IMG/VR virus record: IMGVR_UViG_3300029390_000003
From: a virus
Length of the DNA stretch: 64,000 nt
Reading direction: 5' to 3' (one strand)
In this document: in pieces, positions 1-64,000 of the stretch
Numbering within the stretch: position 1 is the first letter of the stretch
Layout: every line of letters begins with the position of its first letter
Position numbers and translations under genes: made by a program
Notes under the pieces: model-generated
Told to the model about the DNA's origin: nothing
What the model saw: the letters and a program-made list of their open reading frames with translations, nothing else
The model's database searches: none

Positions 1-263
1 GGGCTTCGTGTGTGCTCCGCAGCGGTTTAGCACTCCTTTTCTCTGAGTGCTAATTGTATTGTACTCATCTTGCTCTGAAAAATCAAGGGGTTTTGCAATT
101 TTTATGAGAAAGTTTTCAGTTTTTTAACATATCGGCATTTTATTACGTTAATTCGTGAATTATTTGTATTCAATAATCTATTATGTGCCGCATGGTATGG
201 CATATCTTCGCATATCTTGGCGTATTTTCACCAAAATTGGTGTAGTGATTGGTGTAGTAACTC

Positions 264-1421
264 TCACATCTGTGCCACTTTTGCAAACTCAGTTTTTATC
301 ATATCAGCGTCGATTGATGTGTATACATCGAGCGTAATTTGTACTGAGCTATGCCCCATTAGATATTGAACTGCCTTGATGTTCATGCCGCTGCTAACTT
401 TTCTGGTACAAAAAGTGTGTCGAAGAACGTGAGGTGTGAGATTTGGTAATTGGCACTCTGGGTAAAGGCTGTTATACGCCTTTGCAATTTCTCTTAGCTC
501 ATATTCAATGTTCCAAGAGGTCTTCGGGGTTCCATTTGAATGAATTGAGATGAAACCACAATAACCATCGACCATCATCTCGTTTGTTTGTGGCCGACGA
601 TTGATAATGGCTTTAATCGCGTGATATGCTTCAGCGCTCAATGGAATCGTCCGAAACCCAGCTTTTGATTTTGGATCTGTGATGTAGAGTTCTCCTTTTG
701 AGGTTTTGATGAGTTGTTTATCAATTACAACTTCATGTTTCACAAAATCAATGTCCGAAAGTGTTAATCCACAAAATTCACTTACGCGAATTCCAGTTTC
801 ATACAAAAATACGATGTCATCATAATACTTATGAAAGACTCGATCACATAAAACGAATTCAAGCAAATCAGAATACTGTTGTTCAGTTAATGCGACTCTT
901 TTTTTAGTGTCGTTTTTTATAACTTCATTCAGCTGAAAATCAAACGGATTCTTTAAAATTAAATCATCTTCTTGAGCCATTTTAAATGCAGCTTTTATCA
1001 GTGTTTTTATAGTTTTTATTGTACTGTATTTCAACCCATTCTGGCTCAAATCAATAATCAGTTGTTTTGCGTCTGAAATTTTTACGTCAATGATTTTTGT
1101 ATTACCGATAGACGTATCCTTCAACTTGTTTGTCGTTGTATAATATGTCTTCAAACTCGATTTCTTTATTGATGTTTTCTTAAATTCATAATATCTTATA
1201 AGAAACTGATATGTTGTTATTTTACCGCCTTCAAAATCTATCCCTTGAGAAATTATTTTACTAGCATTATTTTCTTTTTCTCGAAGAACTTTTAAATCTT
1301 TCGCATAAATTGTGTGACGTTTTCCAGTTTTATCAGTCCATCGATATTGATACATGCCATCCTTTCTTTGGCTTTCTCCATTTTTTAAAACTCTGCCTTT
1401 ACTATCTTTACGTCTTTCCAT
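264..1421 (-). CDS. int: Tyrosine-type site-specific integrase. The true start is probably the internal Met (MERRKDSKG...).
   Basis: The C-terminus has the catalytic signature HVLRHTFCTR...LMGHSSVQITLDVYTS (R, H-x-x-R and the Tyr nucleophile). The N-terminal part resembles the SAM-like DNA-binding domain of phage integrases. It is the last gene of the minus-strand array at the window edge. Confidence 0.85.
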   Translation of the reverse strand: MERRKDSKGRVLKNGESQRKDGMYQYRWTDKTGKRHTIYAKDLKVLREKENNASKIISQGIDFEGGKITTYQFLIRYYEFKKTSIKKSSLKTYYTTTNKLKDTSIGNTKIIDVKISDAKQLIIDLSQNGLKYSTIKTIKTLIKAAFKMAQEDDLILKNPFDFQLNEVIKNDTKKRVALTEQQYSDLLEFVLCDRVFHKYYDDIVFLYETGIRVSEFCGLTLSDIDFVKHEVVIDKQLIKTSKGELYITDPKSKAGFRTIPLSAEAYHAIKAIINRRPQTNEMMVDGYCGFISIHSNGTPKTSWNIEYELREIAKAYNSLYPECQLPNLTPHVLRHTFCTRKVSSGMNIKAVQYLMGHSSVQITLDVYTSIDADMIKTEFAKVAQM

Positions 1422-1494
1422 AAATAGACTCCTTACATTTACTATAAAGAGCCTTGATGTGACACTATAAGTATACCACACCAAAGCTCTGATT

Positions 1495-1689
1495 TCAAAT
1501 CGAATAAGACTGGTCTATGTATTTTTCAAGTGCTTTGCGTTTAATCAAGCGTTTTGATCCAACCCACAGCACAAGCTGCTTGTCGTCCTTGTCTGTAATT
1601 TCTCTTAATTTATGTGTGCCGATATTAGAGTACGCAGCGGCTTCTTCCACAGTAAGCGTCGTTTTTTCCCAGATTGGGACTTCTTTCAT
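1495..1689 (-). CDS. Small helix-turn-helix protein, excisionase or AlpA-like.
   Basis: It is 64 aa, sits immediately upstream of int, and has the pattern LTVEEAAAYSNIGTHKLREI typical of Xis/AlpA helix-turn-helix proteins. Confidence 0.5.
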   Translation of the reverse strand: MKEVPIWEKTTLTVEEAAAYSNIGTHKLREITDKDDKQLVLWVGSKRLIKRKALEKYIDQSYSI

Positions 1690-2513
1690 TCAATCACCTT
1701 CTCCATCTTATACTCACCATATTTCGCTACACATACATTATAAAGTAGCATGGCGCGTGTCATTAGTCCAACCCCACCGATTCGAGGAGTCACTTTGATA
1801 TCTTTCATATCATAAACAGCGTCAGCACAGTCACCGTGCTGCTTGCCGTTTTCGTCATAGTTGATACCAACATCGATACACACTTTAACCCGATCAATAT
1901 CAAACGGTATGATAAAGTTGCGCTTACCCACAGCAGAAATAATCACATCGACCATTTCAAATTCAAGAGCAGTTGCTTTCATAGCGGAACCAGTGCTATT
2001 CACAGAGATCACATTACAGTGTCGTTTAATCAGCATATCGACCAACGGACGACCTACGATATCAGATTGACCACACACAAGCGCATTCTTGCCATCCAGA
2101 TCGTAACCGATGGAGTCAAAAATCTTCATAACGCCCAGCGGAGTGCACGGCTGAAATGGAGATGTAGAATTAAAACCATCAACATCAACCGCGTCTGGAA
2201 TGCAGATATTTTGGGGGTTGATATGTTTTGGCAGTGGAAGCTGGACGATGATACCGTCCACATCTTCCCAATTATAATCTTCTAGTATCTTGTTGTTCAA
2301 TTCGTCTTCAGTGATATTTTCTGGCAGTTTGATAAGGTTTGCTTCGATTCCAACCTCTTCACAGTCACGCAGCTTGCCACGGATATAAGCATTAGACGCA
2401 GGGTTGTCCCCTACTTGATAAATATATAAAACAGGAGCGTAGTCGGCTTCTGCAATAATATTCTTGATTTTATTTTTGATGTCTTGTGCAATAGATTTGC
2501 AGTCAATAATCAT
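1686..2513 (-). CDS. folD: Bifunctional 5,10-methylene-THF dehydrogenase / methenyl-THF cyclohydrolase.
   Basis: FolD motifs are present: GIIVQLPLP, DVDGF, PCTPLG, GQSDIVGRP and the C-terminal PRIGGVGLMT. Confidence 0.85.
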   Translation of the reverse strand: MIIDCKSIAQDIKNKIKNIIAEADYAPVLYIYQVGDNPASNAYIRGKLRDCEEVGIEANLIKLPENITEDELNNKILEDYNWEDVDGIIVQLPLPKHINPQNICIPDAVDVDGFNSTSPFQPCTPLGVMKIFDSIGYDLDGKNALVCGQSDIVGRPLVDMLIKRHCNVISVNSTGSAMKATALEFEMVDVIISAVGKRNFIIPFDIDRVKVCIDVGINYDENGKQHGDCADAVYDMKDIKVTPRIGGVGLMTRAMLLYNVCVAKYGEYKMEKVIE

Positions 2514-2753
2514 TGTGAACCTCCTTTATAAGAATCCAAGTTTTATAAAATTGCTTTGTAGCCAAGATCATTTAAACACTGGCAATACCCACGGACGCCG
2601 TCCGACCCTACTTTATAAATAGAGCCAACATACTTTTTGTCTTTATCAAAAAACTCAATTCGCCATTTCCCATCACGAATATATTTAGCTCTATAAAAGT
2701 CAAAATCTTTCATTGATATTTCCCTTCATAAAACCCTAATTCTTCCATAAGAA

Positions 2754-3173
2754 TCACCTCGTTACTGTACTAACTCCATTATTTTTAATCTGTCCTTTTT
2801 GAGCATGAATTATTACAGAGTCTGCATTGACAATACTGGTCGATTTATATTCGATATACGGAGTATTACTATCGTACACAATCTGTACATGGCCTTTGAT
2901 ATTCATGTATGTGCCATTACAAAGAACCGTAAGCATCTCGTAATTTTCTGCTGGGACATTAGATACCATAGTAGATGTATATCCGTAGATACCCGGTTCC
3001 AGTTCTTCAATAGTGGCAGTCCACTTAATCGGATTATAATGACGATAGATACCGTCGCCAATCGCCCATACAAAATATCCAACAATAAGAGTAATGAGCA
3101 CACCGACTGTCAAAAACAAGATCTTTTCTCCAAGAGTGAGTTTTTCGTTATTATCATCCAAGTTCAATACCAC
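2754..3173 (-). CDS. Hypothetical membrane protein.
   Basis: It has an N-terminal hydrophobic segment (ILFLTVGVLITLIVGYFVWAI) and no recognisable domain. Confidence 0.3.
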   Translation of the reverse strand: MVLNLDDNNEKLTLGEKILFLTVGVLITLIVGYFVWAIGDGIYRHYNPIKWTATIEELEPGIYGYTSTMVSNVPAENYEMLTVLCNGTYMNIKGHVQIVYDSNTPYIEYKSTSIVNADSVIIHAQKGQIKNNGVSTVTR

Positions 3174-3642
3174 CTTCGTTTACAATATAGATACCGTTGT
3201 CTTTAAGATATTCTATAAATTCTTCGTGTGGCAACTTATCGGCAAGCTCATAAATAGTGTAGTTACTTCTGCCTTTCACCCACTTTGTTTCTTTACGCAA
3301 GCAAGACCATTGATGTACACGAAATTCCTTACAACGCCATTTTAAATGAAAGGCATCTCCGCACAAATCGCAAATCGGTATTTCTACATAAAAGTCACCC
3401 GGATAGCGTTTTCGTCGCCACCACTCCATATCATAGAATACAATACCATAGAATTCAGGATAATCTTTAAATCCATGTTCTCTAAGATAAGCAAAACCCA
3501 ATCCATTGATGGTCCATTCTGGCGACCTTGGAACTGTATATCGAAGCTGCGATTCTGTATGCGAGATACAGGCATTGTTATATTTTCCATCAATGCCCAT
3601 AATGTACCAGTCGGATTTATAATAGCCTATTTGTTTAGTCAC
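3154..3642 (-). CDS. Hypothetical protein with a Cys/His cluster.
   Basis: This 162-aa ORF is tightly packed with its neighbours and carries a CDLCGDAFHLKWRCKEFRVHQWSC cluster. Confidence 0.3.
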   Translation of the reverse strand: MTKQIGYYKSDWYIMGIDGKYNNACISHTESQLRYTVPRSPEWTINGLGFAYLREHGFKDYPEFYGIVFYDMEWWRRKRYPGDFYVEIPICDLCGDAFHLKWRCKEFRVHQWSCLRKETKWVKGRSNYTIYELADKLPHEEFIEYLKDNGIYIVNEGGIELG

Positions 3643-4099
3643 AACTAATCACATCCCCCGTATCATCACCCAACGGCCACGTGCATCCATAAAATGTTCC
3701 CAAATTTTCGATTTTAAAATAGTACCATTTCTTCGTCACGTAGTCATAAATACTGTAGCAAGTGCAGCGGCCATCCGGCCAATGGTTCTTTTTAATAGCG
3801 TCAATATCAAGTTCTAAAAATCGTTTGATTTCGGATAATTTATATGAAGCAAAAATATAATCCCATGGGCCACGCCAATGGATAAACCACATGTGCTTTA
3901 CGAAGTTCGGCCATTCTACAGAAAATCGTTCGACTGGTTTACTTCTGCCAAAATTCTTATATTGAAGAAAATAGTTGCTGATACCGTGTACACCAGTCCA
4001 ATAATGGTCTTTAGTGCAGATGAAATGAGAATAGTTTTCCCATTCTGGATTTTGTATTTCCCAGTGATTCTTTTCGATTGAAAAATCTTTATTTACCAT
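3635..4099 (-). CDS. Hypothetical protein.
   Basis: This 154-aa ORF overlaps the start of the downstream gene, and there is no intergenic gap. Confidence 0.3.
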   Translation of the reverse strand: MVNKDFSIEKNHWEIQNPEWENYSHFICTKDHYWTGVHGISNYFLQYKNFGRSKPVERFSVEWPNFVKHMWFIHWRGPWDYIFASYKLSEIKRFLELDIDAIKKNHWPDGRCTCYSIYDYVTKKWYYFKIENLGTFYGCTWPLGDDTGDVISCD

Positions 4100-4703
4100 T
4101 TACGTTACCGACTTTTAATGATTGGATTGTTATAGATACTTTTCTTTTGTTTAAAAAGATGTCTGAGATATTCAGGCGTTTGATCTGCATAATAAGTGTA
4201 TTCTAATTTGCAGCCATATTTTTTATCAAACTCTATTAGTTCTTCTTCCGTAAGAGTGCCATTCTTAATTTTCTCTAAAAATAGTTTATAGTCTTCTGTG
4301 AATGTACTACAAAATGCAAAGTCACCCATAAGTCACCTCATAAAAGTCTAGTTCTTAAAAAATAAGCTTACGCTGATATTTATTTAAAACTTCCTGAATC
4401 TCATCAACAAAACTTTCAACAGCAGAATCTGTTTTTTCTTTCTGATATTCTTCTACAGAATCTACATCAACGTCAATATTGATTACATCATTGTGGTATG
4501 GCTCTCCAGTCAAATCAATTCCATAGTTGATTTCATCGAACGGAGCCTCATACCAGTTGCCGTTTTCTCTATTAACAACCCCAAAGGTCAATTCGGTATT
4601 TTCATCATAGCCTATTTCATTCAGTTTTTTGATAAGTTCTATAACTTTCATCTCATACACCATCCTTTGATTTTCTCACACGCTCTGCAAATTGCGTCAA
4701 AAG

Positions 4704-5114
4704 TCAACTCTCGTCTGCATCAGAAACAGTTTGAAGTACGCTCTCCGCTTCTTTGCGAGCCAATCGTTGTTTATATTCTTTGTTTGCGATTCGTTCTTGC
4801 TCATGCAATTCAAGTCCTTTCAGCCAGTAAGATGGACATTCATAAATTTTTTCAAGTGTGTTTGCATCGCAAAAGTGTTCTCGATCTCTCTTATTGTAAT
4901 CGTAATATCCAATAAATGACAGACCACAATCGCTTATTACAACGTTGTCTTTTAAAAGAATCGGACGCTCATCCATGACCTTAACCCAACCGAGAAAGTC
5001 TTCGCAAGATTCGGCGCAACTATCTCTTGTTTGCTTTCTATAAGCGCATACTTCTTTATGTAGACATTTACTGCAAATAGCCATTTTTTTCTCACCTCTT
5101 TCTAAAACATACAT
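4704..5114 (-). CDS. Cys-rich hypothetical protein.
   Basis: CSKCLHKEVCAYRKQ...CAESCEDF at the N-terminus suggests zinc binding. Confidence 0.3.
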   Translation of the reverse strand: MYVLERGEKKMAICSKCLHKEVCAYRKQTRDSCAESCEDFLGWVKVMDERPILLKDNVVISDCGLSFIGYYDYNKRDREHFCDANTLEKIYECPSYWLKGLELHEQERIANKEYKQRLARKEAESVLQTVSDADES

Positions 5115-5141
5115 TCTTGAAAATAAACTTGCTTTGGCATA

Positions 5142-5441
5142 TTATTTTTCTTTATCGCAAATTCTGCAATACCGATGAAACGGAGATTCGATAATCTGCC
5201 AAAATATAGGTTTCCACTTGTGTTTATTAAAGATACGGCTGTTCTCCATAATATCAACCGGATAAGAACTAGAATCACATTCAGGACAGTTGTATTTCAA
5301 ATCACAATAATTGGCTGGCTTGAACTCTCCAAGAGAATCTGCATCAACCCAAAACTCGCAACCGCAGCTAGAACATCTAAACTCTACTGAGTATTTTGTT
5401 TTTTCTCTTTCTTTACCATGGACTTCAATTCGTATAGCCAT
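5142..5441 (-). CDS. Small zinc-ribbon protein, paralog 1 of 3.
   Basis: It starts MAIRIEVHGKEREKTKYSVEFRCSSCGC...CPECD. A GAGGTG ribosome-binding site lies upstream of the internal ATG. Confidence 0.45.
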   Translation of the reverse strand: MAIRIEVHGKEREKTKYSVEFRCSSCGCEFWVDADSLGEFKPANYCDLKYNCPECDSSSYPVDIMENSRIFNKHKWKPIFWQIIESPFHRYCRICDKEK

Positions 5442-5449
5442 TTGGCACC

Positions 5450-5683
5450 TCAATCCACAAAAATCTTTTCTCTTGGAACTGTAGATAAACAAGATGAAAC
5501 TTCTGTGTTGCATTCTGGGCAAATCGCCTGTTTAACCGGTGAGTATTCAGTCCAATCAAATTCTTTTGGAATTTTCGTATCTTCTTCATCAGCCCAAAAT
5601 ACGCATCCACATTTACAAAGGAATTTAACGGCATATCTTGTTTTCTTTCGCTCATGTTTGTGTTCAATAATCTTAATCGCCAT
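5450..5683 (-). CDS. Small zinc-ribbon protein, paralog 2 of 3.
   Basis: MAIKIIEHKHERKKTRYAVKFLCKCGC...CPECN has the same architecture as paralog 1. A GGAGGTG ribosome-binding site precedes the ATG at 5683. Confidence 0.45.
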   Translation of the reverse strand: MAIKIIEHKHERKKTRYAVKFLCKCGCVFWADEEDTKIPKEFDWTEYSPVKQAICPECNTEVSSCLSTVPREKIFVD

Positions 5684-5903
5684 CTGGCACCTCCACGGTA
5701 AAAATAGTTTTAGTTGCTTCTTTCCAAGAAATAAACTCAGCCCCAGCAACTTCCGCTCTACATCTATAGCACGCAATCACATTATTCTCAGGAATGTCCA
5801 AATCAGGATTTTCAAAAGAAGCCACTCGAATCTTAGTTGTACAACCGCAATTCTTACATGGAAATACGATTACCGGATTTTTTAAACTATCAGTCTTATG
5901 CAT
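5673..5903 (-). CDS. Small zinc-ribbon protein, paralog 3 of 3.
   Basis: CKNCGCTTKIRV...CYRCR. It is third in the tandem array. Confidence 0.4.
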   Translation of the reverse strand: MHKTDSLKNPVIVFPCKNCGCTTKIRVASFENPDLDIPENNVIACYRCRAEVAGAEFISWKEATKTIFTVEVPDGD

Positions 5904-7509
5904 ATCTACGCCTCAATCCGCAAACACAAACGATGTATTAAAAAAATTCGATCCAATAATCATATTTTCTTCGGACAAAGCGACTTTGATAATCTCATCG
6001 TCAGTATACGTTTCATCATATTCTGCTGTGTCGCAGACTTTGTATATCTCGCCGTCTTTATTTTGGAACAACGTTCCTTTACCAAGTTTTAATGGTTCTG
6101 TTTTCTTTTCTTCTCGAATATGTGCTTTCATGTATTTATTCCTCCCACCCACCCGTAAAATTTACCTTTTACCAGAATGAATATTTCGTTCTAATTGAAG
6201 GTGTTTCTACACTTTTTGCAGGATTTTCCAGCATCGCGGCCTTCGCCGTGATTTCATCGATACTCTTTTGGAAATCCTGTAGCTTCTTCAATTCGCTTTC
6301 GATGTCCAGTTTCACTTCGACATTCTCGATAAACCCCATATCCTCAAGGCATTTGCAGTAGCCAGCAATCTCGTTATAGAAGATGTGGTTGTACTCTTCC
6401 AAAAGCGTATGCCCGTCAAACAGCTTTACTTGCCATGCAATTCCAAATGGAGCTTCTTTCTCGTAATGAGATTCGACAGTGTAATACTTCATACATACCT
6501 CAAATCAGCTTAATACCTTCTGGTTTAACATAATAAACAGAATTATTATACTTAACTACAAGATAACATCCATAAAGATTTTGAATCATCTTTTGAATAT
6601 ACACCTCAGCACCTTTTGGGATATCTTCCTTGTGTAAGGCAAGTGCAGTTTTCCAATCTTCGTCCATGAGATTTTCCAAAGCAACGCCTTTGCGCCCAGT
6701 GTATCTATCGTACATTATGTATTCTCCTTACTTAATGCCGTACTTAGCTTTGACCTTCTTCAAAGTCTCACTCTTGTTGTGATAGTCATCGCGAGCTGCC
6801 TGATAAGAAGTCATCTTCTCTGCAAGGACACGCTTTGCTTCGGCCTCTGCAACGTCAGCCTCTGCCAGCTCCTTGTTCAAAACAAAGCCGCTCGTCTTGA
6901 TACCATCAATAAAACCATCCATGCGATCCTTCTTGACACTCTTCTCGCCCATTGCACCAGTATCAGTGTTAAACATCTTCACAACAGAATCTTCGACACC
7001 AGCGATATTGTAAACGTAAAAATATTTAGCCATAATTTAATTCTCCTCGATCTTTTCAAACTTATAAACTGTATTCTCAGTCTGGACAATAACATTTTTC
7101 TTGTCACTTGAGATGTAATAATCAACAACACAAGATGTGTGCATTGCGCCCGGATAATCATGTCCATCATTATCTTTGATGTATCGGAAACCAGCTGATT
7201 CTCCGATCTTCAGATGCACGATTTTCATTGTCATGCCAATCCAAGTTAGATACCAGCCGTCGTTTCGAGTGCGGCCAGTTACCAGTGAGATTGCGTTCGT
7301 CAGCTCGTACTGATTTTCCATAATCTCATCATCAATCGGATTTTTATGAGTCAATGCAGCATTCGGCATCTTTTCAATTGTGCGTGTCAAAAGAAGCATG
7401 AAATGCATAAACGCATCATGCTTATCCTGCTCAGCATCGATTTCTGCGTACTTGCCCATCCGATACAGAAGCTCGGACGTATCGATTGTCTTTCCCATAA
7501 ACACCTCGA

Positions 7510-8043
7510 TTACTGTTTTCCAGTAGAACCAAACCCACCGGCTCCACGCTCAGTTTCGTCCAATTTGGAAACTTCTTCAAAATCAGCCTGCCAAAACGGA
7601 ACAACTGCCATCTGAGCAATGCGGTCGCCATGAGTAATCATCTGCGGGATGTTGGAATAGTTGTGGAGAGGAATAATGATCTCTCCACGATAATCCTGGT
7701 CGATGATTGGCACAGCGTTTACAGGTGCAAGTCCCTGCTTTGTGGAAAGACCGCTGCGGGCGAAGCCCTGAATGTACCAACCTTCCGGCGGAGCCATTCG
7801 CAAACCAGTATGTACCTTAACGGTCTCATGCGGCTGAATCATAATACAACGATCGCCATTCTTGTTTACCATCGTTGCATCATCAAAACCAATATAGGCA
7901 TACAGGTCTGCACAAGCAGCATTTGCAGAACCATAAGTCGGCAGATGAGCGTCATCGTGCAATTTGTTGATTTTAATGTTGGGGCGATACGGCATCTGAC
8001 TCATGCCATAGCCAAGATTAATAGTTGTGTTTCCTAAATCCAT
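7510..8043 (-). CDS. dut: dUTP diphosphatase.
   Basis: All five dUTPase motifs are present: AACADLYA, GFARSGLS, PVNAVPIIDQDYRGE, and the C-terminal RGAGGFGSTGK. Confidence 0.85.
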   Translation of the reverse strand: MDLGNTTINLGYGMSQMPYRPNIKINKLHDDAHLPTYGSANAACADLYAYIGFDDATMVNKNGDRCIMIQPHETVKVHTGLRMAPPEGWYIQGFARSGLSTKQGLAPVNAVPIIDQDYRGEIIIPLHNYSNIPQMITHGDRIAQMAVVPFWQADFEEVSKLDETERGAGGFGSTGKQ

Positions 8044-8044
8044 G

Positions 8045-8599
8045 TTATTTTCCTTTCTCTTCTGGAGTCCACCAAAGGACTGGTCTTCGCAAAGCAAAAC
8101 TCTTATTACAGCCGATTACACGTTGATTGGAACTCCCCATGTACGGCAAAGAGATATCTCGTTTAGATTCAATATATGGGCCATCGACTAGCACGTTTAT
8201 GTTTCGAATAATTGTTACCGTTGTCGGAATAGTTTGATATTCCAATTCTTCTGCCGCCTGTTGAATCAATTCTTCCCATGTATATCCAGTCCACATCCAA
8301 ATGTCTTTGCTTCCTTCAAACTCGTGTCTGACTCTTATTAGAATTTTGCAAATCATCTCCCTGTTCTCTGGATACAGTGGATCTCCACCAGTAAGCGTAA
8401 GCCCCTGAATATAATCAGGTCGAAGTAAATCTACAATTTTATCAAGCGTTTCATCAGTGAATGGCTGACCACCATTCGGGTCCCATGTGGTAGGATTTTG
8501 ACAACCTGGACAATGGTGATCACAACCCTGCACGAAAAGTGTGACACGCACCCCTTCACCATTTGCTATATCACATGGAACGATTTTAGCGTAGTTCAT
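8045..8599 (-). CDS. nrdG: Anaerobic ribonucleotide reductase activating protein (radical SAM).
   Basis: The sequence CDIANGEGVRVTLFVQGCDHHCPGCQNPTTWD, then TLTGGDPL and GSSNQRVI, is the NrdG pattern (CxxxCxxC variant with the G-rich SAM motif). Confidence 0.8.
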   Translation of the reverse strand: MNYAKIVPCDIANGEGVRVTLFVQGCDHHCPGCQNPTTWDPNGGQPFTDETLDKIVDLLRPDYIQGLTLTGGDPLYPENREMICKILIRVRHEFEGSKDIWMWTGYTWEELIQQAAEELEYQTIPTTVTIIRNINVLVDGPYIESKRDISLPYMGSSNQRVIGCNKSFALRRPVLWWTPEEKGK

Positions 8600-8874
8600 T
8601 TTCCAACCTCGATTAAAAGACCGCAGAACGGGCAACAATTATAGCCAAGGCTTTCTGGCGACTCTTGCCCTTTAATTTCGCCACCACAACAATCACACAC
8701 CCATGCCGAGCTCTCACAATTATCTACGAACTCAAATACAGTTGTTGGCTGGCGATCTACTTGAAAATCAATAACTCGTTCAACATCTTTTAGAGTTTTG
8801 ATATGTCCAAGATTTCCTTCCAGCAAAAGACAATCTTTTAATCTATCAGCATTAACCAGTTTTATGTAGTTCAT
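8596..8874 (-). CDS. Small zinc-ribbon protein.
   Basis: It carries two CxxC pairs (CDCCGGE...CCPFCG). Confidence 0.3.
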   Translation of the reverse strand: MNYIKLVNADRLKDCLLLEGNLGHIKTLKDVERVIDFQVDRQPTTVFEFVDNCESSAWVCDCCGGEIKGQESPESLGYNCCPFCGLLIEVGK

Positions 8875-9064
8875 TTAAAACACCACCGTCCACATACTTG
8901 CACAAACGATAATAAAAACATTTAGCGCGACGCAGCCATACATTCCATTCTTCTTATCGCCTCCAAAAATATATGTAGAGGTATCATACAGAATCTGCTC
9001 GGAGCGAATTACAGTTGCGGTTAAAAGCAAAATAATATAAGCTTTGGTTGTAAGCCAAGTAATC

Positions 9065-9442
9065 TCAGTCAACATCGATTAACACCTCCTCGACAGGAAT
9101 AATCTGACCATCAACATAGTAGCACATCTGACCGTACTCATTATAATAAGGAGACATATAGCCGTAGCCTCGATTGACTGCACCTTTATAAAATAAGTAA
9201 TACATAATGTGTGTATCCTTGTTGTATACCATAGGTGTATCACTGATACGATAGAACCAGTCATTCTCTACAGCTGCATTCCCCACTGAGTCTTTCACAC
9301 TTGTACTGCATCCAGTCAGTATAATAGCTGCTAGAAGTATGCATACGACAGTATTTTTGAAATTCTTAAACATATATTTCCTTTCTGTTAAAAGCGGAAT
9401 TCTATCAAAATTTGTTATAAATTTATTGCGATAATGCGTCAA
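9065..9442 (-). CDS. Lipoprotein.
   Basis: It has a signal peptide with a lipobox (AAIILTGCSTS). Confidence 0.5.
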   Translation of the reverse strand: MTHYRNKFITNFDRIPLLTERKYMFKNFKNTVVCILLAAIILTGCSTSVKDSVGNAAVENDWFYRISDTPMVYNKDTHIMYYLFYKGAVNRGYGYMSPYYNEYGQMCYYVDGQIIPVEEVLIDVD

Positions 9443-11875
9443 ATAATTTTACTGAAATTTGGAATTTCTTAGCTTTTTGTCAAGCTTTGTTTCTCTCTCC
9501 GTCATGTAGCGCCAATATACTACCGTATCAGCAACCTCATAATAATCAGTATCATACCACTCACCATTAAATGTGATGCACGCAACGCTTTCTGTTCCGT
9601 CCTTGTATTTTATGATGACATCCTCTGAACACATTCCGTGCTCTGGGACTGGAGGAGTTACGTCTTTCGCGCAAAACCATCGTGCATCGATGCTTTCTTC
9701 TTCGTATGAAACCAACTTTATATTATGATAACAACGCTCGAGTCTATCGCAGATGTCGCCTTTAATGGGGTTGATGTCCTCGTCTCCGTTTTCATCAACC
9801 AGAAGTTCAAGTGTTACTTTCTTCATGCTCGTTCTCCGTTAAATAACGCCAATAATCAGGTGACTTCAAGTACGTCATCACGCCGTCAGGCATCCAATTG
9901 CCATATTTTGAGTACCACACTTTAACTTCTCTCTCGCCGTATTTTGCCATAACGGTGCTACAAAGTTTTGGGAGATTCACCGCTGGGATATTCCAGTCAT
10001 CTAACTCTACTTCCGGCCAGTCGATTCTAGCTCCGCAGTTACCACAGTAACCATTACGGTTACCATCTTCATTAAAGAGATATTCACCGCTGCCACAGCA
10101 CTGGCAGGCAATAATACCTTTTTCTGCAAAAGGATTGTTAATCATTTTTAGCCTCGATTTCTTTCCATCCAATGAAATCACAAATACAAAGCTTCTCTGG
10201 ATCACACCGATGAAGCAGGAATTTGTTCTGTCCAGAAAGCCTAGACCCGCCAGACACTTCAACGGGTTTACACCCATCTTGAAACATTCCTGAAAGAGTC
10301 CATTTCTCAGCAATAGATAAATCAACATCATTTTTAATGATATCGCGATTGCATCCACGGCATTTAAAGATTTTTACGTATTTCTTCTCCATATTACCTC
10401 AGTACCCTTATCATCGGCAGTGTCGTTTTTCATATCATCAAAGAAAGATTCATAATCAAACCACTTATCCTCAAGAATATTGCCGATAATTTTTACTGTA
10501 CTACCCCAGCCTTTAGTTGCCACACGGATATACTTGTCTTTCATGTTCTCGTACTTATCGCAGCCAACAGTGTCCATGATTCGCATGATGGCTTCCATAC
10601 CAGAAGCATATCCTTTGAAAGTTTTTGCTCCTACATATCCTTTACCAAGAACATATCCTCCATAGCAAACGCCCCATCCATGACCATCCAACGTCAAATC
10701 AGAAGTCAAAACTCCATGATCGGCCATGTTAAGGCTAACATTCTTGATTTGTGCATTTCGGATCTCGTATCCTTCAGCTTCAAGCAGCTTTTCTGTCCGC
10801 TTCTTCATTTTGTCTCCTGTTATTTAACGTATCTACGTTATAAATTTGATAGAATTTTACGATAAAACGGCACTTTTATCAAGGTTCATTTTCCCTCTCT
10901 ATAATGCCGGACATTTCCATAATTTCAAAGAAATCATCCATTAAAGCTTCTGCCATCTTTCTGGAGATTTTAGGAAGTTTTAAACCGAAATCCTTGAATG
11001 CACAATTAAGGCAACCCCAAGGCGCTAGAACAAATTTTTCATCATCGTCTTTGGAATTGATGTTTTCATAGATAACGCTATCGTCTTCCACCTCAGCCAC
11101 CTGCCTTTTCTGCGTTGTGAATCATGCAGTTCATGTTAGGATGCGCCTTCTCAAAGCGATGATGTGCCTTATTCATAGCGTCATTCTGATCCTGCGCCTT
11201 TACCATATATGTATTGAATGCCTGATTCCCATCATCGTAATACATTACTTCAACAGACCAATAATCCATATAGCTCCTTTCATGCCACCACACCCACCCT
11301 ACTAGTTTATTTATTTACCTCGGCTACCTTTGATAAAACATTCAAGCAAAATCAGTATCAGCCAGATACCGGTTGCTACTTTGATGGTAAACATAATATT
11401 CAGCAGCTTAAAAATCAGCCAGATAATACCGATCGTGGTAATCCACGAGATAAAATATGTAGCCACAAAAATCAGAATGATTCCAAGAAAAGAACCAAGT
11501 GCCTTAAAGAATTTCTTCCATGCGTTTATGTTAATCACCTTCTTTCAAAAATTTTCATTTTATAGTTCCTTTTTAATGCACTGGTTGGTCAGTTTCTTGT
11601 ACACATCCTCATACAGTTCCTGTTTATCACCGTTGTAGGTGTACTCAGCATAGATACCGTCACCGCTGACGGTGGTAGAAAGCAGCGCCTTGTAGTTCTG
11701 GAGCGTCTTGCAACTCCAAACCACAAAGACGTTCTCCAGCGTAATTTTATTGGACATATGATCGTTATACCACTTAACCAGTGCGTTCTTACAAACGCTC
11801 TCGTAATGTACCATACCTGTAATAATCATAATTAAGCCTCCTTTTTGAACACGAATGTAATCCAATAGATGTTAT

Positions 11876-12727
11876 TTACTCACCCTTGGTAACGACTGTA
11901 TCTGCGCCCTGAACGGTGATCCAACCATGCTTCAGACGAGCTTCTGCTTCCTTCATCTGAATCAACTCAGGAGTGATAGACTCGGAAAGCACCTTATTCG
12001 CATCAGCCTCAGCCTGTGCTTCAATCATCTTAACATCAGCTTCCGTCTGTGCCTTAACCTTATCAGTCTCTGCCTGAGCTAGGGCGGTCTGCTTATTCAG
12101 CTCTGCAATCTCTGCGTCCTGCTTCGCCTGCTCCTTTGCGCGAATCTTCTGCATCAATGTATCGTCAGGCTGTGCGTCAACAATCAGTGCAGAAGAAACA
12201 TTGATACCATATTCTGCGGTCAGCTTCTCATTCAGATAATCGGTGATTGCAGTATTAACACCTGCACGATCATCAGAGTAAATCTGCATGACACTGAACT
12301 GAGGAGTGACTTCCTTAACATAAGCAATAATGTCGTTCTGGATTTTACTCTCCATCAGGCTCTCGCCGTCCATACCACCAAACTTGGTGTACAGTTCAAC
12401 AACATGTTCCGGCAGGAAGTTATAATTGACAGTCAGGTTGATTGCAATTGTACCGCCATTAGCAGGGGCATCGATATGCCAATCTGCGTGTTCCTTTGCG
12501 CCATAGTCGGACGGAGCATTAGAGAATACCACTCGCTGCTGAGTAATCGGGAACTCAGATACATGCTTCAGAGGACTCATAAAGTGCCAGCCCTGAGAAA
12601 TGGTCTGCTGCTCAACTCCCTTTGCGGAGTAAACAACACCAACATAACCAGTATGTACCCGCTCAGTACAAAGCACTGCACCAACTGCAACGAGGAATGC
12701 AACAAAAATTGCCATAAATTTCTTCAT
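11876..12727 (-). CDS. SPFH/band-7 (prohibitin/HflK-like) membrane protein.
   Basis: It has an N-terminal signal anchor and an SPFH core. The C-terminus is a coiled coil (KIRAKEQAKQDAEIAELNKQTALAQAETDKVKAQTEADVK). Confidence 0.7.
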   Translation of the reverse strand: MKKFMAIFVAFLVAVGAVLCTERVHTGYVGVVYSAKGVEQQTISQGWHFMSPLKHVSEFPITQQRVVFSNAPSDYGAKEHADWHIDAPANGGTIAINLTVNYNFLPEHVVELYTKFGGMDGESLMESKIQNDIIAYVKEVTPQFSVMQIYSDDRAGVNTAITDYLNEKLTAEYGINVSSALIVDAQPDDTLMQKIRAKEQAKQDAEIAELNKQTALAQAETDKVKAQTEADVKMIEAQAEADANKVLSESITPELIQMKEAEARLKHGWITVQGADTVVTKGE

Positions 12728-13198
12728 AAGTATCTCCTTAATCTTTGTAGTTATCTTTCAAAACGTAATAGGCGATAACCCATACAATCACAAAGAAAAC
12801 AATGATTTCTTTCATATGTAATCCCACCAACCCACCACTTGTATTCAAATTTTACTTCATACTCTCTTCGAGTTCTTTGTAGCTGATTCCACTTGTCAGT
12901 CCCGGAGACTCTTCACTATCCGTTCCTTTGAAATGCGCTCCAACAACACTAGGATGCAAATATTCAATCATTGCAAAATTAGCAACATCAATGAGCCATT
13001 CTGTATTTCCTGTCTCTAAATACTTTTTGACTCTTGGATAAATTTCCTTTACAGCTTGAGCCAAATCTGGATATGTCTGATTCATCCAACCATATTTATA
13101 ATGAGATACCAAAATACGATTCTGCATCTTTTTAACAAAACCATTATCCCAATCTCGCTCTAAAATCTGTTGTGTAGTATCCATATTTTATCCTTTGT

Positions 13199-15394
13199 TT
13201 AGTTATCGCTCAAATGAACCACACGATCCTTGATCTCCTGCGTGCGTCCCTGGTTCCAGAACTGAGTCCCAATAAAACCGCAGGTACGTCGTGCAACATT
13301 CAGTTTATTCTGGTCACGATTACCACAGTTCGGGCATTCCCAAATGAGCTTGCCGTTATCTTCAACAATCTTAATCTCGCCGTCATAGCCACAAACCTGA
13401 CAATAATCAGACTTGATGTTCAGCTCTGCGTAGATAATAGTGTCGTAGATGTATTTGATGACACTCATCACAGCGGGGATGTTGTTGGTCATGTTCGGGC
13501 ATTCAATATAAGAAATCGCTCCTCCGGGAGACAGCTGCTGAAACTCAGACTCAAACTTCAGCTTCTTGAATGCATCAATATGCTCACGAACCACGACATG
13601 ATAGCTATTGGTGATGTAATCATGGTCGGTTACATCTGGAATGATGCCGAACCGCTTCTGCAGGCACTTGGCGAACTTGTAGGTGGTGGATTCCAGCGGG
13701 GTGCCGTAGAGACTGTAATCAATATTTTCTGCTGCCTTCCACTCACTGCACTTGTCGTTCATGTGTTGCATAATCTCAAGAGCAAAAGGTTTTGCTTCAT
13801 CATCAGTATGGCTCTTACCGGTCATGTACTTTACGCATTCATACAGACCTGCGTAACCTAAACTGATGGTTGCATATCCGTCAAACAGCAATTTATCAAT
13901 CTTCTCGCCCTTCTTCAAACGTGCGATTGCACCATGCTGAAAATGAATTGGACTCACATCAGAAGGCGTACCCATCAATCGCTTATACCGAATCTGAAGT
14001 GCTCGATGGCACAGTTCAAGACGCTCATCAAAAATTTCCCAAAACTCAGAAACATCCTTCTTAGAGCTACAAGCAACATCTACCAGATTGATGGTGACAA
14101 CACCGGCATTAAAGCGACCATAGTACTTGTGGCCCTTCTCCCAATTCATGGCACCAGAAACATTCTCGGTGGTTCGATCAGGAGTCAAGAAGCTGCGACA
14201 TCCCATACAGGGGTAGCAAGCACCTTTGTACTCCAACATCTTCTTCTCAGAAATGTAGTCAGGTACAAATCTCTTGGCCGTACATTTAGCTGCCAGTTCA
14301 GTCAGATAGTAATACTTAGAATTATCTCGAATGTTATCTTCTTCCAGCACATAAATCAGCTTTGGGAAAGCCGGAGTAATCCATGCACCAGTCTCATTCT
14401 TCACGCCTTTAATACGCTGACGAAGGACTTCTTCAATGATAATTGCAAGGTCATCACGGGTCTGGCCTTCAGGAACTTCATCCAGATACATAAAAATAGT
14501 AATAAAAGGAGCTTGCCCGTTAGTGGTCATCAAAGTAATAACCTGATACTGAATAGTCTGAACGCCTGCAACGATTTCTTTATGTAAACGCTTCTCTACA
14601 ATTCGATTGATAGTCTCCTGATTTGGCATCTTGTCAATCTCATTGTTTTGAATCATGTCGTAAAACTCCTCATGGACTTCACCCGTAATCTTCTTTCGAG
14701 AGACGTCCACGAAAGGAGCCAAATGAGACAGAGTAATACTCTGACCACCATATTGGTTGGAAGCAACCTGTGCAATAATCTGGGTTGCAATATTGCACGC
14801 TGTAGAGAAACTATGTGGTTTGTCGATTCCAGTGCCAGAAATCACAGTGCCGTTTTGAAGCATGTCTTCCAGATTGACTAGCGAGCAGTTAAACATGTGC
14901 TGGGCAAAATAGTCGGAATCGTGAAAATGAATTCGGCCATCATAGTGAGCGTCCACAATATCTTTCGGGAGAAGCAGATTGAAGCTCAGATCTTTGGAGA
15001 CCTCGCCAGCCATATAGTCACGCTGCACGCTATTCACAACAGGATTTTTGTTGCTGTTTTCCTGCTTGACCTTCTCATTGTCTACATCACAGATGGAAAG
15101 AATTTCGCCATATGCTCGCTGTTTCTCACGAATCTCCTGCCGAAGAATACGCCAGTGACTATAAGCGTCAGCCACATCCGAAAGAGGGCTATTTTTCAAC
15201 TGGTCAATAACCACATCCTGAATCTGCTCTACAGACATCGTATCATGGATGTCCGCGATGTAGTCTGCAATAGCGTTAGATACGCGAGAATCAACTCCTC
15301 CAGTCGTATTCGTCATTGCCTTCTCAATCGCATTTACAATCTTACTTTTATCAAAAGGAACTTTCGTTCCATCGCGTTTAATCACATATTCCAT
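13199..15394 (-). CDS. nrdD: Anaerobic ribonucleoside-triphosphate reductase, class III (start at the internal MEYVIKRDG).
   Basis: There is an ATP-cone at the N-terminus, then the large catalytic domain. The C-terminal Cys cluster (CQVCGYDGEI...CPNCGN) and the glycyl-radical motif RRTCGFIGTQFWNQGR are present. Confidence 0.9.
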   Translation of the reverse strand: MEYVIKRDGTKVPFDKSKIVNAIEKAMTNTTGGVDSRVSNAIADYIADIHDTMSVEQIQDVVIDQLKNSPLSDVADAYSHWRILRQEIREKQRAYGEILSICDVDNEKVKQENSNKNPVVNSVQRDYMAGEVSKDLSFNLLLPKDIVDAHYDGRIHFHDSDYFAQHMFNCSLVNLEDMLQNGTVISGTGIDKPHSFSTACNIATQIIAQVASNQYGGQSITLSHLAPFVDVSRKKITGEVHEEFYDMIQNNEIDKMPNQETINRIVEKRLHKEIVAGVQTIQYQVITLMTTNGQAPFITIFMYLDEVPEGQTRDDLAIIIEEVLRQRIKGVKNETGAWITPAFPKLIYVLEEDNIRDNSKYYYLTELAAKCTAKRFVPDYISEKKMLEYKGACYPCMGCRSFLTPDRTTENVSGAMNWEKGHKYYGRFNAGVVTINLVDVACSSKKDVSEFWEIFDERLELCHRALQIRYKRLMGTPSDVSPIHFQHGAIARLKKGEKIDKLLFDGYATISLGYAGLYECVKYMTGKSHTDDEAKPFALEIMQHMNDKCSEWKAAENIDYSLYGTPLESTTYKFAKCLQKRFGIIPDVTDHDYITNSYHVVVREHIDAFKKLKFESEFQQLSPGGAISYIECPNMTNNIPAVMSVIKYIYDTIIYAELNIKSDYCQVCGYDGEIKIVEDNGKLIWECPNCGNRDQNKLNVARRTCGFIGTQFWNQGRTQEIKDRVVHLSDN

Positions 15395-15405
15395 GCAATC
15401 ACTCC

Positions 15406-16182
15406 TTAATCTTCCAACCAACGATTTTCTGCCACATAGAAAGCTCCAACCGCAACTACCATCAATACGACCCAGAATACCCAAAACCAAATCACTCGTG
15501 TACCAGCTGCAGAAATCATATAATCTCGTGCTTCTTCGATGTTTTTATCCTTAATGAATTGTGCATCATGTATACTTTTATCGCTCAAATTCGCGTATAA
15601 TGTACCACCATAACGAACATCTTTGACATAAAACTCGAACTTTACATGAGAACTGACTTGTACAGTGGTCAGGTACTTGCTGGATGGCATTTTGATGTCA
15701 CCATACTTAAATTCTTTTCCCAGAAACGTTACATTTTTGGAACTGTGCTCTTCTGAGCTGTAATAGTCCCAAGTCCAGTACGTTTCGACTCTTGTTCTTG
15801 TATGGCCTTTACCATCCGTAGTAGTGACAGTTCGTGTATGCATCGTATAGTGCTTTTCTTCGCAATAGATGTACATCCACTGGCCGTCGATACGTGGATC
15901 GCTTACGGTATCTACTGCTTCTAGTGCGCCTTGGCAAAACGCATTACCTACGTTGGTTCTCATTCCATAATCGAACATATTTTCGGACTCAATCGAAATT
16001 GCTGTATTATATTCTTTTTTCTGCTCAAGTGAATCTCTGGTGATATTTCCAGCGATAACGCTACCAAGTATCAGCATAATGAACACAATACCAACACTGA
16101 CGATCAATTCACGATAAGTAATTTCGGCATTACCGATTTCCAAAAAGGTTACCGACTGCCGGTGCCGCCTCATTCCCCTCAT
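15406..16182 (-). CDS. Membrane protein, possibly a partner of LemA (TPM/DUF2207-like position).
   Basis: It has an N-terminal transmembrane helix and a C-terminal multi-helix hydrophobic block (VIWFWVFWVVLMVVAVGAFYV). It lies directly downstream of lemA. The start is uncertain. Confidence 0.35.
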   Translation of the reverse strand: MRGMRRHRQSVTFLEIGNAEITYRELIVSVGIVFIMLILGSVIAGNITRDSLEQKKEYNTAISIESENMFDYGMRTNVGNAFCQGALEAVDTVSDPRIDGQWMYIYCEEKHYTMHTRTVTTTDGKGHTRTRVETYWTWDYYSSEEHSSKNVTFLGKEFKYGDIKMPSSKYLTTVQVSSHVKFEFYVKDVRYGGTLYANLSDKSIHDAQFIKDKNIEEARDYMISAAGTRVIWFWVFWVVLMVVAVGAFYVAENRWLED

Positions 16183-16687
16183 AGGACAGATACTCATAAT
16201 TCTGAACCTCATATCCAGTCAGACCAAGCAGAAATGAGTTCGGAAACTTACGAACGCTCTGCTTATATTCCTTCACGACACGATTGTAATCGCCACGATA
16301 GTTTGCAATCAAATTTTCAGTGACGGATAGCTCATTCATAAGCTCCTTGTAGTTGTCGCTAGACTTCAGTTCAGGATATGCTTCCGCAATAGCTGCAATC
16401 TGAGTCGTAATCTCTTGAGCGGTCTGGCCGGAAGTGCCACGAGCATTCACAACATCCATCAAAGTCTGATACTCATGTTGGTCATAAGCCTTGACGGTTT
16501 CAACCAGATTTGGAATCAGATCAGCTCTGCGCTTCTCCTGATTCCCAATGCCAGACTTAGCTTCCTGAATCTGCTCTTCATAAGAGATGGCCGTGTTCTT
16601 AGGTCCCTGCACAATAAAGGTCATGCCAAGAATGGAAATTAACACGACACAAATAACGATAATAGGTAACTTCCAGTTGTATCTCAT
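16130..16687 (-). CDS. lemA: LemA-family membrane protein.
   Basis: It has an N-terminal transmembrane helix and the LemA pattern NQEKRRADLIPNLVETVKAY...VVNARG. Confidence 0.7.
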   Translation of the reverse strand: MRYNWKLPIIVICVVLISILGMTFIVQGPKNTAISYEEQIQEAKSGIGNQEKRRADLIPNLVETVKAYDQHEYQTLMDVVNARGTSGQTAQEITTQIAAIAEAYPELKSSDNYKELMNELSVTENLIANYRGDYNRVVKEYKQSVRKFPNSFLLGLTGYEVQNYEYLSYEGNEAAPAVGNLFGNR

Positions 16688-16700
16688 TTATGTAAACCTC

Positions 16701-17231
16701 TTAAAACTTGACTTCATCGACATGGACTTTAGAGTTCAGCATCGAATGGTCAACCTTATTAACTCCTTTGTTATTCGGAGACATAGCATCATTATGAACA
16801 CTCGGAACCACGGCAGTTTCGATGTTCTGCTCGTATGCGTTTGGACGATAAACACAATCGTTTACCCAACAATTAAGTCTAGGATCGTAAAAATTTCCTT
16901 GGCTGTCTTTTTTCGGCATCGTAGCCAGCTTATCATTTGCCTCATCAGGAATCTTCTTGAGCGTATCTACGACACTTTCGGCAATCTTCTGCTGTTCCTC
17001 TAAAAGCCGGATTTTATAGTCCAAATACCAACGTGCCTTCGTTAAATCTTGAAGCTGAGAATTACCATCTTTGTGCCCTGCCCGACTCAGATACTTACCA
17101 ACATTCCAAAGATAAGCATCCTTGTCCAGTTGCCACTCTCGCAGTACTTTGATGGCCTCGTAGGGATTGTCTGCACCGCCGTAATAAGACGGGTGCTCGA
17201 CGTTCTTCTTAATTTCGTCAAGTGTTTGCAT
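16701..17231 (-). CDS. DUF3310-like phage protein.
   Basis: VEHPSYYGG...EAIKVLREW...GNVGKYLSRAGHK...DLTKARWYL matches my recollection of the DUF3310 pattern, which is common next to thymidylate synthase in phages. Confidence 0.45.
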   Translation of the reverse strand: MQTLDEIKKNVEHPSYYGGADNPYEAIKVLREWQLDKDAYLWNVGKYLSRAGHKDGNSQLQDLTKARWYLDYKIRLLEEQQKIAESVVDTLKKIPDEANDKLATMPKKDSQGNFYDPRLNCWVNDCVYRPNAYEQNIETAVVPSVHNDAMSPNNKGVNKVDHSMLNSKVHVDEVKF

Positions 17232-18009
17232 TTAATGCCTCCTGTTTCAGTTTGTCGTATTTATCACGAATCTCGTGGAGCTTACCACAAGACATCATAC
17301 CTTCAGTACAACCGTTACCACAGCAGTTGGGGCCAGCACACTTAAACAGATGAGGAGCAATCGGATAGACAAGCTTTAGCATCTCAGTTGCAAGTTCCCT
17401 GATTTCAGACTGTGCACGTTCACAGCAACGCAGATTAAAGAAATTATTCAACGAACGAGCGTTCATTGTAACAATCATCTTTGTAGAACAAGCATTTGGA
17501 AGAACAGAACGTGCATTCTCATTTGCAATCTTAGATGCCTTTGCACGTGCCTTTTTCTCAGTCAAACGAGAATCAGCAACCATCAGTTCCTCAGTAATCT
17601 TGTCCTCAAGAATCTGGCACAGGTGCTTATAGGAATATTCAGCAGTCTGAATTGCCTGTTCAAATACCTCTCTTGCTTCGCTATCATCGTCAATAACATC
17701 AGGAATGATGATTTCAGCATTATTCATTCGCACATAGCGCTGACTCTGCACACTGAACGATGCAATGCGATGCCTAGTAATCTGGGCAAGCAAAGACCGG
17801 CTCACACCTTCAATTCCAAAAGTAAAAGTCACATGCTCCGTAGGGCTAGCGTGACCAAGGCTAGAAAGCCGATTCAGAAACTCATCGACCTTCTCATCGG
17901 TCAGTCCATCCATCAGATCCTGAATACTCGAATTGGAGTAACACAGTTTTGCGGCTGCAGCTACTACCTTTTCAGGATCAGGAGTATGTGTAATCAGTTT
18001 AACTACCAT
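17218..18009 (-). CDS. thyX: FAD-dependent thymidylate synthase.
   Basis: The ThyX signature RHRIASFSVQSQRY (RHRxxSxxxxSxR) is present. The N-terminus MVVKLITHTPDPEKVVAAAAKLCYS is typical. Confidence 0.9.
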   Translation of the reverse strand: MVVKLITHTPDPEKVVAAAAKLCYSNSSIQDLMDGLTDEKVDEFLNRLSSLGHASPTEHVTFTFGIEGVSRSLLAQITRHRIASFSVQSQRYVRMNNAEIIIPDVIDDDSEAREVFEQAIQTAEYSYKHLCQILEDKITEELMVADSRLTEKKARAKASKIANENARSVLPNACSTKMIVTMNARSLNNFFNLRCCERAQSEIRELATEMLKLVYPIAPHLFKCAGPNCCGNGCTEGMMSCGKLHEIRDKYDKLKQEALNANT

Positions 18010-19955
18010 TCAACTCTCCTTAATATTCGTCCTGCCAGTTTTCAGGAATGTCGTTCTCACCAATTACGATGCAATTTTTAGGTGCAACATTCGTTGTGTA
18101 CTTTCCGTCTTGAACTTTAATCATTACGTTCATAATGGCGACAACTTTACGAATACTCCAAAGAACTCCGCGACCATTTCGAGTTCTAGCTCTAAGCACT
18201 GTATCGCCAACATGAATCTCTCTATTAAGAATATCGGTTACCATTTAATCCTCCTTTACTTTAGAAGTGCAAACTTAAACCAATCTGGAAAATTGGATAC
18301 TGAAATCCCATACTTGATAAGGCAAGACAACATCCACAACGCAATCATGATTCCGACCGCAATAAGATAATCCTTAAAAATCTTAATGAAAGCGATCCAC
18401 ATTTTAATCGTATCTTTCACTTACCTCACCTCTTTCAATCAGTTCATCAACAGTAACATCTCCGCAGAGAACATGTCTAAGTTGCTCTTCTGACAGCTGA
18501 TATGTAATCGGCTCTCCACACTCGGTAGGATATCGAGCCAAGGTTCTGTAATATTCTGCAAGGGCTCGTTCTTTACGCCCCTGCTCACGATGGTCAATAC
18601 CAATCATATCACCCCACCTCCTTCCTTAAATTCTTCACTCTTACCGGTCACGACATATACATCATCTTCGAGATCTTCTTTGAGAATTTTTACGATATTA
18701 AATGGTTGTTGGAATGGGTCACCTTTATCTGTACATACAAGATAATAAGTATCCGTTTCCCATATCACATCATAAAAATACCCTTTTCGCATTAAAATGA
18801 ATTGATTCATGCACTCCACACAATAACAAGCATGATAGTTCGTCCTGAAGTACATCTGCTTCATTAGGACTCCTTGTAGGGTTCCATATCACCCTTCCAA
18901 ATCTGGAAATAAGGATGTGCGTCAATGCCGTAAACCTGACCCTTCATACCTGTACTGGTGATTTTGTAAGGTTTTCCGTCCTCAAGGCTATTGATAAAGT
19001 CCTGATACTGAGGACTCATCTTAAAGAAATCTTTCTTACCCTGAATTCTCTTTACCTTAATAGTGACCTCATCACCAATCTTTGGTTCCCATTCCTCTGC
19101 GGGCATTCCAGCCAGAAAGTCGGGACCACCAGCTTTCTTGATTCGCCGGGCAAGGATTCGTGCCTTACGCTGCTCTCTGCGCCGGTCTTCTCGGTTCATT
19201 GAATTACTCATATTCTGTTCCTTTCAGCTTATCAAAGTAGGGATCGCCGTCTCGCTTCTCTAATAAGTTGAGCTCCCCGGCGGAGCCTACAGAATACAAA
19301 CGAAAATTTTTAAAAATCTCAGCACCTTTAATAGTGGCTAGAGATGTAATTATGTACAATATATTGTGTTCATCTGTGCCATCCGTAAGTTGAACTTCAA
19401 GTCGTTCTTTCTTTGGGATGGCTAATTTTCGGAAATCATTCATCATTTATCCGGCATTACATAAACATTCTCACTGCCATCACAGCAATAACTGGCGAAA
19501 ATATCACCAAGAATGTATTTACACCTTTCTTCTGAATCGTACTCACCAAGAGTAATTCCACGTCCATGCGCATCCTGCCTTGCAAAAACCTGAAGACTAG
19601 CAGTATCAATAATCGCCATACAATCGAGATTCACAATTCTTTTGTCTTGCGTTAAAAGTAGCATTTTACACCTCACAAATCAGCAAGCTGTGCAGGAGAC
19701 AAGATATCTGGAATATCCCAATCTTCTTCCGATTTTCCGTTATAAATTCCGTAGAAATATCCTTCGGATGGTACATAGACGATTCGTTGCCAGCCATTCA
19801 TGCCATGTGACACCTTTGGCTCAAAATCACGAGTCAAAATTCTACGTCCACCGCTGTTATAAGCGGATGTCTTTGGAGGAACCTCGACGCATTTGTTATC
19901 AAGAATCCGAAGAATGTGTTTAATGGACTTCTTAGAAAGATTCATAGCTTTCTCC

Positions 19956-21269
19956 TTAGCCGTAGCTTACTTCGTTCTTATCATCTCGGAATCGCACAAA
20001 TGTCGGGAATTGCAGAGACTCAAGACCAGTCTTTTTGTCACAGCTCTTTTCCTTGAACTTTACTTCCACAATCTTACCGATGTAATTATCAGGATTTTCC
20101 CACACAGCAGCTCTCGTAGCGTCATCAAATCCAGAGCCTACTCGAAGCTCGTTGCCCTTGTAGTCAACAACAAGAGCGCCCATCGTACCAGCCAGACGGT
20201 TCTGACCTTCTTCAATCGCAGTGATTCGCAGATCGACCGTATAGAATCGTTTTACCTTCAAGCAACCATTGTGACGAGTGCGGCGATATGGAACCTGCCG
20301 GTTCACAACCAACCCTTCCCAATCGTGTTTAACCGCATAATCGAGCCAATCATATACATCATTCACATCAGTACCTTCGTAGACCATCTGGACCACTTCG
20401 ATATTCTGTGTGCCGTTCTTCTGGATCTTGTTTTTCAGATCGAGCAGCCGTTTCTTTCTTACTGAGTAATTCTCTGTGCAAGCATCCCTCTCAAATTCAT
20501 CAATCGGCACAATATCAAAGATGACAAATTTAATCAGGCTCTTGTCGTTGCCATCGCTATTCAAGATAGAGATTGTCTCGCGGAAGTTTTGCCCATCAGT
20601 TAATCCGTCGATATTCCGTCGAATCAGCTCGCCATCAACTGCGTAATCAGTGCCAATGATTTTTTCAATGTCCTTGATGATATAGTCAAGTCCCTCGAAC
20701 TTCTGTGCCTGGCGAGAGATTATATCGCCCTTAAAATATGTACCTCTCGATCCATTGAGTTTGCGCGAGGCAAAAATCAATTCACCTTTTCTGAATTTAT
20801 ATTTATCAATCGGGTATCCCTGCTGAACCTCCCAGACAGGAATTATCTCTTCGCCATATACCTTATTAATGGTAGCCGCCTCGACTCCAATTGGCAGGTT
20901 CTTAGTAAACAGTCGTTTCAGAAACTCTTCATATTCAGGATTTTTATGTAAATAATTCTGGATTGTTGCGATGGATGCGTCGGAGCCGGTGTTGTGACCA
21001 GCACCCATAATATAAAGGTATCCGCAGCTGAGATACTGAATGTCGATATCAGGCATTGCAGTTACCTTCTTATTGATTTTTGCATCAGACAGACCAGTAA
21101 TAATTGCCGGATCAAGCAGGAATCGAAAGAATGCCATCAACTCATCAGCTTCATCTCCAAAATCCTTACGTGCATCCAGCAAAATGCGGGTCTTGTCCGT
21201 CTTTTTCTTTGCTTTCTGCAATGCTTTAACCATCGCATCAAGCTTACCTATAAGCTCTTTATCTGTCAT
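19956..21269 (-). CDS. ATP-dependent DNA ligase (start at the internal MTDKELIG).
   Basis: The adenylation motif I is KLNGSRGTY (KxNGxR). The nucleotidyltransferase and OB-domain organisation is present. GGAGG lies 4 nt upstream of the ATG at 21269, and the 18-bp motif lies just upstream of that. Confidence 0.75.
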   Translation of the reverse strand: MTDKELIGKLDAMVKALQKAKKKTDKTRILLDARKDFGDEADELMAFFRFLLDPAIITGLSDAKINKKVTAMPDIDIQYLSCGYLYIMGAGHNTGSDASIATIQNYLHKNPEYEEFLKRLFTKNLPIGVEAATINKVYGEEIIPVWEVQQGYPIDKYKFRKGELIFASRKLNGSRGTYFKGDIISRQAQKFEGLDYIIKDIEKIIGTDYAVDGELIRRNIDGLTDGQNFRETISILNSDGNDKSLIKFVIFDIVPIDEFERDACTENYSVRKKRLLDLKNKIQKNGTQNIEVVQMVYEGTDVNDVYDWLDYAVKHDWEGLVVNRQVPYRRTRHNGCLKVKRFYTVDLRITAIEEGQNRLAGTMGALVVDYKGNELRVGSGFDDATRAAVWENPDNYIGKIVEVKFKEKSCDKKTGLESLQFPTFVRFRDDKNEVSYG

Positions 21270-21282
21270 AAAACCTCCTTGC

Positions 21283-21300
21283 GTATCCTGTGTTATATAG
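21283..21300 (-). promoter_or_regulatory. 18-bp conserved motif, copy a, 14 nt upstream of the ligase start.
   Basis: GTATCCTGTGTTATATAG on the + strand, CTATATAACACAGGATAC on the gene strand. It is followed by gcaAGGAGGttttATG. Confidence 0.6.
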
Positions 21301-21351
21301 TTGTAGCTAATAAAGAAAGGCTTGTCGTTACGAGCAAGCCATTTCTTTCCC

Positions 21352-21369
21352 GTATCCTGCATTATATAG
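21352..21369 (-). promoter_or_regulatory. 18-bp motif, copy b (left arm of the inverted pair).
   Basis: GTATCCTGCATTATATAG. Confidence 0.6.
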
Positions 21370-21413
21370 CTAAAGAGAGAATTTTAAGCCTCCGGGATGG
21401 AGACTTTTTATAG

Positions 21414-21431
21414 CTATATTATACAGGATAC
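21414..21431 (+). promoter_or_regulatory. 18-bp motif, copy c (inverted, right arm).
   Basis: CTATATTATACAGGATAC on the + strand. Confidence 0.6.
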
Positions 21432-21442
21432 GCACATAATTG

Positions 21443-23773
21443 TCAATGCTTTTCTGAAAATTCTTTCCGTAAAAATTCCTTCAAGAACGTCCGCTTATAT
21501 GGCACTCTCGAAGTCTTTACAGCCCGATCAAGAGCGTGAGTTTCGGCGCAAATCACACAATACTTCTTGGCACGAGTGATGGCCGTATAGAGCCATTCTC
21601 TCGTCAACATCAGGTACGCAGAGTTGTCCATGCCAACAATCACATACGGAGCCTCACTGCCCTGCAGTTTATGACAACTCAGAGCATAGGCAAGTTCAAG
21701 CGTTGCCCAGATGTTATTCCCACCAAAATAATGTGGAATAAAGATCGTGCCCCACTGGTCAAAATCAACCAGAATAAAACTACTCTCAATCTTTCGGATA
21801 ATGCCACGGTTTCCATTGAACACCGGACACTTCTCTTCCTTTTTCTTTGTCTTGAGATTGTATGTGTGAAGCTCATAGTTATTCTTGTTGATAATAACCT
21901 GATCGCCCTCACGCAGAGTATACACCCTATCCTTGCCATCACCATAGATTGTAACCTTTGCTTCTGCTTGACCACGACTCGGATTCACAATTTCCTGAAT
22001 AGCATTATTAACTTCGTATGTGCAGATACTGCCACGTAGCTTCTGTGGAAGTACAATCTGAATCTTCGCACTATCATTCCCTACCTTATTATATAAGGTA
22101 CGGTACTGATTGATGATGTGGTTGAATGACTCACTTGCGTCTTTATAGATATCAAGCTCCAAATCACGAAGTTCACCACGAATCTCACTACCAGCCCAGC
22201 CATAAGGCACCAACTGCGTAGCGTTACGAACCTTAATGCTTTCCGTGATAATTGCAGACTTAGCTGCCTGACGATGGATCTTAGTCAAACGAGCCACAGG
22301 AACAACCTTAGATGCAAGCATATCCTTGAAGATGTTACACATACCAATACTCTCAAGCTGGCCGTCATCACCAATCATGATGAATCGCTTGCCGGTCTCG
22401 ATTGCCTGAATCAAGTCATAGAATAACTGAGCTCCAACCATAGAGGTCTCATCCAGAATAATAATGTCTTCTTCAAGAGGATTGTCCTTGTTATGGATGA
22501 AACCACCATTCTCGATGTCGTAGCCAAGAAGACGGTGAATGGTCTTTCCATCCTGACCAGTAATCTCCTGCATACGAGCTGCGGCACGACCAGAAAGTGC
22601 AGTCTGAGCGAAAGACTTGCCACGAAGAACCTTTAAAACACCAGCGACAACGGTACTTTTACCAGTTCCGCCGTAGCCTGTTAAGATACAGACGTTGCTA
22701 GAGCATACCTTTTTAATAGCATCTCTTTGCTCCTCAGTATACTCGATGCCAAGCGCATTCCCGGCTTCATTGATTGCAGCATCCATGTTTCGACCAATCG
22801 GCTCAACAGGTGCATCAGCCAGTCGCTTGATTTCCTTTGCGATTTTATCTTCAAGATTCCACACTCTAGTTAAAGCAAATTCCTGACGGTCATCACTCCA
22901 CCAAAGCGTTTCACGGACATCATGTAAATGGAAAAGTGCCCTTTTGATGACTTCTTGATCACCCTCGTTCAAATCAAGTTCCTTAATACAGCTATTGATT
23001 GTCTGGTTTGCCGGGATAATAGAGTTACCTTCTTCGGCACGAGCGGCAAGAAAATGCATGACGTAAGCTTCGATTCTAAATTGCGAATTGTGCTTTAAGC
23101 CCATATTCAAAGCAATAGCGTCAGCTTTTTTCCAGCCGATACCATACACATCATCAATCAGGACGTAAGGATTCTCCTCAATCTTTTTTACCAGAATGTC
23201 TGCACCGTGATACTGACGAACAAGCTTTTCAATAGCACTGGGAGTCAGACCGTACTCAATCAGTTTTGTGTACGCTTCACTGTTATCAATGTTGCGTTCA
23301 AAAGAGTCAATGATCTTTTGTGCTCGACCTTCCGTAATACCGCTAATAGTACAAAGAGCCTTGATGTCACCATTCTTGATAACTTCATACGGATTATCGA
23401 ATGCTTCATAAAGCATCTCAAACTGATGATCGGTCAAAATAAAACGGAGAAAGCTTTTTTGTTCTTCCGGGTCAGTGATCTCTTGAAACTCATTCATGTA
23501 GATGATTTTGTACTGATCACCAAACTTTTCATGATGAACATACTCACCACAGAACGAATAAGTTTTATTCATATCAAGACTAGGGACATTGCCCTTCAGT
23601 CGGAGGTCACTATATCGACTCATGATAGGATTTCCCTGCTTGACTTTTACCACCTCGGCAGAGAAAGTGGCGAAGCCGCCGGGCTCCACCTCCCTCCCAT
23701 CTTTCGGATAAAAGACTCGTTTTATCCTGATGTAGCAACGAATCATATTTTCATTAAATTTCTTATCTGCCAC
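21443..23773 (-). CDS. RecD2-like superfamily 1 DNA helicase.
   Basis: Walker A is LTGYGGTGKST. Also present are DETSMV, the C-terminal helicase motifs and a RecD-like N-terminal domain, over 776 aa. Confidence 0.8.
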   Translation of the reverse strand: MADKKFNENMIRCYIRIKRVFYPKDGREVEPGGFATFSAEVVKVKQGNPIMSRYSDLRLKGNVPSLDMNKTYSFCGEYVHHEKFGDQYKIIYMNEFQEITDPEEQKSFLRFILTDHQFEMLYEAFDNPYEVIKNGDIKALCTISGITEGRAQKIIDSFERNIDNSEAYTKLIEYGLTPSAIEKLVRQYHGADILVKKIEENPYVLIDDVYGIGWKKADAIALNMGLKHNSQFRIEAYVMHFLAARAEEGNSIIPANQTINSCIKELDLNEGDQEVIKRALFHLHDVRETLWWSDDRQEFALTRVWNLEDKIAKEIKRLADAPVEPIGRNMDAAINEAGNALGIEYTEEQRDAIKKVCSSNVCILTGYGGTGKSTVVAGVLKVLRGKSFAQTALSGRAAARMQEITGQDGKTIHRLLGYDIENGGFIHNKDNPLEEDIIILDETSMVGAQLFYDLIQAIETGKRFIMIGDDGQLESIGMCNIFKDMLASKVVPVARLTKIHRQAAKSAIITESIKVRNATQLVPYGWAGSEIRGELRDLELDIYKDASESFNHIINQYRTLYNKVGNDSAKIQIVLPQKLRGSICTYEVNNAIQEIVNPSRGQAEAKVTIYGDGKDRVYTLREGDQVIINKNNYELHTYNLKTKKKEEKCPVFNGNRGIIRKIESSFILVDFDQWGTIFIPHYFGGNNIWATLELAYALSCHKLQGSEAPYVIVGMDNSAYLMLTREWLYTAITRAKKYCVICAETHALDRAVKTSRVPYKRTFLKEFLRKEFSEKH

Positions 23774-23785
23774 TTTATAACCCTC

Positions 23786-26700
23786 TTACGCTATCTCTCT
23801 ATCATGTAGCCACTGCTTGTAAGGTTTGAAGTCGTTTGCAATAACGTGTGATTCATCTTCCTTCTTTCCAAGCACAGCTACCTGACTTCCCTTTACAATC
23901 AAATCCTGATAATCTGACAAGATTCTCGGCCATACTGTCAACTCAATGATACCATCGCCAGAATACAGATTCACAAACGCAAACTGCATACCAGTCTTTG
24001 TTTTCTTCTTTTGAATCTTTGCGATAATACCAACCAGTACACAGGAGTCACCAGTTTCAAGCTCAGAGAAATCCTTAATGTATTCGTATGCCTTTTCAAA
24101 CGGATTCTTATCGATAATAAACGTCTGCAACGTCTGGAACTCCCAGAATTGCTCGTCCTTCAAATACTTCTCTGACTGCTCGGCCATGTACGCTTCCTTT
24201 TTCTTGAGTTTTTCAGTTTCATGTACGACACGGCGCTTTTCATTATAGATTCGTAGGACGGTTTCTTTATCAACCTTCTTACCAACCTTATAATGCTCTG
24301 TATCAATATCCCACTTACTCAGCAAAACTGCCTTGGTAGGAAGTGTACTGACTGGTTTAAACTCAGATTGTTCCAAACCGCTGGCAATGTACTTTTCCAA
24401 GAATATTCGTTTGTTTTTTGTAGGAATCGCACCGGATTTGACCAACGCAATGATCTGCGCTTTCGTTGCACGAACACGACTCGTGAAATCATCAAGTCCC
24501 TTAAATTTTCCATTCCTATCTCGTTCTGCAATGATAGTCTCAGCAAGTGTATTGCCAATACCACCGATAGCAGACAAGCCAAATAGGATTTTACCATTTG
24601 ACACAGTAAAATCCATGCCGGAACGATTGATACTCGGAGGAAGAATCTGAATATCAAAGCTGCGTGCGTCCACCATAATCTTATTGACCTTACCGACCTT
24701 TGCTTTATTCAGGTTCAGCATAGCCTTAAAGAACGCAAGCGGATGATGGGCTTTCAAGTATGCGGTCTGAAGACAGATGACGGCGTATGCTTGAGAATGA
24801 CTAGCGTTGAAGCCGTAGCCGCCCTTCGTTGACAACTCGTTACAAATATACTCGGCGGTTGCTTTATCGTATCCATTTGCAAGAATTTCATCGTGAAGAA
24901 GTTCTACCTCTTCCTTGACCTTCTCAGGTTTCTTCTTTGCTAAGCACTTACGCATTCTATCAGCACCAGCATCGCTTCGGCCACCAAAGACCTTTGTGAG
25001 CTTCATACTCTGTTCCTGATAGATGTTCACGCCATAGGTGCTGCGGAAAATTGGTTCCATATCAGGATGGAAATAATGAATGTGTTCTGGATGATACTTG
25101 CAATCAACGTATGTAGGAATAGACGGCATTGCGTCAGGACGATAAAGAGCAATCAATGCTGACAGCTCCTCAATCGACCTCGGCTGAAGCTGTGCAACCA
25201 GATCCTTCATACCAGACGACTCAATCTGGAATAGATTGTCTGTCCGGCCAGAACAAATCAAATCATAGGATGCCTTGTCATTTTCAAACTCAGGATTGTT
25301 AATGTCAATTTCCCAGTCTGGAATATTGTCCTCACGCTTTGCCTCATCAATAGCCACAAGCGATGCAACGCCAAGAATATCAAACTTAACAAGTCCAATT
25401 TTCTCGTCCATCACCTTATCAACAGAGATAACGTGCTCTCCATCGGCACCGTGTCGGATACCGATATACTCATAATAAGGATGTCGGCAGACAATAACAC
25501 CGCCAGCATGGATACCATACCCTCGTGGGCGACCATTGATGTGCTCTGCAATATCAAGCAGTTCTTTGTATCTCGGATTCTCAGCCACTTCTGGATTTGC
25601 TTCAAGACAATCCTTCCATGTCTTTTGAACGAATTTCTCGCTGATTTTTCTAATCTCAGCATACGGGAAACCGAGCACCTTGCCAACATTCTGAATCGAA
25701 GTGACCGGAGTGGTGTACACGATATTCATAACCTGAACTACTCGATCTTCACCGTACTTCCGTGTCAGATACTCGACAACCTTGGCACGATCACTGACAT
25801 CTACATCAACGTCGGGAAGGTCTTTTCGTTCAATGGTAAGGAATCGTCCGAAATCAAGCTCGTATTTGATGGAATCAAGTTGCGTAATGCCAATCAGGTA
25901 ACATACAAGTGAACCAGCGGCAGAACCACGACCAGGGCCAACAATGACATCATTTTTCTTACACCAGTTGATGTAATCAACCAGAATCAAAAAATAATCA
26001 CAGAAGTCTTTCTTCTCAATGACAAACAGCTCGTCATCAACACGCTTACGATAGATCTTCTGCTTTTCTACATCAAACTTGTCAATGCCGCGTTTCTTCC
26101 ATCCCTCTTTCACAAGGTCTTTTAAGTAAGCTGCTGAGTTGGAATACTGTGGAGGAATCTCGATTTTGGGAAGTTCAGGTTCGTGCCAAGGCATATCCAC
26201 ATAATCACATAGGTCAGCAATCTCATCGGTATTGTTGATACACCATTCTGCCGCATCATATCCAATCTGACCGTCAAGGACTTCATGTTGCTCCCTGCGA
26301 GACATAAAGTAGCATCCTTCGTAGATTTCTGCGGCAGTTTCTGTATCATGAGCAATTCTCAGAAAGTAGTCTTGATAATACAGAGCTTCTTTTGTGGCAG
26401 CATGAACATCGTTTGTGACGACTACTTTTGTATGAGTGTCGTTTGCCAACCGCATGATTTTCTGATTGTATTTTGCTTGTTCACTATTTGCATGAGCCTG
26501 AACCTCAAGATAATAGTGAGGGAATAAACTCTTATACTCTTGAACTAGCTTGACACAAGTGTCATAATCATCCGTTTTGGACAGTCTACTCGCCAAACAA
26601 GCAGACAGGATAATCAAATTATTCGTATCTTCCTTAGCGATATCCTCTTTTGTGATACGAGGACGGCTATAAAAGCCATGAAGATGACCGAGTGTAGATA

Positions 26701-27002
26701 AGCGATTAACCGTCTGACGACCAGCCTCATTCTTTGCGATGATGATCAGATGCCAGTATTTACTGTTCTTGTCCTTTACTTCCCTATCCTCGCACTCATA
26801 TGCCTCGATACCATAAAGAAGCTTTACGTCAGGATACTTGTCTTTTAGTTCTGAGTAATACGGCCAGCTTGTCACCTCACCATGTTCCGTAATGGCAATA
26901 GCTTTCAAGCCAAGTTCCGATGCTCTTTTTAGATTTTCTTCAGGAGAAGAGAACCCATCGAGCAAGCTAAAAGTATGAGTGCGTATGTAAACTGCTACTC
27001 AT
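23786..27002 (-). CDS. dnaE: DNA polymerase III alpha subunit (DnaE-type, PHP domain). The N-terminus is broken by a 1-nt frameshift at an A4/T4 run.
   Basis: The PHP start MSSSLHTHSYF is read from the ATG at 27002 (ribosome-binding site AAAGGTGGTG 7 nt upstream). It runs into TAG, and the +1 frame continues as SLLDGFSSPEE...ITEHGEV. The rest of the 1059-aa body is Pol III alpha-like. Confidence 0.85.
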
Positions 27003-27268
27003 CAGGCAACACCACCTTTCATACTATTTAAATTCATTCTGTCTGCTCCTTATCTTCGATAGACACTCTCAAAGTTACAGTCTTACCGTCCTTTGTTGTC
27101 CATGTGTATCCACCAAAAGTTCTATTGTTGAACTGAGCTTCAGAAAGAAGCCAATCACGAACTGCCTCGATAGCTTCATCCGTGACACGAGTTTTATCCT
27201 TCCATTCGGTTCCATTCTTTTTAACAGTTCCTGCGTAAATACCAAACATACCACAGCTCACATGATAT

Positions 27269-28030
27269 TCACTCATTCGTATTCACCTTATCTCCAAACT
27301 TAATAATATCGTCGAAAAGCATCACATAGTCATCGGTGTACTTGTTGCCATGGAAATGGCCGAAGTACCAGAATGGTTTACAATCGTTAGGATAACATTC
27401 GTATATATTATCAAAGAATATTTCAGTTGACTGGTCTACTGTGCTTTGATCAATACCACCGATAAACAATTCAGTTGGAATGAACCGAAATGGACAGGTA
27501 TGCGTGAGCATAACATCAATATCATCGATTTGAGGGTCATGTGTAATATTCCAGATCTTTTTCTTAGTCTTCTCATTAGGCTGTTCGTCCGGCCACCAGT
27601 TCCATCCACGTTCCAACCGATAATATTTATCTACAGAATATGCTCCGCCGCAAACAAGACAGTTCAGAATTTCCCTATCAGCAAGAATCTGGTAAACTTC
27701 GCCATCAATAGCAAAATACTGATTGGGATAATGTGAATCATGCCACACCTTACCACAAATATCTCCACTGATTTCCTTTGTCCTATAACCATCCTTACGA
27801 GACGGGCGGCGTTCGTGATTTCCATGAATACAGAATAAATTCGCAGGGATGTCCGCAGCAATGGTCTTAACTCTCCATTCGTTGATGTTATCCTTACCAT
27901 AATAGTTTAGACCAACATCACCAAGACAGATAATCCAATCATTCTTTCCAAGATTGTGTTTAATGCAAAATTTATTTAACTCTAAGAGACGATTAAAATC
28001 GCCATGAATATCGCCTGTAATGTAAACCAT
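27269..28030 (-). CDS. Calcineurin-like metallophosphoesterase.
   Basis: The motifs GDIHGD, GDVGLNYYG, GNHE and GHFH are present. Confidence 0.7.
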   Translation of the reverse strand: MVYITGDIHGDFNRLLELNKFCIKHNLGKNDWIICLGDVGLNYYGKDNINEWRVKTIAADIPANLFCIHGNHERRPSRKDGYRTKEISGDICGKVWHDSHYPNQYFAIDGEVYQILADREILNCLVCGGAYSVDKYYRLERGWNWWPDEQPNEKTKKKIWNITHDPQIDDIDVMLTHTCPFRFIPTELFIGGIDQSTVDQSTEIFFDNIYECYPNDCKPFWYFGHFHGNKYTDDYVMLFDDIIKFGDKVNTNE

Positions 28031-28202
28031 TCATTCACCCCTCTCATAAACTCGCCAATGCCATGTGCTACCATCGCCCGGATAAAACCTATCGCAAAAG
28101 TCCTCAAAGCGACATCCTTCGCATGGATCATCTTTTGATAAATCTATCACTGGATGGCTTTGGCATTCTGCGATAAATTCTTTAACGTCTGCTTCAAACT
28201 GT

Positions 28203-28550
28203 TCAGGCATCAGCATTGTCAATCAACTCTCCATTTTTTACAACCTTAGCCTTATCATCCCAATATTCATCAGCTACAACCTTTCTAGGAGCAGTGCCAA
28301 AATGCTCTTTCCACTCAGGAAGACTCTCATTGATTGCATCAAACTGAATGCCCCAATCAAAGCAAGCCTCCATTGCATCATACAAAAGCTTTCCTTCACG
28401 GCAAGTCCAGAGAATCAGACCAGCACCGTGTTTCTGTTCCTGAATTGCTTGATAAATGACATTCCAATTTGGCTCACCGATATCAGGGTAATTATTTTCA
28501 CAGAGAGTGCCATCAAAGTCGATGGCGATAGCACGTTTCCAATTTCCCAT
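28203..28550 (-). CDS. Small HAD-superfamily phosphatase.
   Basis: The N-terminal motif I is AIDFDGTL (DxDGT). Confidence 0.5.
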   Translation of the reverse strand: MGNWKRAIAIDFDGTLCENNYPDIGEPNWNVIYQAIQEQKHGAGLILWTCREGKLLYDAMEACFDWGIQFDAINESLPEWKEHFGTAPRKVVADEYWDDKAKVVKNGELIDNADA

Positions 28551-28551
28551 A

Positions 28552-30294
28552 TCAAATCACCTCAAAATCAACAATCTGCGCCTGCGGAGTTACTTTGTTC
28601 CCGTACTGATTTAAAGATAACCGGCATACAGCATTGATGTATTTTTCTTCCTGATCACCATAAAAGTCATTGTTGATCCAGCCAATCATCCGGCCATTAT
28701 CAGCAAAGCACACAAAATCAATGCCTTTTTCTTCATCAGAATATTTCCACATATTACCATTCTTGCCCATCGGAGCACATCCACTATGAATCAGCGGAAT
28801 GTTTTTAATGTAGAAATACGGTTCGGAGATTCCCTGTGCCCAGATTTTATGCATTTCATACATGGTCTTCGGCAATGCAACAGTCAACTTACTATAGTCA
28901 AAATCAAAATCGACCACGATCGCCTTACTCATCGTGACATCTTTAAGCAGTTCATTGCAATCCGCAATCGCCTTTGGTACGTTTTTTTTCTTGATTTTTA
29001 CGCCAGCGGCATTATCGTGACCAAGAACCGACTCAAAATCTCCGGTGCTCATCAAAAACTCTTTTAAACTTTCAATCGGAGAACCGTCAGGATTTCTCAT
29101 TGAACCACCAAAATACTCTTGATTCTCGTCTGGCTCTTCAGGGCAGGCCATCTCTCGAAGTAGTACGCAAGGTTTACCATACATTTCAGCCAACTTGATT
29201 GCTACAACGCCAGTCAAATTACTGTCCAGAATGCCAGTGGAATTACAAAACAAAACTTTACTTCTGTCCGCTCCATACTTAGAAATCCAGTTTTGAAGCT
29301 CTGCGACAGCCTTGTCTTTGGTCTTGTTTTGCTGATACTTGCAAGACGAACACTCACGAGCTACATGCTGTGCCAGAGTCTCGTCAATCGTGACACCGGC
29401 ATTCTTGCCACGAGTCGGAGTGTACTGGAATGTCTGTTCCTCACCGACCATTGCACGGAACATCCGCTTCTTCTGCTCGGATGAACCAACACGAATCAGT
29501 GCATTCATCATCGGAACGATGTAGAACTGAACATCATTGATAGTCGGGTCACCCTTAATATTGAAGCTATTCGCTTCAACCAGAGCGCAAATCATTGGAT
29601 TCACAATTCTCGCAAGACCTTTCGTGCAAAGGCGCTTTGTCTCGTGTGAGTGCATATCCATGACGTCACCGATATTTCCGACGGCCACTAGATCAAGATA
29701 CCTGTCTGCAACATCAGTCCAATTATATTCATCAACAGCCTGAAGGAACTTATACACCACGCCAGCGCCAGACAATTCCTTATTAGGATATGTACCATTC
29801 TGGTTATTGACGATTACTGCGTAAGGATTCTCTCTGTCGCAGATGTGATGGTCAAGAATCAGAATATCGATGCCATTATCACGAAGTTCCTTACACTGCT
29901 CAACATCATTGCTGCCAGCATCAGGAATAATCAGCAAGGTAGTTTCAGGTGGAACTTCAATTTCTTTAGAGAGTCCGTGTTCTTTGCCACTATGATGCAG
30001 AACATTGATTTTTCCAAAATAACCAATCGTCTTCAAATACTGAAACATCATTGAAGCACTTGTGAATCCATCCACATCACAGTCTACAAGGATAGAGATA
30101 ATAGACTTATTCCAGATATGTTTGTTCAACAGCCGGACAGCATCTTCCATGTTGTCCAGTTCCCACGGAGAATTCAGACAAGAATCATCTAGGTTCATGT
30201 AGGTCTTATAATCCTCAACCCCTCTGTTCTCCATAATCGTTCCAATCGGGTCTGATAGGTCGTTCCTACTCCCCTTCCAGAGTTTTACATTCAT
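28552..30294 (-). CDS. RecJ-like DHH-family single-strand exonuclease.
   Basis: The RecJ N-terminal pattern is present (ENRGV...AVRLL...ISILVDCDVDGFTSA), and so is the DHH motif ILILDHHICD. Confidence 0.75.
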   Translation of the reverse strand: MNVKLWKGSRNDLSDPIGTIMENRGVEDYKTYMNLDDSCLNSPWELDNMEDAVRLLNKHIWNKSIISILVDCDVDGFTSASMMFQYLKTIGYFGKINVLHHSGKEHGLSKEIEVPPETTLLIIPDAGSNDVEQCKELRDNGIDILILDHHICDRENPYAVIVNNQNGTYPNKELSGAGVVYKFLQAVDEYNWTDVADRYLDLVAVGNIGDVMDMHSHETKRLCTKGLARIVNPMICALVEANSFNIKGDPTINDVQFYIVPMMNALIRVGSSEQKKRMFRAMVGEEQTFQYTPTRGKNAGVTIDETLAQHVARECSSCKYQQNKTKDKAVAELQNWISKYGADRSKVLFCNSTGILDSNLTGVVAIKLAEMYGKPCVLLREMACPEEPDENQEYFGGSMRNPDGSPIESLKEFLMSTGDFESVLGHDNAAGVKIKKKNVPKAIADCNELLKDVTMSKAIVVDFDFDYSKLTVALPKTMYEMHKIWAQGISEPYFYIKNIPLIHSGCAPMGKNGNMWKYSDEEKGIDFVCFADNGRMIGWINNDFYGDQEEKYINAVCRLSLNQYGNKVTPQAQIVDFEVI

Positions 30295-31313
30295 TTAATT
30301 CTCCTAACACAGTTTTCAATCAATGCCTTAAATTTTTCAGGATTATCAGTCGGGGCTTCCTTTTCATCCAGAATCCCTTTATCATCTACTACAGCATACA
30401 CACTTACGCCATCGACAAATCGATTAGCGAGAACCATAAGCTCACTAAGCTGAACGTCTTTATCAAATACAAAACAAATATCAACGCAAAGACGTGTTAA
30501 AATTTCAATTTGATTCTGTGAAACCTTCTTACCGCCAGTCGCCACACAGTTGTAGACATCCATGTTCCACATCTGCATGACAGACTTTTCAGCTTCACCA
30601 ACATATACCAGACCTTCATTCTTAATGTACGGCTCTGTCTTATACAGGCCATACAGAATACGGTTTCTGGCACACGGCTCAAGATATAGATACTTTAATT
30701 CACCTTCAGGCGGCTTGCCAAAATATCTTCCCTTTACACCAACCAGAGTACCAATTTCATCTCTGATTGGAATCGTGATTCTATTTGTCAGTTCATCAAA
30801 GCCAATCTCAAACTCCTGCTGCGTCTCATAAGATATCCCATCGTCAGCAAAAATCTGGTTCACATAAGGTTTGTAATAACCGAGGATGGCTTCGGAGATT
30901 GGGACTATCGGACGGTCATCCTCGTGTTCTTCACCTTCACTTTGCATGGCGATGAGTTCTTTTAGAATCAACATACTTTTAGGAAGGTCTTCCTCGAAGT
31001 TGTGATAGTAGTCAAGTCCAACCCATTCGCAGATTTGCTTAATAGCTTTTGGGAAAGACAGTTCCAGAAAGAACTGGACGACAGAAATCAAATCATAACT
31101 GGTCTTTCCATTGGCAATATCTCGTGTGTAATCTACCGCAGTAAGATTTTCATTCTCGTAGATACAGAGTGCCGTTCTATTGTCACCATCTGGATTTGCA
31201 CACTGGTAATAACCAGTCTTGTGACTGATATGATGACAACCAAGTTCCTCCAGAATCGGTTCAATCTGCTGTTCTTCAAGAATGTAATTTTTCAGATCTG
31301 CGATATTTACCAT
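30291..31313 (-). CDS. Toprim-domain DNA primase (DnaG-like).
   Basis: It has a Toprim Glu (VGEAEKSV) and an FVFDKD acidic motif. It sits directly upstream of the helicase. Confidence 0.55.
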   Translation of the reverse strand: MVNIADLKNYILEEQQIEPILEELGCHHISHKTGYYQCANPDGDNRTALCIYENENLTAVDYTRDIANGKTSYDLISVVQFFLELSFPKAIKQICEWVGLDYYHNFEEDLPKSMLILKELIAMQSEGEEHEDDRPIVPISEAILGYYKPYVNQIFADDGISYETQQEFEIGFDELTNRITIPIRDEIGTLVGVKGRYFGKPPEGELKYLYLEPCARNRILYGLYKTEPYIKNEGLVYVGEAEKSVMQMWNMDVYNCVATGGKKVSQNQIEILTRLCVDICFVFDKDVQLSELMVLANRFVDGVSVYAVVDDKGILDEKEAPTDNPEKFKALIENCVRRIK

Positions 31314-31322
31314 TGTAGTTCC

Positions 31323-32846
31323 TTACTTTCTGGTGCAGACACCGACCTCTCTCCAAATATTCTGATTCAAATTCACTTCAAACATGATTTTCTTTTTCTC
31401 ACCAAAGCGGTTCTTATCGATGTTTCCAACGTAATACCGCTTATCTGGATTTAGCCGATGGGCACAGTCACCGCCCCACTCAGGGTCATGAGAGATGTAT
31501 TGATACTTCGCGAACTTATCTTTTGGAATCTCCTTGAACAGAACCATCGTCCAAGCAACATGCTTAATCATTTTTGACTCAGCAATGTTGTTTGAATTCA
31601 GCTCATCAGGAAGATACTCATGAGCGTTTTCGGCCAACTGAATACTACCATAGATAAAGATCTTCAGGTTTTTCGCAGTCTCTTCAAGCTCTGTGGCTGT
31701 GACTTTAAACGCTGCCCATTCACCAATAGATGCAATATCGTTCTTTAAAGTATCATAGAACACATACTTAACTCCCTGCGTGAGAGCTGCCTTCTGAATT
31801 TCAAATCGCAGGGACTTATCACTATAATCGGCAGAAACATCTTTTGCGATAATCAAGCCTTGTGATTCGTTCTCAATCCACTGGCAAACATCAAGCACAT
31901 TGCGGTATTCTTCGCTTTCTTCGTAGACACGAGCGGTAAACTCATCAATGCTTTCTATGTATTCTCCATCTTCATTTTGCTTTCGGAAGATGAAATTTCC
32001 GTTTGCATCCCGGTACATTCCAAGGGTAATTTCTCGCTCGTCCTTATGGAAACGATGACCATGCAACTCTTGAAACTCAGGATTATTGATGGCGGTGACC
32101 AGTAAGCAATATCGGACTGACTCAAGATCCATCTCGTTCAGCAGCAGGAGTGCTTTTTGCTTTTGAACCAATGTGACGTATGCAACAATCGCCATCATGT
32201 ATCTAGTCTTACCAGCATTAGATGGCATACCATTGAACATCACGGTGCCCAGCTTCAATCCTCGGAACAAATCGTTCATGATAGGATACTGGAACGGCAA
32301 GCCCATATCAGGAACACTCAAACGTTCATTAACCATCGGCAGCAGACCGTTATTCAAAATCTCAGCATCATCGTTTGTAATGATAACCGTATTGATCTTG
32401 TCGGCCTTGCCACGAATCAGTTTATAAATGTCCTGAGCACCAAACATTTCAAACTGCCGGTGCTTCAAGATTCCTTCAATGTTGAATCCGTTTCTCTGAT
32501 ACTCACGAAGTAGCGAATATTTCTTCAGGATATTGAAATATCCCTTGATATCATCGTCATTCGCAAGATTCATGTAGTATTCAATGGTTGACCAGCCCTT
32601 CAGCCGCTTATATTGGGACAATCTGGACTCGTCTTCAGCCATAAACGTTAAAACAGACGTTTTATTAAATTCTTGAGTCCGAGTTTCATAAATAATCAAC
32701 GCTGCATCGTAAAAAAATTTTGTTGCTTCATCGGCAAAATCGTACTTGCTCTTGACATAATGCCCATACTCGACCAAATAGTCAGGATGCTTGTAAATTG
32801 CGCCAACAAATAGAATTTCGTTCGGGATATTTGAAATGAGTTCCAC
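31323..32846 (-). CDS. DnaB-like replicative helicase.
   Basis: It has a DnaB-like N-terminal domain, the Walker A motif GMPSNAGKT, and a RecA-fold C-terminal domain. Confidence 0.7.
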   Translation of the reverse strand: MELISNIPNEILFVGAIYKHPDYLVEYGHYVKSKYDFADEATKFFYDAALIIYETRTQEFNKTSVLTFMAEDESRLSQYKRLKGWSTIEYYMNLANDDDIKGYFNILKKYSLLREYQRNGFNIEGILKHRQFEMFGAQDIYKLIRGKADKINTVIITNDDAEILNNGLLPMVNERLSVPDMGLPFQYPIMNDLFRGLKLGTVMFNGMPSNAGKTRYMMAIVAYVTLVQKQKALLLLNEMDLESVRYCLLVTAINNPEFQELHGHRFHKDEREITLGMYRDANGNFIFRKQNEDGEYIESIDEFTARVYEESEEYRNVLDVCQWIENESQGLIIAKDVSADYSDKSLRFEIQKAALTQGVKYVFYDTLKNDIASIGEWAAFKVTATELEETAKNLKIFIYGSIQLAENAHEYLPDELNSNNIAESKMIKHVAWTMVLFKEIPKDKFAKYQYISHDPEWGGDCAHRLNPDKRYYVGNIDKNRFGEKKKIMFEVNLNQNIWREVGVCTRK

Positions 32847-32868
32847 TCATCCACCTCCCTTTATACTT

Positions 32869-33633
32869 TTAATACTGAATTTTGTTGTTTGGATACAGTT
32901 CATTGAACATATCAAAAACTTTTCTCAGGCCAAGACCTTCCTTACTGGGCACCCAAATTTTCTTCGGGTTCCAATTCTTCCATACACCGTCGTATTCAGG
33001 TGCTATCGCATCATACGCAGGGTTATCCACCCACTGACCACCATTCATACTGTACTCGTACTTCTTAGGATCAAGTTCGGCAAGCGTCAAGAATCTGTTA
33101 TCATTTTTGTTGTGAGCTCCAAATCCGCAGAATGTGCATCCGGTGCGATCACATCCAGTACAACACAGTGGAGCTTCTGGCTTATCACTCGTGGGAACGA
33201 TATCGCCATAAACATCAGCGATTTGAATTCCTGACTGTTTGATGAAAGCGAGTACATCTTGCTCAGTCCAAAAACTCATAGGCTGACTAGACGGCGACTT
33301 GCTATCAAAGGCATTACACCCATGTCGAATCCACGCCTGTTTGCGAACACGGCTTTCATCTGTCAAAGTTCCAATAATTGGTTTCCGCTTAGTTGCCCTT
33401 GCGTACTTCTTCATTGGACTTTTCTTCATTACTGAGCAACAGTAATGAGAAATTGCGAATGGAAGTTCTTGTGTCGCTGGAAGCCATTTCTCTTTGTTGA
33501 ACATCGATTTCGTTCCAGCTTGCATTTCAGCTCCCGGTTCATTTCCAAGTAGAATCGTTCGTCTATTTCCCTGAAATACTCCTGTTTTATCATAAAGCCA
33601 CGGGTTGCTAAAGACACCTCCCGGACTGTTCAT
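32869..33633 (-). CDS. PAPS-reductase-family protein, C-terminal segment (out of frame with the N-terminal segment).
   Basis: GTLTDESRVRKQ (the RxES..R motif that follows a PP-loop) and the Cys cluster CCTGCDRTGCTFCGF are present. This frame is open all the way back to the (CT)n repeat. Confidence 0.65.
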   Translation of the reverse strand: MNSPGGVFSNPWLYDKTGVFQGNRRTILLGNEPGAEMQAGTKSMFNKEKWLPATQELPFAISHYCCSVMKKSPMKKYARATKRKPIIGTLTDESRVRKQAWIRHGCNAFDSKSPSSQPMSFWTEQDVLAFIKQSGIQIADVYGDIVPTSDKPEAPLCCTGCDRTGCTFCGFGAHNKNDNRFLTLAELDPKKYEYSMNGGQWVDNPAYDAIAPEYDGVWKNWNPKKIWVPSKEGLGLRKVFDMFNELYPNNKIQY

Positions 33634-33674
33634 CCTTAAACCCAGAAGTTCCTGTCTTTTCCTGAGAGTTGTTC

Positions 33675-34091
33675 TTAACTCTCTCTCTCTCTCTCTCTCA
33701 TGGTGGCTGCGCCGCTATTTCTGATTCGTCTAGCGTAATAAATCGCTTCTGCCACTTCTTTAGAGATAAGAGGATAACCATATGTAGAGACAACATCACT
33801 AAATCCCATCTTGGGATAAACAAAAACCGCATCCGCATCTCGTGCAAACTTCTGGATAGACGAGTATTCCAACCCCGTGTTACTGAACACAAGCGGAACA
33901 TCTGGAAACAGCTGTTTCGTCAGATGAGCAAGTACAGTAGAATCCTTACCACCAGAAAAACTGACATACACGCCACCGTCGTAGTGCATATACCATTCTT
34001 GGATGCGATTTTGAGTGATCTGAATCTTTCGCTCAAGAGGAAGTGCTTGAAGCTCCTTCAATCTTTGAGCGTCATGAACTGTATTATCCAT
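33675..34091 (-). CDS. PAPS-reductase-family protein, N-terminal PP-loop segment. It ends inside the (CT)10 repeat.
   Basis: VSFSGGKDSTVLAHL...VFSNTGLEY matches the PP-loop ATP-pyrophosphatase pattern of the PAPS reductase family. The ORF terminates as ...MRERERES* inside the dinucleotide repeat. Confidence 0.7.
   Translation of the reverse strand: MDNTVHDAQRLKELQALPLERKIQITQNRIQEWYMHYDGGVYVSFSGGKDSTVLAHLTKQLFPDVPLVFSNTGLEYSSIQKFARDADAVFVYPKMGFSDVVSTYGYPLISKEVAEAIYYARRIRNSGAATMRERERES
33679..33699. repeat. (CT)10 dinucleotide microsatellite inside the PAPS-reductase-like gene.
   Basis: ctctctctctctctctctctc on the + strand. It is read as RERERE in the N-terminal ORF. Confidence 0.95.
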
Positions 34092-34105
34092 TTACCAACC
34101 TCTTT

Positions 34106-34798
34106 TTATATTTCATCGAGAATTGCATTTATATCAATTTCATTCTCGTTTTTACTCTGTTTCGGTGCTGTTTTCATCCGTTTCAGTACCGTTTCAGTCA
34201 GATTATCCTTCGTTTTTCCTTCGCTTTCGCTGCGAATCGAAGCTAGTCTTTCTTTTCGTTCAAGATAACTGGGATATTGAGCCAACAAAACAGCCAAGTC
34301 GTAATTCCATCGCTGACTCATATCACAACCCTTTGCTTCTTTCTCGGCAATTACTTTATCCAATCGGGGTTTCGCTAGAACCCACATATCGTAGAGTTCT
34401 AGCGGAGGAATAGAACCTCTATATTTGTAATAATTACCGGAAATTAACTGCGTAAGTTTCGAGTAGAAGCTACCCGGAACAACCGCCGGGGCGTATATAT
34501 CTCGAATATGGTCGAAAAGAATCTTTTTCTCTTCCTGTTTGATATGTGCAAGCTCACGATTGTGGTCTTGCTCTCTCTTTTTGGAAAGAAGATCATCGAC
34601 CTTTTTATCCGTAGTGTCATTCACTTTGTCAAAAAATGCCCTTAGCAGGTCATCTGTCCAAGGGCGTTTTTGATTTTTCTTTTTTTCTACAAAACAATCC
34701 TTATGATAAAAACCAGTCTTGTCGTAGAAAAACGTGCTACGGTCTCGCTCGATGAAAATGTTCTTCCCGCAAATCTTGCATTTACGGGTTAATTCCAT
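34106..34798 (-). CDS. Hypothetical protein with an N-terminal zinc finger.
   Basis: CKICGKN...HKDCF at the N-terminus, followed by a Lys/Glu-rich central region. Confidence 0.3.
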   Translation of the reverse strand: MELTRKCKICGKNIFIERDRSTFFYDKTGFYHKDCFVEKKKNQKRPWTDDLLRAFFDKVNDTTDKKVDDLLSKKREQDHNRELAHIKQEEKKILFDHIRDIYAPAVVPGSFYSKLTQLISGNYYKYRGSIPPLELYDMWVLAKPRLDKVIAEKEAKGCDMSQRWNYDLAVLLAQYPSYLERKERLASIRSESEGKTKDNLTETVLKRMKTAPKQSKNENEIDINAILDEI

Positions 34799-35946
34799 TA
34801 AGCCAGTTCCTTCTCCATGACTGCGGCAACCTTCTTCAGTTCCTCAATATCAGTCATAGAACGGAATGCGGTAGACAGGCCAGCCGCCTTAACAGCCTTC
34901 TGTGCGGCACTCTTCTTCATAGGAGAAGCGGAAGCAATCAGGTCATTCAGCTTTGCCTTGATGTCATCCATAGAAGGCTCTTTACTATCAGAACTCTTAT
35001 CTGCCGGAACATCACCCGGCTCATCGTTTTCGATACCAAGGTCACGCATACTCAGCTTAACCTCAGTCTTAACAGCATCGTTTAAGCCGTTTTTGATGAC
35101 GTTCTCCCGATTCTTTGCGCTACTAGAGATAATATCCTGATACTCAAGCAGGGTCAGATCCTCAACGACCTCACCGCCCTTATGCATACCGGTACGATCC
35201 TTATCGAAGAAAGCGAGCTGCTGACCATCCTGAAAATACAGGCGGAACTCAGTATCAACGTTGTACTCCTGACCAGCAAACCCATCAGGAATCTTACGAC
35301 CAGTAGGCTCACTTACGATAGAACCATTCACAACCTTAGTATGCTTCTCGTCCTTCTCTCGGCAAACAACGATGTAGTTCACACCAGATGCATTCAGATC
35401 CAAAATCAGAGACTGACCCTTGAAGTTCAGGGTATTGAAATCCTTGAGCTCCATGCCAGCACCCTCAATCTTAACTGCCTTTTCATCACCGGTCAGACCC
35501 TGAGATGCAGCCTTAACCTTGGCACGCTTCTGCGAGAAGGCGGTGAGGCCCTGGGTAGCAGTCATCTTGAGGATGGAAGCGGAGTCAACAACCAGAGCGT
35601 CTGCACGGAACGGCTTGCCATCTGCATCCAGATAAACATCCCCATTCTCATCTTCAATGTCCTCATCGTTGGTAACCATCTTGATATAATCCTGAACTTC
35701 TGCCAGAGACTGGGTGTAAACAATCAGCAGATTATCAGGATTCACACCATTGGCTTCCAGCTCCTCGGTGTAATTATCAATAGAACCATTCTCGGTATCC
35801 AAATACAGAACACGGAACGGCTTACCGTCTGCATTCTTCAGATAGCACAGCTGCATAGCAGTACGAGACTTACCAGTTCCCTGTTCACCATAAATCAGCA
35901 TATGAAGCTTCTTACGAACAGCAGATGCCTTACGAATCATAGCCAT
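34798..35946 (-). CDS. RecA-fold ATPase, AAA_24/Sak4-like.
   Basis: A Walker A motif (IYGEQGTGKS) is followed by VLYLDTEN, a pattern typical of phage AAA_24 / Sak4 annealing ATPases. An SSB-like gene follows it. Confidence 0.5.
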   Translation of the reverse strand: MAMIRKASAVRKKLHMLIYGEQGTGKSRTAMQLCYLKNADGKPFRVLYLDTENGSIDNYTEELEANGVNPDNLLIVYTQSLAEVQDYIKMVTNDEDIEDENGDVYLDADGKPFRADALVVDSASILKMTATQGLTAFSQKRAKVKAASQGLTGDEKAVKIEGAGMELKDFNTLNFKGQSLILDLNASGVNYIVVCREKDEKHTKVVNGSIVSEPTGRKIPDGFAGQEYNVDTEFRLYFQDGQQLAFFDKDRTGMHKGGEVVEDLTLLEYQDIISSSAKNRENVIKNGLNDAVKTEVKLSMRDLGIENDEPGDVPADKSSDSKEPSMDDIKAKLNDLIASASPMKKSAAQKAVKAAGLSTAFRSMTDIEELKKVAAVMEKELA

Positions 35947-36035
35947 ATATGTAAATTCCTCCGTTTTATCAAAATTATTTATCGCACCTACGATATTTAT
36001 TTTGGCGTAAATACGATAAATCTTTTCTTTTATAA

Positions 36036-36053
36036 GTATCCTGTGTTACTTAG
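36036..36053 (-). promoter_or_regulatory. 18-bp motif, copy d, about 90 nt upstream of the Sak4-like ATPase.
   Basis: GTATCCTGTGTTACTTAG. Confidence 0.5.
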
Positions 36054-36066
36054 CTAAGGCTAAAAA

Positions 36067-37170
36067 TTACAGTCCCCAGTCATCTTCTTCCTCGTTTACA
36101 GGAGTTGCAGTAGACTTGTTAGAACCACCCCACCAAGAAGTGTCGTTCTCAGCAGCCTTGCCGTCGAAGTCCTTCTTAGCCTGAGCGTTGGCAGCAATCT
36201 TTGCCCGCGCCTCAGAGATATTATCCTCAGTATAAGTTGGCTCCGCATCCTTGTCGCCGGGATTCGGATCAAAAGAATCAGGATTAACACCCTCGATATA
36301 CAACTTACGAACTGCCGGAGTGCTCTGACGCTTCATCTTATTAGGACCACCCCAGATATTCTCAGTCTCAACTTCCTCAACCTTCTGCTGATTGACGATA
36401 GGACCAAAACACTCGAAGCTGGTATAGGGCTTCAAACGCTTACGAATAGAATCAGCCAGAACCTTATTCTGAGCGTTTGCCTTATAATCAATGAAGAATT
36501 CTGCGTCCTCGATGGTGTTGTAGTTCACAATCTTGGCATCGACAACTACTTCATCGTCCTCATCGCTCTTACGGCAACCAGTGTACACAATAGTCTGAGT
36601 GAACAGAGCCAGCTCTTCAAAGCCCTCCGTATCAAAGTCGATTTCCTTAGAGCTCAGAGAAACCTGAGTAGGAACAAAGCGAATCTGGTGCTTGCCGTTG
36701 TAAGTGCTGTACTCGATGTTACCACGGACATACACGTTATCACCGTCATGCAGGTTATCGGAAATCTCCTTGGCTGCATCAAAGTCAGTCAGAGTCTTGT
36801 TATCATTGACGACCTTACCAGACTCATTCGTCTTCTTGGTAACACCGACCTTAACGCCAATCATGTCGTAGCCTTCCGGTGCAACATAAGTCAAACGATC
36901 CTTCCAAGCGACTTCCTTCTTATCCTTTTCGATGCCCTTGTCCTTATCGGCACGGCGGAAGAAGTAAACCTTATCACGAGGCATACCAGCCAGATCAACA
37001 TAGAAAGTGTTTTCATTGGAAGTCTGAACGCCAAAACTCAGGACACGGCGCATAGCACCACTCTTAGTCTCCTTCTCGTTATAGAAGTTACTACGCTGGG
37101 TGCCGGTGACCTTACCAGCCATCTCAAAAGAACCACGGGTCTGAGGAAGATTAAAAATTCTATCTGCCAT
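36067..37170 (-). CDS. Putative single-strand DNA-binding protein (atypical).
   Basis: It has a Gly/Asn-rich tail ending in acidic EEEDDWGL, as in SSB C-termini. Its position next to a Sak4-like ATPase fits. There is no strong motif. Confidence 0.35.
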   Translation of the reverse strand: MADRIFNLPQTRGSFEMAGKVTGTQRSNFYNEKETKSGAMRRVLSFGVQTSNENTFYVDLAGMPRDKVYFFRRADKDKGIEKDKKEVAWKDRLTYVAPEGYDMIGVKVGVTKKTNESGKVVNDNKTLTDFDAAKEISDNLHDGDNVYVRGNIEYSTYNGKHQIRFVPTQVSLSSKEIDFDTEGFEELALFTQTIVYTGCRKSDEDDEVVVDAKIVNYNTIEDAEFFIDYKANAQNKVLADSIRKRLKPYTSFECFGPIVNQQKVEEVETENIWGGPNKMKRQSTPAVRKLYIEGVNPDSFDPNPGDKDAEPTYTEDNISEARAKIAANAQAKKDFDGKAAENDTSWWGGSNKSTATPVNEEEDDWGL

Positions 37171-38744
37171 ATCAAGTCTCCTTTATGTAATTTTGTCTCA
37201 TTGATAATCACTTATGTTTCCTGTTATCGTCTTAAATCAATTCATGCACTATTCATTTTATGTATTATCCTCCGTCTGGCTTATTGATGGCTTATATTTC
37301 ATACGGCACTCGCCGTTAGAAATCGTCCTTTAAGGGATTATGTACAAACATTGCGCCGAGCACTACTGGGAGCCGTTCTGAACACTCAGGACACAAATCA
37401 AAACTCAAAAGCGAACCGTCAAGTTGGCTACCATAAGAGTATTGATGCTCAAAACTGATTCCCTGCTCGCTACCTATCGGCTTGATTTCACGACCACACC
37501 AGTTACATATTTTCTTACATGTGTTCATACGGCATCACCCCATTTTTAATATTCTCTATCACGGAACATCTTAGATTGAGCACGAGTCAATCTGTTGTTC
37601 CGACCATACTTAGGTCTGAATGCGGACTGCAGCTTGTTGTTTGCGTATTCGAGGTCACTCTCCAGAATCTTAGCAGCTTCTTCAATGTAATCTCGAATGG
37701 CACAATACTGATCGCTGTTGATACAATGCATCTTTAGATAATCAAGCATATCGATGGCCTGATTTTTCAAAAGAAGCGTATCTTCAAGCTGTGTCTTGCG
37801 CCGTTGGAAGAAATCTATATTCAACCCTGCACCTCCCCATTCTGCAGTCTTTCAAGCGTGGGACGAATCGTTCTCTCATAATGCCTTACAAATCGCCAAT
37901 CAAGTAATTGTCCGCAACGTGGACAGAAGTTATCAAGATTTGATAGTGTGTAATAACAAACCGGGCACTCATAACGTTTATAAACGTCATCGAGAAGAGG
38001 CTCTTTGTAATCTGTTCTAAACTCATAAAGTTCAGCTTTTGAAAGAATAATTTCGAGAGCCTTTGTTAAATGCTCACGAGGGCACCACTGGCCTCCTTCT
38101 TTACCAAGACGAATTTGTTTCTCTACAATTTCCTTCGCTTGGTCAAAAGTCATGTTCTCAATCTCTTTTTTCTTTGCGTGCATCCAATCTTTCATAACAC
38201 ACCACTTTCAGCAAATGCATAATTGTGCTTTGCATTCTTATCCATCCACACACCCCAATCAATTTTATGTTGACACTCTGGACATTTCGGTTCAAGCTTC
38301 TCCAGCTTCGTTACACAGAACGGACAAAGATATGTACTCTTTTCCTTCTGGAAGATAGGACTTGCCGGAAGGCTCAAAGAACCAGGGTCTATGGTTGCAT
38401 TGATAGGACTTTTGCTGTTCATCGTGTCACCTCTTATTTGAATTAGCCTTTTATGAGATTTTCTTATTACGGAATATGAGTTGCTTTGTCAACGGGCTTT
38501 TCCATTTCCTTCATAATCCGCTTGTGTTCTTCGATTGTCATGTTGTTCGGGAAGAAACACCTGTCAACCATTTCAAACGGCTTAATATAATGGTCAAGAA
38601 CATCTCGTGCTTCTTTTCGTGCCTTTTCAGCACACATCTCGATATATTCTTCTTCGGTCATGTTGTAATCGGTGACACAATCGACCACCGAAGAAAACCG
38701 ACACAGCAAACCGTTAGGCTGTCTTGCAATAAAAGCTCCCATTT

Positions 38745-40221
38745 TTATCCTCTTTGCTTTTCTGGAAAATGCTTCTTAGTTACTGCAACGCAAAAGCTAT
38801 CAATTTCTGACCCCCAAATGGCAGTACCTTCACCATATGTGCTTTGAAATACTAACGGAAAGCCGCCGATCCCATCGAAGAGGCTACCAAGAGTAGGATT
38901 CTCACCGATATACGGTTTCATCTTCTGAAAAATCCAATACCATTGCGGTAATGCGATTGAATTGCCGAGTGCCTTATAACGAACTGCGTCAGAAGTTTTA
39001 TGCTTCTTTTCGTTCTCATCAATCCAGTCACCGATATCTGTCCATCCATCAGGGAACCCCTGAAGCCGTTCATCCTCCAAAGGAGTCAAACGGCGAACAA
39101 TCCATCGTAGATTCTTCGTTTCTTTTTCTGTAATCAGGTCAGTAGCGTCCTTGTAATCACGAGATTTCATCGTACTAGCCTGTTCACTTTCCTTGTATTC
39201 ACCAATGCGTTGCATCGCAAAGGCTTTCTTCTCAATGACCAGTGGCATATTATTGCCACCAGTTCCCCACTGAGCAGTACAAGTCGGACTTGTATCACTC
39301 AGCTGAGTGTATCGAGCGTCTTGACTGTGGCTCTCAAACACCACCGGCGAAATCTTTTGTTTTAAATTATGTAAAGAGGGATTTTCTGCCAAGCAAATCA
39401 GCGTCTGGTCTTGTAACGTAGAAATCGTTGCGCTCAATTCAGTTTGAACCAGAGCGCCTTTACCGCCACCTTCACATCCAGAACGGATTTTTAGAGTGTA
39501 GGCTGCAGGTTCTGTGCATCGAGTCGAAGTCTCTCGATGGTCTGACTCCAATACTCGTCCAATTCCTTCTCTTCCAGACCTTCTTGTTCCTTCACTTTCT
39601 GCACCACCTGTGACAGAGTTCCTGGATTCCACCATTCGATCATATCCAGCAACGCTTGCTTCAGGAGTTCGGGCAAAGGTTTTCCACGCCGGGATGCTCT
39701 CACAAGAATCCCCTGACATGCTCGTGCGCTCAAATAGAATTTCTGAGGCACGTTGTCCTCCAAAATCCATGACAAGCGCGATTCTCTGGCGACGCTGGGC
39801 GACTCCCCAGTATTTAGCGTCGAACAATCTCCATGCAATAGACCATCCATTACCGGAAATCGCTCCAGATTTTGCCCACTTTCCGTTCTTCCCTGAAGGT
39901 CGAGGAATTGAAACGTCTGGCTCGACAATGCGTGCAAATCTTTCCAACACACATCTGAAGTCTTCACCTTTGCTTGAGCTGAAAGCTCCTCTGACATTTT
40001 CCCAGATTGCGAATTTTGGATATTCTCCATTAGTGGCCTCCCTCATTTCTGTAATCACACGAATCATTTCAAGGAACAATCCAGAGCGTTCACCAGCCAA
40101 ACCTTCACGTTTACCGGCCTGACTCAAATCTTGGCATGGACTGCCTCCTGTGATACAGGAAACCGGTTCAATCTGCCACCCATGAAGTTGTGTAATATCT
40201 CCGTAATGCTTCAGTTTTCAT
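38745..40221 (-). CDS. DNA (cytosine-5)-methyltransferase with circularly permuted motif order.
   Basis: From N to C the motifs run GGSPCQ (IV), ENV (VI), QRRQR (VIII), a roughly 200-aa variable region, RRLTPLEDERLQGFPDGWT and GNSIALP (IX/X), then FDGIGGF (I) and SEID (II) at the very C-terminus. The ATG at 40221 is 1 nt out of frame (A4 run). A CTG 8 nt downstream of AGGAGG is in frame. Confidence 0.75.
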
Positions 40222-40232
40222 TCCTCCTTTTC

Positions 40233-40250
40233 GTATCCTGTATTATATAG
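40233..40250 (-). promoter_or_regulatory. 18-bp motif, copy e, 12 nt upstream of the methyltransferase ATG.
   Basis: GTATCCTGTATTATATAG. On the gene strand, CTATATAATACAGGATAC gaaAAGGAGGaATG. Confidence 0.6.
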
Positions 40251-40347
40251 CTAAAACTCAGAAAATGAGCGAAAAAATAATAGACGTATCAACGTCATGT
40301 TATTTCGTCGCCTATAAAACAAAAGTTCTAGCAGGTTTTATGTACGC

Positions 40348-40424
40348 CCTATCGGGCTGGTGGGACAGGAGAGATTCGAACTCCCGACCAAGCGGTTATG
40401 AGCCGCCAGCTCTGACCAACTGAG
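40348..40424 (-). tRNA. tRNA-Met (anticodon CAT); could be a lysidine-modified tRNA-Ile instead.
   Basis: The cloverleaf was folded by hand. The acceptor stem is GGGATAG/CTGTCCC, the D-stem GCTC/GAGC, the anticodon loop CTCATAA and the T-loop TTCGAAT. CCA is encoded. Confidence 0.8.
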
Positions 40425-40661
40425 CTACTATCCCATGCAAACGCCGACTTTCGTCGGCGCGATGCCAGCGGAGGAATCGAACCTCATCTCTCGGTGTTTC
40501 CGAGCGCTTTTACCATTAAGCTATCCAGCCGTATACCTCAGAATTTAATTCTCACTATCCAAGCTACGTCGCGTTCCAATATGATCACTCTTGGCAACCA
40601 TGTCGTAACATATAGGTTCCTTTCGGCTCTGAGTAACCGGTGCAGCGTAAGGGGCTGCGTG

Positions 40662-40737
40662 TGGAGCGACTGACGGGGGACGATCCCGCAACATTCAGAT
40701 TGGAAATCTGACGCTCTGCCAATTGAACTACAGTCGC
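40662..40737 (-). tRNA. tRNA-Gly (TCC).
   Basis: The acceptor stem is GCGACTG/CAGTCGC, the anticodon stem TCAGA/TCTGA and the loop TTTCCAA. The T-loop is atypical. CCA is encoded. Confidence 0.7.
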
Positions 40738-41094
40738 ATAAGAACCAACCTAGCAACTGGCATCACTAGGCTGGGATGCTCGGCTTGCAAAGGCACGCTG
40801 CACTCTTTCGAGCGAGCCGAGAATAACGTACATGGATAATTTCGTTAGCCCCTTTCTGGGTGGTATCTTGCACAGGCGCGGCCGGATCTGACCGCTAAAG
40901 ATCCTACCCATACAAGATTGGAGCAGCGAAAGGTAGTCGAAACCTCATCCTCAGCTTGGAAGGCTGATGTACTAGCCGTTGTACGACCGCTGCATGAAAA
41001 CCCAGCTTACAAAGCACTACTGCACCATCACTGGCGAGCTGGGAATAATAGTGGTCAAAGGAGTTCAACCATGAACAACAACGATTCATGACCG

Positions 41095-41176
<82 letters not shown>

Positions 41177-41181
41177 ATAAA

Positions 41182-41252
41182 TTGCGCCAACAGGGGTCGA
41201 ACCTGTGATGGAGGAGTCAAAGTCCTCTGCCTTACCGCTTGGCGATGGCGCA
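41182..41252 (-). tRNA. tRNA-Gln (TTG).
   Basis: It has a U1:A72 acceptor pair as in bacterial tRNA-Gln. The anticodon stem is GAGGA/TCCTC, the loop CTTTGAC, and the T-arm ACAGG-TTCGACC-CCTGT. Confidence 0.8.
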
Positions 41253-41320
41253 TCATATACCCAGCTTACTGGAGAAGCATCCTACTGCCTTACTGCTAAG
41301 GAGCTGGGAATAATAGGAAT

Positions 41321-41396
41321 TGGTCTGAGCGACAAGATTTGAACTTGCGGTCCCCTGTTCCCAAAACAGGTGCGATGCCAACTTCGCTACGCCCAG
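41321..41396 (-). tRNA. tRNA-Pro (TGG).
   Basis: It has a C1:G72 pair as in bacterial tRNA-Pro. The anticodon stem is CCTGT/ACAGG and the loop TTTGGGA. CCA is encoded. Confidence 0.8.
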
Positions 41397-41403
41397 ATAT
41401 AAA

Positions 41404-41486
41404 TGCGCCCGGCGGGACTTGAACCCGCACGCCATCTCTGGCAGAAGATCTTAAGTCTCCTGTGTCTGCGATTCCACCACGGGCGC
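41404..41486 (-). tRNA. tRNA-Leu (TAA), type II.
   Basis: The acceptor stem is GCGCCCG/CGGGCGC and the anticodon loop CTTAAGA. The variable arm forms a hairpin (GCC-AGAGAT-GGC). The T-arm is GCGGG-TTCAAGT-CCCGC. Confidence 0.75.
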
Positions 41487-41686
41487 ATATAAAAGAAGAT
41501 CAGAAACAGCCAACCATTCGTTTTACATTCTAGTTTTCTGGCGAACCGAAGAGTATTTATCCGATAGCTAGTCGGCTTACACCTTATTTCTCTTCTTGTC
41601 TGGCTTGACGTCCTTTACCGGTATGACGTCTTTCCGGTCGCCAATGTACGGCCAATCCCCGAACGAGCTAGAACAACTGATCTTCA

Positions 41687-41771
41687 TGGTAGGGATAATC
41701 GGATTTGAACCGATACGTCTTTCGACACTTGAGTTTGAATCAAGCGTGGCTGCCAATTTCACCATATCCCC
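41687..41771 (-). tRNA. tRNA-Leu (CAA), type II.
   Basis: The acceptor stem is GGGGATA/TATCCCT and the anticodon loop TTCAAAC. The variable arm forms a hairpin. The T-arm is ATCGG-TTCAAAT-CCGAT. CCA is encoded. Confidence 0.8.
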
Positions 41772-41825
41772 ATATTGCCGGTCTTTCCCGGCTGTCAGCC
41801 CCGCGCAGGGCATTTTCGGAGGAAG

Positions 41826-41872
41826 AAATATCACGATATTTCGTTAATTATTCTAACGAAAATCACGATAAA
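41826..41872. promoter_or_regulatory. Direct-repeat / inverted-repeat / direct-repeat element between the Pnkp-like stop and tRNA-Leu(CAA).
   Basis: tATCACGATAtttcgttaATTATTCtaacgaaaATCACGATAaaatg. A 9-bp direct repeat flanks an 8-bp inverted repeat (TTTCGTTA / TAACGAAA). Confidence 0.4.
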
Positions 41873-41888
41873 ATGTCTATTTTTTAAT

Positions 41889-44108
41889 TTAGCTCTTCTG
41901 CTGACTTGCGTAGAACTCATTCCGCAGCTGAATAATACCCTTCTTGCAGAAAGACTCTTGATCTTTCTCTCGTTGTTCACGCATCCAACCATAGAACAGG
42001 TTATCCTCGGCAGTAAACAACTTTGCGGTATTTTCATAATAGCCACGTTTTTGAACGCTCTGCATGACACCACGCAAGAACTTCCAGTGCTTATAATACG
42101 GAAGCTTCAGCTTAAACATGAAATTATTGCTGTCTCGCAAAACAAAGCCTTCAACGTGTTCAAAACCATGATGCAGATAGTTCTCGTTCATGACTTCTTC
42201 GTACCAAGGATAGAATTCACTCCAGTTCTCAAAGGTTTTAACCTTCTCCTTAATCTGCAGATGACACTTCTCGGCTACACGCTTCAAATCATCATAATCC
42301 ATTACACTGAAATTCATATCATTTGCAATAATATCCAGCAAAACAATGTGCGGTTTCTTATATTCGATGATATGTGCATCATTCACAGGATCAATCACCT
42401 CGAAGATGATGGAGCCATTCTCTTTTGCAACTTCTTTCAGATTCTTACGATCTTCATCAGAAGTCGTATCCATGAGAATCTTTCGGAACATATCTGCAAA
42501 AGGCCCATCAGGAGTGGATTTACTTGCAATGAACAGACCATCCTGTTCTGCATCATACGAAATGATACCAAGAAATCCGTTCTCTTTTAGATATGCAGTC
42601 ACCGGGAACTTCAAAGTGTTCTGTAGGTTTCCAATTCTCGTTTCATTCCGCTCATCAACCGCAAAGAACTTATCATAGCTTCGAGCTACAATCTTATTCG
42701 TCTTTGTGTTAATGAACAACCCTCTTGCTTTGGTAGAAACCTCATCCCAGTGCTTCTTATAAAATGCTTCACGAGAGAAGTTGAAAGAAGAAATATCTCC
42801 GAATCGCTTCTCAAACACATATTTGCTTTGACGCATCTTACTAACAAGTTCTGCGTTATCGAACTCAGTTTTCATTTCAACGGCAGTTTCAGTCTTTGGC
42901 TCCTCTTTTCGGAATACATCATTCTTGGTTTCTACGCATTTGATAGGCTGACCGTGTTCAAGCTCCACACAACGAAGATATCCACCAAACTCGATTTTGC
43001 CTTCAAGATTGTAGCACCGATGACCCATATCAATAGGAACATCCTGTACATTTCGATGGCCGAAGATCTGAATATAGCTATCCGGCATCGACTTTTCCCA
43101 AGACTCAGCCACGGTCAGTATATCAGGATAGCGGCCTACGCCTTTAATCATCTGATCCGCAGACACGAACGGAAGAAAATAAGGAAGATAGCTCAGACCA
43201 CCGTGACTTACGAAATACCGCTTACCATCATACTCAAAGTAGACACACTGGCCGACTCTGGAATAGATCTTACGAGCAGTGTTCTTGTCAATACCGGCTT
43301 TAAAGAGCTGCGGACGAGTGTAGTTTGCAAACTCTTCACTTTGAACCGGTTTATCACGCCCCCACTTGTTCAGCCAATGCTCGTGGTTCCCTTCCAAAAG
43401 GATCACATTCTTGCGGTTGTTATTTACAACATCACACAAGAACTTGAATACCTCAACGTTTTCGATGCCACGATCGAGATAATCACCAACGAAGATATAA
43501 AGCTCGTCGTCCTTCATCTCACCAAGGTATTCACTCAAGCAGGTATAGCAGCCATGAATATCACCGATGATATGTATCTTTTTCCACTGGTTAAAGTCAT
43601 TCGGGCAGTAGTTCAAATCGGACATCACATCCGTAGTAGAAGGAAGAACTGTCACGCCAGAAGGAACTTTTTGAGTAGCAAACCGAGCGTACATCTTATC
43701 AATAGCCGCTTCAGGAACTCGCTTTAGCCATTCTCTCTGAGCGTTTCTTCGTTTGCATTCCTCGATCGGAAGGTCCGTCATATCAATAACATACATCCGA
43801 TAACGATACTGTTTTGCAAGATTCTTATAACAATTCATTTCGACCGTCTTGGAATTCGTTGCATCAATCACAGTAAACTCGCCATGGCTCATCCGCACCT
43901 CAAGCAGTTTGAAAAGCATCTCCCATACAACATCATCATTCTGCTGAGAAATCTCCATCTGCCCATCAGGTGTTTCCTGTGCGCTCTGGCACATAAGGCG
44001 AAGTGTATCAACACTCAATACGTACTGCTCAAGATTATGCTCTTTAATATAGGTGGACTTCCCGCAACCGGGTGCTCCACGGAACAGTAAAAGTGTTCTC
44101 ATCTGCAT
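41889..44108 (-). CDS. Pnkp-like RNA end-healing and sealing enzyme: P-loop polynucleotide kinase, calcineurin-type phosphatase, and a C-terminal nucleotidyltransferase (ligase-like) domain.
   Basis: The N-terminus has Walker A (FRGAPGCGKST). The middle has the binuclear phosphoesterase motifs IIGDIHGCY, GDYLDRG and GNHE. The C-terminal 350 aa carry a KxNG lysine motif (AYLKENGFLGII) like ligase/adenylyltransferase motif I. The domain order matches bacterial Pnkp. Confidence 0.7.
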   Translation of the reverse strand: MQMRTLLLFRGAPGCGKSTYIKEHNLEQYVLSVDTLRLMCQSAQETPDGQMEISQQNDDVVWEMLFKLLEVRMSHGEFTVIDATNSKTVEMNCYKNLAKQYRYRMYVIDMTDLPIEECKRRNAQREWLKRVPEAAIDKMYARFATQKVPSGVTVLPSTTDVMSDLNYCPNDFNQWKKIHIIGDIHGCYTCLSEYLGEMKDDELYIFVGDYLDRGIENVEVFKFLCDVVNNNRKNVILLEGNHEHWLNKWGRDKPVQSEEFANYTRPQLFKAGIDKNTARKIYSRVGQCVYFEYDGKRYFVSHGGLSYLPYFLPFVSADQMIKGVGRYPDILTVAESWEKSMPDSYIQIFGHRNVQDVPIDMGHRCYNLEGKIEFGGYLRCVELEHGQPIKCVETKNDVFRKEEPKTETAVEMKTEFDNAELVSKMRQSKYVFEKRFGDISSFNFSREAFYKKHWDEVSTKARGLFINTKTNKIVARSYDKFFAVDERNETRIGNLQNTLKFPVTAYLKENGFLGIISYDAEQDGLFIASKSTPDGPFADMFRKILMDTTSDEDRKNLKEVAKENGSIIFEVIDPVNDAHIIEYKKPHIVLLDIIANDMNFSVMDYDDLKRVAEKCHLQIKEKVKTFENWSEFYPWYEEVMNENYLHHGFEHVEGFVLRDSNNFMFKLKLPYYKHWKFLRGVMQSVQKRGYYENTAKLFTAEDNLFYGWMREQREKDQESFCKKGIIQLRNEFYASQQKS

Positions 44109-44123
44109 CTCCCTTTCTAATAG

Positions 44124-44141
44124 GTATCCTGTGTTATATAG
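44124..44141 (-). promoter_or_regulatory. 18-bp motif, copy f, 16 nt upstream of the Pnkp-like start.
   Basis: GTATCCTGTGTTATATAG. It is followed on the gene strand by tattagaaAGGGAGatgcagATG. Confidence 0.6.
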
Positions 44142-44152
44142 TTAGCATGTTA

Positions 44153-44180
44153 AAATGAAGGGGCCGAAGCCCCCTGTTTT
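44153..44180 (-). terminator. Bidirectional rho-independent terminator after the 44180..45106 gene.
   Basis: On the minus strand, the stop codon TAA is followed by aaaCAGGGGGCttcgGCCCCttcatttt. The + strand reads GGGGCcgaaGCCCCctgttttt. Confidence 0.7.
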
Positions 44181-45106
44181 TAATTTTCATGGAAATATTC
44201 AACCCAACCTTTATATCCTTGCCGGAAACTAAGATAGGCAACTTTACTGCACTTTCTTCCGATAATGTCCGCAAGAGGACCTTTACCATTTCCGAAACTA
44301 AGTTCTGCAAGATTAAATTTTGGATGAGTTTTACAGTAGTTATAAACCTTGATATACTCACAATTTCTGGCTAAATATCTTTGATCTAAGGTTTTTGAAT
44401 GATGCCTTTTTTCGAGGATATCGTTCAACCTCGAAAAATAGACATGAATTGAAATTATAGACGTCTTTGGATCACTGTTTACACCGGGTTTATCCTTCGT
44501 TTTGCGTAGGATATAATCGCCATTCATGACATAAAATGTTCTATAACCGCTCTTATTGGGGGCATCATACTGTTTCATCTCGTAACATTGCTTGATAATA
44601 TCCATTAACCTTGCGTCAACATCAGTCTTATCAAGAACGGTATTAGATTCAAAATCCACATCGTTAATTGTTAGATTAGAAATCTCATCGGAAGTAAGAC
44701 CAATCCAGTACAAAACAGCAATTACGTTCATACGAATCTGATATGGCTCTTCGTACTTATTTAAGAAGTCAACAAATTCGTCAACCGACGCAAAATAACT
44801 GTCATTGTACATATCATCTGCGCTTACATCGCTCTCTGAAAAGTCAGCCAGATCATACATGCTTGTTTCGTTTTCACTTTTGATGTAGCCTGTGATTATT
44901 GACTTCACATTTTTAAACGAACGACTCGAATTCACCCAATTATATTTGGCAAACATCTTTACGAAATCATCTTTTGTGAAGTCAAACAACTCATACCCAC
45001 GCTCGGCCTCGTAATCCATGACGTGACGCATCGTCGATGCAACAAACTCACCGCTTCTATCAGAATACTTTTCGGCAAAAGCTTTGATTTTTTCTTCAGT
45101 AAGCAT
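44180..45106 (-). CDS. Hypothetical protein.
   Basis: This 308-aa ORF has a clean stop followed by a terminator hairpin. No confident domain was found. Confidence 0.3.
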   Translation of the reverse strand: MLTEEKIKAFAEKYSDRSGEFVASTMRHVMDYEAERGYELFDFTKDDFVKMFAKYNWVNSSRSFKNVKSIITGYIKSENETSMYDLADFSESDVSADDMYNDSYFASVDEFVDFLNKYEEPYQIRMNVIAVLYWIGLTSDEISNLTINDVDFESNTVLDKTDVDARLMDIIKQCYEMKQYDAPNKSGYRTFYVMNGDYILRKTKDKPGVNSDPKTSIISIHVYFSRLNDILEKRHHSKTLDQRYLARNCEYIKVYNYCKTHPKFNLAELSFGNGKGPLADIIGRKCSKVAYLSFRQGYKGWVEYFHEN

Positions 45107-45159
45107 AGTGGCACACTCCTTCTTATTATATGTAGTGTACCATTAAACCTTATAAAAAA

Positions 45160-45579
45160 TCAAGCAAATGCGGCAAAATTCTGAAATTCCATGGTATGTT
45201 GTACGCCGCTCAGGAATGCTGCAAGCAAAAACGGTTCATCCTTGCATCTTGCCATTGCGATCATATTCATCTGACGCTCCGACAAGACACCAAGTTTTTT
45301 AATGAACTGTCCTTTGTTAAGTGTATCAGTCTCTTCACATAGAACGATACTATCAACCTCTAGGAAATCACAATCTTCCTTTGAGAGTAGAACATGAACC
45401 GGAGAGCGCTTGTATATTCTGGAAGACAACGGATTCCCTTTAATTGTTGGACTAAAGAAGTTGCGCTTATTGTTGCTCGTCACAACGAACGGTCGAATAC
45501 CGCGCTGCTGATGACCTGTCGCATTGGATAGATCAACCAACCAAACCTCTCCGACCTTTGGGTCAATATTGTTGTCCAT
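45160..45579 (-). CDS. MazF/PemK-family endoribonuclease-like protein, with no antitoxin partner evident.
   Basis: The N-terminal pattern GEVWLVDLSNATGHQQRGIRPFVVTSNN and the later SIVLCEETDTLNK...GVLSERQMNMI match the PemK/MazF fold signature. Confidence 0.55.
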   Translation of the reverse strand: MDNNIDPKVGEVWLVDLSNATGHQQRGIRPFVVTSNNKRNFFSPTIKGNPLSSRIYKRSPVHVLLSKEDCDFLEVDSIVLCEETDTLNKGQFIKKLGVLSERQMNMIAMARCKDEPFLLAAFLSGVQHTMEFQNFAAFA

Positions 45580-45618
45580 AGTCTTTCTCCTCTATAATAG
45601 TGTAGCTCCGTTCCATAG

Positions 45619-45636
45619 CTATATTATACAGGATAC
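45619..45636 (+). promoter_or_regulatory. 18-bp motif, copy g (inverted orientation), upstream of the MazF-like gene.
   Basis: CTATATTATACAGGATAC on the + strand. Confidence 0.5.
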
Positions 45637-45670
45637 CTTTACAGAAGTCAATAGGTTTTCAAAAATATTT

Positions 45671-45997
45671 TTAGTGCCCGTACAACTCTGGATTCTCTGA
45701 TACGAACACGCTGGTGTTATCGAATATCATCTCATACGCTTTCTCTTTATCGCCCGGCCTAAACTCAACCCTCCTTACTTCGTGACATTCTTGCCGCAAC
45801 TCAATATGACTTTCGTTTCCAAAAAATCCAATGCCTTTGACAATCCCATGCGTCTCTACGCCAATGTCGTCCATCTTTTTGCAGATCATGTGAACATCCA
45901 CACCATTGCAAATAAAACAGACCCACACTCGCTTTTTTCTTATGTACTTCAAAAAGTTCTCAACCTGTATAACTCCCAAAACCTTTTTCTCACTCAT
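45671..45997 (-). CDS. Hypothetical protein.
   Basis: A 108-aa ORF upstream of the MazF-like gene. It does not resemble an AbrB/MazE swapped-hairpin fold. Confidence 0.3.
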   Translation of the reverse strand: MSEKKVLGVIQVENFLKYIRKKRVWVCFICNGVDVHMICKKMDDIGVETHGIVKGIGFFGNESHIELRQECHEVRRVEFRPGDKEKAYEMIFDNTSVFVSENPELYGH

Positions 45998-46095
45998 CGA
46001 AATACCGCCTTCCGATCACATAAACAACTTCCAAGATATATTATACACATCTTTTTGTTTTCGTCAATATGTACCACACCATTTTGTTGTGCTAC

Positions 46096-46132
46096 TTTAT
46101 CAAAATTTTAGATGATGCCATTTACTCAGCAT
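46096..46132 (-). terminator. Hairpin terminator overlapping the stop codon of 46122..46748.
   Basis: The stem GATGATGC / GCATCATC is followed by taaaattttgat on the minus strand. Confidence 0.5.
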
Positions 46133-46748
46133 CATCCACAACCAGCTTCGCGTCATAATAAAACCTGTGTGCGCCAAATTGCCCAGCAAAGGTTGCTCCG
46201 CGCTCGTGCCAACTGCCTGGAGCAGCCGCCGGGGTTACAAACCATTGAATAGGTTTGTCTGAAATCTTAGCGCCGTAATCAAACACCATAGACACAGCCA
46301 GTTCGTTCTCTGCCGTCACCTTCCTATTATATAAGGAACTATAACCATACTTCTTAAAGACCTGCTGGATGGTTAGACTATCAAGTACAGCGGAATCATA
46401 AAGGCATTGGGCCACAGCCATCTGGCCTTCCAAACTGTCAGCACCTGCTTCACAAGCAACGATCTGCTCCGCAAGAGCACGTTCGTCATCAGTGAGTTTA
46501 TGTTTGCCCTGACCAAAGTTTACAATCCGCATCTCAGTAACGGTTTCTACAATGACTTCTGGCTCCTTTTCCTCTTGCTGCACTACACTCACTGCCGGAG
46601 GGCTATTATTATAAAGGTATGAATCACCATGATTCTGAATTACCGGACTGATCTTCGATACAAGATTCCCCGTCAGCAGGCACATTATACACACAATAGC
46701 AATACTTTGCTCACGATTTATTAACAAATTAGAGTTAATAAGAATCAC
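46122..46748 (-). CDS. SleB-like cell-wall hydrolase with an N-terminal signal anchor.
   Basis: The N-terminal transmembrane segment is followed by DERALAEQIVACEAGADSLEGQMAVAQCLYDSAV, which matches the Hydrolase_2 / SleB motif. Confidence 0.55.
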   Translation of the reverse strand: MILINSNLLINREQSIAIVCIMCLLTGNLVSKISPVIQNHGDSYLYNNSPPAVSVVQQEEKEPEVIVETVTEMRIVNFGQGKHKLTDDERALAEQIVACEAGADSLEGQMAVAQCLYDSAVLDSLTIQQVFKKYGYSSLYNRKVTAENELAVSMVFDYGAKISDKPIQWFVTPAAAPGSWHERGATFAGQFGAHRFYYDAKLVVDDAE

Positions 46749-46772
46749 TTCCTTTCAAAAATATTGGTTTTA

Positions 46773-47525
46773 TCAGATCTTTAAAGACTCCTCATTTACG
46801 GTCATCACAAGCTCGTTGACCCGCTTCCAATCAACATTGTCCGGCAGGTAAGTCTCGCTCTTGTCAACTGACAATCTGCTTTCATAGGCCGGAATCAGTT
46901 GCTGACGAATCTCTTTGTAATCATATTCACCGTTGCGAAGCTGCGTCAGGAAGTTATGATCATTGTCTCGATAGGTTTTAATTTCACCTTTTTCCAAGAT
47001 GTCAAAGAGCATCAGGTATACACGAACTGCATTCATTACCGTCTTGTGCATTTTCTTTGAATTATGGTAGATTGGATCTTTGTCTAATGTATCAGACTTC
47101 TGAATCAGCTTGCCTGCAAAACCTCCAAACGAGTAAATCACACGCTTTGAAAGGAATAGGTTTTTGTTGTCCATAAGTAGCTGCGTCATTGGGTTATAGC
47201 TAATAACGAGTTCATCGGCATTTCCTAACTGTTCCAGCATATTGGGATTTCCACTGCACATCAATTTCACAGCTTTGTTAAAGCTATAAATCGTTGTATC
47301 GGTCTGAGTGTCCACATAATGCTCAAACTCACCGAGACCAAGAAGGTCTTCTTTTGAATTCAATGCTACACCTCGAATGTCAAGATCTGAGCCCTCAACA
47401 TTTGTCCCGTAAGCATGACTGCCACCGACCGTTACGAACATCATATGCTTGCCAAGATGCTCATTCTCCCGAAGAAAACTATATTCTGGGAAGCATAACG
47501 CTCCAAGCAATTCATTTCTTGTCAT
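46773..47525 (-). CDS. Pol-beta-superfamily nucleotidyltransferase, PF10127/RlaP-like.
   Basis: VTVGGSHAYGTNVEGSDLDIRGVA is the GS-x-YG ... SDxDxRG active-site pattern of this nucleotidyltransferase family. Confidence 0.5.
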   Translation of the reverse strand: MTRNELLGALCFPEYSFLRENEHLGKHMMFVTVGGSHAYGTNVEGSDLDIRGVALNSKEDLLGLGEFEHYVDTQTDTTIYSFNKAVKLMCSGNPNMLEQLGNADELVISYNPMTQLLMDNKNLFLSKRVIYSFGGFAGKLIQKSDTLDKDPIYHNSKKMHKTVMNAVRVYLMLFDILEKGEIKTYRDNDHNFLTQLRNGEYDYKEIRQQLIPAYESRLSVDKSETYLPDNVDWKRVNELVMTVNEESLKI

Positions 47526-49058
47526 AGAATCACCTCTATTAGAACTTAGTTTTTATCAGATGTCTTTCCACCACTCGGAAATATCATCATCGTTAATTTC
47601 TTTCTTTGTTCCGACCTCACGAAAGCATTCGCAGATACTATCCCAAATTGCAATCACAAGATCACTACTTCTTTCAAGAGTATGCCCGAAGTAGTCCTTG
47701 TAATAAAGGTTAAGCATAAACGATTTTCCATTCATTCCATAAGTTGGAATTGGTTCATCAGCAACTTTAATCCACATACGGCCTCCTTAAATCTTAACTT
47801 TTATAAATCCGTTTATTCCATGCTTCGATAAGATCGGCTTTAATTTTTGCTTTTTCCATTTCAGAGGAATCAAAGTCGTAAGTTTTGCTTTCCATGATAA
47901 CATAGCAGTTGCACCTATTTTCTTTGTTTCCTCTCGTAACATACATCCATCGTGTTTGGCGATAACCGCCCTCTGCAATAGTAACTTCTCCACCGCAAAA
48001 TGGACACGGTTTCAAATTATCCATTTCGACCATTCCTTCCCTGTTTCATTTCCAGCCGCCCACTCTGATCATCGGCATCGGAAAGCGCTCCTAACAGACT
48101 AAGTGCGTACACGGCATCCAATACTATAAGTAAAATTATCATAATCCACATTATATTAACCTCACATTCTTTTGGCTTGACCATCTTGTATTGAGGTTGT
48201 CTCAAGCATACACCGCACAAAGAGATTATTCAACACAATTATCAAAATTACCAAAATTTTACTAATAATCCTACGTCATCAATAGTTATATCATCGGTCT
48301 GCACATCCTTTTGTTAAGTATCCACAAGAACCCGGATTTTATCAATTCTTGCATACTTTACATCATTAGCCATCAAACCCCATAATGGAAACTGTATGCT
48401 TTCCGTTATCATAACGAAAATAAAATCCGCCAAGAGTTTTGATGGTCTCTAATTTTGTCATGTATTCAGCAAGTTTTATTTCATACAAATCTCCAGAAAA
48501 GTGTTCTAACCCTTTCCATTGTTCATCAAGCTCATTCGTTAACTGTCTAATACCTTTGCATAACGCTTTGATTTTCTCGTCATTACTTTTCATCCATTGC
48601 ATCCTCAAGCTTTCCGTTGATGGAGTCGATTTCACGCATTAGCTTACAACGCCAATTACCATCTTTGTCAAGCCTAAAACACAGATTCTCATCATTACTC
48701 TTGTATCCCATGTAGCAGTAAGCCCTACACAAGCTTGTTGCATCAAGTGCGTCTTGTATAACTCGTGCTTCATTGAGAGTCAAATCAATCTTCATCTTGT
48801 TTCTCTCCAATCAAACTTCTGACCACAATCTCTGCAATAGTGATCATACCTACTTGTAATTACCGTATTGCATTTGGGACAGCGAAAACTTCCATGCTTC
48901 GGATCGACGACAACTATTTCACCCTCAATACGGCTGAAATAGTCATCAAGTACATCGCTCAAAATCATCTTCCCACGCCAGCCGAGGTCATTCTGCTGAA
49001 TATTCTTCGTGAGAATTCGATATGCGCTAATGATTTCACGCTTTGTGTATTTCATGTT

Positions 49059-49577
49059 TTACTCCTCTACAATATCCTGATTCACAGAATTCCATACCTC
49101 GGTCGAAGTGCTGTCATTCTCATCAGATAGGCGATCAATCCAAGCGTTCAACACTTCTCTATACACAGTCATATTCGGGCAAAAATGACTGTTGGTAAAT
49201 ACCGGCATATCGTCATTGCACAAGATTCTCATGATGGCAGCACACACAGCGGCAGATCTCGATACACCAGCAGCACAATTCACGCAGAACCAATCGGTTT
49301 TATCTGCTTCGTGATTATCCAGAACAAAATTCACGATATCCTTAGCCTGAATATCAGTGATACAGGTGCCTTCTAAATCAGTAGTGCAATCATCAAACTT
49401 CAGCGGGAGAAAAGTAATATTGCCCTCACACTTATGAAAATCAATATGATGACCATTAGCTTCAGTGATTGAGATAAACCGTATCCGTTCAAAATGTGGC
49501 TGTCGGATAAAGTCTTCTGCATCTTCTGCACTCATCACCGAGAATTTCCATTTTCTTCGATACATAGTAACAATCAT
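49059..49577 (-). CDS. Cys-based (dual-specificity / PTP-like) phosphatase.
   Basis: The P-loop VNCAAGVSRSAAV (CxxGxxRS) is present, and the general-acid Asp lies upstream. Confidence 0.55.
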   Translation of the reverse strand: MIVTMYRRKWKFSVMSAEDAEDFIRQPHFERIRFISITEANGHHIDFHKCEGNITFLPLKFDDCTTDLEGTCITDIQAKDIVNFVLDNHEADKTDWFCVNCAAGVSRSAAVCAAIMRILCNDDMPVFTNSHFCPNMTVYREVLNAWIDRLSDENDSTSTEVWNSVNQDIVEE

Positions 49578-50429
49578 TTAGTTTTCCCTCCAAAGAATTT
49601 AGGTTTTATATGGGTCTACGTCAAAAGCTTCCTTGGTATATTCTGCCTTAACCCTTTCGAGCACTTCATCGACGATGTTAATAGCAATTTCTAACCCATG
49701 CATTTTACCATGTAGATATATTCTGCCACCATTCTTTTTCATATCGAGAGCAGACTCAAAATGCTCTCGTCTAGCGTCAATGTATTCATCATATAATCGA
49801 TTGTAAATTTCTTCCAGTTCTTTCATATTTATACCTCCACTTAAAACGCAAACGGATTACTATTCACTGTTATTATCAGCGCTACATTAAAAGCAAACAT
49901 TACAAATGCGGTCATTCTCTATCACCTCAATCTCTAAATTCAATATCTACAACAATATTCTCAGGCTCTGTCATGTACCTTCGTGCCAGCAGTTCTACCA
50001 TGCGTTCCTTATCCCCAAGATTGCTATTACGCAGTAGGTATGAACAAACTTGCCTACCTCTGTACAAGAACACAGCCCATGCATTTCTCCTCAATGGGTT
50101 TGTTGTGTTAATCATTCCATCGCTTCCTCCAGAGATGTGGTCACATCGCCAAAGTCAAAATCCAGAGCACCAATCATATCATCCAGAGCATCTACAGCAT
50201 CGGACAGGTTTGTACAAGCCTCGTCTGCCTTGTCATACCGCTCACTCCCCTGCAGATTCTCCGGCATGTTGTCACGATACTCTTCTTCTTCCCACTGGAT
50301 ATTCTCAACATCGGATTTTACACTTTCGACCTCAGACACGAGCTCGTCCAGCTTCTTACGGATGGAATCAAAACGATCAATAGTCTGCTTAATAGCTTTT
50401 CTACGAGTGTTATTCATTTTCAAATCTCC

Positions 50430-50831
50430 TCAATCTACGATGCCAAGCTTGCAAATATTTTTCGGATCGGTGATATAACCAAACGTCAATGTATTTCGCA
50501 GATACCCTTTATACTCAAATCCACGGTCACGAGCTGCCAACCGGCATACATCTCGAATCGCAGATTCTCTCGGCCAAGAAATACCAGCCAGCTGATACTT
50601 CCACTGAAGGTCTCTCAGCTTCTGCCACTCAATCACAGGCTTCTTTTCATCCTCGAAACATAAACCGTTCTGCACGGCATACTTCAGAGCATCACACCGC
50701 TTACTCTCTTCCGATGTACAAGTCCCCCATTCGTTTTCCAGACGGCGATACGCCTTATCAAACGGTGCTTGCTTTGCTCCATCAATCGCAAATGCTGCGC
50801 CAAGTAAACCCAAACCAAGTAACAGTCCCAT
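50430..50831 (-). CDS. Secreted or membrane-anchored hypothetical protein.
   Basis: It has an N-terminal signal or transmembrane segment (MGLLLGLGLLGAAFAIDGA). Confidence 0.3.
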   Translation of the reverse strand: MGLLLGLGLLGAAFAIDGAKQAPFDKAYRRLENEWGTCTSEESKRCDALKYAVQNGLCFEDEKKPVIEWQKLRDLQWKYQLAGISWPRESAIRDVCRLAARDRGFEYKGYLRNTLTFGYITDPKNICKLGIVD

Positions 50832-50846
50832 AATTCAAGCCTCCAT

Positions 50847-51533
50847 TTATGCTGTTTCCAGCTCTCTTTTTACTAGTGGACGACGTTTCGTTGCATTTTT
50901 TAGCCAATCATTCCCACTGGGAGATTGTCTATCCACTCTCGTGTTGCGACCACTCCCTATCGGACAAGCCCGGCGATAATCATCAGCAGTCTTGCAACCA
51001 AGAGATTCTGCTTCGTCCAGAGCTTTTCGCACATAAGCCCATGTGCTACCGCCGAGATCAGAACACTTACCAATCACAGCAAGCACAAGTTCGTCACCCA
51101 TGCGCTCAACATATTCTGCTAAAGCCTTTTGACCAGTAGCACCAAGCTTCCCGATATTCTCTCGGAAAACATCCTCGATAGGTTTTGTCGTTGTCATCTC
51201 ATCACAAGACGAAGACGATATCTTATCTTTTTCTTTCTCTTTTTCTTTTTCTAGCTTTGTTTTGCTTGCGTTTGCTTCGTTTTGCTTACGCTTGCTTGAT
51301 GAGCCACCAGCTTTACCAGAAATCCTCTTACCTTCGATGTATTCGGCATCTTTATCCAAATCTCTCTTCACAGCAGGCCACACATACCGCTCATTTCCGT
51401 TGAGTTCAGGCTCCGTTCCAGACGATTTATATTTCATCATCGCCAGTACCAGACGCCCCACCTCAGCAGCACTAAGGGGTTCAAAGTAGCTCTCATAAGT
51501 ATCCCAGATTTTAATATAAGTATCAGCCATCAT
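50847..51533 (-). CDS. DnaD/replisome-organiser-like replication initiation protein.
   Basis: It has an N-terminal phage replisome-organiser-like region, a Lys/Glu/Ser-rich linker, and a C-terminal DnaD-like helix (STWAYVRKALDEAESLG). Confidence 0.45.
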   Translation of the reverse strand: MMADTYIKIWDTYESYFEPLSAAEVGRLVLAMMKYKSSGTEPELNGNERYVWPAVKRDLDKDAEYIEGKRISGKAGGSSSKRKQNEANASKTKLEKEKEKEKDKISSSSCDEMTTTKPIEDVFRENIGKLGATGQKALAEYVERMGDELVLAVIGKCSDLGGSTWAYVRKALDEAESLGCKTADDYRRACPIGSGRNTRVDRQSPSGNDWLKNATKRRPLVKRELETA

Positions 51534-51538
51534 ACACC

Positions 51539-52357
51539 TCAGTCTTCCAAGCTGTGTGTATTCACACCATAAAAAGTCTTCTTATAATATTCTTTTGCCT
51601 TATCCTCATCAAAACCAACGTACCGTAATGTAATATCCTGACTACTATGATTCAACTGACCCTGAATCCAAGACAATGCCTGGTTATCATCCTTATTAAG
51701 ACACATCTCACGATAACCAAATGTCTTACGGCAAGAATGAGACGCAATCTTATAATTAAGATTCAAATCTCTACCAGCATTACGAAGGATACGAGCAAAA
51801 GAATCAACATCAATAGGATCACCGGCTTTTTTGGGTTCTGCAATATGAGGAATACCAGTTTTCCCATCTCCACCATTTGTCCTCAACGACTTTTTCCAAC
51901 TCCCCTGCCGAGACGGAAACATCCAATCGTCATATCCAAGATTTGCAATCTTAATGTACGTTTCAACGATGTCTCTCGCTTCTGGAGTAAGAATGATTTC
52001 ACGATATTTGGAAGTCTTTTCTTCGACGATGCAAGTTCCTGCGTCCTCAACCACCTCAATTTTTCCATTATAAAGACAGTAAGACATATCAGAAACTTTC
52101 AATTTAAGTAAGTCACTAGCACGCAACCCAGTTGCAATGCCGACATTAAATAGACACCAATTGCGATATTGCTTTTTATCCCAGAAGTATTCCGAAATCA
52201 TTTGAACATCATCCAAGCTTCTAATTGGAGAAATATTACGCTTACGCTTCTGCTTACTTTTTGTAACACCACGCTTTTTCGCCGGAACGGAAGGTTTAGG
52301 ATTAAAATAGACCAATTTAGATATCTGTTCTTCTTTTCTTTCAACAACTGCACTCAT
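51539..52357 (-). CDS. Tyrosine recombinase (second integrase-family gene).
   Basis: It has the catalytic Arg (TGLRASDLLKLK), then HSCRKTFGY, then LNHSSQDITLRYVG (His/Arg/Tyr triad). Confidence 0.75.
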   Translation of the reverse strand: MSAVVERKEEQISKLVYFNPKPSVPAKKRGVTKSKQKRKRNISPIRSLDDVQMISEYFWDKKQYRNWCLFNVGIATGLRASDLLKLKVSDMSYCLYNGKIEVVEDAGTCIVEEKTSKYREIILTPEARDIVETYIKIANLGYDDWMFPSRQGSWKKSLRTNGGDGKTGIPHIAEPKKAGDPIDVDSFARILRNAGRDLNLNYKIASHSCRKTFGYREMCLNKDDNQALSWIQGQLNHSSQDITLRYVGFDEDKAKEYYKKTFYGVNTHSLED

Positions 52358-53492
52358 CACATTCACCTCAAATCCCATACTTTAAACAGTATTTTCCGTA
52401 AGACAATCCCTCGGCATCCGCAAGTTTAATAACATCGCTGAATGTCAAGATTGGCTTTTTGCTTCGTTCCTGTTCTCGTCTCTTTCTTTCATAAGCCTGT
52501 CGCGCTTCGATTCTTACTATCCTGCGGCAATGATCACAATACTCATGATTTATAGCAGCCGGCGCACCACAAACCTTACAGTGTCCGTTTCCTCTGATAG
52601 TAGGCATACCTTACACCTCGAATTCATCAATCTTCCAGTGGTGACGATAATAACTTTCACCACTACAAACAACAGATGCTTCCGCAGCTTCGCACCATGT
52701 CTCGTCATTACTTACAGGCTGTAGGTCATTCTTGCTTTCATTAAACAGGAATACCATTTTATCAATTGCTTTGACTCTATCCTTTGTGACCATAATCACA
52801 TTATCTTCTGCGTAAAAGTCACTGGAATCAATGCATTCGTGTAAAACATAGACCTTCATTTTTTATGTACCTCAATTCTTTTCAAATAGATCATTACGAA
52901 CCTTCGGAGTAAATTGACGAGTACCAAGCTGCTCAATAGCAGTCTCTAGCTTGCCATCTCCCCATTCTCTGGTTTCTGTATTCATAACGATCTCAAGCAA
53001 AAGCTTTGCGTCCTTAGCTTCTCTACGCTTCCGGCGAGCCTTTTTAAGCTCTGCCATAAGCTGATAACCTTGCGCTGCATTCACGGTCTTAAACTCAATA
53101 GCATGTTCTAGATCATCAATCTCATCACTTGCGGAAGTCAAATCACCGTACACTTTTGAATACATCTCTTTCAGATTACACATGGTTTTATCTGTGATAA
53201 CCAAATTCTTTTTAAGTTCCGCCAGCCATTCAGAATCTTCCATGTGAAATGCGTATGTATTTGACTTTACAGCCGGAGCCGTTATATTCGGACTCTTGCC
53301 TGCAATGGTAGCTTCATCCATAGACTTCGGTGCGTAGTGCCCGTTTTTATACCCGGCGGGAAGCTTGTTGATCTCACAAATCGCCAGTCCCTTGGATTCA
53401 AACTGTAAAGCCAGATTGATATCACAGGTGGCGCAGATTCGACCTCCCTTCCGTTTCATAATATAGTTGTGACCATTCGATATTACGTACCT

Positions 53493-54809
53493 TTACTTAT
53501 TCTCCTGCTCCTTCATCAGCTGCTTCACAGTCTTCTTAAACAGCGCGAGGTTCTTTTCGTTTTCAATAAACACCTTAGTCTTCGGATTCGGTGCTTTACC
53601 GTGTGCCTTTTCGTAAGCCACAAACAAATTATTCATTTTCTTATAGCCAATACACTCGTAAATCAGAGTATAAGTGTGCTTATACTGTGGCTTATCGCCA
53701 AGTTTTTCTGCCAGAGGAAGCATAATGGGGAAAAGAATTTTTGCCGTTTCGCTCTGCTTCTTGGGCTTTTCCTCCACAACCGGCTCAGACTCAACTTCCT
53801 TAGCTTCAACATCAATCACAGGAGCAACACAGACATCTACTTCAGGAGCTGCATCAACAACTTTAGCTTCAGGCAGAGCCTTCTGTTCAACAGCTTCTTC
53901 CTTCTTCTTATTGATTGCCTCAGTATACAGATCCTCAACCAGAGCGCCAAAGATAGACTTATACATTTTGCTTGCCTCGACCACATCAATCGTAGGAATA
54001 TGACCAGTACGACCAGTTCTTGCGCAATACTTTCTACGTTCTTCCTCAATAACAAAGGTATAGACACGATTCATGTATTCGTAAACATCACGAAACACAT
54101 CCTGAACCTTCATCTCATTGATTTCCGCAATCACATTGATACGTTCATACATCTTCTTACGCCAGTCACTCATCACATCCTTACGAGGAGTGAAGTTTCT
54201 GGTAGAACGAATCGCATCATCCATCTGCTTGTCCTTAATCTGATGGACACACTGAGATACGCTACTAATCACATTCAGTGCTTCATTGCTGGTAGCACGG
54301 GCTTCCTCAATCTGTTCACTGAGATCTTTGCGAGTAGAATTGAGTTCGCTCTGAAGATTCTTCATGCTATCAAACAGAGCGTGAAGTCTTACGTCAATAA
54401 ACTCCTTGCTCAACGCAGCATCCATCTTAGGAGTAGCCAGAACGGAATCACCACGCATCAAAGATTCCATAATGTCCCAGCAGAAATCCATGAACGCATC
54501 TGCTTTCGGCTGACGTGACAGACGGCAGATTTCCATAACACCACGCAAACTGTAAACAATATATTCACGTTCCTTCGTGATTCCGCCCTCAACTTTCCTC
54601 AGTTTGAGGAATGTTGAAAGAGGGTCAAGACGATCCGTATTCTTAACATGGATGTTTTGAATTGCCTTATTAGGATTATTGTACTCTAGCGCCGCACCAA
54701 TTTGTTCACGGGTCATGTAATACTGGTGCTTGTCATTCTGGTACACATCCACATTCAGTGCGCCGAAGGGCTTAGAGGTTATTACGGTCATAGGATTGTT
54801 GGTAGTCAT
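53493..54809 (-). CDS. Bro-N / KilA-C family antirepressor-like protein.
   Basis: The N-terminal Bro-N pattern is present (FGALNVDVYQNDKHQYYMTREQIGAALEY...KAIQNIH). The C-terminal region is coiled-coil-rich. Confidence 0.6.
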   Translation of the reverse strand: MTTNNPMTVITSKPFGALNVDVYQNDKHQYYMTREQIGAALEYNNPNKAIQNIHVKNTDRLDPLSTFLKLRKVEGGITKEREYIVYSLRGVMEICRLSRQPKADAFMDFCWDIMESLMRGDSVLATPKMDAALSKEFIDVRLHALFDSMKNLQSELNSTRKDLSEQIEEARATSNEALNVISSVSQCVHQIKDKQMDDAIRSTRNFTPRKDVMSDWRKKMYERINVIAEINEMKVQDVFRDVYEYMNRVYTFVIEEERRKYCARTGRTGHIPTIDVVEASKMYKSIFGALVEDLYTEAINKKKEEAVEQKALPEAKVVDAAPEVDVCVAPVIDVEAKEVESEPVVEEKPKKQSETAKILFPIMLPLAEKLGDKPQYKHTYTLIYECIGYKKMNNLFVAYEKAHGKAPNPKTKVFIENEKNLALFKKTVKQLMKEQENK

Positions 54810-57800
54810 TTTGTTTACTCCTTTGTATTTGTTAAGAAAAATCTGCGGTCAAATCTTCAAACGACCAGCTCTTATGATTCGTGTACTCATCACTGAATAC
54901 ATCCATCCAAAGATAACTTTCAATATCACCACAACTTTCGTAATTGATACTGGACAGGTTAATTGTTTCGCCATCATTTCTTTTAAGGTAAATCACAATC
55001 TCAGGATATGGCTCTGTAATACCTTCTGCGATAATCTTTCCGATAGGTGTATCAATTGCAAATTGCTTTTCATTCATTTTATTTTCTCTCCTAGAAGAAC
55101 TGTTTTATCAAATCGTGACGTAATACCAACCGGTGTACTTGTCTACACACCCCATTCGTTTATCTTCTTCTGGGTCATAAAAACCAGTAGCAGATACTGA
55201 CGCTCCAGCCTTTTCATCAATATAATCAGCAACACTCTGAGCATCTTCGTTTGTTTTGCATAGAATGTTCTCACCATCACACCAGCGTTCACAACCTTCT
55301 TCTGGATAACAAGGCAGATTCCTCACAAAACGATTCCAAACATCAAAAACATGATTTTCAAATTCACTCATAATCGTCACCTCAAAACTGTTTTATCAAA
55401 TCTCTACGATTTTCCACCAATCGTATATGTCACAAGCATCAATACGAATATCACCTTTTAATCGCAAAACACTAAAATTCTGTTCACCGTTTTCATCTTC
55501 ATAATATCTACAATAATGATTTACAAGAATATCGTCCACTTGTTTGTTCATTTCATTTTCTGCCTCAAGAATCGTATTGAAACCCTTTTTATAAACAACT
55601 TCTGGGAGAAATGAATTCTCACCTTTTGCAATATAAATATTGATAAGTGCAAACATTTTGTCCTCACAATCTATTCATCAAGCCATTTCTTTTTTCCATG
55701 TATTTCAAGGCGTTGGCAAGATATCTGAATGTCTTACTCTTATGCATTCCATCAAACCACTAAGCAACATACCAGTTGCCAAGACAATCACAGCGACACT
55801 TTAATTTGCCAAACCGAAACTCTGGTCGTACCGTTGGCATCTTACTCAGACTATTCCACAGTTTTAGGGCCTCTTCTCTATTCATTGGAAACGATATCCA
55901 TGGCTCGTGACCATCCGTGAATTCAAGTTTCAGAACCATATTTTTCACCTCAAAACTGATACTTCCAGAATAACTTTGCATTGCCAGTGATTGTCTGCAA
56001 ATATCCAATGTACTCGTTAAAGGAGCATACGCCCTTCATTTTCATCTTGCGTGCTCCTACAGCTCGTGCAGCCACCTTTGGATCATAATCAACAGCATCA
56101 ATAAATGCACTATCAATCATCTTCTGCTCAAACATCTTAATTTCGTTGATATCCATTTTTAAACCTCCTTAAATACCAAAGCACAATTTCCGATACGATT
56201 CACAAATTCTTCCCCATACAATTCATAGAGGTGGCCGAAATCTGCATTATCAACAACGCCTACAATCTCAGCCCCTTGGTTGTAAAGCAGTCTTGCGAGC
56301 CGGAAGGCAACATAATGAGCGTCTTTATTTGTTGTGGCAAAATAAAGGTCATCCATTCCTTCTGTAATAACATCGCTTACATCGATATATTCCATATACT
56401 GTCCGTCACTATCATAAATTTTCAGGCGATCCGGCTCTTCATTATTGTTTGCTTTAAAGAGCCCATAGTCGTTTTCAATTTCAAGTTTAATTTTCATTTT
56501 TAAATCTCCTCAAAACAACAACAATTCAAAATTTTATCGTTTGTAACATCACACTCGTACTTATCGGAATCCACACAGCAACAATAGTAGTGTTTTAGAA
56601 ACGGGTTCTTGTCATCAATATCTGTTTTATTATTTGGAAGTGGAAAACTATATTTATCACCGAGATAGCAGCAGTCAACACATTTTGTAGTATCCATTTT
56701 TAATTCTCCTTACTCAAAATCCCACCATGCGTTAATAGACGTATTCGGAACATAAACCTCAAGCATATGATGGCCGTCACGAATCCATTCAGGTTCATAG
56801 CCTTCATCTCGCAGTTCTTTCATCAGACTTTCAAAATCATTGTTAACAGACTCTACCGCTTCTTCCATTGTTTTGTGCTCTACACTGTAAGGACCATTAC
56901 ACATCGTATCGTCATAAACAACCGTAATCATTTTTAAAACCTCGATTCTATTTAGATTTTTACACTTCCTGCCTTTTCATCCAGAATAGATTGAAACATA
57001 TAAAGCAATCCTTCAGCCGTACATTTCTGTGCTATCATATTCGCAGATTTTTCACTGTGGTTGCAATAATATTCGCTATAAAAATGCAATGCGTTAATAA
57101 CCGTCTGTTTCTCAAATTTTGTCATATTCATTCTCCTTTATATTATTCTATTAAAGATTATCAATAAGAGAATCGATTGAGTATTCGATTGCATCTTCAG
57201 AATTAACCCTTTGAGTATTAAGAACGTAAATTAGCTCTCCATCGTCTGCCCATCTTATTTCAAGCATAACAACGTAACCAAGCTCATCTTCATCATATGA
57301 AATATCAAGTTCATATTCATAAAAACCATCAATGGTGTATGTTTTAATTCTAGTGTCAAAGTTATCAGGTTTTTGGCCTACGCCAGCCCACCTAGACGGA
57401 TTCATCTTAGAAATAAAATCTTCTGCAATCTCACGTGCCGTCATAAGTTAATGTCCTCCAAAATAAAAGCTTTTTCTGAATCAAAAGGTTTTAGTAACTC
57501 ATATTTGTTGGTTTCTTCATTAAAAATCCCAACTCTCACACCTTCTCTTAACCAATATGAAAGTGTATCAAGAGCTTCCTTAACTTCATCCACTGAATGA
57601 TCCCATCCGCAATTTTGGATAATCATAATTCTCACTCCCTTAATTCCTCATTATATTATTATCTTATCATCATTAAGTGTTTCGGTTTCATACGTTGCAT
57701 AGACAAGCTCTGTCGGCTTGCTGTAACACGTTTTCATCCAGTCAAGCTCTGCATCACGCAGCTCTTTTGTGAGATAGATTTCATGCCCTCTATACGTATC

Positions 57801-57844
57801 GCCGTACATAAAATGTCTGACAGAATATTCAAGATGGTAATACA

Positions 57845-58408
57845 TCAGATGGCACCTTCTTTGTAACGAATTAGGCAAATCCATGCTTCAAGAGTGTTCT
57901 GTTTATTCATAAAGTGAACACTGCTCAAACTATCCTTGCACTCTGCAAACCAGCCCCACTTTTTCGCTTTTGCTAGAATATTTGTATACTTCTCATTTAG
58001 TAAAGCCTTATTTCCATTGTCCATCTCGCAAACAATACACGGATAACTATATTCACAACAACCTCTGATTTCTTTGTGCTGAATTCGTCTAAACTCTTTT
58101 ACATCATGAAATTTTTCCCAATATGAACAACGACTAGGATTTACGTATTCAAAATATTTGTGAAGCATTGTAATATCAGAATCAGACCAACCATCTTTCT
58201 CATCAAACTTATAACCATATCCATTGTTAGGAATCTTCAACTCTGGCAAATCTGACAGTGTTTTAGCGATAACATCAAAATCGCATTTTACAAGAACATA
58301 TCCATTACTTAGGTAGTAAAAATCGTTTTCCTTGTATATCTCATAGCCTCTATCACCAAAGAGGATATACCGCAGTTTCTGAGTATCAAATCCATTTACG
58401 ATAGCCAT
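57845..58408 (-). CDS. Hypothetical protein.
   Basis: A 187-aa ORF in a tightly packed minus-strand array. It has a Cys pair (CCEYSYPCIVCE). Confidence 0.3.
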   Translation of the reverse strand: MAIVNGFDTQKLRYILFGDRGYEIYKENDFYYLSNGYVLVKCDFDVIAKTLSDLPELKIPNNGYGYKFDEKDGWSDSDITMLHKYFEYVNPSRCSYWEKFHDVKEFRRIQHKEIRGCCEYSYPCIVCEMDNGNKALLNEKYTNILAKAKKWGWFAECKDSLSSVHFMNKQNTLEAWICLIRYKEGAI

Positions 58409-58585
58409 AATTTATTTCTCACTTTCTTCACAATCCGTTACTGTAAAATCACACGTCCATTCAATATCTTTTGAGTTCATATCGTTTGCAACAATATCCG
58501 TCGCTTCTTGTTCATTATCGGCTTCAATTTCAACATAGCCAGTACGAGCTACAGTTACCTGATACTTCATAATAAAACTCTCCTT

Positions 58586-59149
58586 TTACACCTCACTAAA
58601 ATTTGCATTAAAAAGAATCTCGTTACCATATTCAGTAAGCGTATCCTTAAACCACTTCTCGTTCTTTAACCACCACTGTTCAGCCTGCTGCGGGCTCAGT
58701 ACAATACCTTTTCTTTTCGCTGCATCGATAACGTCATCGACACACCAACGAGTTTCAGCAAAATAATACTGAACATCGTAATCATCTTCTTCGTCAAATG
58801 CTTCCATTTCTGTAAATTCGGTGGAGGGATGCTGCCAATCACAATTGCAAAACACGCGTTTTGCCTTCTTTTCATCACCTTCACAGATATCAATAATATC
58901 CTGTGCAGTGTAAAAGTTCGTATATGCGTCTGCAAGTTCTTGCAAAGTCATTTTACGGTCATAGATAACACCATTCATATCGAGATCAGGAATATAAATA
59001 ACGTTGTTATAGCAGTCCTCTTCAGGAAAGTAGTCCGCTTTAAATATCGTACACTCTTGCCCATCACTCATGTCAAGCAATTCATCAAGAATAGCACCGT
59101 TCTTCAGGAGATTATAAAGTTCGTCTTTTGTGTATAAAGCCTTTTTCAT
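58586..59149 (-). CDS. Hypothetical protein (start at the internal MKKALYT).
   Basis: An ORF with acidic composition. It contains a CNCDWQH motif. Confidence 0.3.
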   Translation of the reverse strand: MKKALYTKDELYNLLKNGAILDELLDMSDGQECTIFKADYFPEEDCYNNVIYIPDLDMNGVIYDRKMTLQELADAYTNFYTAQDIIDICEGDEKKAKRVFCNCDWQHPSTEFTEMEAFDEEDDYDVQYYFAETRWCVDDVIDAAKRKGIVLSPQQAEQWWLKNEKWFKDTLTEYGNEILFNANFSEV

Positions 59150-59466
59150 GATATTTTTCCTTTCAAAAATCTTCCAAACCTGAGCAAAAGCACGGACTAA
59201 AACGAACGTCAAACAATTGCGTAGTAAAATCATCACTACCAAGTTCACGTTCTACATCTATAACTTCTTCTCTAAAGTATAGCCACGACATAATCCCGTC
59301 ATCGTGTTCTTGAATCCACTTCTTTTCGATACCAAACCTCTTTGCAAGTTCGTCCACTTCAAATACCAAAGCCCCAGAATCCGTATTCTTAGTGCCATGC
59401 TCTACCATATAATCAGCAATCTGACGTTCCATCATGTTATCATCCATGATATTTTCCTCCTAAAAT

Positions 59467-60351
59467 TCAACATTTATCAAAATTGTAAGTAATGGTTACA
59501 ACCTTCTCTGCATCACCGATACGGCACCGATCTTCTTTTAATGCCTTTTCAAGGCCACAACCAGCGCTGTATGTGATACCATTTTCAAGCACATCGGAAC
59601 CGATAAATCCGAATGCTCTATCAATTTCTTTCCACTCTCCGTGTTCCTCTTTGTAAAGCGTATAGCCGTAATTCTCACCGGAAAGATAATCACTATAGGT
59701 CTTAACCTCATCACGCATGATTCGTTCCGCTTCTGTTTTGTAAACATCAGAACCGCTAGGAACTTTTGTAACAATCCAACCAACATTGCTATCGTCCCAC
59801 GAACCTCTGAATCGTGTATCACAATCCATAGATAGGCTAGAGTGATCATGTAACCAGAGTGGAAGCCATACGATATACGTATCAAGAAGAATTTGACAAT
59901 CCTTAATGGATAATTCTCCCTCAGCATATACTGGGATTTCATTCTCCTTCAAACCCTGACAAAAATGAGTATATTCTCCATCATCAGTAAGAACAGAAAG
60001 ATAGTATGTATCATCACGAATACTCTTTTCTGCAATTACGTCAATGGTTTTCTTGTTAATAAGTGCATTGATAATTTCTTCTGGCTCGCACATCTCGTAA
60101 ACAAGATTATTCCAAAACTCTTCCGGTGTGCTTGCATCGACCTTATCACCAAGACGGTAACGAGGATGGAAATAAGCCATCACGGAATCGTGGTCGTCCC
60201 ACCAACGAGGGTTATTGTCTGCAACGTCGTCGTGCTGAATATGCAAGCAATACAGGTTATCGCCGTAAGTCCATTTTATGATTTCATTATCGTAGCAATA
60301 CAGTTTTTCCATATCTAAAATCTCCCTTTTATCAATCTTTTTAATGCACAA
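59467..60351 (-). CDS. Hypothetical protein.
   Basis: A 294-aa ORF with no identified domain. Confidence 0.3.
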   Translation of the reverse strand: MCIKKIDKREILDMEKLYCYDNEIIKWTYGDNLYCLHIQHDDVADNNPRWWDDHDSVMAYFHPRYRLGDKVDASTPEEFWNNLVYEMCEPEEIINALINKKTIDVIAEKSIRDDTYYLSVLTDDGEYTHFCQGLKENEIPVYAEGELSIKDCQILLDTYIVWLPLWLHDHSSLSMDCDTRFRGSWDDSNVGWIVTKVPSGSDVYKTEAERIMRDEVKTYSDYLSGENYGYTLYKEEHGEWKEIDRAFGFIGSDVLENGITYSAGCGLEKALKEDRCRIGDAEKVVTITYNFDKC

Positions 60352-61676
60352 AAATTGTAATCATACCTTCTTCATCTGCCGTAAAAAACGATACTTCGTA
60401 TCGACTGGCTTCTGAAATTGAAATCTGATCTCGCTTACAATAATCCTTGATTTTTTGCTCCCTGTAGTCATCCCAAAGAGCTACGCTTGTACCATCAGTG
60501 ATCAAAGAAAGAAAAGTAAGTAAATTCATATCCATTCACCTCTTATGCTTATGCGCTTTCCTTTTCTTCAAATATGTATTTACTTTTTCTTCAAATGCGT
60601 ACCAATCAGACCAAATCTTATTGATCTCGCCATTATTAAATCCATTCTTATAATCGGTAAACTCAACATAATAGTTGCTCGTCCACTCGTTCAAAGCGTG
60701 TTCGTAGATGGCTGCAACACCACGCTTTGTTTCAACAACAAAGCTATCGACTAAAACACATTCAACATAAGCACCAGTGTATTGTGCTTTATTCTGGTGC
60801 ATCCAACGGCCAAGAGCACCTGCGCTAAGATAAAACCGTGTCATAACTCATTCTCCTTTACTCAGCAGATAAAAGTGCGTATGCCAATTCTTTAAGCATA
60901 TCTCGAATCTTATATGCGTCTTCAGCAATTACCCAAACAGAATCTGGGATACCATTCTCACCACGATTTGCAATTAGTTCAGCTGCGTGATCATCGACAT
61001 CGAAATTCTCATATTCTCTCATCGCGCTGCCGGGAATGTCATTTGTGTTTAATGTGAGAATAATATTCTCACCAGCCGGAGACCAACTTTCGATATCAAT
61101 CGTTTTTAAATCTTCTCCAACAATCCCCCATTCAAGAGATTCCAGAATATCTTCATACTTAGATTCGATTTTCATAGTTCATTCTCCTTTACTCTTACTC
61201 TGCCAAAATCATAGCAAGAACCGGCTCACCGGAATCTTTCAGCTGAAGTTCCAGAATATCGCCATCATCCACGATTTCACACTTGCTTAGATAATCCTGA
61301 AGAAAGAATATCTGACATTCCTGCCAGAAAATTTCTTTCGGATCTTCATTCTCACCTACGAACACATTCTTGTGATGAAAAGATTCATTCCAAACCCAGC
61401 CATCACCATCAAAGCAAGCGTGAACTTCCCTCAGATCCCACATAATCTTCACTCCTTAAAACTCCATTGTTTCTCAGTCCTGCTACAAGTGCTTCTTCGA
61501 TTCGTATTTTTTCATTCTCTGAAATATTAAGAGAATAAAAAGTACAAATCGAATTGTATAACGGCCCACACACGTACATAACATCAAGATAATACCTATC
61601 ACTTGTGTTGAACATTAAGGCATAACCTGTTCTATCTTCTTCGTGGTAATTATTTACAATTAAATCCCACATTTTA

Positions 61677-62198
61677 TCACCTCAAAATCCCCTTGAGCAT
61701 CTTTACCATACCTTCGTAATCTTTATCATCGGCACCCAGCATACGAACCGTCATATCAAAATCAACTGTCTGACAATCACTGAAATCGTATTGTTCAATA
61801 TCGTTACTACAAGTGTCAGGGTAATGTTCTTCGAGCCGGTCTTTCGTACCACAGTCACAGAAGGTTCCAGAATAATAATCACTAGCCGACTCACCTGTTT
61901 TCATGTATACACGGATACCATCTGTGACAATCACTTTAGCGAACCGCTTCATATCTTCTGGCGTAAAGGTCTTATCCATGACATCATACGAATAGACCAT
62001 GTAACAAGTTTTATCAGGCTCATAAATATCCTGTTCCTTATCTGCGCCAAACGCTCTAGCGTATCCACCAGCCCATCCACCACAAAACACAAGAATTTCT
62101 TTTCCTGCTTCGATAGCTGCCATATATTCCTCTTCAGGAATCGCTACAATTCTTCCGTTAGGAAAAATAAAACCTTCAAATTCTCTCATTTTTATCAC
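61677..62198 (-). CDS. Hypothetical protein.
   Basis: A 173-aa ORF. Its CGGWAGGY motif and Cys pairs could bind metal or nucleotide. Confidence 0.3.
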   Translation of the reverse strand: MIKMREFEGFIFPNGRIVAIPEEEYMAAIEAGKEILVFCGGWAGGYARAFGADKEQDIYEPDKTCYMVYSYDVMDKTFTPEDMKRFAKVIVTDGIRVYMKTGESASDYYSGTFCDCGTKDRLEEHYPDTCSNDIEQYDFSDCQTVDFDMTVRMLGADDKDYEGMVKMLKGILR

Positions 62199-64000
62199 TC
62201 CTCATACATCATTTGTTTTAATGACCATAAAATAACGATGGTAGTCCCAACCGCCTTCGCTTTCTTCACCGATAACATATTCTGGAAAAGGAGAAACTTT
62301 TGCCCTAGAGAGCATTTTATATTTATCGGTGTCTACATTACATTCTCCGTAATATTGCTTCTCACATTTTTCATATGCTTTTTTCGCTGCCGCAATAGCG
62401 TCCACAAGAGTTTCAACAGTTCCGTGAATAAAGATCGCGTTTTCACAACAGGCTCTTTGGTTTGTTAAATCTTCTACAATCACATACATTTTACACACTC
62501 CCTACATTCTTGAATCCATAAAGGCTATAACCTTTATATTTGAAATACCGCATCGCTTTGTTAATCTGGGAAGAACTTGCTGTCGAATGGCTTTTTAGGT
62601 ATATATTCTTATATTCACACAGCTTTTTATACTCATCACTTTCACGATGGGCTTTTAACTTTTCGCAATGGTCGTGGCAACCAGGATAACGCTCCGGTGC
62701 TACACAATAACGGCAAGGATCAGTCATCGTTGCTCTCCTTTCTACCTGCGACGTCAAACATCTCTGTGATACGTGCTACCCAATCATCATTTTCTGATAC
62801 ATTGCAATCAAATTTGTCCTCGAATCGTTCTGCTAACTCGTCAGCAAAGTCCATAATCTCATCGTGAGAATAACCGTATTCTTCCTCAATCCAATCAGCA
62901 TTGCCATCAAGCTGATTCTCTGCATCTTCAATACGATACTGATGCTCTTTGTAACGGTACGCTGCTTCAATCTGTTCAGGTGTCATTTCCCAAGACTTAC
63001 CATTCCAGCTAGTAACAATAATCTTATTTTCGCTATTCATATTCCACACCCTCACTTGTTAGATTTGCACTGATATTTGCGTTCAATCATCTCTGCATCA
63101 GCGCAAGTCATACCGTAATACCAACGCACATCAACAACGGATTCAACCCAGTTTCCAGTCTTGCGGTTCTTTATGACACGAACCTCTTCAACATCTTTGT
63201 GAATCTGTGTGCCGGGCTTCGGGAGATAAGTCAAAACACTTTCTTCAGAATGTTCCAAATCGTAAGAGCCAACAAATGTGCAATCGCGTTTAATCAAATC
63301 AAAAATTTTCTTACGGTTCTGCTTAGACAGGTTTCTCATATTGCAAGCTCCTTTTCTTTTGTAAATTTAATCACCAACGCATTCACGTTAGCCGCTTCCA
63401 TCGTTGACTGCTTTGCATCTTCGTGATTGCCAGCTCTAAGGAATGAAACACTCTGATCCATCAGCTTGCGCCGATAAGAAGAAAGAGCTGCGAGAATAAT
63501 ATTCTTTTCAATGTTGGTCATGTTCTTTTTCCTCCTGCTCACGTTCCTTGTGAAATTTTCGCACTTCTTCCCAAAAATCAAACGGACTAGAATTGTGATA
63601 AACAAGCTCCATGTATTCTTTTCTACTGTTAAGATGGTTTATGTTAGTATCCATTTCTATCACCTCAATTTTCATCGCTCAGGTTCTGACAAAAACTTAA
63701 ATAAAAATCAATGTCGAAATCCTCCACAGTGCCATCAGGAGAAAAATCATAGAGCACATCTGCAACCGCTTCGTGTTTATAAAGAGCATCTACAATCTCG
63801 TCACGGAATGCCGTAACCCAGTTTTTTGTTACATTGAATTTTCTGGTGATCTCGTAAATATAGATGATCCAATTACCTTCTGTGGTGCTTCTTGTTCCAC
63901 TTTCGACCATCCAGTCAGAAATACTGTTAATCATCCAATCGGTAACTTGTTTTACAGTTTCGCTAGTATACATTTTCTATTACCTCAATCAAAACTGAAC

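What the first reader, a model, noticed from the sequence alone, without database searches (positions are those of the whole stretch)
40738..41094. A non-coding stretch of about 350 nt inside the tRNA array with no tRNA fold. Candidate structured RNA.
The interval between tRNA-Gly and tRNA-Leu(TAG) contains no T-loop signature and no credible ORF. The two listed ORFs overlap it only by chance and read through tRNAs. It is rich in local hairpins, for example CTCGGC...GCCGAG at 40789..40826 and GGATC...GATCC near 40884..40908. It is transcribed in the same direction as the tRNAs. It could be a phage small RNA or a processing spacer.
Basis: seen in the sequence. Interest (0 to 1): 0.5.

Follow-up and report, generated by a model that had tools for sequence, protein, structure and literature searches.

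The report
Missed tRNA plus two structured spacers
The "empty" 350-nt gap in this gut-phage tRNA array holds an overlooked tRNA-Gly gene and two conserved, covariation-supported RNA structures absent from Rfam: a tRNA acceptor-arm mimic fused to the tRNA's CCA end, and a nested pseudoknot placed 7 nt before tRNAs.

Summary
On the minus strand (the tRNA strand), 40919-40993 is a tRNA-Gly(UCC) gene. ARAGORN calls it and Rfam scores it at 55.5 bits.

The rest is non-coding and structured, in two modules:

- **Acceptor-arm ("top-half") mimic, 40918-40861.** It starts on the base after the tRNA's CCA. It is a 12-bp helix capped by a 30-nt pseudoknot-forming domain and ends in ACCA, followed by a GNRA hairpin. 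About 135 human-gut phage contigs carry it. It follows CCA in 62 of 63 unique contexts. Ten of 24 pairs show compensatory changes.
- **Leader pseudoknot, 41053-41001 and 40831-40779, with a third copy at 41318-41260.** It is a 53-nt nested pseudoknot with the topology and stem lengths of minimal HDV-like (theta) ribozymes. It lacks P1.1, L3 and the catalytic C. It ends exactly 7 nt before a tRNA in 91 of 158 unique contexts. Twelve of 18 pairs covary.

Neither module matches any Rfam 15 family.

Best reading (inferred): these are processing modules of one polycistronic pre-tRNA. RNase P would cut at the mimic's 5' end and so create the upstream tRNA's CCA end. The pseudoknot would frame the 7-nt RNase P leader. 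Function is untested, and both elements are confined to one phage lineage.

The parts
41054..41094 (-). 41-nt trailer after tRNA-Leu(UAG). It holds only a local hairpin (CAUGAA...UUCAUG), and I assign it no conserved structure.
   Evidence: Sequence. Fold of 40994-41094 gives z = -0.9.
41001..41053 (-). Leader pseudoknot, copy a. P1 41053-41047 pairs with 41021-41015. J1/2 (AUU) is 41046-41044. P2 41043-41037 pairs with 41007-41001. Hairpin H1 is 41036-41023. J3 (CUUUGUA) is 41014-41008.
   Evidence: Pair counts. Test without a pairing filter.
40994..41000 (-). 7-nt single-stranded leader (UUUUCAU) between pseudoknot copy a and the tRNA-Gly 5' end.
   Evidence: The 7-nt spacing recurs in 91 of 158 unique contexts.
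40919..40993 (-). tRNA-Gly(UCC) gene with encoded CCA (40921-40919).
   Evidence: ARAGORN. Rfam RF00005, 55.5 bits, E = 3e-09.
40861..40918 (-). tRNA acceptor-arm ('top-half') mimic. The 12-bp helix P1 is 40918-40907 paired with 40876-40865. The 30-nt cap is 40906-40877, with helix A (40904-40899 / 40889-40884) and helix B (40895-40890 / 40883-40878). The 3' ACCA is 40864-40861.
   Evidence: (R1 model, 96.6 bits).
40849..40860 (-). Hairpin C (CCC-AGAAAG-GGG here; CCCC-GAAA-GGGG in most relatives), directly after ACCA. Its loop and C-run length vary, and it is absent in one relative (L203).
   Evidence: tRNA-Met at 40358 has the same architecture, CCA followed by GCCC-GAUA-GGGC.
40832..40848 (-). 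Variable linker. It cannot be aligned between sub-lineages.
40779..40831 (-). Leader pseudoknot, copy c. P1 40831-40825 pairs with 40799-40793. J1/2 is 40824-40822. P2 40821-40815 pairs with 40785-40779. H1 is 40814-40801. J3 (CUUUGCA) is 40792-40786.
40745..40774 (-). Hairpin D (CCAGCCUAG...CUAGGUUGG). This optional module sits between the pseudoknot and the tRNA in some arrays.
   Evidence: listed as terminator-like. In one search, 22 contexts have a gap of 32-51 nt before the tRNA; those I read show such a hairpin there.
40738..40744 (-). 7-nt leader (UUCUUAU) before the second tRNA-Gly(UCC), 40737-40662.
41260..41318 (-). Leader pseudoknot, copy b, outside the finding. It begins 2 nt after the tRNA-Pro CCA and ends 7 nt before tRNA-Gln. 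Its J3 is longer, at 13 nt.

Best explanation
The interval is part of one polycistronic phage pre-tRNA transcript. It is built from modules: leader pseudoknot, 7-nt leader, tRNA-Gly(UCC)-CCA, acceptor-arm mimic ending in ACCA, GNRA hairpin, variable linker, leader pseudoknot, hairpin, 7-nt leader, tRNA-Gly(UCC).

**Shown**
- The missed tRNA gene.
- The secondary structures of both elements, their conservation and covariation, and their fixed positions relative to tRNA ends.

**Inferred for the mimic**
- It imitates the tRNA acceptor/T-arm stack: a 12-bp helix followed by discriminator A and CCA, with a compact pseudoknot where the T-loop/elbow would be.
- Bacterial RNase P would therefore cut at its 5' end.
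- Because position 1 follows the upstream tRNA's CCA with no spacer, that single cut would also create the mature CCA-3'OH end of that tRNA.
- It would release a roughly 58-nt CCA-ending RNA, or longer species that still carry the hairpin and pseudoknot.

**Inferred for the leader pseudoknot**
- It is a rigid module that locks up the spacer.
- It leaves exactly the 7 nt of leader that RNase P contacts single-stranded.
- It may also act as a barrier to exonucleases.
For: **tRNA**
-.

**Mimic**
- Homologues were found in about 135 fetched loci, nearly all from human-gut or faecal samples and mostly on contigs of 55-200 kb.
- There is a single copy in the window.
- In 62 of 63 unique contexts the 3 nt upstream are CCA. 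In 57 of 58 the element abuts the ARAGORN tRNA end.
- The upstream tRNA differs between contigs: Leu-UAG 24, Leu-UAA 21, Gly-UCC 12, Leu-CAG 1.
- In 38 unique sequences 97.8% of cells pair, and 10 of 24 pairs carry changes on both sides. No shuffle out of 500 reached this, and slid registers gave 0-3.
- RNAalifold independently recovers P1, helix B and hairpin C.
- Three of the 12 P1 pairs are G-U in the consensus, so the fold exists only on the tRNA strand.
- The trailing ACCA is conserved in 37 of 38 unique sequences.
- The ACCA-plus-GNRA-hairpin tail copies the 3' end of tRNA-Met in the same array.
- The adjoining linker cannot be aligned between sub-lineages, while the element is about 91% identical.

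**RNase P logic**
- Hairpin substrates made of acceptor stem plus T stem-loop are cut at the canonical site.
- The 3' RCCA pairs with GGU in the P15 loop of RNase P RNA.
- The RNase P protein contacts leader positions -8 to -3.
- All three points come from the review PMC11143913.

**Leader pseudoknot**
- 98.8% of cells pair. Twelve of 18 pairs have changes on both sides: 155 cells against 42 in shuffles.
- Without any pairing filter, 76 of 84 unique sequence matches pair at all 5 variable P1 positions. The figure is 24% when partners are swapped.
- 111 of 158 unique contexts end 5-8 nt before a tRNA, 91 of them at exactly 7 nt.
- The only three confident copies in the window lie inside the array.

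**Single transcription unit**
- One promoter-like site lies at 41879-41850 and one terminator-like site at 40296-40283, both on the minus strand.
Against: - No expression, end-mapping or cleavage data exist. RNase P cleavage is inferred from geometry only.
- The base pair at the cleavage site (1:54) is weak: A-U in 33 of 38 unique sequences, G-U in 2 and unpaired in 3. The -1 base is A rather than the preferred U.
- Other tRNAs in the same array manage with 5-6-nt spacers, so 3'-end making cannot be the element's whole purpose.
- The strongly conserved pseudoknot cap suggests a function of the released RNA itself, which this explanation does not identify.
- Hairpin C directly after ACCA would hinder exonucleolytic trimming to CCA.
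- For the leader pseudoknot, the invariant junction bases (AUU, C, and C-N-N-W-G-Y-A) point to a more specific role than an insulator, such as catalysis, protein binding or ligand binding.
- The family is narrow (one phage lineage). Part of the conservation reflects relatedness, and several covariation events are shared by related sequences.
Confidence: 0.45

Rival explanations
1. One or both elements are self-cleaving ribozymes. The leader pseudoknot would be a divergent HDV-like (theta-type) ribozyme cutting at the 5' end of its P1. Alternatively, the mimic cuts the bond after the tRNA's CCA, as theta ribozymes do for tRNA 3' trailers. The neighbouring kinase-phosphatase-ligase would then heal the 2',3'-cyclic phosphate and 5'-OH ends.
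For: - The pseudoknot has the theta layout and dimensions. Ours is P1 7 bp, J1/2 3 nt, P2 7 bp, hairpin, P1', junction, P2'. The published example is GAAUAGC|AA|AUGAGAA|ACC U CC ACGU GGU|GCUAUUC|GG GUAACG CUAA|UUCUCAU (supplement of PMC10879173).
- Theta ribozymes occur in gut-phage tRNA arrays, and an RNA ligase gene is enriched in those phages.
- The gene next to this array (41889-44108, minus strand) has kinase, metallophosphatase and T4 Rnl1-type ligase domains.
- The mimic starts exactly at the tRNA 3' end, as theta ribozymes do.
Against: - The pseudoknot lacks P1.1 and the conserved L3. Its hairpin has GNRA or variable loops, and the H1 segment is 15-39 nt long.
- The slot of the catalytic C (first base of J4/2) holds G, A or U.
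- It lies 7 nt upstream of tRNAs and usually 27 nt or more from the preceding tRNA.
- No HDV-like, hatchet, twister, pistol or hammerhead model matches at E <= 10 in the window region or E <= 1 in 12 related arrays.
- In the mimic, the scissile bond sits at the base of a regular 12-bp helix, far from the conserved cap.
- An HDV-type P2 pairing for the mimic is contradicted by the nested 11:44 and 12:43 covariation.
Confidence: 0.15
2. The elements act in trans as decoys or anti-defence RNAs. The CCA-ending acceptor-arm mimic would titrate a host enzyme or toxin that recognises tRNA acceptor ends, or it is itself aminoacylated or tagged. The repeated pseudoknots would act like type III antitoxin RNAs, inhibiting a Kid/MazF-fold endoribonuclease of the host or the phage's own PemK/MazF-like protein.
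For: - The cap of the mimic is far more conserved than a processing signal needs.
- Type III antitoxins are H-type pseudoknots with single-stranded tails that bind ToxN/CptN toxins, which share the Kid fold (PMC4627078).
- A PemK/MazF-like gene (45160-45579, minus strand; 70 bits) and an RlaP RNA-repair nucleotidyltransferase gene lie just upstream of the array. They travel with it in close relatives.
- The array also holds a conserved tRNA-like RNA with a 5-nt anticodon loop.
Against: - The pseudoknots are not tandem repeats, and they show no sequence similarity to CptI.
- Their fixed 7-nt distance to tRNA starts argues for a cis role.
- No acceptor-stem identity element such as G3-U70 is present in P1.
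- Many loci that carry the pseudoknot gave no MazF-like match, though those loci are short fragments.
Confidence: 0.15
3. The cap helices A and B of the mimic pair between molecules, 'hand in hand' as in phi29 pRNA. The released RNA would then form dimers or rings rather than an intramolecular pseudoknot.
For: - Both helices are supported by compensatory changes (17:33, 18:32, 19:31; 26:39, 27:38).
- The full 6+6-bp version has zero-length loops 2 and 3. From the geometry of H-type pseudoknots it cannot form within one molecule.
- The phi29 pRNA precedent is from my own knowledge.
Against: - The outermost pairs (15:35, 16:34, 29:36) show only uncompensated breaks.
- A shortened 4-5-bp plus 4-5-bp pseudoknot with 2-4-nt loops is sterically possible within one molecule and fits the data equally well.
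Confidence: 0.1
4. The elements are decayed tRNA remnants, a small inverted-repeat mobile element or another DNA-level signal, or a small protein gene, with no RNA function.
For: - P1 looks like a 12-bp inverted repeat.
- The element is found behind different tRNAs, which could reflect mobility or recombination.
- A 53-aa ORF overlaps it.
Against: - Compensatory and G-U-compatible changes preserve pairing on one strand only.
- The element is much better conserved than its linker.
- The AUG of the ORF is lost in ACUGG variants, and frames shift with C-run length.
- No U-tract follows hairpin C, so it is not an intrinsic terminator.
Confidence: 0.05

Closest known systems
RNase P hairpin (minihelix) model substrates, and tRNA-like processing signals such as mascRNA at the MALAT1 3' end and plant mitochondrial t-elements
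   Same: - A 12-bp helix equals the acceptor (7 bp) plus T (5 bp) stack.
- It is followed by a discriminator purine and CCA.
- It is placed so that one endonucleolytic cut at its 5' end would define the 3' end of the upstream RNA.
- Sources: review PMC11143913; t-elements, PMC1920247 abstract; mascRNA from my own knowledge.
   Different: - There is no T-loop. The helix is capped by a 30-nt pseudoknot-forming domain.
- There is no cloverleaf, and neither the Rfam tRNA nor the mascRNA model matches.
- It is fused with zero spacer to a genuine tRNA's CCA in a phage array.
- Cleavage by RNase P is untested.
Theta ribozymes (minimal HDV-like ribozymes next to gut-phage tRNAs; Kienbeck et al. 2024, PMC10879173)
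   Same: - Same habitat: tRNA arrays of human-gut Caudoviricetes.
- The leader pseudoknot shares the nested P1/P2 pseudoknot topology, 7-bp P1 and P2, a 2-3-nt J1/2, and a hairpin between P2 and P1'.
- The mimic shares the position directly after the tRNA 3' end.
- An RNA ligase gene lies nearby.
   Different: - The pseudoknot has no P1.1, no conserved L3 and no C in the catalytic slot.
- It lies 7 nt 5' of tRNAs rather than directly 3' of them.
- The tRNAs here encode CCA; only 4.5% of theta-associated tRNAs do.
- There are no Rfam HDV-like hits.
- The mimic has a nested fold, not an HDV-type fold.
Stable non-tRNA RNAs in the phage T4 tRNA cluster (species 1 and 2, rnaC/rnaD), cited from my own knowledge
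   Same: Small structured RNAs of unknown function that are co-transcribed with phage tRNAs and released by tRNA-processing enzymes.
   Different: No sequence relationship was tested. T4 infects Proteobacteria. The structures were not compared here.
Plant-virus tRNA-like structures (TYMV type) and the tmRNA tRNA-like domain, cited from my own knowledge
   Same: tRNA acceptor-end mimicry that combines a pseudoknot with a 3' (A)CCA end.
   Different: In TYMV the pseudoknot builds the acceptor stem itself. Here the acceptor-like helix is a plain 12-bp duplex and the pseudoknot sits at the far (elbow) end. No anticodon-arm or alanine identity elements are present.
Type III antitoxin RNAs (ToxI, CptI)
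   Same: Short H-type pseudoknots with single-stranded tails, present in several copies per transcript. CptIN comes from a gut Bacillota species (PMC4627078).
   Different: The copies here are not tandem. They carry an embedded hairpin and share no sequence similarity. They are tied to tRNA 5' ends. No ToxN/CptN-family gene was seen, only a PemK/MazF-like one.

Membership tests
tRNA (RF00005), for 40919-40993 | Cloverleaf with anticodon arm and T arm, scoring above the Rfam gathering threshold | tested here: met
   55.5 bits against a threshold of 29. ARAGORN calls tRNA-Gly(UCC).
tRNA (RF00005), for the mimic 40861-40918 | Cloverleaf detectable by the tRNA covariance model or ARAGORN | tested here: not met
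   No tRNA hit at E <= 10 on this segment. ARAGORN finds nothing.
RNase P minihelix-type substrate / tRNA top-half mimic | Continuous helix of about 12 bp (acceptor plus T stem) | tested here: met
   Pairs 1-12 with 43-54. 97.8% of cells pair and 5 pairs carry compensatory changes. The terminal 1:54 pair is weak or mismatched in some variants.
RNase P minihelix-type substrate / tRNA top-half mimic | Single-stranded 3' RCCA directly after the helix | tested here: met
   ACCA in 37 of 38 unique sequences and ACUA in one.
RNase P minihelix-type substrate / tRNA top-half mimic | T-loop or equivalent cap | tested here: not met
   The cap is a 30-nt domain with two overlapping helices. A T-loop reading (U13...A17) conflicts with the A17G variants, which instead keep the 17:33 pair.
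RNase P minihelix-type substrate / tRNA top-half mimic | Cleavage by RNase P at the 5' end of the helix | not testable with these tools
   Needs an enzyme assay or end-mapping.
HDV-like / theta ribozymes, for the leader pseudoknot | Nested double pseudoknot in the order P1-P2-P3-P1'-(P4)-P2' | tested here: met
   The order is P1, P2, hairpin H1, P1', P2', with 7-bp P1 and P2, matching the published example.
HDV-like / theta ribozymes, for the leader pseudoknot | P1.1 (2 bp between L3 and the bases after P1') and a conserved 7-8-nt L3 on a 3-bp P3 | tested here: not met
   H1 has 4 or more bp with GAAA, GUGA or other loops, and the H1 segment is 15-39 nt long. The bases after P1' are C/U followed by U/G/A.
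HDV-like / theta ribozymes, for the leader pseudoknot | Catalytic C as the first base of J4/2 (C-N-R-A before P2') | tested here: not met
   The equivalent slot reads G, A or U (GUAA, GCAA, AUAA, UUAA, UCAA). A C directly after P1' is common, judging from the first base of the J3 variants, but it occupies a different position.
HDV-like / theta ribozymes, for the leader pseudoknot | Match to Rfam HDV-like covariance models | tested here: not met
   No hit at E <= 10 or at E <= 1 in 12 arrays.
HDV-like / theta ribozymes | Self-cleavage at the 5' end of P1 | not testable with these tools
   Needs in vitro transcription and cleavage assays.
Theta ribozymes (position) | Cleavage site within 5 nt of a tRNA 3' end | tested here: not met
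   The pseudoknot starts 27 nt or more after the previous tRNA in nearly all contexts (2 nt in window copy b) and ends 7 nt before the next tRNA. The mimic meets the position test but not the fold.
Type III antitoxin RNA | Tandem direct repeats upstream of a ToxN/CptN/TenpN-family toxin gene | tested here: not met
   The copies are interspersed with tRNAs. The nearby toxin-like gene is PemK/MazF type.
Intrinsic terminator | GC-rich hairpin followed by a U-tract | tested here: not met
   No U-run follows hairpin C. Only hairpin D is listed as terminator-like, with a weak tail.

The most novel reading that the evidence does not exclude
Two RNA classes specific to gut phages would be at work.

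1. A pseudoknot-capped tRNA acceptor-arm mimic is cut out by RNase P, which makes the neighbouring tRNA's CCA end in one step. The mimic then persists as a CCA-ending RNA with its own role. That role could be as a decoy for host factors or toxins that bind tRNA acceptor ends, or as a self-associating particle.
2. A catalytic-C-less relative of HDV-like/theta ribozymes has been re-used in front of tRNAs. It would be either a new self-cleaving variant or an RNA roadblock that controls RNase P access or exonuclease decay.
Probability: 0.2. Interest if true: 0.8.

Novelty: new variant of a known kind. Interest (0 to 1): 0.6.

Why it matters
Phage tRNA arrays are usually annotated as tRNAs plus meaningless spacers. 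Here the spacers carry two conserved RNA folds tied to exact tRNA ends.

If RNase P does cut at the mimic, this would be a bacterial-virus counterpart of the mascRNA and t-element strategy, in which a tRNA look-alike defines a neighbour's 3' end. It would also be a one-step route to a mature CCA end.

The leader pseudoknot shares the architecture of theta/HDV-like ribozymes but lacks their catalytic signature. That makes two questions testable: how such folds evolve, and whether they can be re-used without catalysis.

Both elements are short enough (53-70 nt) for direct biochemical and structural work. The array also sits next to an RNA-repair and MazF-like gene cluster, so it may bear on the contest between phage and host over tRNA.

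Tried and rejected
- **Rfam.** Scans at gathering and E-value thresholds on the window, and on 12 related arrays, returned only tRNAs and tRNA look-alike noise.
- **HDV-like parse of the mimic.** I tried P1 = 1-7/48-54, P4 = hairpin C and P2 = AUGG with a downstream CCAU. I rejected it for three reasons: the CCAU is not conserved, the nested pairs 11:44 and 12:43 covary, and there is no P3/L3.
- **Full 6+6-bp pseudoknot in the cap.** Rejected on geometry, because loops 2 and 3 would have zero length. A shortened core or pairing between molecules remains possible.
- **T-loop reading of U13-A17.** Rejected because of the A17G variants.
- **Internal promoters before each pseudoknot.** No sigma-70-like sites were found apart from the one upstream of the array.
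- **Coding potential.** Rejected.
- **Over-degenerate pattern.** GGATCTN9AGATCCGG returned mostly chance hits. About half of the metagenome pattern hits were also chance hits, and I filtered them by context.
- **Theta supplement.** Searching the supplementary tables held for the theta-ribozyme paper for our sequences found nothing, but those files are truncated.
- **csRNA catalogue.** The gut-phage catalogue of candidate structured RNAs (csRNAs), PMC10690425, lists highly expressed 64-nt and 81-nt candidates in Blautia and Ruminococcus phages. Its sequences are not held, so identity could not be checked.
- **CptI antitoxin.** Its sequence shows no resemblance.
- **Host.** Identity is unresolved. 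The only genome hit is a 12.5-kb contig in a Peptococcaceae MAG. The ligase gene's nearest relatives are in Bacillota phages.
Full report
**1. What is at the coordinates**

All tRNAs of this array lie on the minus strand (40358-41771). ARAGORN finds eight, and Rfam adds a weak ninth.

One of the eight, a tRNA-Gly(UCC) at 40919-40993, lies inside the reported 'tRNA-free' interval. Rfam scores it 55.5 bits against a threshold of 29. Its T-arm reads AGGU-UUCGACU-ACCU, an atypical T-loop that explains the miss.

The true non-tRNA segments are 40738-40918 (181 nt) and 40994-41094 (101 nt). An Rfam scan with permissive thresholds finds no family other than tRNA there.

The ORFs are short and run through tRNAs. 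Homologues carry frame-breaking indels.

The 181-nt segment folds better than shuffles, z = -3.1. The 101-nt segment does not, z = -0.9.

**2. Related sequences**

A megablast against phage records gave one informative hit. An unannotated faecal phage scaffold, MT835676, matches exactly the 181-nt segment and not the flanking tRNAs.

In that record the element follows tRNA-Leu(UAG) instead of tRNA-Gly. One difference is a U-A to C-G compensatory change.

- Pattern scans of IMG/VR found 45 contigs of 36-150 kb, most above 70 kb.
- A metagenome scan added about 50 more, nearly all from human gut, plus chance hits that I filtered by context.
- A genome scan found one contig in a Peptococcaceae MAG.
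- A covariance model built from 26 variants (R1) finds one copy in the window, at 96.6 bits.
- The same model finds 37 further, more divergent copies in related contigs fetched through the second element.

**3. Element 1: a tRNA acceptor-arm (top-half) mimic, 40918-40861**

In RNA sense it reads AUCUUGUAUGGG-[30 nt]-CCUGUGCAAGAU-ACCA, followed by CCC-AGAAAG-GGG.

- Positions 1-12 pair with 43-54, giving 12 bp, three of them G-U.
- In 38 unique sequences 97.8% of cells pair.
- Ten of 24 pairs have changes on both sides: five in P1, three in helix A and two in helix B.
- No shuffle out of 500 reached this, and slid registers gave 0-3 (earlier smaller set).
- RNAalifold independently returns P1, helix B and the trailing hairpin.

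The 30-nt cap holds two helices. Helix A is 15-20 with 30-35, and helix B is 24-29 with 36-41.

- Their strands interleave with zero-length connecting loops, so the full 6+6-bp form cannot exist in one molecule. This follows from H-type pseudoknot geometry.
- Both inner cores covary (17:33, 18:32, 19:31; 26:39, 27:38).
- The outer pairs (15:35, 16:34, 29:36) show only uncompensated breaks.
- This fits a compact intramolecular pseudoknot of 4-5 bp per stem. Pairing between molecules fits equally well.

The helix is followed by ACCA in 37 of 38 variants. A hairpin follows whose loop and C-run vary, and it is missing in one contig.

The position is the most telling feature.

- In 62 of 63 unique contexts the three preceding bases are CCA.
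- In 57 of 58 the element abuts the end of an ARAGORN tRNA.
- That tRNA is Leu(UAG) 24 times, Leu(UAA) 21, Gly(UCC) 12 and Leu(CAG) once.

The linker downstream cannot be aligned between sub-lineages. The conservation is therefore element-specific.

**4. Element 2: a leader pseudoknot, 41053-41001 and 40831-40779, plus 41318-41260 outside the finding**

What first looked like a 'UUAUUC + three-way hairpin' repeat is a nested pseudoknot:

5'-N5UU | AUU | CYNNSCU | C-hairpin-G | C | AR-N5' | C-N-N-W-G-Y-A | AGSNNRG-3'

- P1 (7 bp) pairs the 5' tail with a segment enclosed by P2 (7 bp).
- In 40 unique sequences 98.8% of cells pair.
- Twelve of 18 pairs change on both sides: 155 cells against 42 in shuffles, and 6-24 in slid registers.
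- That set had been selected for pairing, so I repeated the test on 84 unique matches to a sequence-only pattern. All five variable P1 positions pair in 76 of them, against 24% when partners are swapped.
- Loop lengths suit an H-type fold: 3 nt across the 7-bp P2, and 7 nt across the 7-bp P1.

About half of the loci carrying the pseudoknot lacked a match to my first pattern for element 1. The later model search found element 1 in 37 of those 89 loci.

- Of 158 unique contexts, 111 end 5-8 nt before a tRNA start, 91 of them at exactly 7 nt.
- Another 22 end 32-51 nt before it. Where I read these, an extra hairpin lies in between, as at 40774-40745.
- Downstream tRNAs are mainly Gly(UCC) and Gln(UUG).
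- Within the 64-kb window the three full-scoring (7/7) copies all lie inside the array.

**5. Comparison with theta/HDV-like ribozymes**

These minimal ribozymes sit directly 3' of tRNAs in gut phages (PMC10879173).

A delimited example from their supplement shows P1 7, J1/2 2, P2 7, P3 3 + L3 7, P1' 7, GG (P1.1), L4 6, J4/2 CUAA and P2' 7.

The leader pseudoknot has the same order and the same P1, J1/2 and P2 sizes. Three things differ.

- Its hairpin is variable and GNRA-capped, so there is no L3 and no P1.1.
- The junction before P2' is 7 nt long.
- The catalytic-C slot holds G, A or U.

It also sits on the other side of tRNAs. No Rfam ribozyme model matches, in the window or in 12 related arrays. 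It therefore works on the same architectural plan but fails the family's defining tests.

An HDV-type parse of element 1 also fails (see Tried and rejected).

**6. How it most likely works**

*Shown:* the structures, their conservation, and their fixed register to tRNA ends.

*Inferred, element 1:*
- It reproduces what bacterial RNase P needs from a minimal substrate.
- According to the review PMC11143913, that is a hairpin equal to acceptor plus T stem with a 3' RCCA, which pairs with GGU in the P15 loop.
- A cut at its 5' end would coincide with the upstream tRNA's CCA end. One cleavage would then mature that 3' end and free the mimic.
- The mimic's 3' tail (ACCA plus GNRA hairpin) copies that of tRNA-Met in the same array. 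It is probably handled like a tRNA 3' end.

*Inferred, element 2:*
- It leaves 7 nt of leader free. The same review puts RNase P protein contacts at -8 to -3 and RNase P RNA contacts at -2 and -1.
- I therefore read it as a module that fixes the leader and isolates neighbouring folds, possibly also blocking exonucleases.

*Weak points:*
- There are no expression or cleavage data.
- The 1:54 pair is weak.
- Neighbouring tRNAs manage with plain 5-6-nt spacers.
- The invariant junction bases and the conserved cap suggest additional, specific functions.

**7. Context**

A promoter-like site (41879-41850) and a terminator-like site (40296-40283) bracket the array on the minus strand.

Upstream on the same strand lie four genes of interest.

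- A kinase-metallophosphatase-T4 Rnl1-type ligase fusion, 41889-44108. Its nearest relatives are in Bacillota phages at 38-44% identity.
- A PemK/MazF-like toxin gene, 45160-45579.
- An RlaP RNA-repair nucleotidyltransferase gene, 46773-47525.
- A C5 DNA methylase gene downstream of the array.

Close relatives share these genes. This keeps two rivals alive: ribozyme or toxin cleavage followed by end healing, and decoy or antitoxin-like roles. It does not decide between them.

**8. Novelty and verdict**

- Part of the finding is simply a missed tRNA gene, which is ordinary.
- The rest is real. It comprises two structured RNA elements with good comparative support that are absent from Rfam 15.
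- Each is a new variant of a known kind: a tRNA-like processing or mimic element, and an HDV-topology pseudoknot.
- They are restricted to one lineage of large human-gut phages, probably infecting Bacillota.
- A published catalogue of about 10,000 unnamed viral candidate structures may already contain them. I could not check this.
- Interest is 0.6. The structure is solid, the mechanism is inferred and testable, and the function is unknown.

Noticed in passing
window 40463-40529 (minus strand): A weak tRNA-like gene (Rfam 30 bits, just above threshold) has a 5-nt 'anticodon loop' (AAACA) and no encoded CCA, and is followed by a GAAA hairpin. Related contigs conserve it, with a compensatory T-stem change (GAGG/CCUC to AAGG/CCUU). 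It therefore looks like a maintained non-decoding tRNA-like RNA.
   Followed up: partly
window 41488-41686 (minus strand): The 199-nt spacer between tRNA-Leu(CAA) and tRNA-Leu(UAA) is closed by a 9-bp helix (GAAGAUCAG/CUGAUCUUC). The helix starts 1 nt after the CCA and ends 7 nt before the next tRNA. Fold z = -1.9. It may be another discrete inter-tRNA RNA.
   Followed up: partly
window 41889-44108, 45160-45579, 45671-45997, 46773-47525 (all minus strand): An RNA-repair and toxin cluster lies directly upstream of the tRNA array. It holds a kinase + metallophosphatase + T4 Rnl1-type ligase fusion, a PemK/MazF-like endoribonuclease with a small upstream ORF (a possible antitoxin), and an RlaP nucleotidyltransferase. 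Close relatives conserve it with the array.
   Followed up: partly
L011 725-793, L014 2307-2375, L003 2626-2694 (related contigs): A 69-nt tRNA scores 45-51 bits in Rfam but ARAGORN misses it. It sits between two leader pseudoknots and accounts for the apparent 130-nt gaps in the array maps. Its anticodon arm looks atypical.
   Followed up: no
hairpin C of the mimic in related loci (e.g. L011, L024, L263) and L203 73-161: The C-run of hairpin C varies from 4 to 10 residues between contigs, which looks like slippage. In L203 the hairpin is replaced by the trailer sequence that normally follows a tRNA CCA. This suggests recombination at the ACCA/CCA junction.
   Followed up: no
L164 3843-3931: The mimic's P1 looks recombinant. 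The 5' strand is of one type and the 3' strand of another, giving a C-A mismatch. This is evidence that arrays exchange segments within the element.
   Followed up: no
window 40530-40661 (minus strand): A 132-nt spacer after the second tRNA-Gly contains a hairpin (GCAGC-CCCUUAC-GCUGC) 3 nt after the CCA. I did not analyse it for conservation.
   Followed up: no
window tRNA 3' ends (41182, 41403 versus the others): tRNAs followed within 5-6 nt by another tRNA (Gln, Leu-UAA) lack an encoded CCA. tRNAs followed by long structured spacers encode CCA. This suggests two different 3'-maturation routes within one array.
   Followed up: no

Follow-up and report, generated by a model that had tools for sequence, protein, structure and literature searches.

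A three-domain enzyme gene beside a tRNA array

The viral DNA analysed here, a stretch of 64,000 nucleotides (IMG/VR record IMGVR_UViG_3300029390_000003; the window), covers under half of the genome (roughly 135 kb) of a temperate, SPbeta-like phage of human-gut Firmicutes. Its minus strand carries a gene for a protein in which a kinase, a phosphatase and a ligase are fused, together with a cluster of tRNA genes, a toxin gene and a gene for a nucleotidyltransferase of the RlaP family (Table 1). The open reading frame list gives the fusion protein 739 amino acids, but the true start is probably the second ATG (M3, nt 44102), which would give an enzyme of 737 aa, because that codon is preceded 6 nt upstream by a ribosome-binding site (AAAGGGAG), the homologues start with MRTLLL and 737 aa is also the length of the cluster representative, which is 99% identical. 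A promoter scan for the gene gave nothing above chance and no convincing promoter, and a terminator-like hairpin lies between it and the genes upstream.

Table 1. Features of the locus in window coordinates
Feature	Position	Strand	Size or residues	Evidence
Eight tRNA genes	40358..41771	-		ARAGORN, Rfam
Gene of the three-domain enzyme (predicted RNA repair)	41889..44108	-	739 aa	Open reading frame list
All-helical C-terminal ligase domain	41892..42101	-	670-739	Homologous to Trl1-LIG C-domain
Ligase adenylyltransferase domain	42102..42863	-	416-669	
Disordered linker, healing module to ligase	42864..42902	-	403-415	pLDDT below 50
Binuclear metallophosphoesterase domain	42909..43601	-	170-400	Pfam Metallophos, Foldseek, motif conservation
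P-loop polynucleotide 5'-OH kinase domain	43614..44108	-	1-165	Pfam AAA_33, Foldseek, TIGR04075
PemK/MazF-like endoribonuclease toxin gene	45160..45579	-	139 aa	Pfam PemK_toxin E 2e-19; PHROG 1936
RlaP-family nucleotidyltransferase gene	46773..47525	-	250 aa	Pfam PF10127 E 1.6e-18; PHROG 388 E 5e-44

A preliminary description, made from the sequence, had placed the enzyme gene next to a tRNA array, and ARAGORN bears this out: the array starts 117 bp downstream on the same strand. It comprises Leu-CAA, Leu-UAA, Pro-UGG, Gln-UUG, Leu-UAG, two copies of Gly-UCC and a tRNA with the anticodon CAU. A weak ninth tRNA-like match was seen at 40463-40529. All nine close relatives sampled have kept the array, and tRNA genes lie 10 kb or less from the enzyme gene in 7 of the 11 diverged loci examined, so that outside the close lineage the proximity is loose.

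The PemK gene stands two genes upstream of the enzyme gene and is syntenic with it. Upstream of PemK, a 108-aa open reading frame was considered as a candidate antitoxin gene; it is unrelated to its positional counterpart in a lineage of 53% identity, and no PHROG match was found for either. The RlaP gene, 2.7 kb upstream of the enzyme gene, is shared by 24 of 71 close relatives, and in 5 of 19 lineages the two genes lie close together. Counter-defence neighbours of the enzyme gene are Lar and a C5 DNA methylase. The absence of a nearby Hen1 gene, also remarked on in the preliminary description, was confirmed with Pfam among the neighbours and the other window ORFs scanned, and none was found in related loci. 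The same scan, which took the larger window ORFs both concatenated and singly, returned no KptA/Tpt1, 2H phosphoesterase or Hen1.

Domain architecture and catalytic residues

All five motifs on which the preliminary description was built are present in the 739-aa frame (GAPGCGKST at residues 11-19, GDIHG at 182-186, GDYLDRG at 208-214, GNHE at 240-243 and LKENGF at 507-512), and the fusion of kinase, calcineurin-type phosphatase and lysine nucleotidyltransferase that it proposed is upheld by Pfam, where the three domains score well above the curated cut-offs. From the N- to the C-terminus, the order is a P-loop polynucleotide kinase, a binuclear metallophosphoesterase, a disordered linker and an ATP-dependent RNA ligase. 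The structure models are confident (pLDDT 91.5 and 90.8, the latter for the AlphaFold model of the complete enzyme), and the linker is the sole segment of the full-length model with a pLDDT below 50.

The kinase domain matches Pfam AAA_33 over residues 6-144 (E 3e-22). It has the motif GxxGxGKS/T and, in addition, the putative general base D34 along with R37 and R125, and these are kept in 36 relatives. A resemblance to dNMP kinases, named at the outset as something that would undo the polynucleotide kinase reading, was rejected, since the top Foldseek matches are the Clostridium thermocellum (Cth) polynucleotide kinase structures 4gp6, 4gp7 and 4jst (E about 1e-10, TM 0.74-0.78).

The middle domain, a putative 2',3'-cyclic phosphodiesterase and phosphomonoesterase, matches Pfam Metallophos over residues 177-355 (E 3e-15) and, by Foldseek, lambda phosphatase 1g5b (E 8.5e-9) and the CthPnkp phosphatase domain 4j6o (E 2.4e-8). 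Its motif residues (GD183xH185G, GD209xxD212R213G, GN241H242E, H302 and H351) are invariant in 36 relatives save for H185, which is Gln in 3 of the 36 and in 26 of a larger set of 322. H185 is the kept counterpart of CthPnkp H189, the His that governs the outcome of healing: tRNA halves healed by wild-type CthPnkp have ends that T4 Rnl1 can seal, and the H189D change (His to Asp in GDxHG) leads to a 2'-phosphate product (PMC1920235). The enzyme studied here has the wild-type-like H185, R213 and H242.

The C-terminal half matches Pfam RNA_lig_T4_1 (PF09511) over residues 460-672 (E 4e-41; 141.7 bits against a gathering threshold of 28.3). The preliminary description had allowed that this region might lack a nucleotidyltransferase fold and that the KENG lysine might not be catalytic; a full covalent-nucleotidyltransferase ligase fold was found, with K508 as the invariant motif I lysine. 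The key residues of the adenylyltransferase domain, with their aligned positions in Trl1 in brackets, are R462, K480 and F481 for the ATP contacts of the N-subdomain (R99, K120 and F121), K508 of the motif I sequence K508-E-N510-G (K148), K530 of motif Ia (K169), E570 of motif III (E218), E653 and G654 of motif IV (E300 and G301), and K666 and K668 of motif V (K323 and K325), all invariant in 36 relatives; H579 is a further key residue. The C-terminal ligase domain contributes Y672, W675, K676, R679 and the motif IIxLR729xxF. Trl1-LIG and T4 Rnl1 are the best structural matches, and the closest ligase relatives of this half are all RNA ligases. The distinctive all-alpha C-terminal domain of the Trl1-LIG/Rnl6 clade is present; a C-terminal tRNA-specificity domain of the T4 Rnl1 type was looked for in the enzyme and is absent. 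Over the whole protein, the catalytic residues of all three domains are invariant or nearly so in 36 diverse relatives, and the ligase and phosphatase positions checked are kept across the 322; this near-invariance therefore points to selection on all three activities.

A large phage family and its relation to known repair systems

The enzyme is a diverged, ordinary member of a large and already annotated phage family, PHROG 8238 ('RNA ligase'), which it matches from end to end (E 1.7e-226; residues 3-737 against profile positions 1-734 of 737) and from whose proteins it does not differ in kind. Members include ORF008 of Staphylococcus phage Twort, gp147 of Brochothrix phage A9 and a homologue in the SPbeta-like phage Goe11. 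Identity to deposited phage homologues is 37-44% over 99% of the length, with a maximum of 44%, and when the 14-kb neighbourhood was compared with deposited phages by megablast, only short tRNA or fragment matches came up. The statement in the preliminary description that such enzymes are uncommon outside T4-like phages is wrong: among deposited phages, 143 genomes encode a relative (those of Twort-like Staphylococcus, SPbeta-like Bacillus, Brochothrix, Lactobacillus and Fusobacterium phages), and the species-representative genomes of bacteria and archaea contribute 456 loci. At E<=1e-10 the enzyme matches more than 4,600 proteins in the database, all three domains being present among the matches listed, and the ligase domain is matched by 645 clusters (50% identity) at E<=1e-30. 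No close relative turned up when species-representative bacterial genomes were scanned with a single protein. A literature search found no biochemical study of any three-domain family member of the PHROG 8238 type. The 2016 survey of RNA repair systems by Burroughs and Aravind probably covers the architecture.

The label 'Pnkp-like' given in the preliminary description stands for the healing half and falls for the ligase. The bacterial Pnkp model TIGR04075 aligns with residues 5-305 (81.2 bits, E 5e-23) and stops short of the ligase, and the curated cut-off of the family is 750 bits. Membership of the bona fide Pnkp/Hen1 family was rejected on this score and on the structural matches of the ligase, and the C-terminus does not qualify as a Pnkp-type (Rnl4) ligase domain, the kind activated by Hen1. 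The order kinase, metallophosphoesterase, ligase is nonetheless common to CthPnkp/Hen1 and the enzyme, as are the folds and catalytic residues of the kinase and phosphatase.

The ligase instead resembles Trl1-LIG, the ligase domain of the fungal tRNA ligase Trl1 (the 'Rnl6' clade; PDB 6n0t, 6n67 and 9qw7), with which it has in common the adenylyltransferase fold, an Rnl1-like N-subdomain, motifs I (KENG), Ia, III, IV and V, and the sequences ARGLF, YDKFF, YxxW(K/R) and IIxLRNxF. Counterparts of Trl1 N150, H227 and R337 are conserved in the enzyme family, R337 as Lys in the enzyme. Both proteins fuse the ligase to a P-loop RNA kinase and an enzyme that opens cyclic phosphates, but the Trl1 order, ligase-kinase-CPD, is reversed here to kinase-phosphatase-ligase, and 3' healing in Trl1 falls to a 2H cyclic phosphodiesterase, whereas the phage enzyme has a binuclear metallophosphoesterase and, by Pfam, no 2H domain. 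The equivalent of Trl1 R334 is not conserved in the enzyme family, and the adenine-stacking His241 of Trl1 is Leu in the enzyme. Trl1 is eukaryotic, whereas the enzyme is of phage or prophage origin.

Two other viral systems offer comparisons. T4 Pnkp and Rnl1 provide tRNA restriction-repair against the PrrC anticodon nuclease; the phosphatase of T4 Pnkp is, however, a HAD-type acylphosphatase (DxDxT), unlike the calcineurin-type metallophosphoesterase identified here by Pfam and Foldseek. ORF86 of the baculovirus AcNPV, reportedly described by Martins and Shuman in 2004 as a ligase/kinase/phosphatase fusion in a single viral polypeptide, is said to combine, like the enzyme, an Rnl1-type RNA ligase, a 5'-kinase and a 3'-phosphatase, but with the order ligase-kinase-phosphatase, a HAD-type phosphatase and a eukaryotic host.

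A proposed repair pathway and its alternatives

With the domain folds, the catalytic residues, their conservation and the distribution of the family in hand, we infer the three activities, their substrate, the order of the steps and the chemistry of the sealed junction as follows. The enzyme would be a self-contained 'heal-and-seal' RNA repair enzyme of the phage, a reading given a probability of about 75%, and would most likely re-join cut tRNAs. A host ribotoxin, be it an anticodon nuclease or an RNase of the HEPN, PIN or MazF type, would cut RNA, most plausibly in the tRNA anticodon loop. The N-terminal kinase would phosphorylate the 5'-OH, and the central phosphoesterase, of the Mn/Ni binuclear type, would open the cyclic phosphate and probably remove it, leaving a 2'-OH,3'-OH end. 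The ligase, on its flexible linker, would then become adenylylated at K508, pass the AMP to the 5'-phosphate and seal the break. A Hen1-like activator would not be needed for this, since ligases of the Rnl1/Trl1-LIG type, to which this one belongs, are autonomous. A 3' end short of a nucleotide could be rebuilt by the RlaP protein, likely an accessory partner that restores nucleotides lost from the 3' end; damaged RNA 3' ends are known to gain one or two nucleotides from RlaP (PMC12776372). The neighbouring tRNAs may serve as substrates or as back-ups, their genes making good the loss of tRNAs that are beyond mending.

The chemistry of the junction might instead resemble that of Trl1: the phosphoesterase would go no further than a 2'-phosphate,3'-OH intermediate, or the ligase would intercept it, and sealing would leave the 2'-phosphate at the junction. 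There it would block re-cleavage by 2'-OH-dependent ribotoxins, as the 2'-O-methyl mark of Hen1 does, and any later removal would fall to a 2'-phosphotransferase. Such a chemistry is rather unlikely, although Trl1-LIG is the nearest relative of the ligase in sequence and fold, the C-domain included. N510, H579, K676 and R679 are essentially invariant in 322 relatives; the first three align with Trl1 N150, H227 and R337, which bind a sulfate that mimics the 2'-phosphate, and R679, likewise basic and invariant, lies one helical turn away. This conservation at the Trl1 2'-phosphate pocket leaves a junction that retains the 2'-phosphate still conceivable. In CthTrl1 the triad H227-R334-R337 imposes specificity for the 2'-phosphate. 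The enzyme reads His-Lys-Lys at these positions and thus has Lys itself in place of R334; across the 322, H579 does not vary, and the counterpart of R337 is Lys (676) almost throughout, with Arg in 3. Further, the GDxHG histidine is Gln in about 8% of relatives, and a change of the equivalent His to Asp in CthPnkp (H189D) yields a 2'-phosphate product.

On the other side, R334 of Trl1 is the strongest determinant of its preference for a 2'-phosphate (bioRxiv 10.1101/2024.06.06.597711), and its equivalent, position 673, varies in the 322 relatives (N in 174, K in 68, R in 19), so that most have Asn or another non-basic residue there, a variability that fits ordinary 2'-OH ends. The variants with Gln for His show no enrichment of a basic residue at position 673 in the same set, the enzyme retains the wild-type-like phosphatase residues H185, R213 and H242, and neither KptA/Tpt1 nor a 2H phosphoesterase was found among the scanned ORFs of the window, which takes in under half of the phage genome. 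In plants, Trl1 has neither of the two arginines and still requires the 2'-phosphate (bioRxiv 10.1101/2024.06.06.597711), so arguments from residues alone carry little weight for or against.

The phage's own MazF/PemK-like RNase suggests another partner for the enzyme. The toxin would cut host or phage RNAs, as a shut-off or as a lysogen's exclusion of other phages, and the enzyme would undo the damage to the benefit of its own phage. MazF cleavage leaves ends of the types that the enzyme should heal, and RtcB reportedly undoes the MazF cleavage of E. coli 16S rRNA. The order PemK, MrpR-like gene, enzyme is found in 71 of 71 close relatives and in a lineage of 53% identity, and in 5 of 19 lineages no more than 8-10 kb separates PemK from the enzyme gene. 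All five, however, belong to gut Clostridia as large phages or prophages, and common descent is enough to account for the synteny. MazF-like genes are, moreover, common in Lachnospiraceae phages that lack the enzyme, while enzyme-bearing Staphylococcus, Bacillus, Alicyclobacillus and Lactobacillus phages have no PemK nearby, and the terminator-like hairpin separates the upstream genes from that of the enzyme. Among Lactobacillus phages, no co-occurrence of a MazF-like toxin and the enzyme was found at the level of the genome, the carriers of MazF being Maenadvirus of roughly 80 kb and those of the enzyme myophages of roughly 140 kb. A functional pairing with PemK is improbable.

It would be more surprising still if the enzyme acted on DNA ends or nucleotides, for example in the repair of nicked phage DNA. 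Polynucleotide kinases of the CthPnk type do phosphorylate DNA 5'-OH ends as well, and metallophosphoesterases are promiscuous, but the window already contains a separate ATP-dependent DNA ligase (19956-21362), the nearest relatives of the ligase are all RNA ligases and the gene is associated with RlaP and tRNA genes. That the enzyme is a true Pnkp of the bacterial type in need of a Hen1 partner, as the label 'Pnkp-like' would imply, is hardly credible, for the shared domain order and the TIGR04075 alignment of the kinase-phosphatase half (E 5e-23) are set against 81 bits where 750 are called for, an alignment that ends at residue 305 and no Hen1 gene among the scanned window ORFs or in related loci.

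Bacteria widely abort phage infection by cutting tRNA or rRNA, and to our knowledge the T4 pair of Pnkp and Rnl1 is the sole phage repair pathway worked out in detail. Heal-and-seal repair by the PHROG 8238 family would be an all-in-one alternative to that pair in many phages of Gram-positive and gut bacteria, the Twort-related Staphylococcus phages and the SPbeta relatives among them, in which healing domains of the bacterial Pnkp type are joined to a ligase that has fungal tRNA-splicing ligases as its closest relatives of solved structure. Once characterised, the family could serve as a second model of phage escape from RNA-targeting defences and could test whether the 'fungal-specific' C-domain and its phosphate pocket are older than eukaryotes, a question of relevance to Trl1 as a target of antifungals. 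The all-alpha C-domain was called unique to fungal Trl1 in the 2019 structure paper. There is some small chance that the phage family is the prokaryotic-virus counterpart, and possibly the source, of the Trl1 ligase domain, sealing 2'-phosphate ends into a junction immune to re-cleavage; the C-domain would then be common to the phage family and fungal Trl1, and the 2'-phosphate mark a functional analogue of Hen1 methylation. The weaker version, a ligase fold in common with Trl1 and a conventional chemistry, is supported.

Domain layout and healing half

The product of the gene beside the tRNA array is predicted, from its sequence and structure models, to be a single-chain heal-and-seal RNA repair enzyme, with a healing half (kinase and phosphatase) like bacterial Pnkp and a C-terminal ligase of the type found in T4 Rnl1 and in Trl1-LIG, the ligase domain of the fungal tRNA ligase Trl1. 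The 739-residue ORF lies exactly where the preliminary description had placed it, and all the motifs reported there were located: GAPGCGKST (residues 11-19), GDIHG (182-186), GDYLDRG (208-214), GNHE (240-243) and LKENGF (507-512). Its three Pfam domains score far above their curated cut-offs. Translation probably begins at the second ATG, at 44102, since a ribosome-binding site, AAAGGGAG, lies 6 nt 5' of it and the relatives begin with MRTLLL.

Features of the window
Feature	Position	Strand	Remarks
C5 cytosine DNA methylase	38745-40127	-	counter-defence gene; TTG start
Eight tRNA genes	40358-41771	-	3' of enzyme gene, same strand
Three-domain repair enzyme gene	41889-44108	-	ORF list; 739 aa
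AAA_33 P-loop kinase	residues 6-144		Pfam, E 3e-22
Metallophos	residues 177-355		Pfam, E 3e-15
RNA_lig_T4_1	residues 460-672		Pfam, E 4e-41
MrpR-like gene	44180-45106	-	tyrosine-recombinase fold; between PemK and enzyme gene
PemK/MazF-like toxin	45160-45579	-	two genes upstream of enzyme gene
108-aa ORF	45671-45997	-	possible antitoxin; upstream of PemK
RlaP nucleotidyltransferase (PF10127)	46773-47525	-	Pfam, E 1.6e-18; 2.7 kb upstream of enzyme gene
Lar	47794-48033		counter-defence gene

Confident AlphaFold models were built on alignments of relatives, with a pLDDT of 90.8 and pTM of 0.77 at full length and a pLDDT of 91.5 for the ligase domain. The sole disordered segment of the full-length model is residues 403-415, which would make it the linker from the healing half to the ligase. 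When the full model was searched with Foldseek, the best PDB matches of the kinase were to the C. thermocellum polynucleotide kinase (4gp6, 4gp7 and 4jst; TM 0.74-0.78), which ruled out the dNMP kinase raised as an alternative in the preliminary description; those of the phosphatase were lambda phosphatase (1g5b) and the phosphatase domain of C. thermocellum Pnkp (CthPnkp; 4j6o). The bacterial Pnkp model of NCBIfam, TIGR04075, gave 81 bits against a cut-off of 750 and aligned with residues 5-305 only, so the term "Pnkp-like" suits the healing half and not the remainder. The first observation stood, and its interpretation in part.

Selection on all three active sites is indicated by 36 relatives of 35-61% identity, "nearly" invariant here meaning at least 90% conserved. 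In the kinase, G16, K17, D34, R37 and R125 are nearly invariant; in the phosphatase, D183, D209, D212, R213, N241, H242, H302 and H351 are invariant and H185 nearly so; and in the ligase R462, K480, F481, K508, N510, K530, E570, H579, E653, G654, K666, K668, Y672, W675, R679 and R729 are invariant, with K676 nearly so. An alignment of 322 sequences left the picture unchanged at the phosphatase and ligase-pocket positions.

The ligase and the junction it would leave

Fungal Trl1-LIG headed the PDB sequence search (Candida glabrata 9qw7, E 3e-18; Chaetomium 6n0v and 6n67, about E 1e-9 to 1e-10), its alignments spanning residues 436 to 733, with T4 Rnl1 below it at about E 1e-6. When structures were compared with the ligase model, Chaetomium Trl1-LIG (6n0t) scored 30.4 over 315 aligned residues at 2.5 A rmsd, C. 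glabrata Trl1-LIG (9qw7) 28.0 over 313, T4 Rnl1 (9do4) 24.8 over 247, archaeal Rnl3-type ligases 17-18 over 256-260, the Pnkp-C/Hen1-N ligase (4drf) 8.1 over 193, and the Rnl of the Pnkp1/Rnl/Hen1 complex (4xrp) 6.3 over 177. As the adenylyltransferase part of the model has only about 255 residues, a match of 315 must take in most of the helical C-domain (about 70 residues) as well, whereas that to T4 Rnl1 is confined to the adenylyltransferase part. The sequence motifs are in line with this: ARGLF, YDKFF, KENG, the KxK pair of motif V, YxxW(K/R) and, in the C-domain, IIxLRNxF also occur in Trl1-LIG and fall on residues given as essential by Banerjee et al. (PMC6379707), who regarded the C-domain as a feature of fungal Trl1 alone and founded an "Rnl6" clade on it. 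The literature that could be searched treats Rnl6 as confined to fungi and plants. The wider interest is that the ligase of a phage family appears to have this "fungal-specific" C-domain, along with some of its phosphate pocket. A ligase of autonomous type would also explain why there is no Hen1 partner.

Conventional sealing of 2'-OH,3'-OH ends is the more likely chemistry. Wild-type CthPnkp fully removes the cyclic phosphate and leaves ends that T4 Rnl1 seals, while its H189D mutant leaves a 2'-phosphate sealed by yeast Trl1 only (PMC1920235); H189 corresponds to H185 here, and the counterparts of CthPnkp R237 and H264 are also kept. A Trl1-like outcome, in which the sealed junction carries a 2'-phosphate, is judged unlikely. 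The 2'-phosphate specificity of Trl1-LIG depends on H227, R334 and R337 (PMC11404444), most strongly on R334, and plant ligases are without both arginines (bioRxiv 10.1101/2024.06.06.597711). Across the 322 sequences the equivalent of H227, H579, is invariant, N510 and R679 are each kept in 320, and K676 (R337 in Trl1) is Lys in all but three, which have Arg; at position 673, the counterpart of R334, 174 sequences have Asn, 68 (the window protein among them) Lys and 19 Arg. Scanning of window ORFs turned up neither KptA/Tpt1 nor a 2H enzyme.

The GDxHG histidine at position 185 (window about 43554-43556), the first metal-binding His of the phosphatase motif, is replaced by Gln in 26 of the 322, giving GDLQG or GDIQG. 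These natural variants may heal ends differently, because H189D switches the product of CthPnkp to a 2'-phosphate; no tendency towards a basic residue at position 673 was found among them.

Family distribution

The enzyme is a diverged member of a large, already annotated phage and prophage family; PHROG 8238 ("RNA ligase") matches it end to end (E 1.7e-226). By tblastn, 143 deposited phage records hold a relative, 113 of them over at least 80% of the query length, among them Staphylococcus Twort-like and Sep1-like myophages (in Twort, ORF008 carries the annotation "RNA ligase"), the SPbeta-like Bacillus phages Goe11 and SPbetaL2-L8, Brochothrix phage A9, Lactobacillus phages Lb338-1 and Iacchus, Fusobacterium phage Fnu1 and Alicyclobacillus phage KKP_3916. 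More than 4,600 proteins, a lower bound, match at E<=1e-10 in a large protein database, and the best 120 listed have all three Pfam domains and about 720-790 residues, save five shorter ones (420-545 aa). Relatives are also encoded at 456 loci in species-representative genomes, the best 80 mostly in Lachnospiraceae and other gut Clostridia, where they are presumed to be prophages. The earlier view that such enzymes are uncommon was therefore wrong. The ligase domain alone draws 645 clusters (50% identity) at E<=1e-30, and most of the 150 listed are 680-800-aa proteins with the ligase C-terminal. Copies 88-100% identical occur on 125-139-kb IMG/VR viral contigs, and one protein cluster, 99% identical, comprises 2,003 sequences. 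Literature searches yielded no biochemical characterisation of a family member.

In several Staphylococcus phages (records H38, H133, H136, H137 and H145) the annotation divides the gene into two "RNA ligase" pieces, and near-identical copies of the window protein (P0003, P0004, P0007 and P0008) are called as 420-545-aa fragments in some metagenome contigs; introns or homing elements, frameshifts or assembly breaks could account for both.

Neighbouring genes and phage context

All nine close relatives sampled retain the tRNA array directly 3' of the enzyme gene, and 7 of the 11 diverged loci examined have tRNA genes no more than 10 kb away. A weak ninth tRNA-like match (40463-40529, minus strand; Rfam 30.0 bits, gathering threshold 29) falls in a gap of the array without an ARAGORN call. 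RlaP enzymes extend damaged RNA 3' ends by one or two nucleotides, and a role proposed for them is to counter ribotoxins that take off a nucleotide once they have cut (PMC12776372). Here RlaP is accessory, occurring in 24 of 71 close relatives, yet it stands next to the enzyme gene in several unrelated lineages (5 of the 19 delimited at 70% identity); at one related locus, L083, it is directly downstream (about 12279).

All 71 close relatives, as well as one 53%-identical lineage, have the PemK and MrpR-like genes ahead of the enzyme gene, a constancy that speaks for a functional pairing of the toxin with the repair enzyme, as does the presence of PemK within 8-10 kb of the enzyme gene in 5 of the 19 lineages. 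Such a pairing is nevertheless given a low probability: all five lineages belong to phages of gut Clostridia, in which MazF-like genes are frequent in any case. The 108-aa ORF matches no family, nor is it conserved in the 53%-identical lineage. Between the MrpR-like gene and the enzyme gene stands a terminator-like hairpin (44175-44159), and promoter-like sites were not above chance in a promoter scan.

The window reads as phage DNA with SPbeta-like features, encoding integrases and, for replication and nucleotide metabolism, ThyX, dUTPase, NrdG, DNA ligase and a DHH/RecJ protein; YorF and YorH, both SPbeta genes, occur at related loci. The C5 methylase ORF, whose Pfam match falls in two separate stretches, shares sequence with a 179-aa ORF read in a different frame (39491-40030, minus strand). 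It may carry a frameshift or an interruption, or its start may be wrongly placed. A small Cys-based (CX5R) protein like dual-specificity phosphatases (49059-49577, minus strand; DSPc weak at E 4e-4, PHROG 5614), for which a role as RNA-end phosphatase is conceivable, is conserved at the equivalent position in the lineage of related loci L004-L006. SPFH modules are proposed scaffolds of RNA repair systems; SPFH/Band-7 and LemA genes are present in the window (11876-12727 and 16130-16687, both minus strand), and a Band-7 gene with 67% identity (10560-11459 in L004) follows the enzyme gene in the L004-L006 lineage, with one small ORF between them. Finally, adjacent ORFs at 32869-33633 and 33675-34091 (both minus strand) each match part of a PAPS-reductase domain; a split gene is one possible reading, a DNA-modification enzyme of two subunits another.

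Follow-up and report, generated by a model that had tools for sequence, protein, structure and literature searches.

We analysed a virus-derived stretch of 64,000 nucleotides (IMGVR_UViG_3300029390_000003; the window), in which an earlier note had recognised an RNA end-healing and sealing enzyme, a MazF-like RNase, an RlaP-like nucleotidyltransferase and a dual-specificity-type phosphatase (DSP), and had proposed that the four form one coordinated module. All four open reading frames lay on the minus strand exactly where the note had placed them, and its domain assignments agreed with our profile and fold searches (Table 1). The interval is a mosaic stretch from the early region of a Bacillota phage of the gut, SPβ-like and ~135 kb in size. 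Its SPβ-like backbone genes comprise NrdD, DNA ligase, a PolIII-alpha-type polymerase, RecJ, DnaB and a Sak4-like gene, the YorF and YorH families were found in relatives, and gene order agrees with SPβ yop-yoq-yor. Homology, an integrase-family gene at 51539-52378 and the carriage of the phage on contigs >300 kb suggest a temperate lifestyle.

Table 1. Coordinates of genes and predicted elements in the window
Feature	Position	Strand	Evidence or remark
8 tRNA genes: Met-CAT, Gly-TCC x2, Leu-TAG, Gln-TTG, Pro-TGG, Leu-TAA, Leu-CAA	40358..41771	-	ARAGORN; Rfam 52-67 bits
Marginal ninth tRNA-like element	40463..40529	-	Rfam RF00005, 30.0 bits vs gathering score 29
Trifunctional RNA repair enzyme (Pnkp-ligase), 739 aa	41889..44108	-	Pfam, PHROG, NCBIfam, solved-structure matches
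GC-rich hairpin between MrpR-like and Pnkp genes, weak terminator-like (predicted)	44159..44175	-	Consensus scan
MrpR/YopR-like protein, integrase fold, 308 aa	44180..45106	-	Pfam, BLAST chain, hhalign, synteny
UACAUA in MazF-MrpR-like spacer, 22 nt upstream of MrpR-like start codon	45129..45134	-	Spacer comparison
MazF/PemK-family endoribonuclease, 139 aa, ~30-aa C-terminal extension	45160..45579	-	Pfam, PDB
Predicted near-consensus sigma-70-type promoter (TTGACT, 17-nt spacer, TATAAT), directly upstream of MazF	45623..45651	-	11/12 matches
orf108, small fast-evolving ORF, always upstream of MazF	45671..45997	-	79/80 close relatives
Predicted near-consensus promoter (TTGACG, 16-nt spacer, TATAAT), upstream of orf108	46040..46067	-	Consensus scan
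Terminator-like hairpin preceding orf108 promoter	46109-46138
orf208, conserved backbone gene, PHROG 18750	46122..46748	-	78/80 relatives; also L182, L184
Hypervariable cassette zone	46773..49900	-	RlaP, Lar-like (47794-48033), zinc-ribbon (48792-49055), DSP, several small ORFs
Short-form RlaP nucleotidyltransferase, 250 aa, optional cassette	46773..47525	-	GS...DLD motif; Pfam, PHROG
Cys-phosphatase, DSP/PTP fold, 172 aa, optional cassette	49059..49577	-	CAAGVSRS and FDD general-acid-like loop

The RNA repair enzyme and the tRNA array

Pfam divided the Pnkp-ligase into an AAA_33 kinase (residues 6-144, E 3e-22), a Metallophos domain (residues 177-355, 3e-15) and an RNA_lig_T4_1 ligase (residues 460-672, 4e-41), and PHROG 8238 matched the entire protein (1.7e-226). 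The 5'-kinase P-loop (GAPGCGKS), the dinuclear metallophosphoesterase motifs (GDIHG, GDYLDRG, GNHE) and the Rnl1/Trl1-type ligase motifs (KENG lysine motif, EGFV, KLKLP) were all invariant when the protein was aligned with four homologues from phages (38-45% identity). Solved-structure matches were fungal Trl1 ligase, T4 Rnl1, CthPnkp kinase and lambda phosphatase, with Trl1 ligase domains as the best matches for the ligase domain. Activity and targets are those expected from these families; the chemistry of Pnkp has been described (PMC3675462, PMC2190708).

Like Clostridium thermocellum Pnkp of the Pnkp-Hen1 system (PMC3675462), the protein begins with a P-loop 5'-kinase, has a dinuclear metallophosphoesterase in the middle and ends with a ligase, and the kinase and phosphatase parts of the two are homologous (TIGR04075 residues 5-305; kinase structure 4gp7). 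The phage ligase domain, however, is of the T4 Rnl1/fungal Trl1 type (PF09511) and not the bacterial Pnkp ligase, its score for the bacterial Pnkp equivalog is 81 bits, where the cutoff is 750, and the ORFs scanned at 38.7-52.4 kb included no Hen1-like methyltransferase. With T4 the phage shares 5'-kinase, 3'-end healing, an Rnl1-type ligase, an RlaP-family enzyme (NrdC.11 in T4) and phage tRNAs (PMC12776372, PMC7824862); unlike T4 Pnkp and Rnl1, it fuses all three repair activities in one polypeptide, its phosphatase is a metallophosphoesterase instead of a DxDxT/HAD enzyme, and its clade can dispense with RlaP (23/80 relatives). Full-length homologues (37-44% identity) that share its architecture and leave the motifs unchanged occur among the Firmicute phages of PHROG 8238, annotated 'RNA ligase' (Twort ORF008, Brochothrix A9 gp147, SPbeta-like Goe11, Goe12 and SPbetaL2), making the window protein a member of this family, on which a literature search found no experimental study. 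In those phages, by contrast, the gene has no adjacent MazF, RlaP, DSP or tRNA array.

ARAGORN and Rfam identified eight tRNA genes where the earlier note had counted seven; the marginal ninth element was not called by ARAGORN. Seven is the commonest count among relatives, and a 7-8-tRNA array was retained in 76/80 close relatives. The array lies directly downstream of the Pnkp-ligase gene, confirming the reported position of the repair enzyme. The protein genes do not flank the array, as had been stated, but all lie on one side of it, and only the Pnkp-ligase is immediately beside it (117 nt), MazF, RlaP and DSP being 3.4, 5.0 and 7.3 kb away. Repair enzyme and array together are an instance of a published phage theme of RNA repair and tRNA provisioning, reviewed in PMC7824862, with RlaP as an optional add-on. 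Phages with ligase, kinase, phosphatase, RlaP and tRNAs together already appear in the literature (PMC7824862).

Cassettes upstream of the repair gene

MazF matched Pfam PemK_toxin (2e-19), has S. aureus and B. subtilis MazF as its best solved homologues (5e-14) and retains the Arg (GIRPF) and Ser/Thr (PLSS) positions. It was present in 80/80 close relatives at an identity of at least 95.7%. Its dN/dS of 0.026, compared with 0.09-0.13 for the genes next to it, indicates strong purifying selection. The description of this MazF as solitary holds in that no MazE-like neighbour is present, but MazF is co-conserved with a small ORF upstream and a repressor-like gene downstream. The upstream ORF, orf108, had no Pfam, PHROG or PDB match and no similarity to YosL; the ORFs upstream of MazF in sister clades are its homologues (orf108-L182, 1.4e-5; L182-L181, 1.8e-10), and it is a candidate regulator or antitoxin of MazF.

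The downstream gene occupies the syntenic position of SPβ yopR. Direct similarity to MrpR is weak: the only Pfam hit, MrpR_N_CB, was below threshold (6e-4), and hhalign of the family against YopR gave E 5.4e-5 at 67% probability. Its counterpart in L138 scored 7e-12 with MrpR_N_CB, and a BLAST chain led from the window protein to L182 (9e-26), which carries MrpR_C_cat, and from L182 to SPβ YopR (1.5e-7). Thr replaces the first catalytic Arg (GLTSDE; alignment to Tn1549 Int). These similarities suggest that the protein is probably a DNA-binding repressor.

The order small ORF-MazF-MrpR-like was retained in seven diverged lineages, with or without Pnkp. It was kept in 4/4 sister clades (L181-L184; MazF 62-68% identity), of which L181 has the Pnkp-ligase, L184 its kinase-phosphatase part only, and L182 and L183 neither; the MazF/MrpR-like pairing also occurs in L138 and in L082, where Pnkp was absent from the 35 kb contig. 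Promoter-like sites (9-11 of 12 matches) precede MazF in L181, L182, L183, L184 and L082.

The MazF-MrpR-like spacer carries UACAUA, which was kept in 79/79 close relatives and in all five diverged lineages that have a spacer. It was the only hexamer common to all six spacers, and a shared hexamer arose in 0/20,000 shuffles. UACAUA is the strict cut site of Bacillota MazF (bioRxiv 10.64898/2026.08.06.743204). Across the window it is enriched in gene leaders, on one strand only, and conserved copies lie in the leaders of the repressor gene and several replication genes. The hexamer may function either as a site cut by MazF or as an operator for the repressor.

RlaP scored 67.8 bits against a cutoff of 23 (PF10127) and does not have the ~90-aa insertion of the long form; in L092 it is split into ORFs of 173 and 74 aa. 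RlaP enzymes add 1-2 NMP to RNA 3'-OH ends and are associated with 5'-phosphate RNA ligases (PMC12776372, PMC7824862). Its reading as a genuine RNA-repair accessory is supported.

The DSP fell below the DSPc threshold (20.6 versus 33.5 bits), with DSPc matched in 37/37 sampled relatives. C101, R107 and S108 of the CX5R(S) loop and the upstream D63 are invariant in the family, and an AlphaFold model (pTM 0.78) matched PRL/MKP/DUSP folds in Foldseek with probability 1.0. P-loop, upstream Asp loop and fold are shared with vaccinia VH1, PRL and MKP and with the conflict-system families Tc-R-P, PTP-SAK and Rit1 DUSP-like; unlike these named DSPs, the window protein belongs to a large uncharacterised stand-alone family of ~140-170 aa with 4,087 representative clusters. 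The RNA 5'-triphosphatase branch of the DSP superfamily is not known to have the general-acid Asp. The invariant Asp here aligns with the general-acid loop of VH1, and none of the DSP homologues found elsewhere adjoins RNA-repair genes. The proposed likeness to dual-specificity phosphatases stands for fold and P-loop; nothing observed pointed to RNA as the substrate.

Co-conservation and interpretation

About 170 related loci were compared, including 80 close relatives and 80 diverged Pnkp-ligase loci. Among the close relatives Pnkp, the MrpR-like gene and MazF were each present in 80/80 and orf108 in 79/80, versus 23/80 (29%) for RlaP and 51/80 (64%) for DSP, whose occurrences were statistically independent (odds ratio 0.51, p = 0.29). 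Within 10 kb of the diverged Pnkp-ligase genes we found MazF in 4/80, RlaP in 4/80 and DSP in 0/80 loci, and three or more tRNAs in 6/80; in four cultured phages with a Pnkp-ligase, none of the other genes lay within 10 kb. A single coordinated unit of the four genes is not supported: RlaP and DSP vary independently, and MazF and RlaP rarely, and DSP never, accompanied the diverged Pnkp-ligases. Nor is Pnkp the constant partner of MazF, a role that falls to the MrpR-like gene and the small upstream ORF.

We consider that the locus holds three independent things (probability roughly 0.6): RNA repair with tRNAs, a MazF-repressor cassette and optional cargo. In the repair part, a single polypeptide would act as 5'-kinase, 2',3'-phosphoesterase and Rnl1-type ligase, the array directly after it could replace depleted tRNAs, and RlaP, if present, could put back, ahead of ligation, a nucleotide trimmed off at the 3' side of a break. 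The small ORF, MazF (with its own promoter-like site) and the MrpR-like probable repressor form a backbone cassette that is kept whether Pnkp is there or not. From the observed synteny and UACAUA motif we infer how this cassette may work: the hexamer in the leaders of the repressor and replication genes would serve as MazF cut site or repressor operator. By analogy with SPβ/phi3T, in which host MazF promotes lysogeny (PMC10769878, 10.1101/2023.04.27.537455), the phage MazF most likely has its role in controlling lysogeny or maintaining the prophage. The two systems have in common the SPβ-like backbone, an integrase-fold protein without the first catalytic Arg at the yopR position (MrpR; PMC10516654), a UACAUA-specific MazF family and over-represented sense-strand MazF-type sites (PMC10516654, PMC10769878, 10.1101/2023.04.27.537455). 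SPβ/phi3T, however, use host MazEF, modulated by AimX, YosL and SroB, with MrpR/YopR/SroF as repressor, whereas the window phage encodes its own MazF immediately upstream of the repressor gene, and no AimR, AimP, AimX or YosL-like component was recognised in it.

A single module that damages host RNA and shields phage translation from tRNA-cleaving defences has already been largely refuted by the neighbourhood analysis, and we regard it as very improbable. The four domains are indeed real, their genes share a strand and fit into 8 kb next to tRNA genes, and one of the diverged loci, L144, combines MazF, RlaP, Pnkp-ligase and a tRNA gene within 10 kb; the counts above, the persistence of MazF in sister clades without Pnkp, RlaP or DSP, and the separation of DSP homologues from repair genes all speak against it. 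It is also unlikely, though somewhat less so, that tRNAs and Pnkp-ligase play no part in conflicts with host defences and in general optimise translation and maintain RNA for a phage richer in A+T. The anticodons TAA, TAG, TTG, TGG and TCC called by ARAGORN decode mostly A/U-ending codons in a window of 41% G+C, so the array could serve codon usage instead of counter-defence, but every characterised phage healing-and-sealing system counters programmed RNA cleavage (T4 Pnkp/Rnl1 versus PrrC; PMC7824862), and phage tRNAs have been demonstrated to evade tRNA-targeting defences (PMC10264068). Slightly better placed, yet still doubtful, is a reversible RNA switch or self-immunity, in which the adjacent Pnkp-ligase selectively reverses MazF cuts, for example in phage or tRNA substrates. 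MazF products are exactly the Pnkp substrate, complementary end chemistry being established for both families (PMC3675462). MazF, the MrpR-like gene and Pnkp form an unbroken run in 80/80 relatives and in L181 and a looser one in L138, the kinase-phosphatase part has the same position in L184, and only a weak hairpin divides the genes downstream of the MazF promoter. Pnkp follows the cassette in 4/7 lineages, full-length in three and as a ligase-less remnant in one, which, with the adjacency throughout the clade, makes a functional link possible. Conversely, the cassette occurs without Pnkp in L182, L183 and L082, MazF is missing within 10 kb at 76/80 of the diverged Pnkp-ligase loci, and the enzyme occurs in SPβ-like, Twort-like and Brochothrix phages with no MazF nearby.

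The strongest competitor, which we hold to be possible but clearly less probable than three independent things, treats the MazF cassette as an ordinary prophage toxin-antitoxin or abortive-infection module, next to a repressor only because both are expressed in lysogeny, with UACAUA as an MrpR-like operator unrelated to MazF. A conserved small upstream ORF with its own strong predicted promoter suits an antitoxin-like partner, and solitary MazF genes are reported from other gut prophages (PMC12934698). The SPβ operator core AATATGTATA, found in 9/10 SPBRE promoters, includes this hexamer, oppositely oriented, and the distance from SPBRE cores to the start codons that follow is 6-78 nt. Set against this, orf108 showed neither an antitoxin-like fold nor a MazE/YosL motif, and in the surroundings of the 11 UACAUA sites nothing was conserved beyond the hexamer. 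Several sites lie between Shine-Dalgarno and start codon within tightly packed operons, and the hexamer persists where MrpR-like proteins are only 16-31% identical, while Bacillota are known to share a conserved MazF specificity.

The third component of the preferred reading, optional cargo, would include the DSP-fold phosphatase as well as RlaP, each gained and lost independently within the hypervariable zone. This zone showed 46 presence/absence patterns in 76 loci and ranged in size from 1.8 to 4.9 kb, and relatives bear GmrSD_N genes in it.

Gene content around the Pnkp-ligase and identity of the phage

The four ORFs that the earlier note had joined, with an array of tRNA genes, into one RNA damage and repair island are at exactly the coordinates it gave, all on the minus strand, and as an observation this was essentially right. 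Profile searches against Pfam, PHROG and PDB upheld three of its assignments, namely the kinase-phosphatase-ligase (Pnkp-ligase), MazF and the RlaP nucleotidyltransferase.

Features of the region
Feature	Coordinates	Strand	Description
Pnkp-ligase	41889-44108	minus	739 aa; AAA_33 P-loop kinase, calcineurin-like metallophosphoesterase and RNA_lig_T4_1 ligase (Pfam)
MrpR-like gene	44180-45106	minus	between MazF and Pnkp; tyrosine-recombinase-like, first catalytic Arg replaced by Thr
TACATA hexamer	45129-45134		in the spacer between MazF and the MrpR-like gene
MazF	45160-45579	minus	PemK/MazF protein (Pfam, PDB matches)
orf108	45671-45997	minus	small ORF upstream of MazF
orf208	46122-46748	minus	
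RlaP, short form	46773-47525	minus	Pfam PF10127, PHROG 388
DSP	49059-49577	minus	Cys-based DSP/PTP phosphatase (P-loop, fold, family)
tRNA array			8 genes; of the four named ORFs, only Pnkp adjoins it

Neighbourhoods were compared in a close set of 80 relatives, in which Pnkp is 88-100% identical, and in a diverged set of 80 loci from bacterial genomes. Pnkp, the MrpR-like gene next to it, MazF, orf108 and orf208 were essentially invariant in the close set. RlaP was found in 23/80 of these relatives and DSP in 51/80, each occurring independently of the other (odds ratio 0.51, p = 0.29), and the stretch at 46.8-49.9 kb showed 46 gene-content patterns in 76 loci. The diverged set of 80 yielded MazF at 4 loci, RlaP at 4, DSP at 0 and three or more tRNAs at 6. 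In the four cultured phages Alicyclobacillus KKP_3916, SPbetaL2, Twort and Brochothrix A9, which have the same enzyme, no MazF, RlaP, DSP or tRNA array was present within 10 kb. On these counts the four genes are not co-conserved. The idea of one coordinated island of four genes thus fails on co-conservation, the very ground on which the earlier note had beforehand asked to be judged.

The genes surrounding this region encode NrdD, an ATP-dependent DNA ligase, an exonuclease V/Dda-like helicase, a PolIII-alpha-type polymerase, RecJ, DnaB, a Sak4-like protein and a C5 methyltransferase. YorF- and YorH-family genes are present in relatives, and the gene order of the window is that of the SPβ yop-yoq-yor region. 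On this gene content and order we identify the window as part of an SPβ-like phage of ~135 kb. More than 100 close relatives were found in human-gut viromes. For the Pnkp-ligase, more distant relatives come from Bacillus SPβ-type prophages and from genomes and MAGs of Lachnospiraceae (Acetatifactor and others). Deposited phage genomes included no close relative, and near-identical DNA in the phage record collection amounted to one tRNA-sized match. Prophages of gut megaplasmids (PMC12934698) were considered as the same phage and rejected, being phages of 39-47 kb.

Several contigs carrying the phage are far longer than its ~135 kb genome (L090, ENA contig_5630, 349 kb; others of 317-319 kb), which points to its being integrated in a chromosome or a large replicon. 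With both strands counted, the most under-represented pentamers of the window were those of CCWGG (CCTGG, 3 observed/41.5 expected; CCAGG, 8/28) and GGWCC (5/22.5 and 6/21.6); this scarcity looks like avoidance of palindromic restriction sites. The C5 DNA methyltransferase ORF (38745-40127, minus strand) starts right after the expected place of motif IV and has the unusual motif order ENV, QRRQR, GNS and then a C-terminal, motif I-like FDGIGG. Relatives have two separate DNA_methylase ORFs at this position, and the ORF may be permuted, split or interrupted.

The RNA-repair enzyme and its variable neighbours

The Pnkp-ligase consists of an N-terminal AAA_33 kinase (E 3e-22) matching the CthPnkp kinase structure 4gp7, a central Metallophos domain (3e-15) whose structural match is lambda phosphatase, and a PF09511 ligase domain of the Rnl1/Trl1 type (4e-41), the ligase half resembling the solved structures of fungal Trl1 and T4 Rnl1. 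When the enzyme was aligned to four phage homologues (38-45% identity), every catalytic motif proved invariant. These were GAPGCGKS of the kinase, GDxH, GDxxDRG, GNH and GH of the phosphatase, and ligase motifs I (KxxG; K508-E-N-G), IV (EG; E653-G654) and V (KxK; K666/K668). Over its full length the protein fits PHROG 8238, which has the same three domains (E 1.7e-226; residues 3-737 against profile positions 1-734 of 737), and 112 phage records align to 80% or more of it. The family is already catalogued in phages; we found no experimental study of it in the literature searched. Bacterial Pnkp (TIGR04075 equivalog) shares the N-terminal 5'-kinase and central metallophosphoesterase but has a different type of ligase, and the match of the window enzyme to TIGR04075 is confined to residues 5-305 (81 bits vs a cutoff of 750). 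None of the ORFs between 38.7 and 52.4 kb encodes a Hen1 RNA 2'-O-methyltransferase partner.

All of the island's elements had been said to sit beside seven tRNA genes. The array and its contact with Pnkp stand; the count and the adjacency of the other three ORFs do not (see table). RlaP exceeds the PF10127 cutoff (67.8 bits vs 23) and matches PHROG 388 (5e-44), and its Pol-beta GS...DxD motif was read from the sequence as GGSHAYGTNVEGSDLDIRG. The gene lies 2.7 kb upstream of the ligase in the window, ~150 bp upstream in the diverged locus L144, and in the same neighbourhood in L181, a sister clade. Such recurrence beside the ligase fits the published role of RlaP in repair, where it is associated with ligases and extends RNA 3' ends by one or two nucleotides (PMC12776372), as well as the depiction of phage tRNAs, ligases, kinases, phosphatases and RlaP as acting against host attacks on translation (PMC7824862). 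RlaP is dispensable, given its carriage by a minority of the close set, and occurs as a split copy in L092. The RNA-repair enzyme and tRNA array, with RlaP as an optional helper, are a further member of this known counter-defence theme and a well-sampled added example of it, in which enzyme, RlaP and tRNAs are modular and not a fixed unit.

The slot downstream of Pnkp that holds the tRNA array is itself mosaic in relatives L087-L092 (~14.1-16.8 kb), with a second RNA ligase, PF09414 (L089:14183-14848), a TnpB-like gene, Cas12f1-like_TNB (L088:15034-16323), a GIY-YIG endonuclease (L087, L092) or an HNH endonuclease (L090). GmrSD_N (DUF262) genes adjoin RlaP in the variable zone (L087-L092, ~7491-8267; L144:5718-8039). 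An NAD-salvage set of phosphoribosyltransferase-like, NAMPT/NAPRTase and NAD synthase genes lies between RlaP and the MazF genes in L181 (6099-9361). Between the MrpR-like gene and Pnkp, L036 has an insertion of ~2.5 kb (7245-9931) with an ORF of ~690-760 aa, for which there was no Pfam match, and one of 127 aa; the same insertion is found in L037, L041, L042, L051, L066, L068-L070 and L080.

As to the DSP-type phosphatase, its DSP fold and CX5R(S) loop were borne out, and the window protein fell under the Pfam DSPc threshold (20.6 vs 33.5 bits). Its family is a very large one of small DSP-like proteins that stand alone, in which C101, R107 and S108 of the CX5R(S/T) P-loop and an upstream Asp are invariant. 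Its predicted model shows a DSP/PRL fold, with Foldseek probability 1.0 to PRL-1, MKP5 and DUSP5 and no RNA triphosphatase among the top solved-fold matches. Enzymes of the RNA 5'-phosphatase branch (BVP, PIR1/DUSP11, capping-enzyme triphosphatase) act on RNA 5' ends and are not known to have a general-acid Asp. Since an invariant FDD loop of DSP aligns with the PLVDD loop of vaccinia VH1, which supplies this residue, the protein is more likely to be a classical phosphomonoesterase than an RNA 5'-triphosphatase. Homologues outside the clade lie among small unannotated phage genes and, in the loci examined, never adjoin repair genes; DSP is independent cargo. On an unrelated phage-like contig, a Macro-domain gene (L179:4806-5300) was seen ~700 nt upstream of a DSP homologue of 66% identity.

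The MazF and MrpR-like cassette

The more useful outcome concerns MazF, which is part of a conserved cassette (small ORF, MazF, MrpR-like gene) with a UACAUA element, carried by phages common in human gut metagenomes. The MazF protein has the PemK fold (70.1 bits vs a cutoff of 23.1; PDB MazF matches at 5e-14), and the closest solved enzymes are those of S. aureus and B. subtilis. Alignment showed that the catalytic Arg and Ser/Thr positions are kept (GIRPF, PLSS), which we take to be R25 and T48 in B. subtilis numbering. MazF is far more constrained than its neighbours: dN/dS was 0.026 vs 0.09-0.13 for the immediately adjoining genes, and in sister clades MazF is 62-68% identical where the repressor-like protein is only ~25-31% identical. 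MazF and orf108 are each preceded by a near-consensus promoter-like site of their own, and that upstream of MazF recurs in sister clades.

MazF had been described as solitary. This holds insofar as no MazE-type antitoxin was recognised, and does not insofar as a small ORF and the MrpR-like gene are conserved with it. The adjacent upstream orf108 does not match a MazE-type antitoxin (RHH or AbrB fold, MazF-binding helix at the C terminus), has no match in Pfam, PHROG or PDB, and shows no similarity to SPβ YosL (hhalign E = 0.62). The GYxEMGxIN-type motif (MazE/YosL/AimX type) was absent from all frames of the window. An AlphaFold model of orf108, of low confidence (pLDDT 67), gave no significant PDB match. 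Its homologues are restricted to this phage group, and together with its sister-clade counterparts it forms one fast-evolving family. With a model of such low confidence, orf108 may be an unrecognised antitoxin, as a candidate only.

The gene between MazF and Pnkp resembles a tyrosine recombinase in which, at the first catalytic Arg position, GLTSDE aligns with GLRISE of Tn1549 Int. MrpR/YopR, the master repressor of SPβ, has an integrase fold with recombinase residues lost, and MrpR carries V137/S138 at that position (PMC10516654). The sole Pfam match of the window protein was to MrpR_N_CB, at 20.8 bits below the cutoff of 27, with no match to MrpR_C_cat. Its counterpart in L138 reached MrpR_N_CB above threshold (46 bits), and those in L182 and L087-type relatives carry MrpR_C_cat. 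Direct comparison with solved MrpR (phmmer vs PDB) returned only a weak integrase match, so that the link had to be made through a family profile and a transitive chain. In BLAST, L182 served as the intermediate, matching the window protein at 9e-26 and genuine SPβ YopR at 1.5e-7; the family profile was collinear with YopR (hhalign E 5.4e-5, probability 67%). These comparisons support probable homology to MrpR/YopR.

Four sister clades (L181-L184) all kept the order small ORF, MazF, MrpR-like gene. The slot that follows holds a full Pnkp-ligase in L181, a kinase-phosphatase without ligase in L184 and no Pnkp in L182 and L183. The MazF/MrpR-like pairing is also found in L138 and in L082 (MT835544), where the 35 kb contig has no Pnkp. 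The cassette that MazF forms with an MrpR-like repressor and the UACAUA element is thus a separate unit, and a deeply conserved one. We regard it as a variant of SPβ-family lysogeny circuitry, of inferred mechanism, in which MazF is phage-carried; judged by the literature searched, the variant is new.

The Pnkp of L184 (11587-12813) has 408 aa and shares 61% identity with the window enzyme across 410 aa. A Band_7 (SPFH) gene follows the MrpR-like gene in the sister clades without a full Pnkp-ligase (L182:11907-12806, L183:11967-12872, L184:12926-13828). In the MazF-like protein of L082 (3273-3713), His occupies the catalytic Arg position (GVHPY vs GIRPF), and activity may be altered or lost. 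The unrelated Thomasclavelia phage TR-TP1 (L177:1034-2354) has a MazF-like gene with a genuine Phage_integrase-family gene directly after it (1.4e-35), and so pairs MazF with an integrase fold as well. Joint occurrence of Pnkp and MazF in Lactobacillus phages was rejected for phage Satyr, which has no Pnkp within 12 kb of MazF.

The UACAUA element and a possible MazF switch

In 79/79 close relatives the spacer separating MazF from the MrpR-like gene contains TACATA, as it does in each of the five diverged lineages that possess a spacer. No other hexamer occurs in all six spacers, where the conservation of TACATA exceeds that of the Shine-Dalgarno sequence, and none of 20,000 shuffles gave a hexamer shared by all six. 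B. subtilis MazF cuts strictly at UACAUA, a specificity that the L. monocytogenes and S. aureus enzymes share according to a 2026 preprint (10.64898/2026.08.06.743204). Across the window the hexamer occurs 36 times in sense and 13 times in antisense orientation, within the ten most over-represented sense-strand hexamers. Eleven of the 36 sites fall outside ORFs, in 7% of the sequence, where TACATA is as common as AAGGAG and its reverse complement is absent; hexamers of the same composition averaged 2.0 there, and 0/5,000 shuffles reached 11. For seven sites a start codon follows within 0-22 nt; the MrpR-like, YorF-like, Sak4-like and DNA polymerase genes are among those concerned, and no conservation was seen around the sites beyond the hexamer. 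Six diverged cassette-bearing loci (L181-L184, L138, L082) showed the same tendency, with 24 sites vs ~6 expected. Avoidance of the MazF motif by the phage on its own transcripts was rejected, TACAT being over-represented on the sense strand (108 observed vs 83 expected, z = +3.8).

MazF sites have been reported as enriched in SPβ and phi3T transcripts, and MazF has been proposed to promote lysogeny by cutting lytic transcripts (10.1101/2023.04.27.537455; PMC10769878). The enrichment of UACAUA found here parallels that report and fits the proposal. A serious rival is that TACATA is the operator of the repressor instead of a MazF cut site. The SPβ operator core AATATGTATA, derived from ten SPBRE promoters, holds the same hexamer in opposite orientation, and SPBRE cores too are close to start codons in SPβ. 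Leader enrichment and this inverted match are compatible with an operator, and either reading may hold. A longer sequence, CTTACATA, was rejected as a multi-copy operator, there being no other exact copies in the window; it is the shorter hexamer that is enriched.

With UACAUA taken as a cut site, a group of abundant SPβ-like gut phages might have made their own the MazF function for which Bacillus SPβ/phi3T phages draw on the host. The phage's own, strongly constrained MazF would be transcribed just upstream of the putative master-repressor gene, and UACAUA would be placed in that gene's leader and, for replication genes (YorF-like, Sak4-like, DNA polymerase), in the region where translation starts. 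MazF activity could then determine, at the level of RNA itself, how repressor expression is balanced against that of lytic genes, and the adjacent Pnkp-ligase, where lineages keep it, could reseal the cuts and make the switch reversible. Taken jointly, these steps make a tentative reading, to which we give roughly one chance in four. The functional link between cutting by MazF and resealing by Pnkp is chemically plausible; comparative evidence for it is weak, since Pnkp or a remnant follows the cassette in 4/7 lineages and MazF lies near only 4/80 diverged Pnkp-ligase loci. By published account, the way in which MazF favours lysogeny in SPβ-family phages is still uncharacterised (PMC10769878), and a phage with its own MazF beside the repressor and candidate cut sites at defined positions makes this question directly testable.

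In the SPβ loci L173 and L185, the MazF cut site UACAUA is found within the reverse complement of AATATGTATA. UACAUA was also enriched in the non-ORF sense DNA of SPβ at 105-134 kb (9 vs a same-composition mean of 3.0) and of SPbetaL2 (9 vs 3.1).

Follow-up and report, generated by a model that had tools for sequence, protein, structure and literature searches.

The mazF-like gene and its putative transcription unit

The window analysed here, a stretch of 64 kb of viral DNA, carries on its minus strand an ATG-initiated open reading frame (ORF) of 139 aa at 45160..45579, exactly the coordinates given in the initial annotation of this DNA. Judged by sequence and predicted structure, its product is a MazF/PemK-fold endoribonuclease homologue that is maintained by selection. 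Residues 8-109 match Pfam PF02452 (PemK_toxin) with 70.1 bits (E 2e-19; cut-off 23.1 bits), PHROG 1936 (MazF-like growth inhibitor) matches the protein with an E value of 7.5e-22, and among PDB sequences it matches S. aureus MazF and B. subtilis EndoA best (E between 5e-14 and 5e-11). The AF2 model (pLDDT 86.3, pTM 0.78) gave target-normalised TM scores of 0.82-0.88 against the solved MazF structures of S. aureus and B. subtilis, and every one of the best 50 Foldseek matches of the model in the PDB was a toxin of the MazF family (TMt up to 0.88). Pfam, AF2 and Foldseek agree on a PemK/MazF SH3-like barrel with a C-terminal helix, and the family assignment of the initial annotation is borne out.

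The catalytic Arg and Thr positions, on whose conservation the initial annotation had made its proposal depend, are both occupied as in active enzymes. R29 is unchanged in 34 family members and aligns with R25 of B. subtilis MazF (MazF-Bs; R29 in E. coli), while S52 stands at the position of MazF-Bs Thr48, which is S or T in every homologue; the catalytic role of R25 and of the Thr48 position has been described, and M. tuberculosis MazF7 is functional with Ser at the Thr site (PMC7354611). The alignment also showed that G22, P30, N40 and K89 are retained, most of them unchanged across the family. The beta1-beta2 loop Glu (E20 in MazF-Bs and MazF-Da, E24 in E. coli) is replaced by Gln24, which is nearly invariant in the phage family; in other phage MazF-like proteins the position is filled by E, K, R or T, with the Arg-Pro and the Thr/Ser still in place. 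Since the Ala mutant at this site is inactive in MazF-Da (E20A; PMC8634880) and E. coli MazF with the E24A change recognises and cleaves its substrate less well, the activity or specificity of the phage enzyme may be altered. Residues 110-139 form a conserved, family-specific C-terminal extension of two helices with the motif ARxxDEPFLxxAFLxGVQxTxxFxxFxxYA.

Downstream of mazF, 53 nt after its stop codon, starts a gene for a 308-aa protein (44180..45106, minus strand), which profile comparison relates distantly to MrpR/YopR/SroF, the master repressor with an integrase fold that SPbeta phages use. The window protein scored 20.8 bits on MrpR_N_CB, below the 27-bit Pfam gathering score, and this domain matched 7/7 members of its family (best E 1.2e-8), MrpR_C_cat matching one. 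In hhalign comparisons the family aligned with Tsamsa gp94 at 95.6% probability (E 1e-8) and with SPbeta YopR at 70% (E 4e-5, 243 columns); gp94 is itself a clear MrpR-family member (91 bits on one MrpR domain, 59 on the other). The family profile had no match among PDB sequences. From this homology, the 308-aa protein is a putative master repressor. A terminator-like hairpin (GGGGC-TTCG-GCCCC and a T-rich tail; 44159..44175, minus strand) lies 4 nt past its stop codon and is likely the end of the transcription unit.

The gene upstream of mazF encodes a hypervariable protein of 108 aa, X108 (45671..45997, minus strand). The 91-nt gap between the two contains P2, a promoter-like sequence (TTGACT-17-TATAAT, 11/12; 45623..45651, minus strand), directly upstream of mazF, which has a strong Shine-Dalgarno sequence. 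The TTGAC of the P2 -35 box is invariant in all seven lineages with an aligned upstream gap, and a promoter upstream of mazF was found again in lineages L001 and L089. A second promoter-like sequence, P1 (TTGACG-16-TATAAT, 11/12; 46040..46067, minus strand), lies upstream of X108 and is itself preceded by a terminator-like hairpin (46109-46138). No terminator was predicted between mazF and the repressor gene, the spacer being about 50-80 nt across lineages, and we infer that the two genes share one transcript; weak promoter-like sites (9/12) within the spacer of L001 and L089 indicate that separate transcription of the repressor is possible. No LexA (Cheo) box was found near the mazF module, and the two matches in the window are no more than expected by chance.

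A 21-nt element, GTATCCTGTATAATATAGCTA, overlaps the -10 box of P2 (45616..45636, minus strand) and is a candidate operator; a partial inverted copy, TATTATAGAGGA, overlaps the mazF ribosome-binding site (45588..45599, minus strand). Further copies occur on the plus strand between the terminator of the MrpR-like gene and the ribosome-binding site of the next gene, encoding a Pnkp-like protein (44124..44144, 3 mismatches), and just upstream of the ribosome-binding site of a C5-methyltransferase gene (40233..40253, 1 mismatch). An inverted pair lies at 21352..21431 (minus strand), its forward copy within a perfect TTGACA-17-TATAAT promoter and its reverse copy 38 nt downstream, beside the ribosome-binding site of an ATP-dependent DNA ligase gene. 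The window holds five dispersed copies over 24 kb, located at promoters or ribosome-binding sites, where none is expected by chance. Among the other lineages, operator-like repeats were found only in L089, where an element of another sequence, specific to that lineage, lies at the mazF -10 box and recurs behind the repressor gene; the remaining loci were too short or gave AT-rich chance matches. The arrangement is reminiscent of the long SroF/MrpR operators (SPBRE / Phi3TRE), which are dispersed at multiple sites of the phage genome.

Phage lineages and selection on mazF

The gene order X, mazF, mrpR-like is kept in 11 divergent lineages of SPbeta-like temperate gut phages of ~130 kb. SPbeta-type replication genes (PolIII-alpha, RecJ, RecD2, YorF-like, AAA_24, C5 methyltransferase) are present, as is a Tn916-type integrase. 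An integrase-like gene of the window (51539-52378) may parallel YopP. At least 1000 contigs encode exactly this MazF protein, and one deposited copy stands under the name Faecalibacterium prausnitzii SL3/3; the contigs reach 3.2 Mb, a size that points to a prophage. Two scans of GTDB representative genomes returned a single match, with 27% identity, in a Clostridium MAG from horse faeces, and no near-identical DNA was found among GenBank phages. The description of mazF as solitary in the initial annotation is misleading, since an MrpR/SroF-like gene always follows it and it has a conserved promoter of its own.

Across 59 haplotypes the dN/dS of mazF was 0.025, compared with 0.10-0.15 for the neighbouring genes, and between lineages MazF is 61-71% identical, the replication proteins YorF and AAA_24 46-49% and the MrpR-like protein 21-32%. 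Selection of this strength shows only that the protein is functional; the earlier suggestion of an inactive decoy, or a degenerate fold, is not supported.

Neighbouring genes and the search for an antitoxin

In MazEF and PemIK systems the antitoxin gene (AbrB, RHH or PemI type) lies directly upstream of the toxin gene in the same operon, usually overlapping it or a few nucleotides away. This type II layout is not the one seen here, since X108 is 91 nt from mazF, the gap holds a conserved promoter and X108 belongs to no recognised family. An ORF of 101-127 aa occupies the same position in 11/11 lineages, and the alignment of its products has zero invariant columns and no conserved motif. X108 had no significant match in Pfam, PHROGs, NCBIfam or PADLOC, and its predicted fold is unlike those of known MazF antitoxins. 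A relationship to YopN was considered and rejected (hhalign probability 0.1%). No ORF in the 64-kb window resembled YosL, YopM, YopN, YopO, YopQ, YopS or B. subtilis MazE in phmmer searches run with --max, no E value falling below 0.2, which upholds the earlier statement that no antitoxin is recognisable. The claim that neither neighbour resembles MazE or PemI also stands for both ORFs, but it falls short for the downstream one, which is more than that: a probable homologue of the MrpR/SroF family.

An RNA antitoxin of type III (ToxIN-like) is argued against by the absence of tandem repeats in 43900-46800 and of Rfam matches in 43900-46300. A C-terminal Y..W..F/Y motif of the MrpR-like proteins was considered as a MazE-like Trp tail and discarded, as YopR and Tsamsa gp94 share its spacing with L or M in place of W; it is more simply read as the last helix of the integrase fold. 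The ORFs scanned in the window (64 kb of the ~130-kb genome) included no recognisable arbitrium genes.

Proposed roles of the phage MazF and known systems

The invariant repressor neighbour and the promoter of its own make the lysogeny module the relevant context of mazF, which more probably belongs to a lysis-lysogeny switch than being a stray toxin or one half of an RNA cut-and-repair pair. Our preferred reading, to which we assign a probability of roughly 40%, is that the phage-encoded MazF acts as the post-transcriptional partner of the repressor in such a switch. By cutting phage transcripts of the lytic phase, and perhaps those of the host, MazF would allow lysogeny to be established and kept tight, and the phage would carry this RNase arm itself instead of borrowing the MazF of the host as phi3T does. 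One limit on the enzyme would probably be autoregulation, its promoter being controlled through the operator-like 21-nt element that overlaps the -10 box and the ribosome-binding site; another would probably be an inhibitor that is unrecognisable in sequence or fold, for which X108, the repressor and a host factor are candidates. In phi3T this role has been demonstrated by experiment for host MazF, which promotes lysogeny and is controlled by AimX, YosL and phi3T_93 (PMC10769878; bioRxiv 10.1101/2023.04.27.537455; 10.1101/2025.11.27.690993), but lysogenization by SPbeta is independent of MazF (Guler preprint) and the precedent is therefore specific to phi3T. UACAU, the site cut by the MazF of B. 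subtilis and S. aureus, occurred 23 times in the mazF-mrpR operons of the 11 lineages against 20.8 expected; avoidance of this site, which a specificity like that of B. subtilis might have produced, was rejected, and there is no sign that the operon spares its own mRNA. The most depleted pentamers in these operons were G-rich, a composition effect, and ACATG (1 observed, 11.4 expected) failed correction for multiple tests.

Genes cotranscribed with a phage repressor are classically defence genes, such as rexAB of lambda, which counts against the lysogeny switch and leads to its main rival, a possible but more doubtful reading in which mazF would be a "moron" sharing a transcript with the repressor, in the manner of rexAB and lambda cI, and would encode a defence or exclusion toxin expressed in the lysogen. 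MazF would be kept inactive by an antitoxin not recognised as such, which could be X108, the MrpR-like protein or another, until a superinfecting phage triggered RNA cutting and the infection was aborted or blocked, and MazF may also stabilise the prophage by addiction. The place of mazF in the repressor transcription unit behind a strong promoter would suit such a toxin, as would the conservation of MazF, far greater than that of the lineage-specific repressor, which points to a generic target. MazEF systems are also phage defences, that of phi3T restricting phages without the antitoxin (Guler preprint), and X108 is hypervariable, as in an arms race, at the place usually held by an antitoxin. 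However, none of MazF, X108 and the 308-aa protein has a PADLOC match, X108 offers no conserved motif to fit the highly conserved MazF surface and is parted from mazF by a promoter, and its predicted fold again speaks against it as an antitoxin; a mobile defence moron is also not usually tied to one neighbour as strictly as mazF is to an MrpR-like gene in these 11 lineages, and other phage MazF-like genes stand in varied contexts. The host shut-off proposed in the initial annotation, an early take-over in which a strong early promoter drives an RNase that degrades host mRNA and frees ribosomes and nucleotides, appears unlikely. It is consistent with the near-consensus sigma-A promoter and strong Shine-Dalgarno sequence, with the "host takeover" category of PHROG 1936, with the MazF-like proteins that lack an annotated MazE in other phages, some of them not evidently temperate, and with the 21-nt element, whose presence at the promoters of genes for DNA metabolism suggests a shared early regulon. 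It leaves unexplained, though, why mazF is placed immediately upstream of a repressor homologue in 11 lineages; coexpression with a lysogeny repressor follows the opposite timing logic, and the expected frequency of UACAU in phage genes provides no visible self-protection if the specificity is like that of B. subtilis.

The repressor itself could be the antitoxin of MazF in a toxin-repressor module of reversed order, in which the intact repressor would silence lytic promoters and neutralise MazF, while its removal by an antirepressor at induction, or its not yet having accumulated on infection, would free MazF to reshape the transcriptome. Such a module would hard-wire the status of the repressor to an RNase. 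We hold it distinctly improbable; an antitoxin of the integrase fold has no known precedent. Less credible still is a catalytically dead decoy or adaptor that keeps the MazF fold just for binding, for example to titrate host MazE or, with its extra C-terminal helices, to serve as a co-repressor subunit. The change of the loop Glu to Gln, at a site where Ala is damaging, would fit such a protein, as would a conserved extension to which no role is assigned, and a harmless protein would need no antitoxin; against this, the catalytic Arg and Ser/Thr and the residues G22, P30, N40 and K89, which pure binding does not require, are all kept, and Gln is a conservative change at a position where phage MazF-like proteins vary and still retain Arg-Pro and Thr/Ser. 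The initial annotation had also paired MazF with the neighbouring Pnkp-like enzyme, a kinase, metallophosphatase and RNA-ligase protein of 739 aa (41889..44108, minus strand), and in this reading MazF would break specific RNAs, such as tRNAs, and the Pnkp-like enzyme, the RlaP nucleotidyltransferase and the tRNA array would reverse or bypass the damage as a reversible RNA switch. The chemistry invoked is correct textbook knowledge, MazF cleavage leaving 2',3'-cyclic phosphate and 5'-OH ends that match the substrates of Pnkp, and the Pnkp-like gene, RlaP and eight tRNA genes do lie within 4 kb of mazF in the window. Synteny does not support the pairing: nine lineages have loci that reach beyond the repressor gene, and in four of them the module is followed by a Pnkp-type gene, a trifunctional one in the window, L002 and L089 and one with only the kinase-phosphatase part in L096; none follows it in L001, L085, L086, L095 and L097. 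Because the linkage is not conserved we treat this gene as context only. A terminator-like hairpin also divides it from the operon, a separate copy of the 21-nt element precedes it, and phage RNA-repair modules are sufficiently explained, by textbook knowledge, as a counter-defence against host anticodon nucleases, so that we regard cut-and-repair as very improbable.

The steering of lysogeny by phi3T through host MazEF was surprising and is so far confined to Bacillus. In the clade described here, SPbeta-like prophages that are very common in the human gut, a highly conserved MazF apparently lies within the transcription unit of the repressor. If the phage MazF does act with the repressor in the lysis-lysogeny switch, RNase-assisted lysogeny would be an ancient and general feature of SPbeta-like phages and not a Bacillus peculiarity, and the module would provide a simple two-gene system to study cooperation between an RNase and a repressor, and a natural example of how a MazF can be tolerated when no canonical antitoxin is present. 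Should mazF encode a defence toxin instead, it would be an immunity gene that prophages widely carry in a keystone gut bacterium.

Compared with the type II toxins of the UACAU type, MazF of B. subtilis (EndoA/YdcE), MazF of S. aureus and BC0266 of B. cereus, the phage protein has the same fold (TM 0.82-0.88, 30-36% identity) and keeps the catalytic Arg, the Pro, the Thr/Ser and the equivalents of G18, N36 and K/R85. It differs in having no MazE upstream, Gln for the loop Glu and about 30 extra C-terminal residues in two helices, and its gene has a repressor gene after it and not an antitoxin gene before it. The solitary MazF proteins of PHROG 1936 in phages of Firmicutes (Enterocloster PMBT24, NatCom/Heliusvirales, Lactobacillus Satyr, Psychrobacillus Perkons) likewise have no annotated MazE; they are at most 40% identical to the window MazF, are devoid of the C-terminal extension and stand in unrelated contexts (structural or replication modules), none adjoining an MrpR-like gene. 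A general rule that phage MazF-like genes adjoin MrpR-like genes is thus false in Perkons, PMBT24, NatCom and Satyr. In the cI-rexA-rexB unit of lambda a potentially toxic effector lies within the transcription unit of the repressor, as mazF appears to; the proteins are unrelated, and rexAB are downstream of cI whereas mazF is upstream of the repressor gene. A further parallel is the circuit of host MazEF and arbitrium in phi3T/SPbeta. The phages are of the same broad SPbeta-like type, and the window has, as counterparts, a putative integrase-fold repressor, candidate operators repeated at distant sites and a MazF linked to the repressor operon. Its players are AimX, YosL, phi3T_93/YopN or YopM and the sroABCDEF operon, which ends in the repressor SroF/MrpR; in the window, homologues of YosL, YopM and YopN went undetected, as did arbitrium genes among the ORFs scanned. 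In phi3T, MazF is that of the host and the phage gives only the modulators, whereas the window phage encodes MazF itself, and its mazF occupies the position of sroE/yopQ in phi3T/SPbeta, directly upstream of the repressor gene.

Fold, catalytic residues and selection of the MazF-like protein

The 139-aa ORF at 45160-45579 (-) had been assigned to the MazF/PemK family in the initial annotation; its coordinates are exact, and Pfam, PHROG, PDB and structural modelling agree on its identity. The protein matches Pfam PemK_toxin with 70.1 bits (cut-off 23.1) over residues 8-109 and PHROG 1936, 'MazF-like growth inhibitor' (E 7.5e-22), and among PDB sequences it comes closest to S. aureus MazF and B. 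subtilis EndoA/MazF (E 5e-14 to 5e-11). An AlphaFold2 model built on an alignment of 34 family members (pLDDT 86.3, pTM 0.78) superposed on solved MazF toxins in Foldseek at target-normalised TM-scores of 0.82-0.88, the top 50 matches being MazF-family toxins only. After the canonical C-terminal helix the family carries a conserved extension, ARxxDEPFLxxAFLxGVQxTxxFxxFxxYA, modelled as two additional helices (116-123 and 130-138), which is missing from B. subtilis MazF and likewise from other phage MazF-likes.

Arg25 and Thr48 have been documented as key MazF residues (PMC7354611), and the proposed check on their conservation gave a clear answer: R29 aligns with Arg25 of B. subtilis MazF and is invariant across the family, and S52 aligns with Thr48, a position held by Ser or Thr in all homologues. 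M. tuberculosis MazF7 has Ser at the Thr site, and its activity is impaired when this is mutated (PMC7354611). ACA/UAC-type MazFs share eight highly conserved sites, G6, P15, G18, E20, R25, P26, N36 and R85 (PMC8634880), six of which are kept here (G10, G22, R29, P30, N40, K89), with N19 at the P15 site and Gln24, family-wide, at the E20 site. Since the E20A variant of MazF-Da is inactive (PMC8634880), Gln24 raises a genuine reservation about activity or specificity. At this site E, K, R or T occurs in other phage MazF-likes, which retain Arg-Pro and Thr/Ser. Fold and catalytic dyad place the protein in the MazF fold family, from which it departs at one conserved loop residue.

Across 59 distinct IMG/VR haplotypes, mazF had a pS of 0.255, a pN of 0.0076 and a dN/dS of 0.025, compared with 0.10-0.15 for three neighbouring genes, values possibly biased by the drawing of haplotypes from the top 80 loci ranked by MazF identity. 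Comparison of the window with ten divergent lineages is free of this ranking and gave identities of 61-71% for MazF, 52-61% for Pnkp, 46-49% for the YorF-like and AAA_24 replication proteins and 21-32% for the gene downstream of mazF; the upstream ORF had no cross-lineage match by tblastn. As read from these sequences, selection speaks strongly against a degenerate mazF copy, and both the dN/dS and the cross-lineage identity oppose a degenerate fold and the inactive decoy suggested earlier.

Genomic partners of mazF and the antitoxin search

The window and all ten further lineages compared (L001, L002-4, L085, L086, L088, L089, L095-L098) share one triplet, in which an ORF of 101-127 aa (X; X108 in the window, 45671-45997 (-)) is followed by MazF and then by a gene for 308-348 aa (308 aa in the window, 44180-45106 (-)). 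Pfam MrpR_N_CB matched the last gene in 7/7 members tested (best E 1.2e-8), and MrpR_C_cat matched one member too; the window copy by itself scored 20.8 bits on MrpR_N_CB, which is sub-threshold. The family profile reached 95.6% probability against Tsamsa gp94, a clear MrpR-family protein (91 and 59 bits on two MrpR domains), and 70% against SPbeta YopR (E 4e-5, 243 columns). In SPbeta-like phages the master repressor is MrpR/YopR/SroF, which has an integrase fold (PMC10516654; bioRxiv 10.1101/2025.11.27.690993), and by this homology the 308-aa protein would act as a repressor.

The 739-aa Pnkp-like protein (41889-44108 (-)) combines a P-loop kinase, a calcineurin-type metallophosphatase and a T4 Rnl1-type RNA ligase. 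PHROG 8238 matches it end to end, and bacterial Pnkp (TIGR04075) is matched by its N-terminal 300 residues only (81 bits vs a 750-bit cut-off); no Hen1 partner was noticed nearby. MazF-made RNA ends would be substrates of this enzyme, so the chemistry behind the pairing of the two enzymes in the initial annotation fits, but their adjacency does not hold up. Of the nine lineages whose loci reach beyond the repressor, just four, the window, L002, L089 and L096 (truncated), have a Pnkp-type gene 3' of the module, and other genes (Band_7, LemA and others) take this position in L001, L085, L086, L095 and L097; a terminator-like hairpin also separates Pnkp from the putative mazF-repressor operon. 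Judged by gene order, it is the repressor homologue rather than Pnkp that constantly accompanies MazF. Immediately downstream of the Pnkp-like gene lie 8 tRNA genes (Met, Gly x2, Leu x3, Gln, Pro; 40358-41771 (-)), an array that together with an RlaP nucleotidyltransferase (46773-47525) forms an RNA-repair or tRNA-replacement cluster, probably aimed at host anticodon nucleases.

Upstream of the module are an antirepressor-like Bro-N domain protein of 438 aa (53493-54809 (-)), a 172-aa protein weakly matching a dual-specificity-phosphatase signature (49059-49577 (-); 20.6 bits, below cut-off) and a 208-aa protein of PHROG 18750 with a hydrophobic N-terminus (46122-46748 (-)); the C-terminal part of this last protein shows 56-61% conservation in three further lineages. 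In L002-L004 the upstream region (2099-5361) encodes an NAD salvage set (PRTase-like protein, NAMPT/NAPRTase, NAD synthase), which recalls the means by which phages counter NAD-depleting defences.

The absence of a recognisable antitoxin, as first described, was borne out. X108 had no match in Pfam, PHROGs, NCBIfam or PADLOC, no window ORF resembled YosL, YopM, YopN, YopQ or MazE, and neither an RNA-antitoxin repeat array nor an Rfam family was found at the module. Within the population, X108 homologues share 76-93% identity vs 97-100% for MazF, and between lineages the X family evolves very fast (10-26% identity, zero invariant columns). A relationship of X108 to YopN was rejected on comparison, as was a canonical type II MazEF module, whose defining antitoxin was looked for and not found. 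There may be an antitoxin that is unrecognisable; that the integrase-fold repressor itself plays this part is quite improbable. X108 carries its own strong putative promoter, and in L086, L095 and L097 an HTH_3 (XRE/cI-like) gene is transcribed divergently from X, a layout typical of cro or antirepressor genes.

Transcription signals and a repeated 21-nt element

The best two sigma-70-type matches within 41.7-48.5 kb (11/12 each) are P1, upstream of X108 (46040-46067 (-)), and P2, within the 91-nt gap that separates X108 from mazF (45623-45651 (-)). In a seven-lineage alignment of this gap the TTGAC -35 is invariant, with the -10 box about 17 nt downstream, and the mazF promoter was found again in L001 and L089. 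The spacer from mazF to the repressor gene, 53 nt in the window and 50-79 nt in other lineages, holds no predicted terminator; a GC hairpin with a T-rich tail lies 3' of the repressor gene and a second hairpin 5' of P1. On these predictions, the simplest reading would be a P2-mazF-mrpR-like unit with X108 under its own promoter. Read-through from P1 may also reach the unit, and the repressor gene may also be transcribed from weak proximal promoters (9/12 in L001 and L089).

The P2 -10 region falls within a 21-nt element, GTATCCTGTATAATATAGCTA, present in 5 copies in the window vs 0 expected: 21352-21372(+), 21411-21431(-), 40233-40253(+), 44124-44144(+) and 45616-45636(-). Every copy is intergenic or across a gene start, at promoters or directly 5' of ribosome-binding sites, and the genes so marked are DNA ligase, C5 methyltransferase, Pnkp-like and mazF. 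One 21.4-kb copy sits within a perfect TTGACA-17-TATAAT promoter, and an inverted copy 38 nt downstream adjoins the DNA-ligase ribosome-binding site, the pair flanking the transcription start. The methyltransferase and Pnkp-like genes have reverse copies just 5' of their ribosome-binding sites, and a partial inverted copy at P2 overlaps that of mazF. L089 has a different repeated element at the mazF -10 box and again 3' of the repressor gene. The element resembles SPBRE/Phi3TRE, the long, dispersed operators bound by MrpR/SroF, which suggests that it is a candidate operator for the 308-aa protein and that the mazF promoter may belong to the repressor's regulon.

The phage and a possible role in lysogeny

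All window genes are on the minus strand, with a GC of 35-48%, and encode PolIII-alpha, RecJ-like, RecD2-like, primase-like, AAA_24 and YorF-like/SSB-like proteins, a C5 methyltransferase and an ATP-dependent DNA ligase. Two genes other than the MrpR-like one encode tyrosine recombinases. The first, close to the start of the window (264-1484 (-)), specifies a 406-aa Tn916-type integrase (Integrase_DNA + Phage_integrase), which is probably the phage's true integrase. The second, a 279-aa Phage_integrase-only gene (51539-52378 (-)), is followed by one for a DUF6291 protein and has a position recalling that of SPbeta YopP (SroD) upstream of the repressor. The YorF-like protein has relatives in Geobacillus E3, Tsamsa-like, Lactococcus 949-like and B. 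subtilis phages, and homologous loci contain the Pfam families YorF and Phage_SPbeta_YorH. No near-identical phage was found in GenBank, but IMG/VR holds at least 137 contigs of about 110-150 kb. An identical MazF is on record as CBL02487.1/WP_015538008.1, 'Growth inhibitor [Faecalibacterium prausnitzii SL3/3]', and occurs on at least 1000 contigs, the longest of 3.2 Mb. These records make the phage an SPbeta-like temperate prophage that is very common in the human gut. The GC of F. prausnitzii is about 56%; the phage may differ greatly from its host in composition, or else the host assignment or the assembly behind the SL3/3 deposit may need checking. Nucleotide-metabolism auxiliaries, NrdD (class III ribonucleotide reductase) with its radical-SAM activase, ThyX and a FolD-type methylene-THF dehydrogenase/cyclohydrolase (13199-15490, 8045-8638, 17218-18009 and 1686-2513, all (-)), fit an anaerobic host.

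Lysogeny of phi3T is promoted by the MazF activity of its host. AimX and YosL are MazF-binding inhibitors, the repressor operon (sro) yields a product that releases MazF from MazE, and most phage mRNAs, sro operon excepted, are reportedly degraded by MazF (PMC10769878; 10.1101/2023.04.27.537455; 10.1101/2025.11.27.690993). We tentatively propose, at a probability of about 0.4, that the phage described here supplies its own lysogeny-arm RNase in place of the borrowed host enzyme. MazF would be made together with the repressor and autoregulated through the operator-like 21-nt element, and by cutting lytic transcripts it would help to establish and tighten lysogeny. Against this stand the Glu to Gln change in the beta1-beta2 loop, the lack of any UACAU sparing found in the mazF-repressor operon and the MazF-independence of SPbeta's own lysogenization.

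Genes riding with a repressor are classically defence genes, which also counts against a lysogeny-arm RNase and favours a toxin that serves defence or addiction, is expressed in the lysogen and has a cryptic antitoxin, a reading we hold possible but doubtful. Early host shut-off is unlikely. An inactive decoy or adaptor is very unlikely given the selection on mazF, and a MazF-Pnkp cut-and-repair loop, attractive for its end chemistry and opposed by the patchy linkage and the intervening hairpin, is the least probable of all.

Solitary phage MazF-likes are an existing annotation class (PHROG 1936), and those examined lie in unrelated contexts and have no C-terminal extension. Full-text literature searches found no publication in which mazF is linked to a repressor of the MrpR/SroF type. 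The slot directly 5' of the repressor gene, which in SPbeta is taken by sroE/yopQ, is occupied by mazF in this SPbeta-like phage of a non-Bacillus host.
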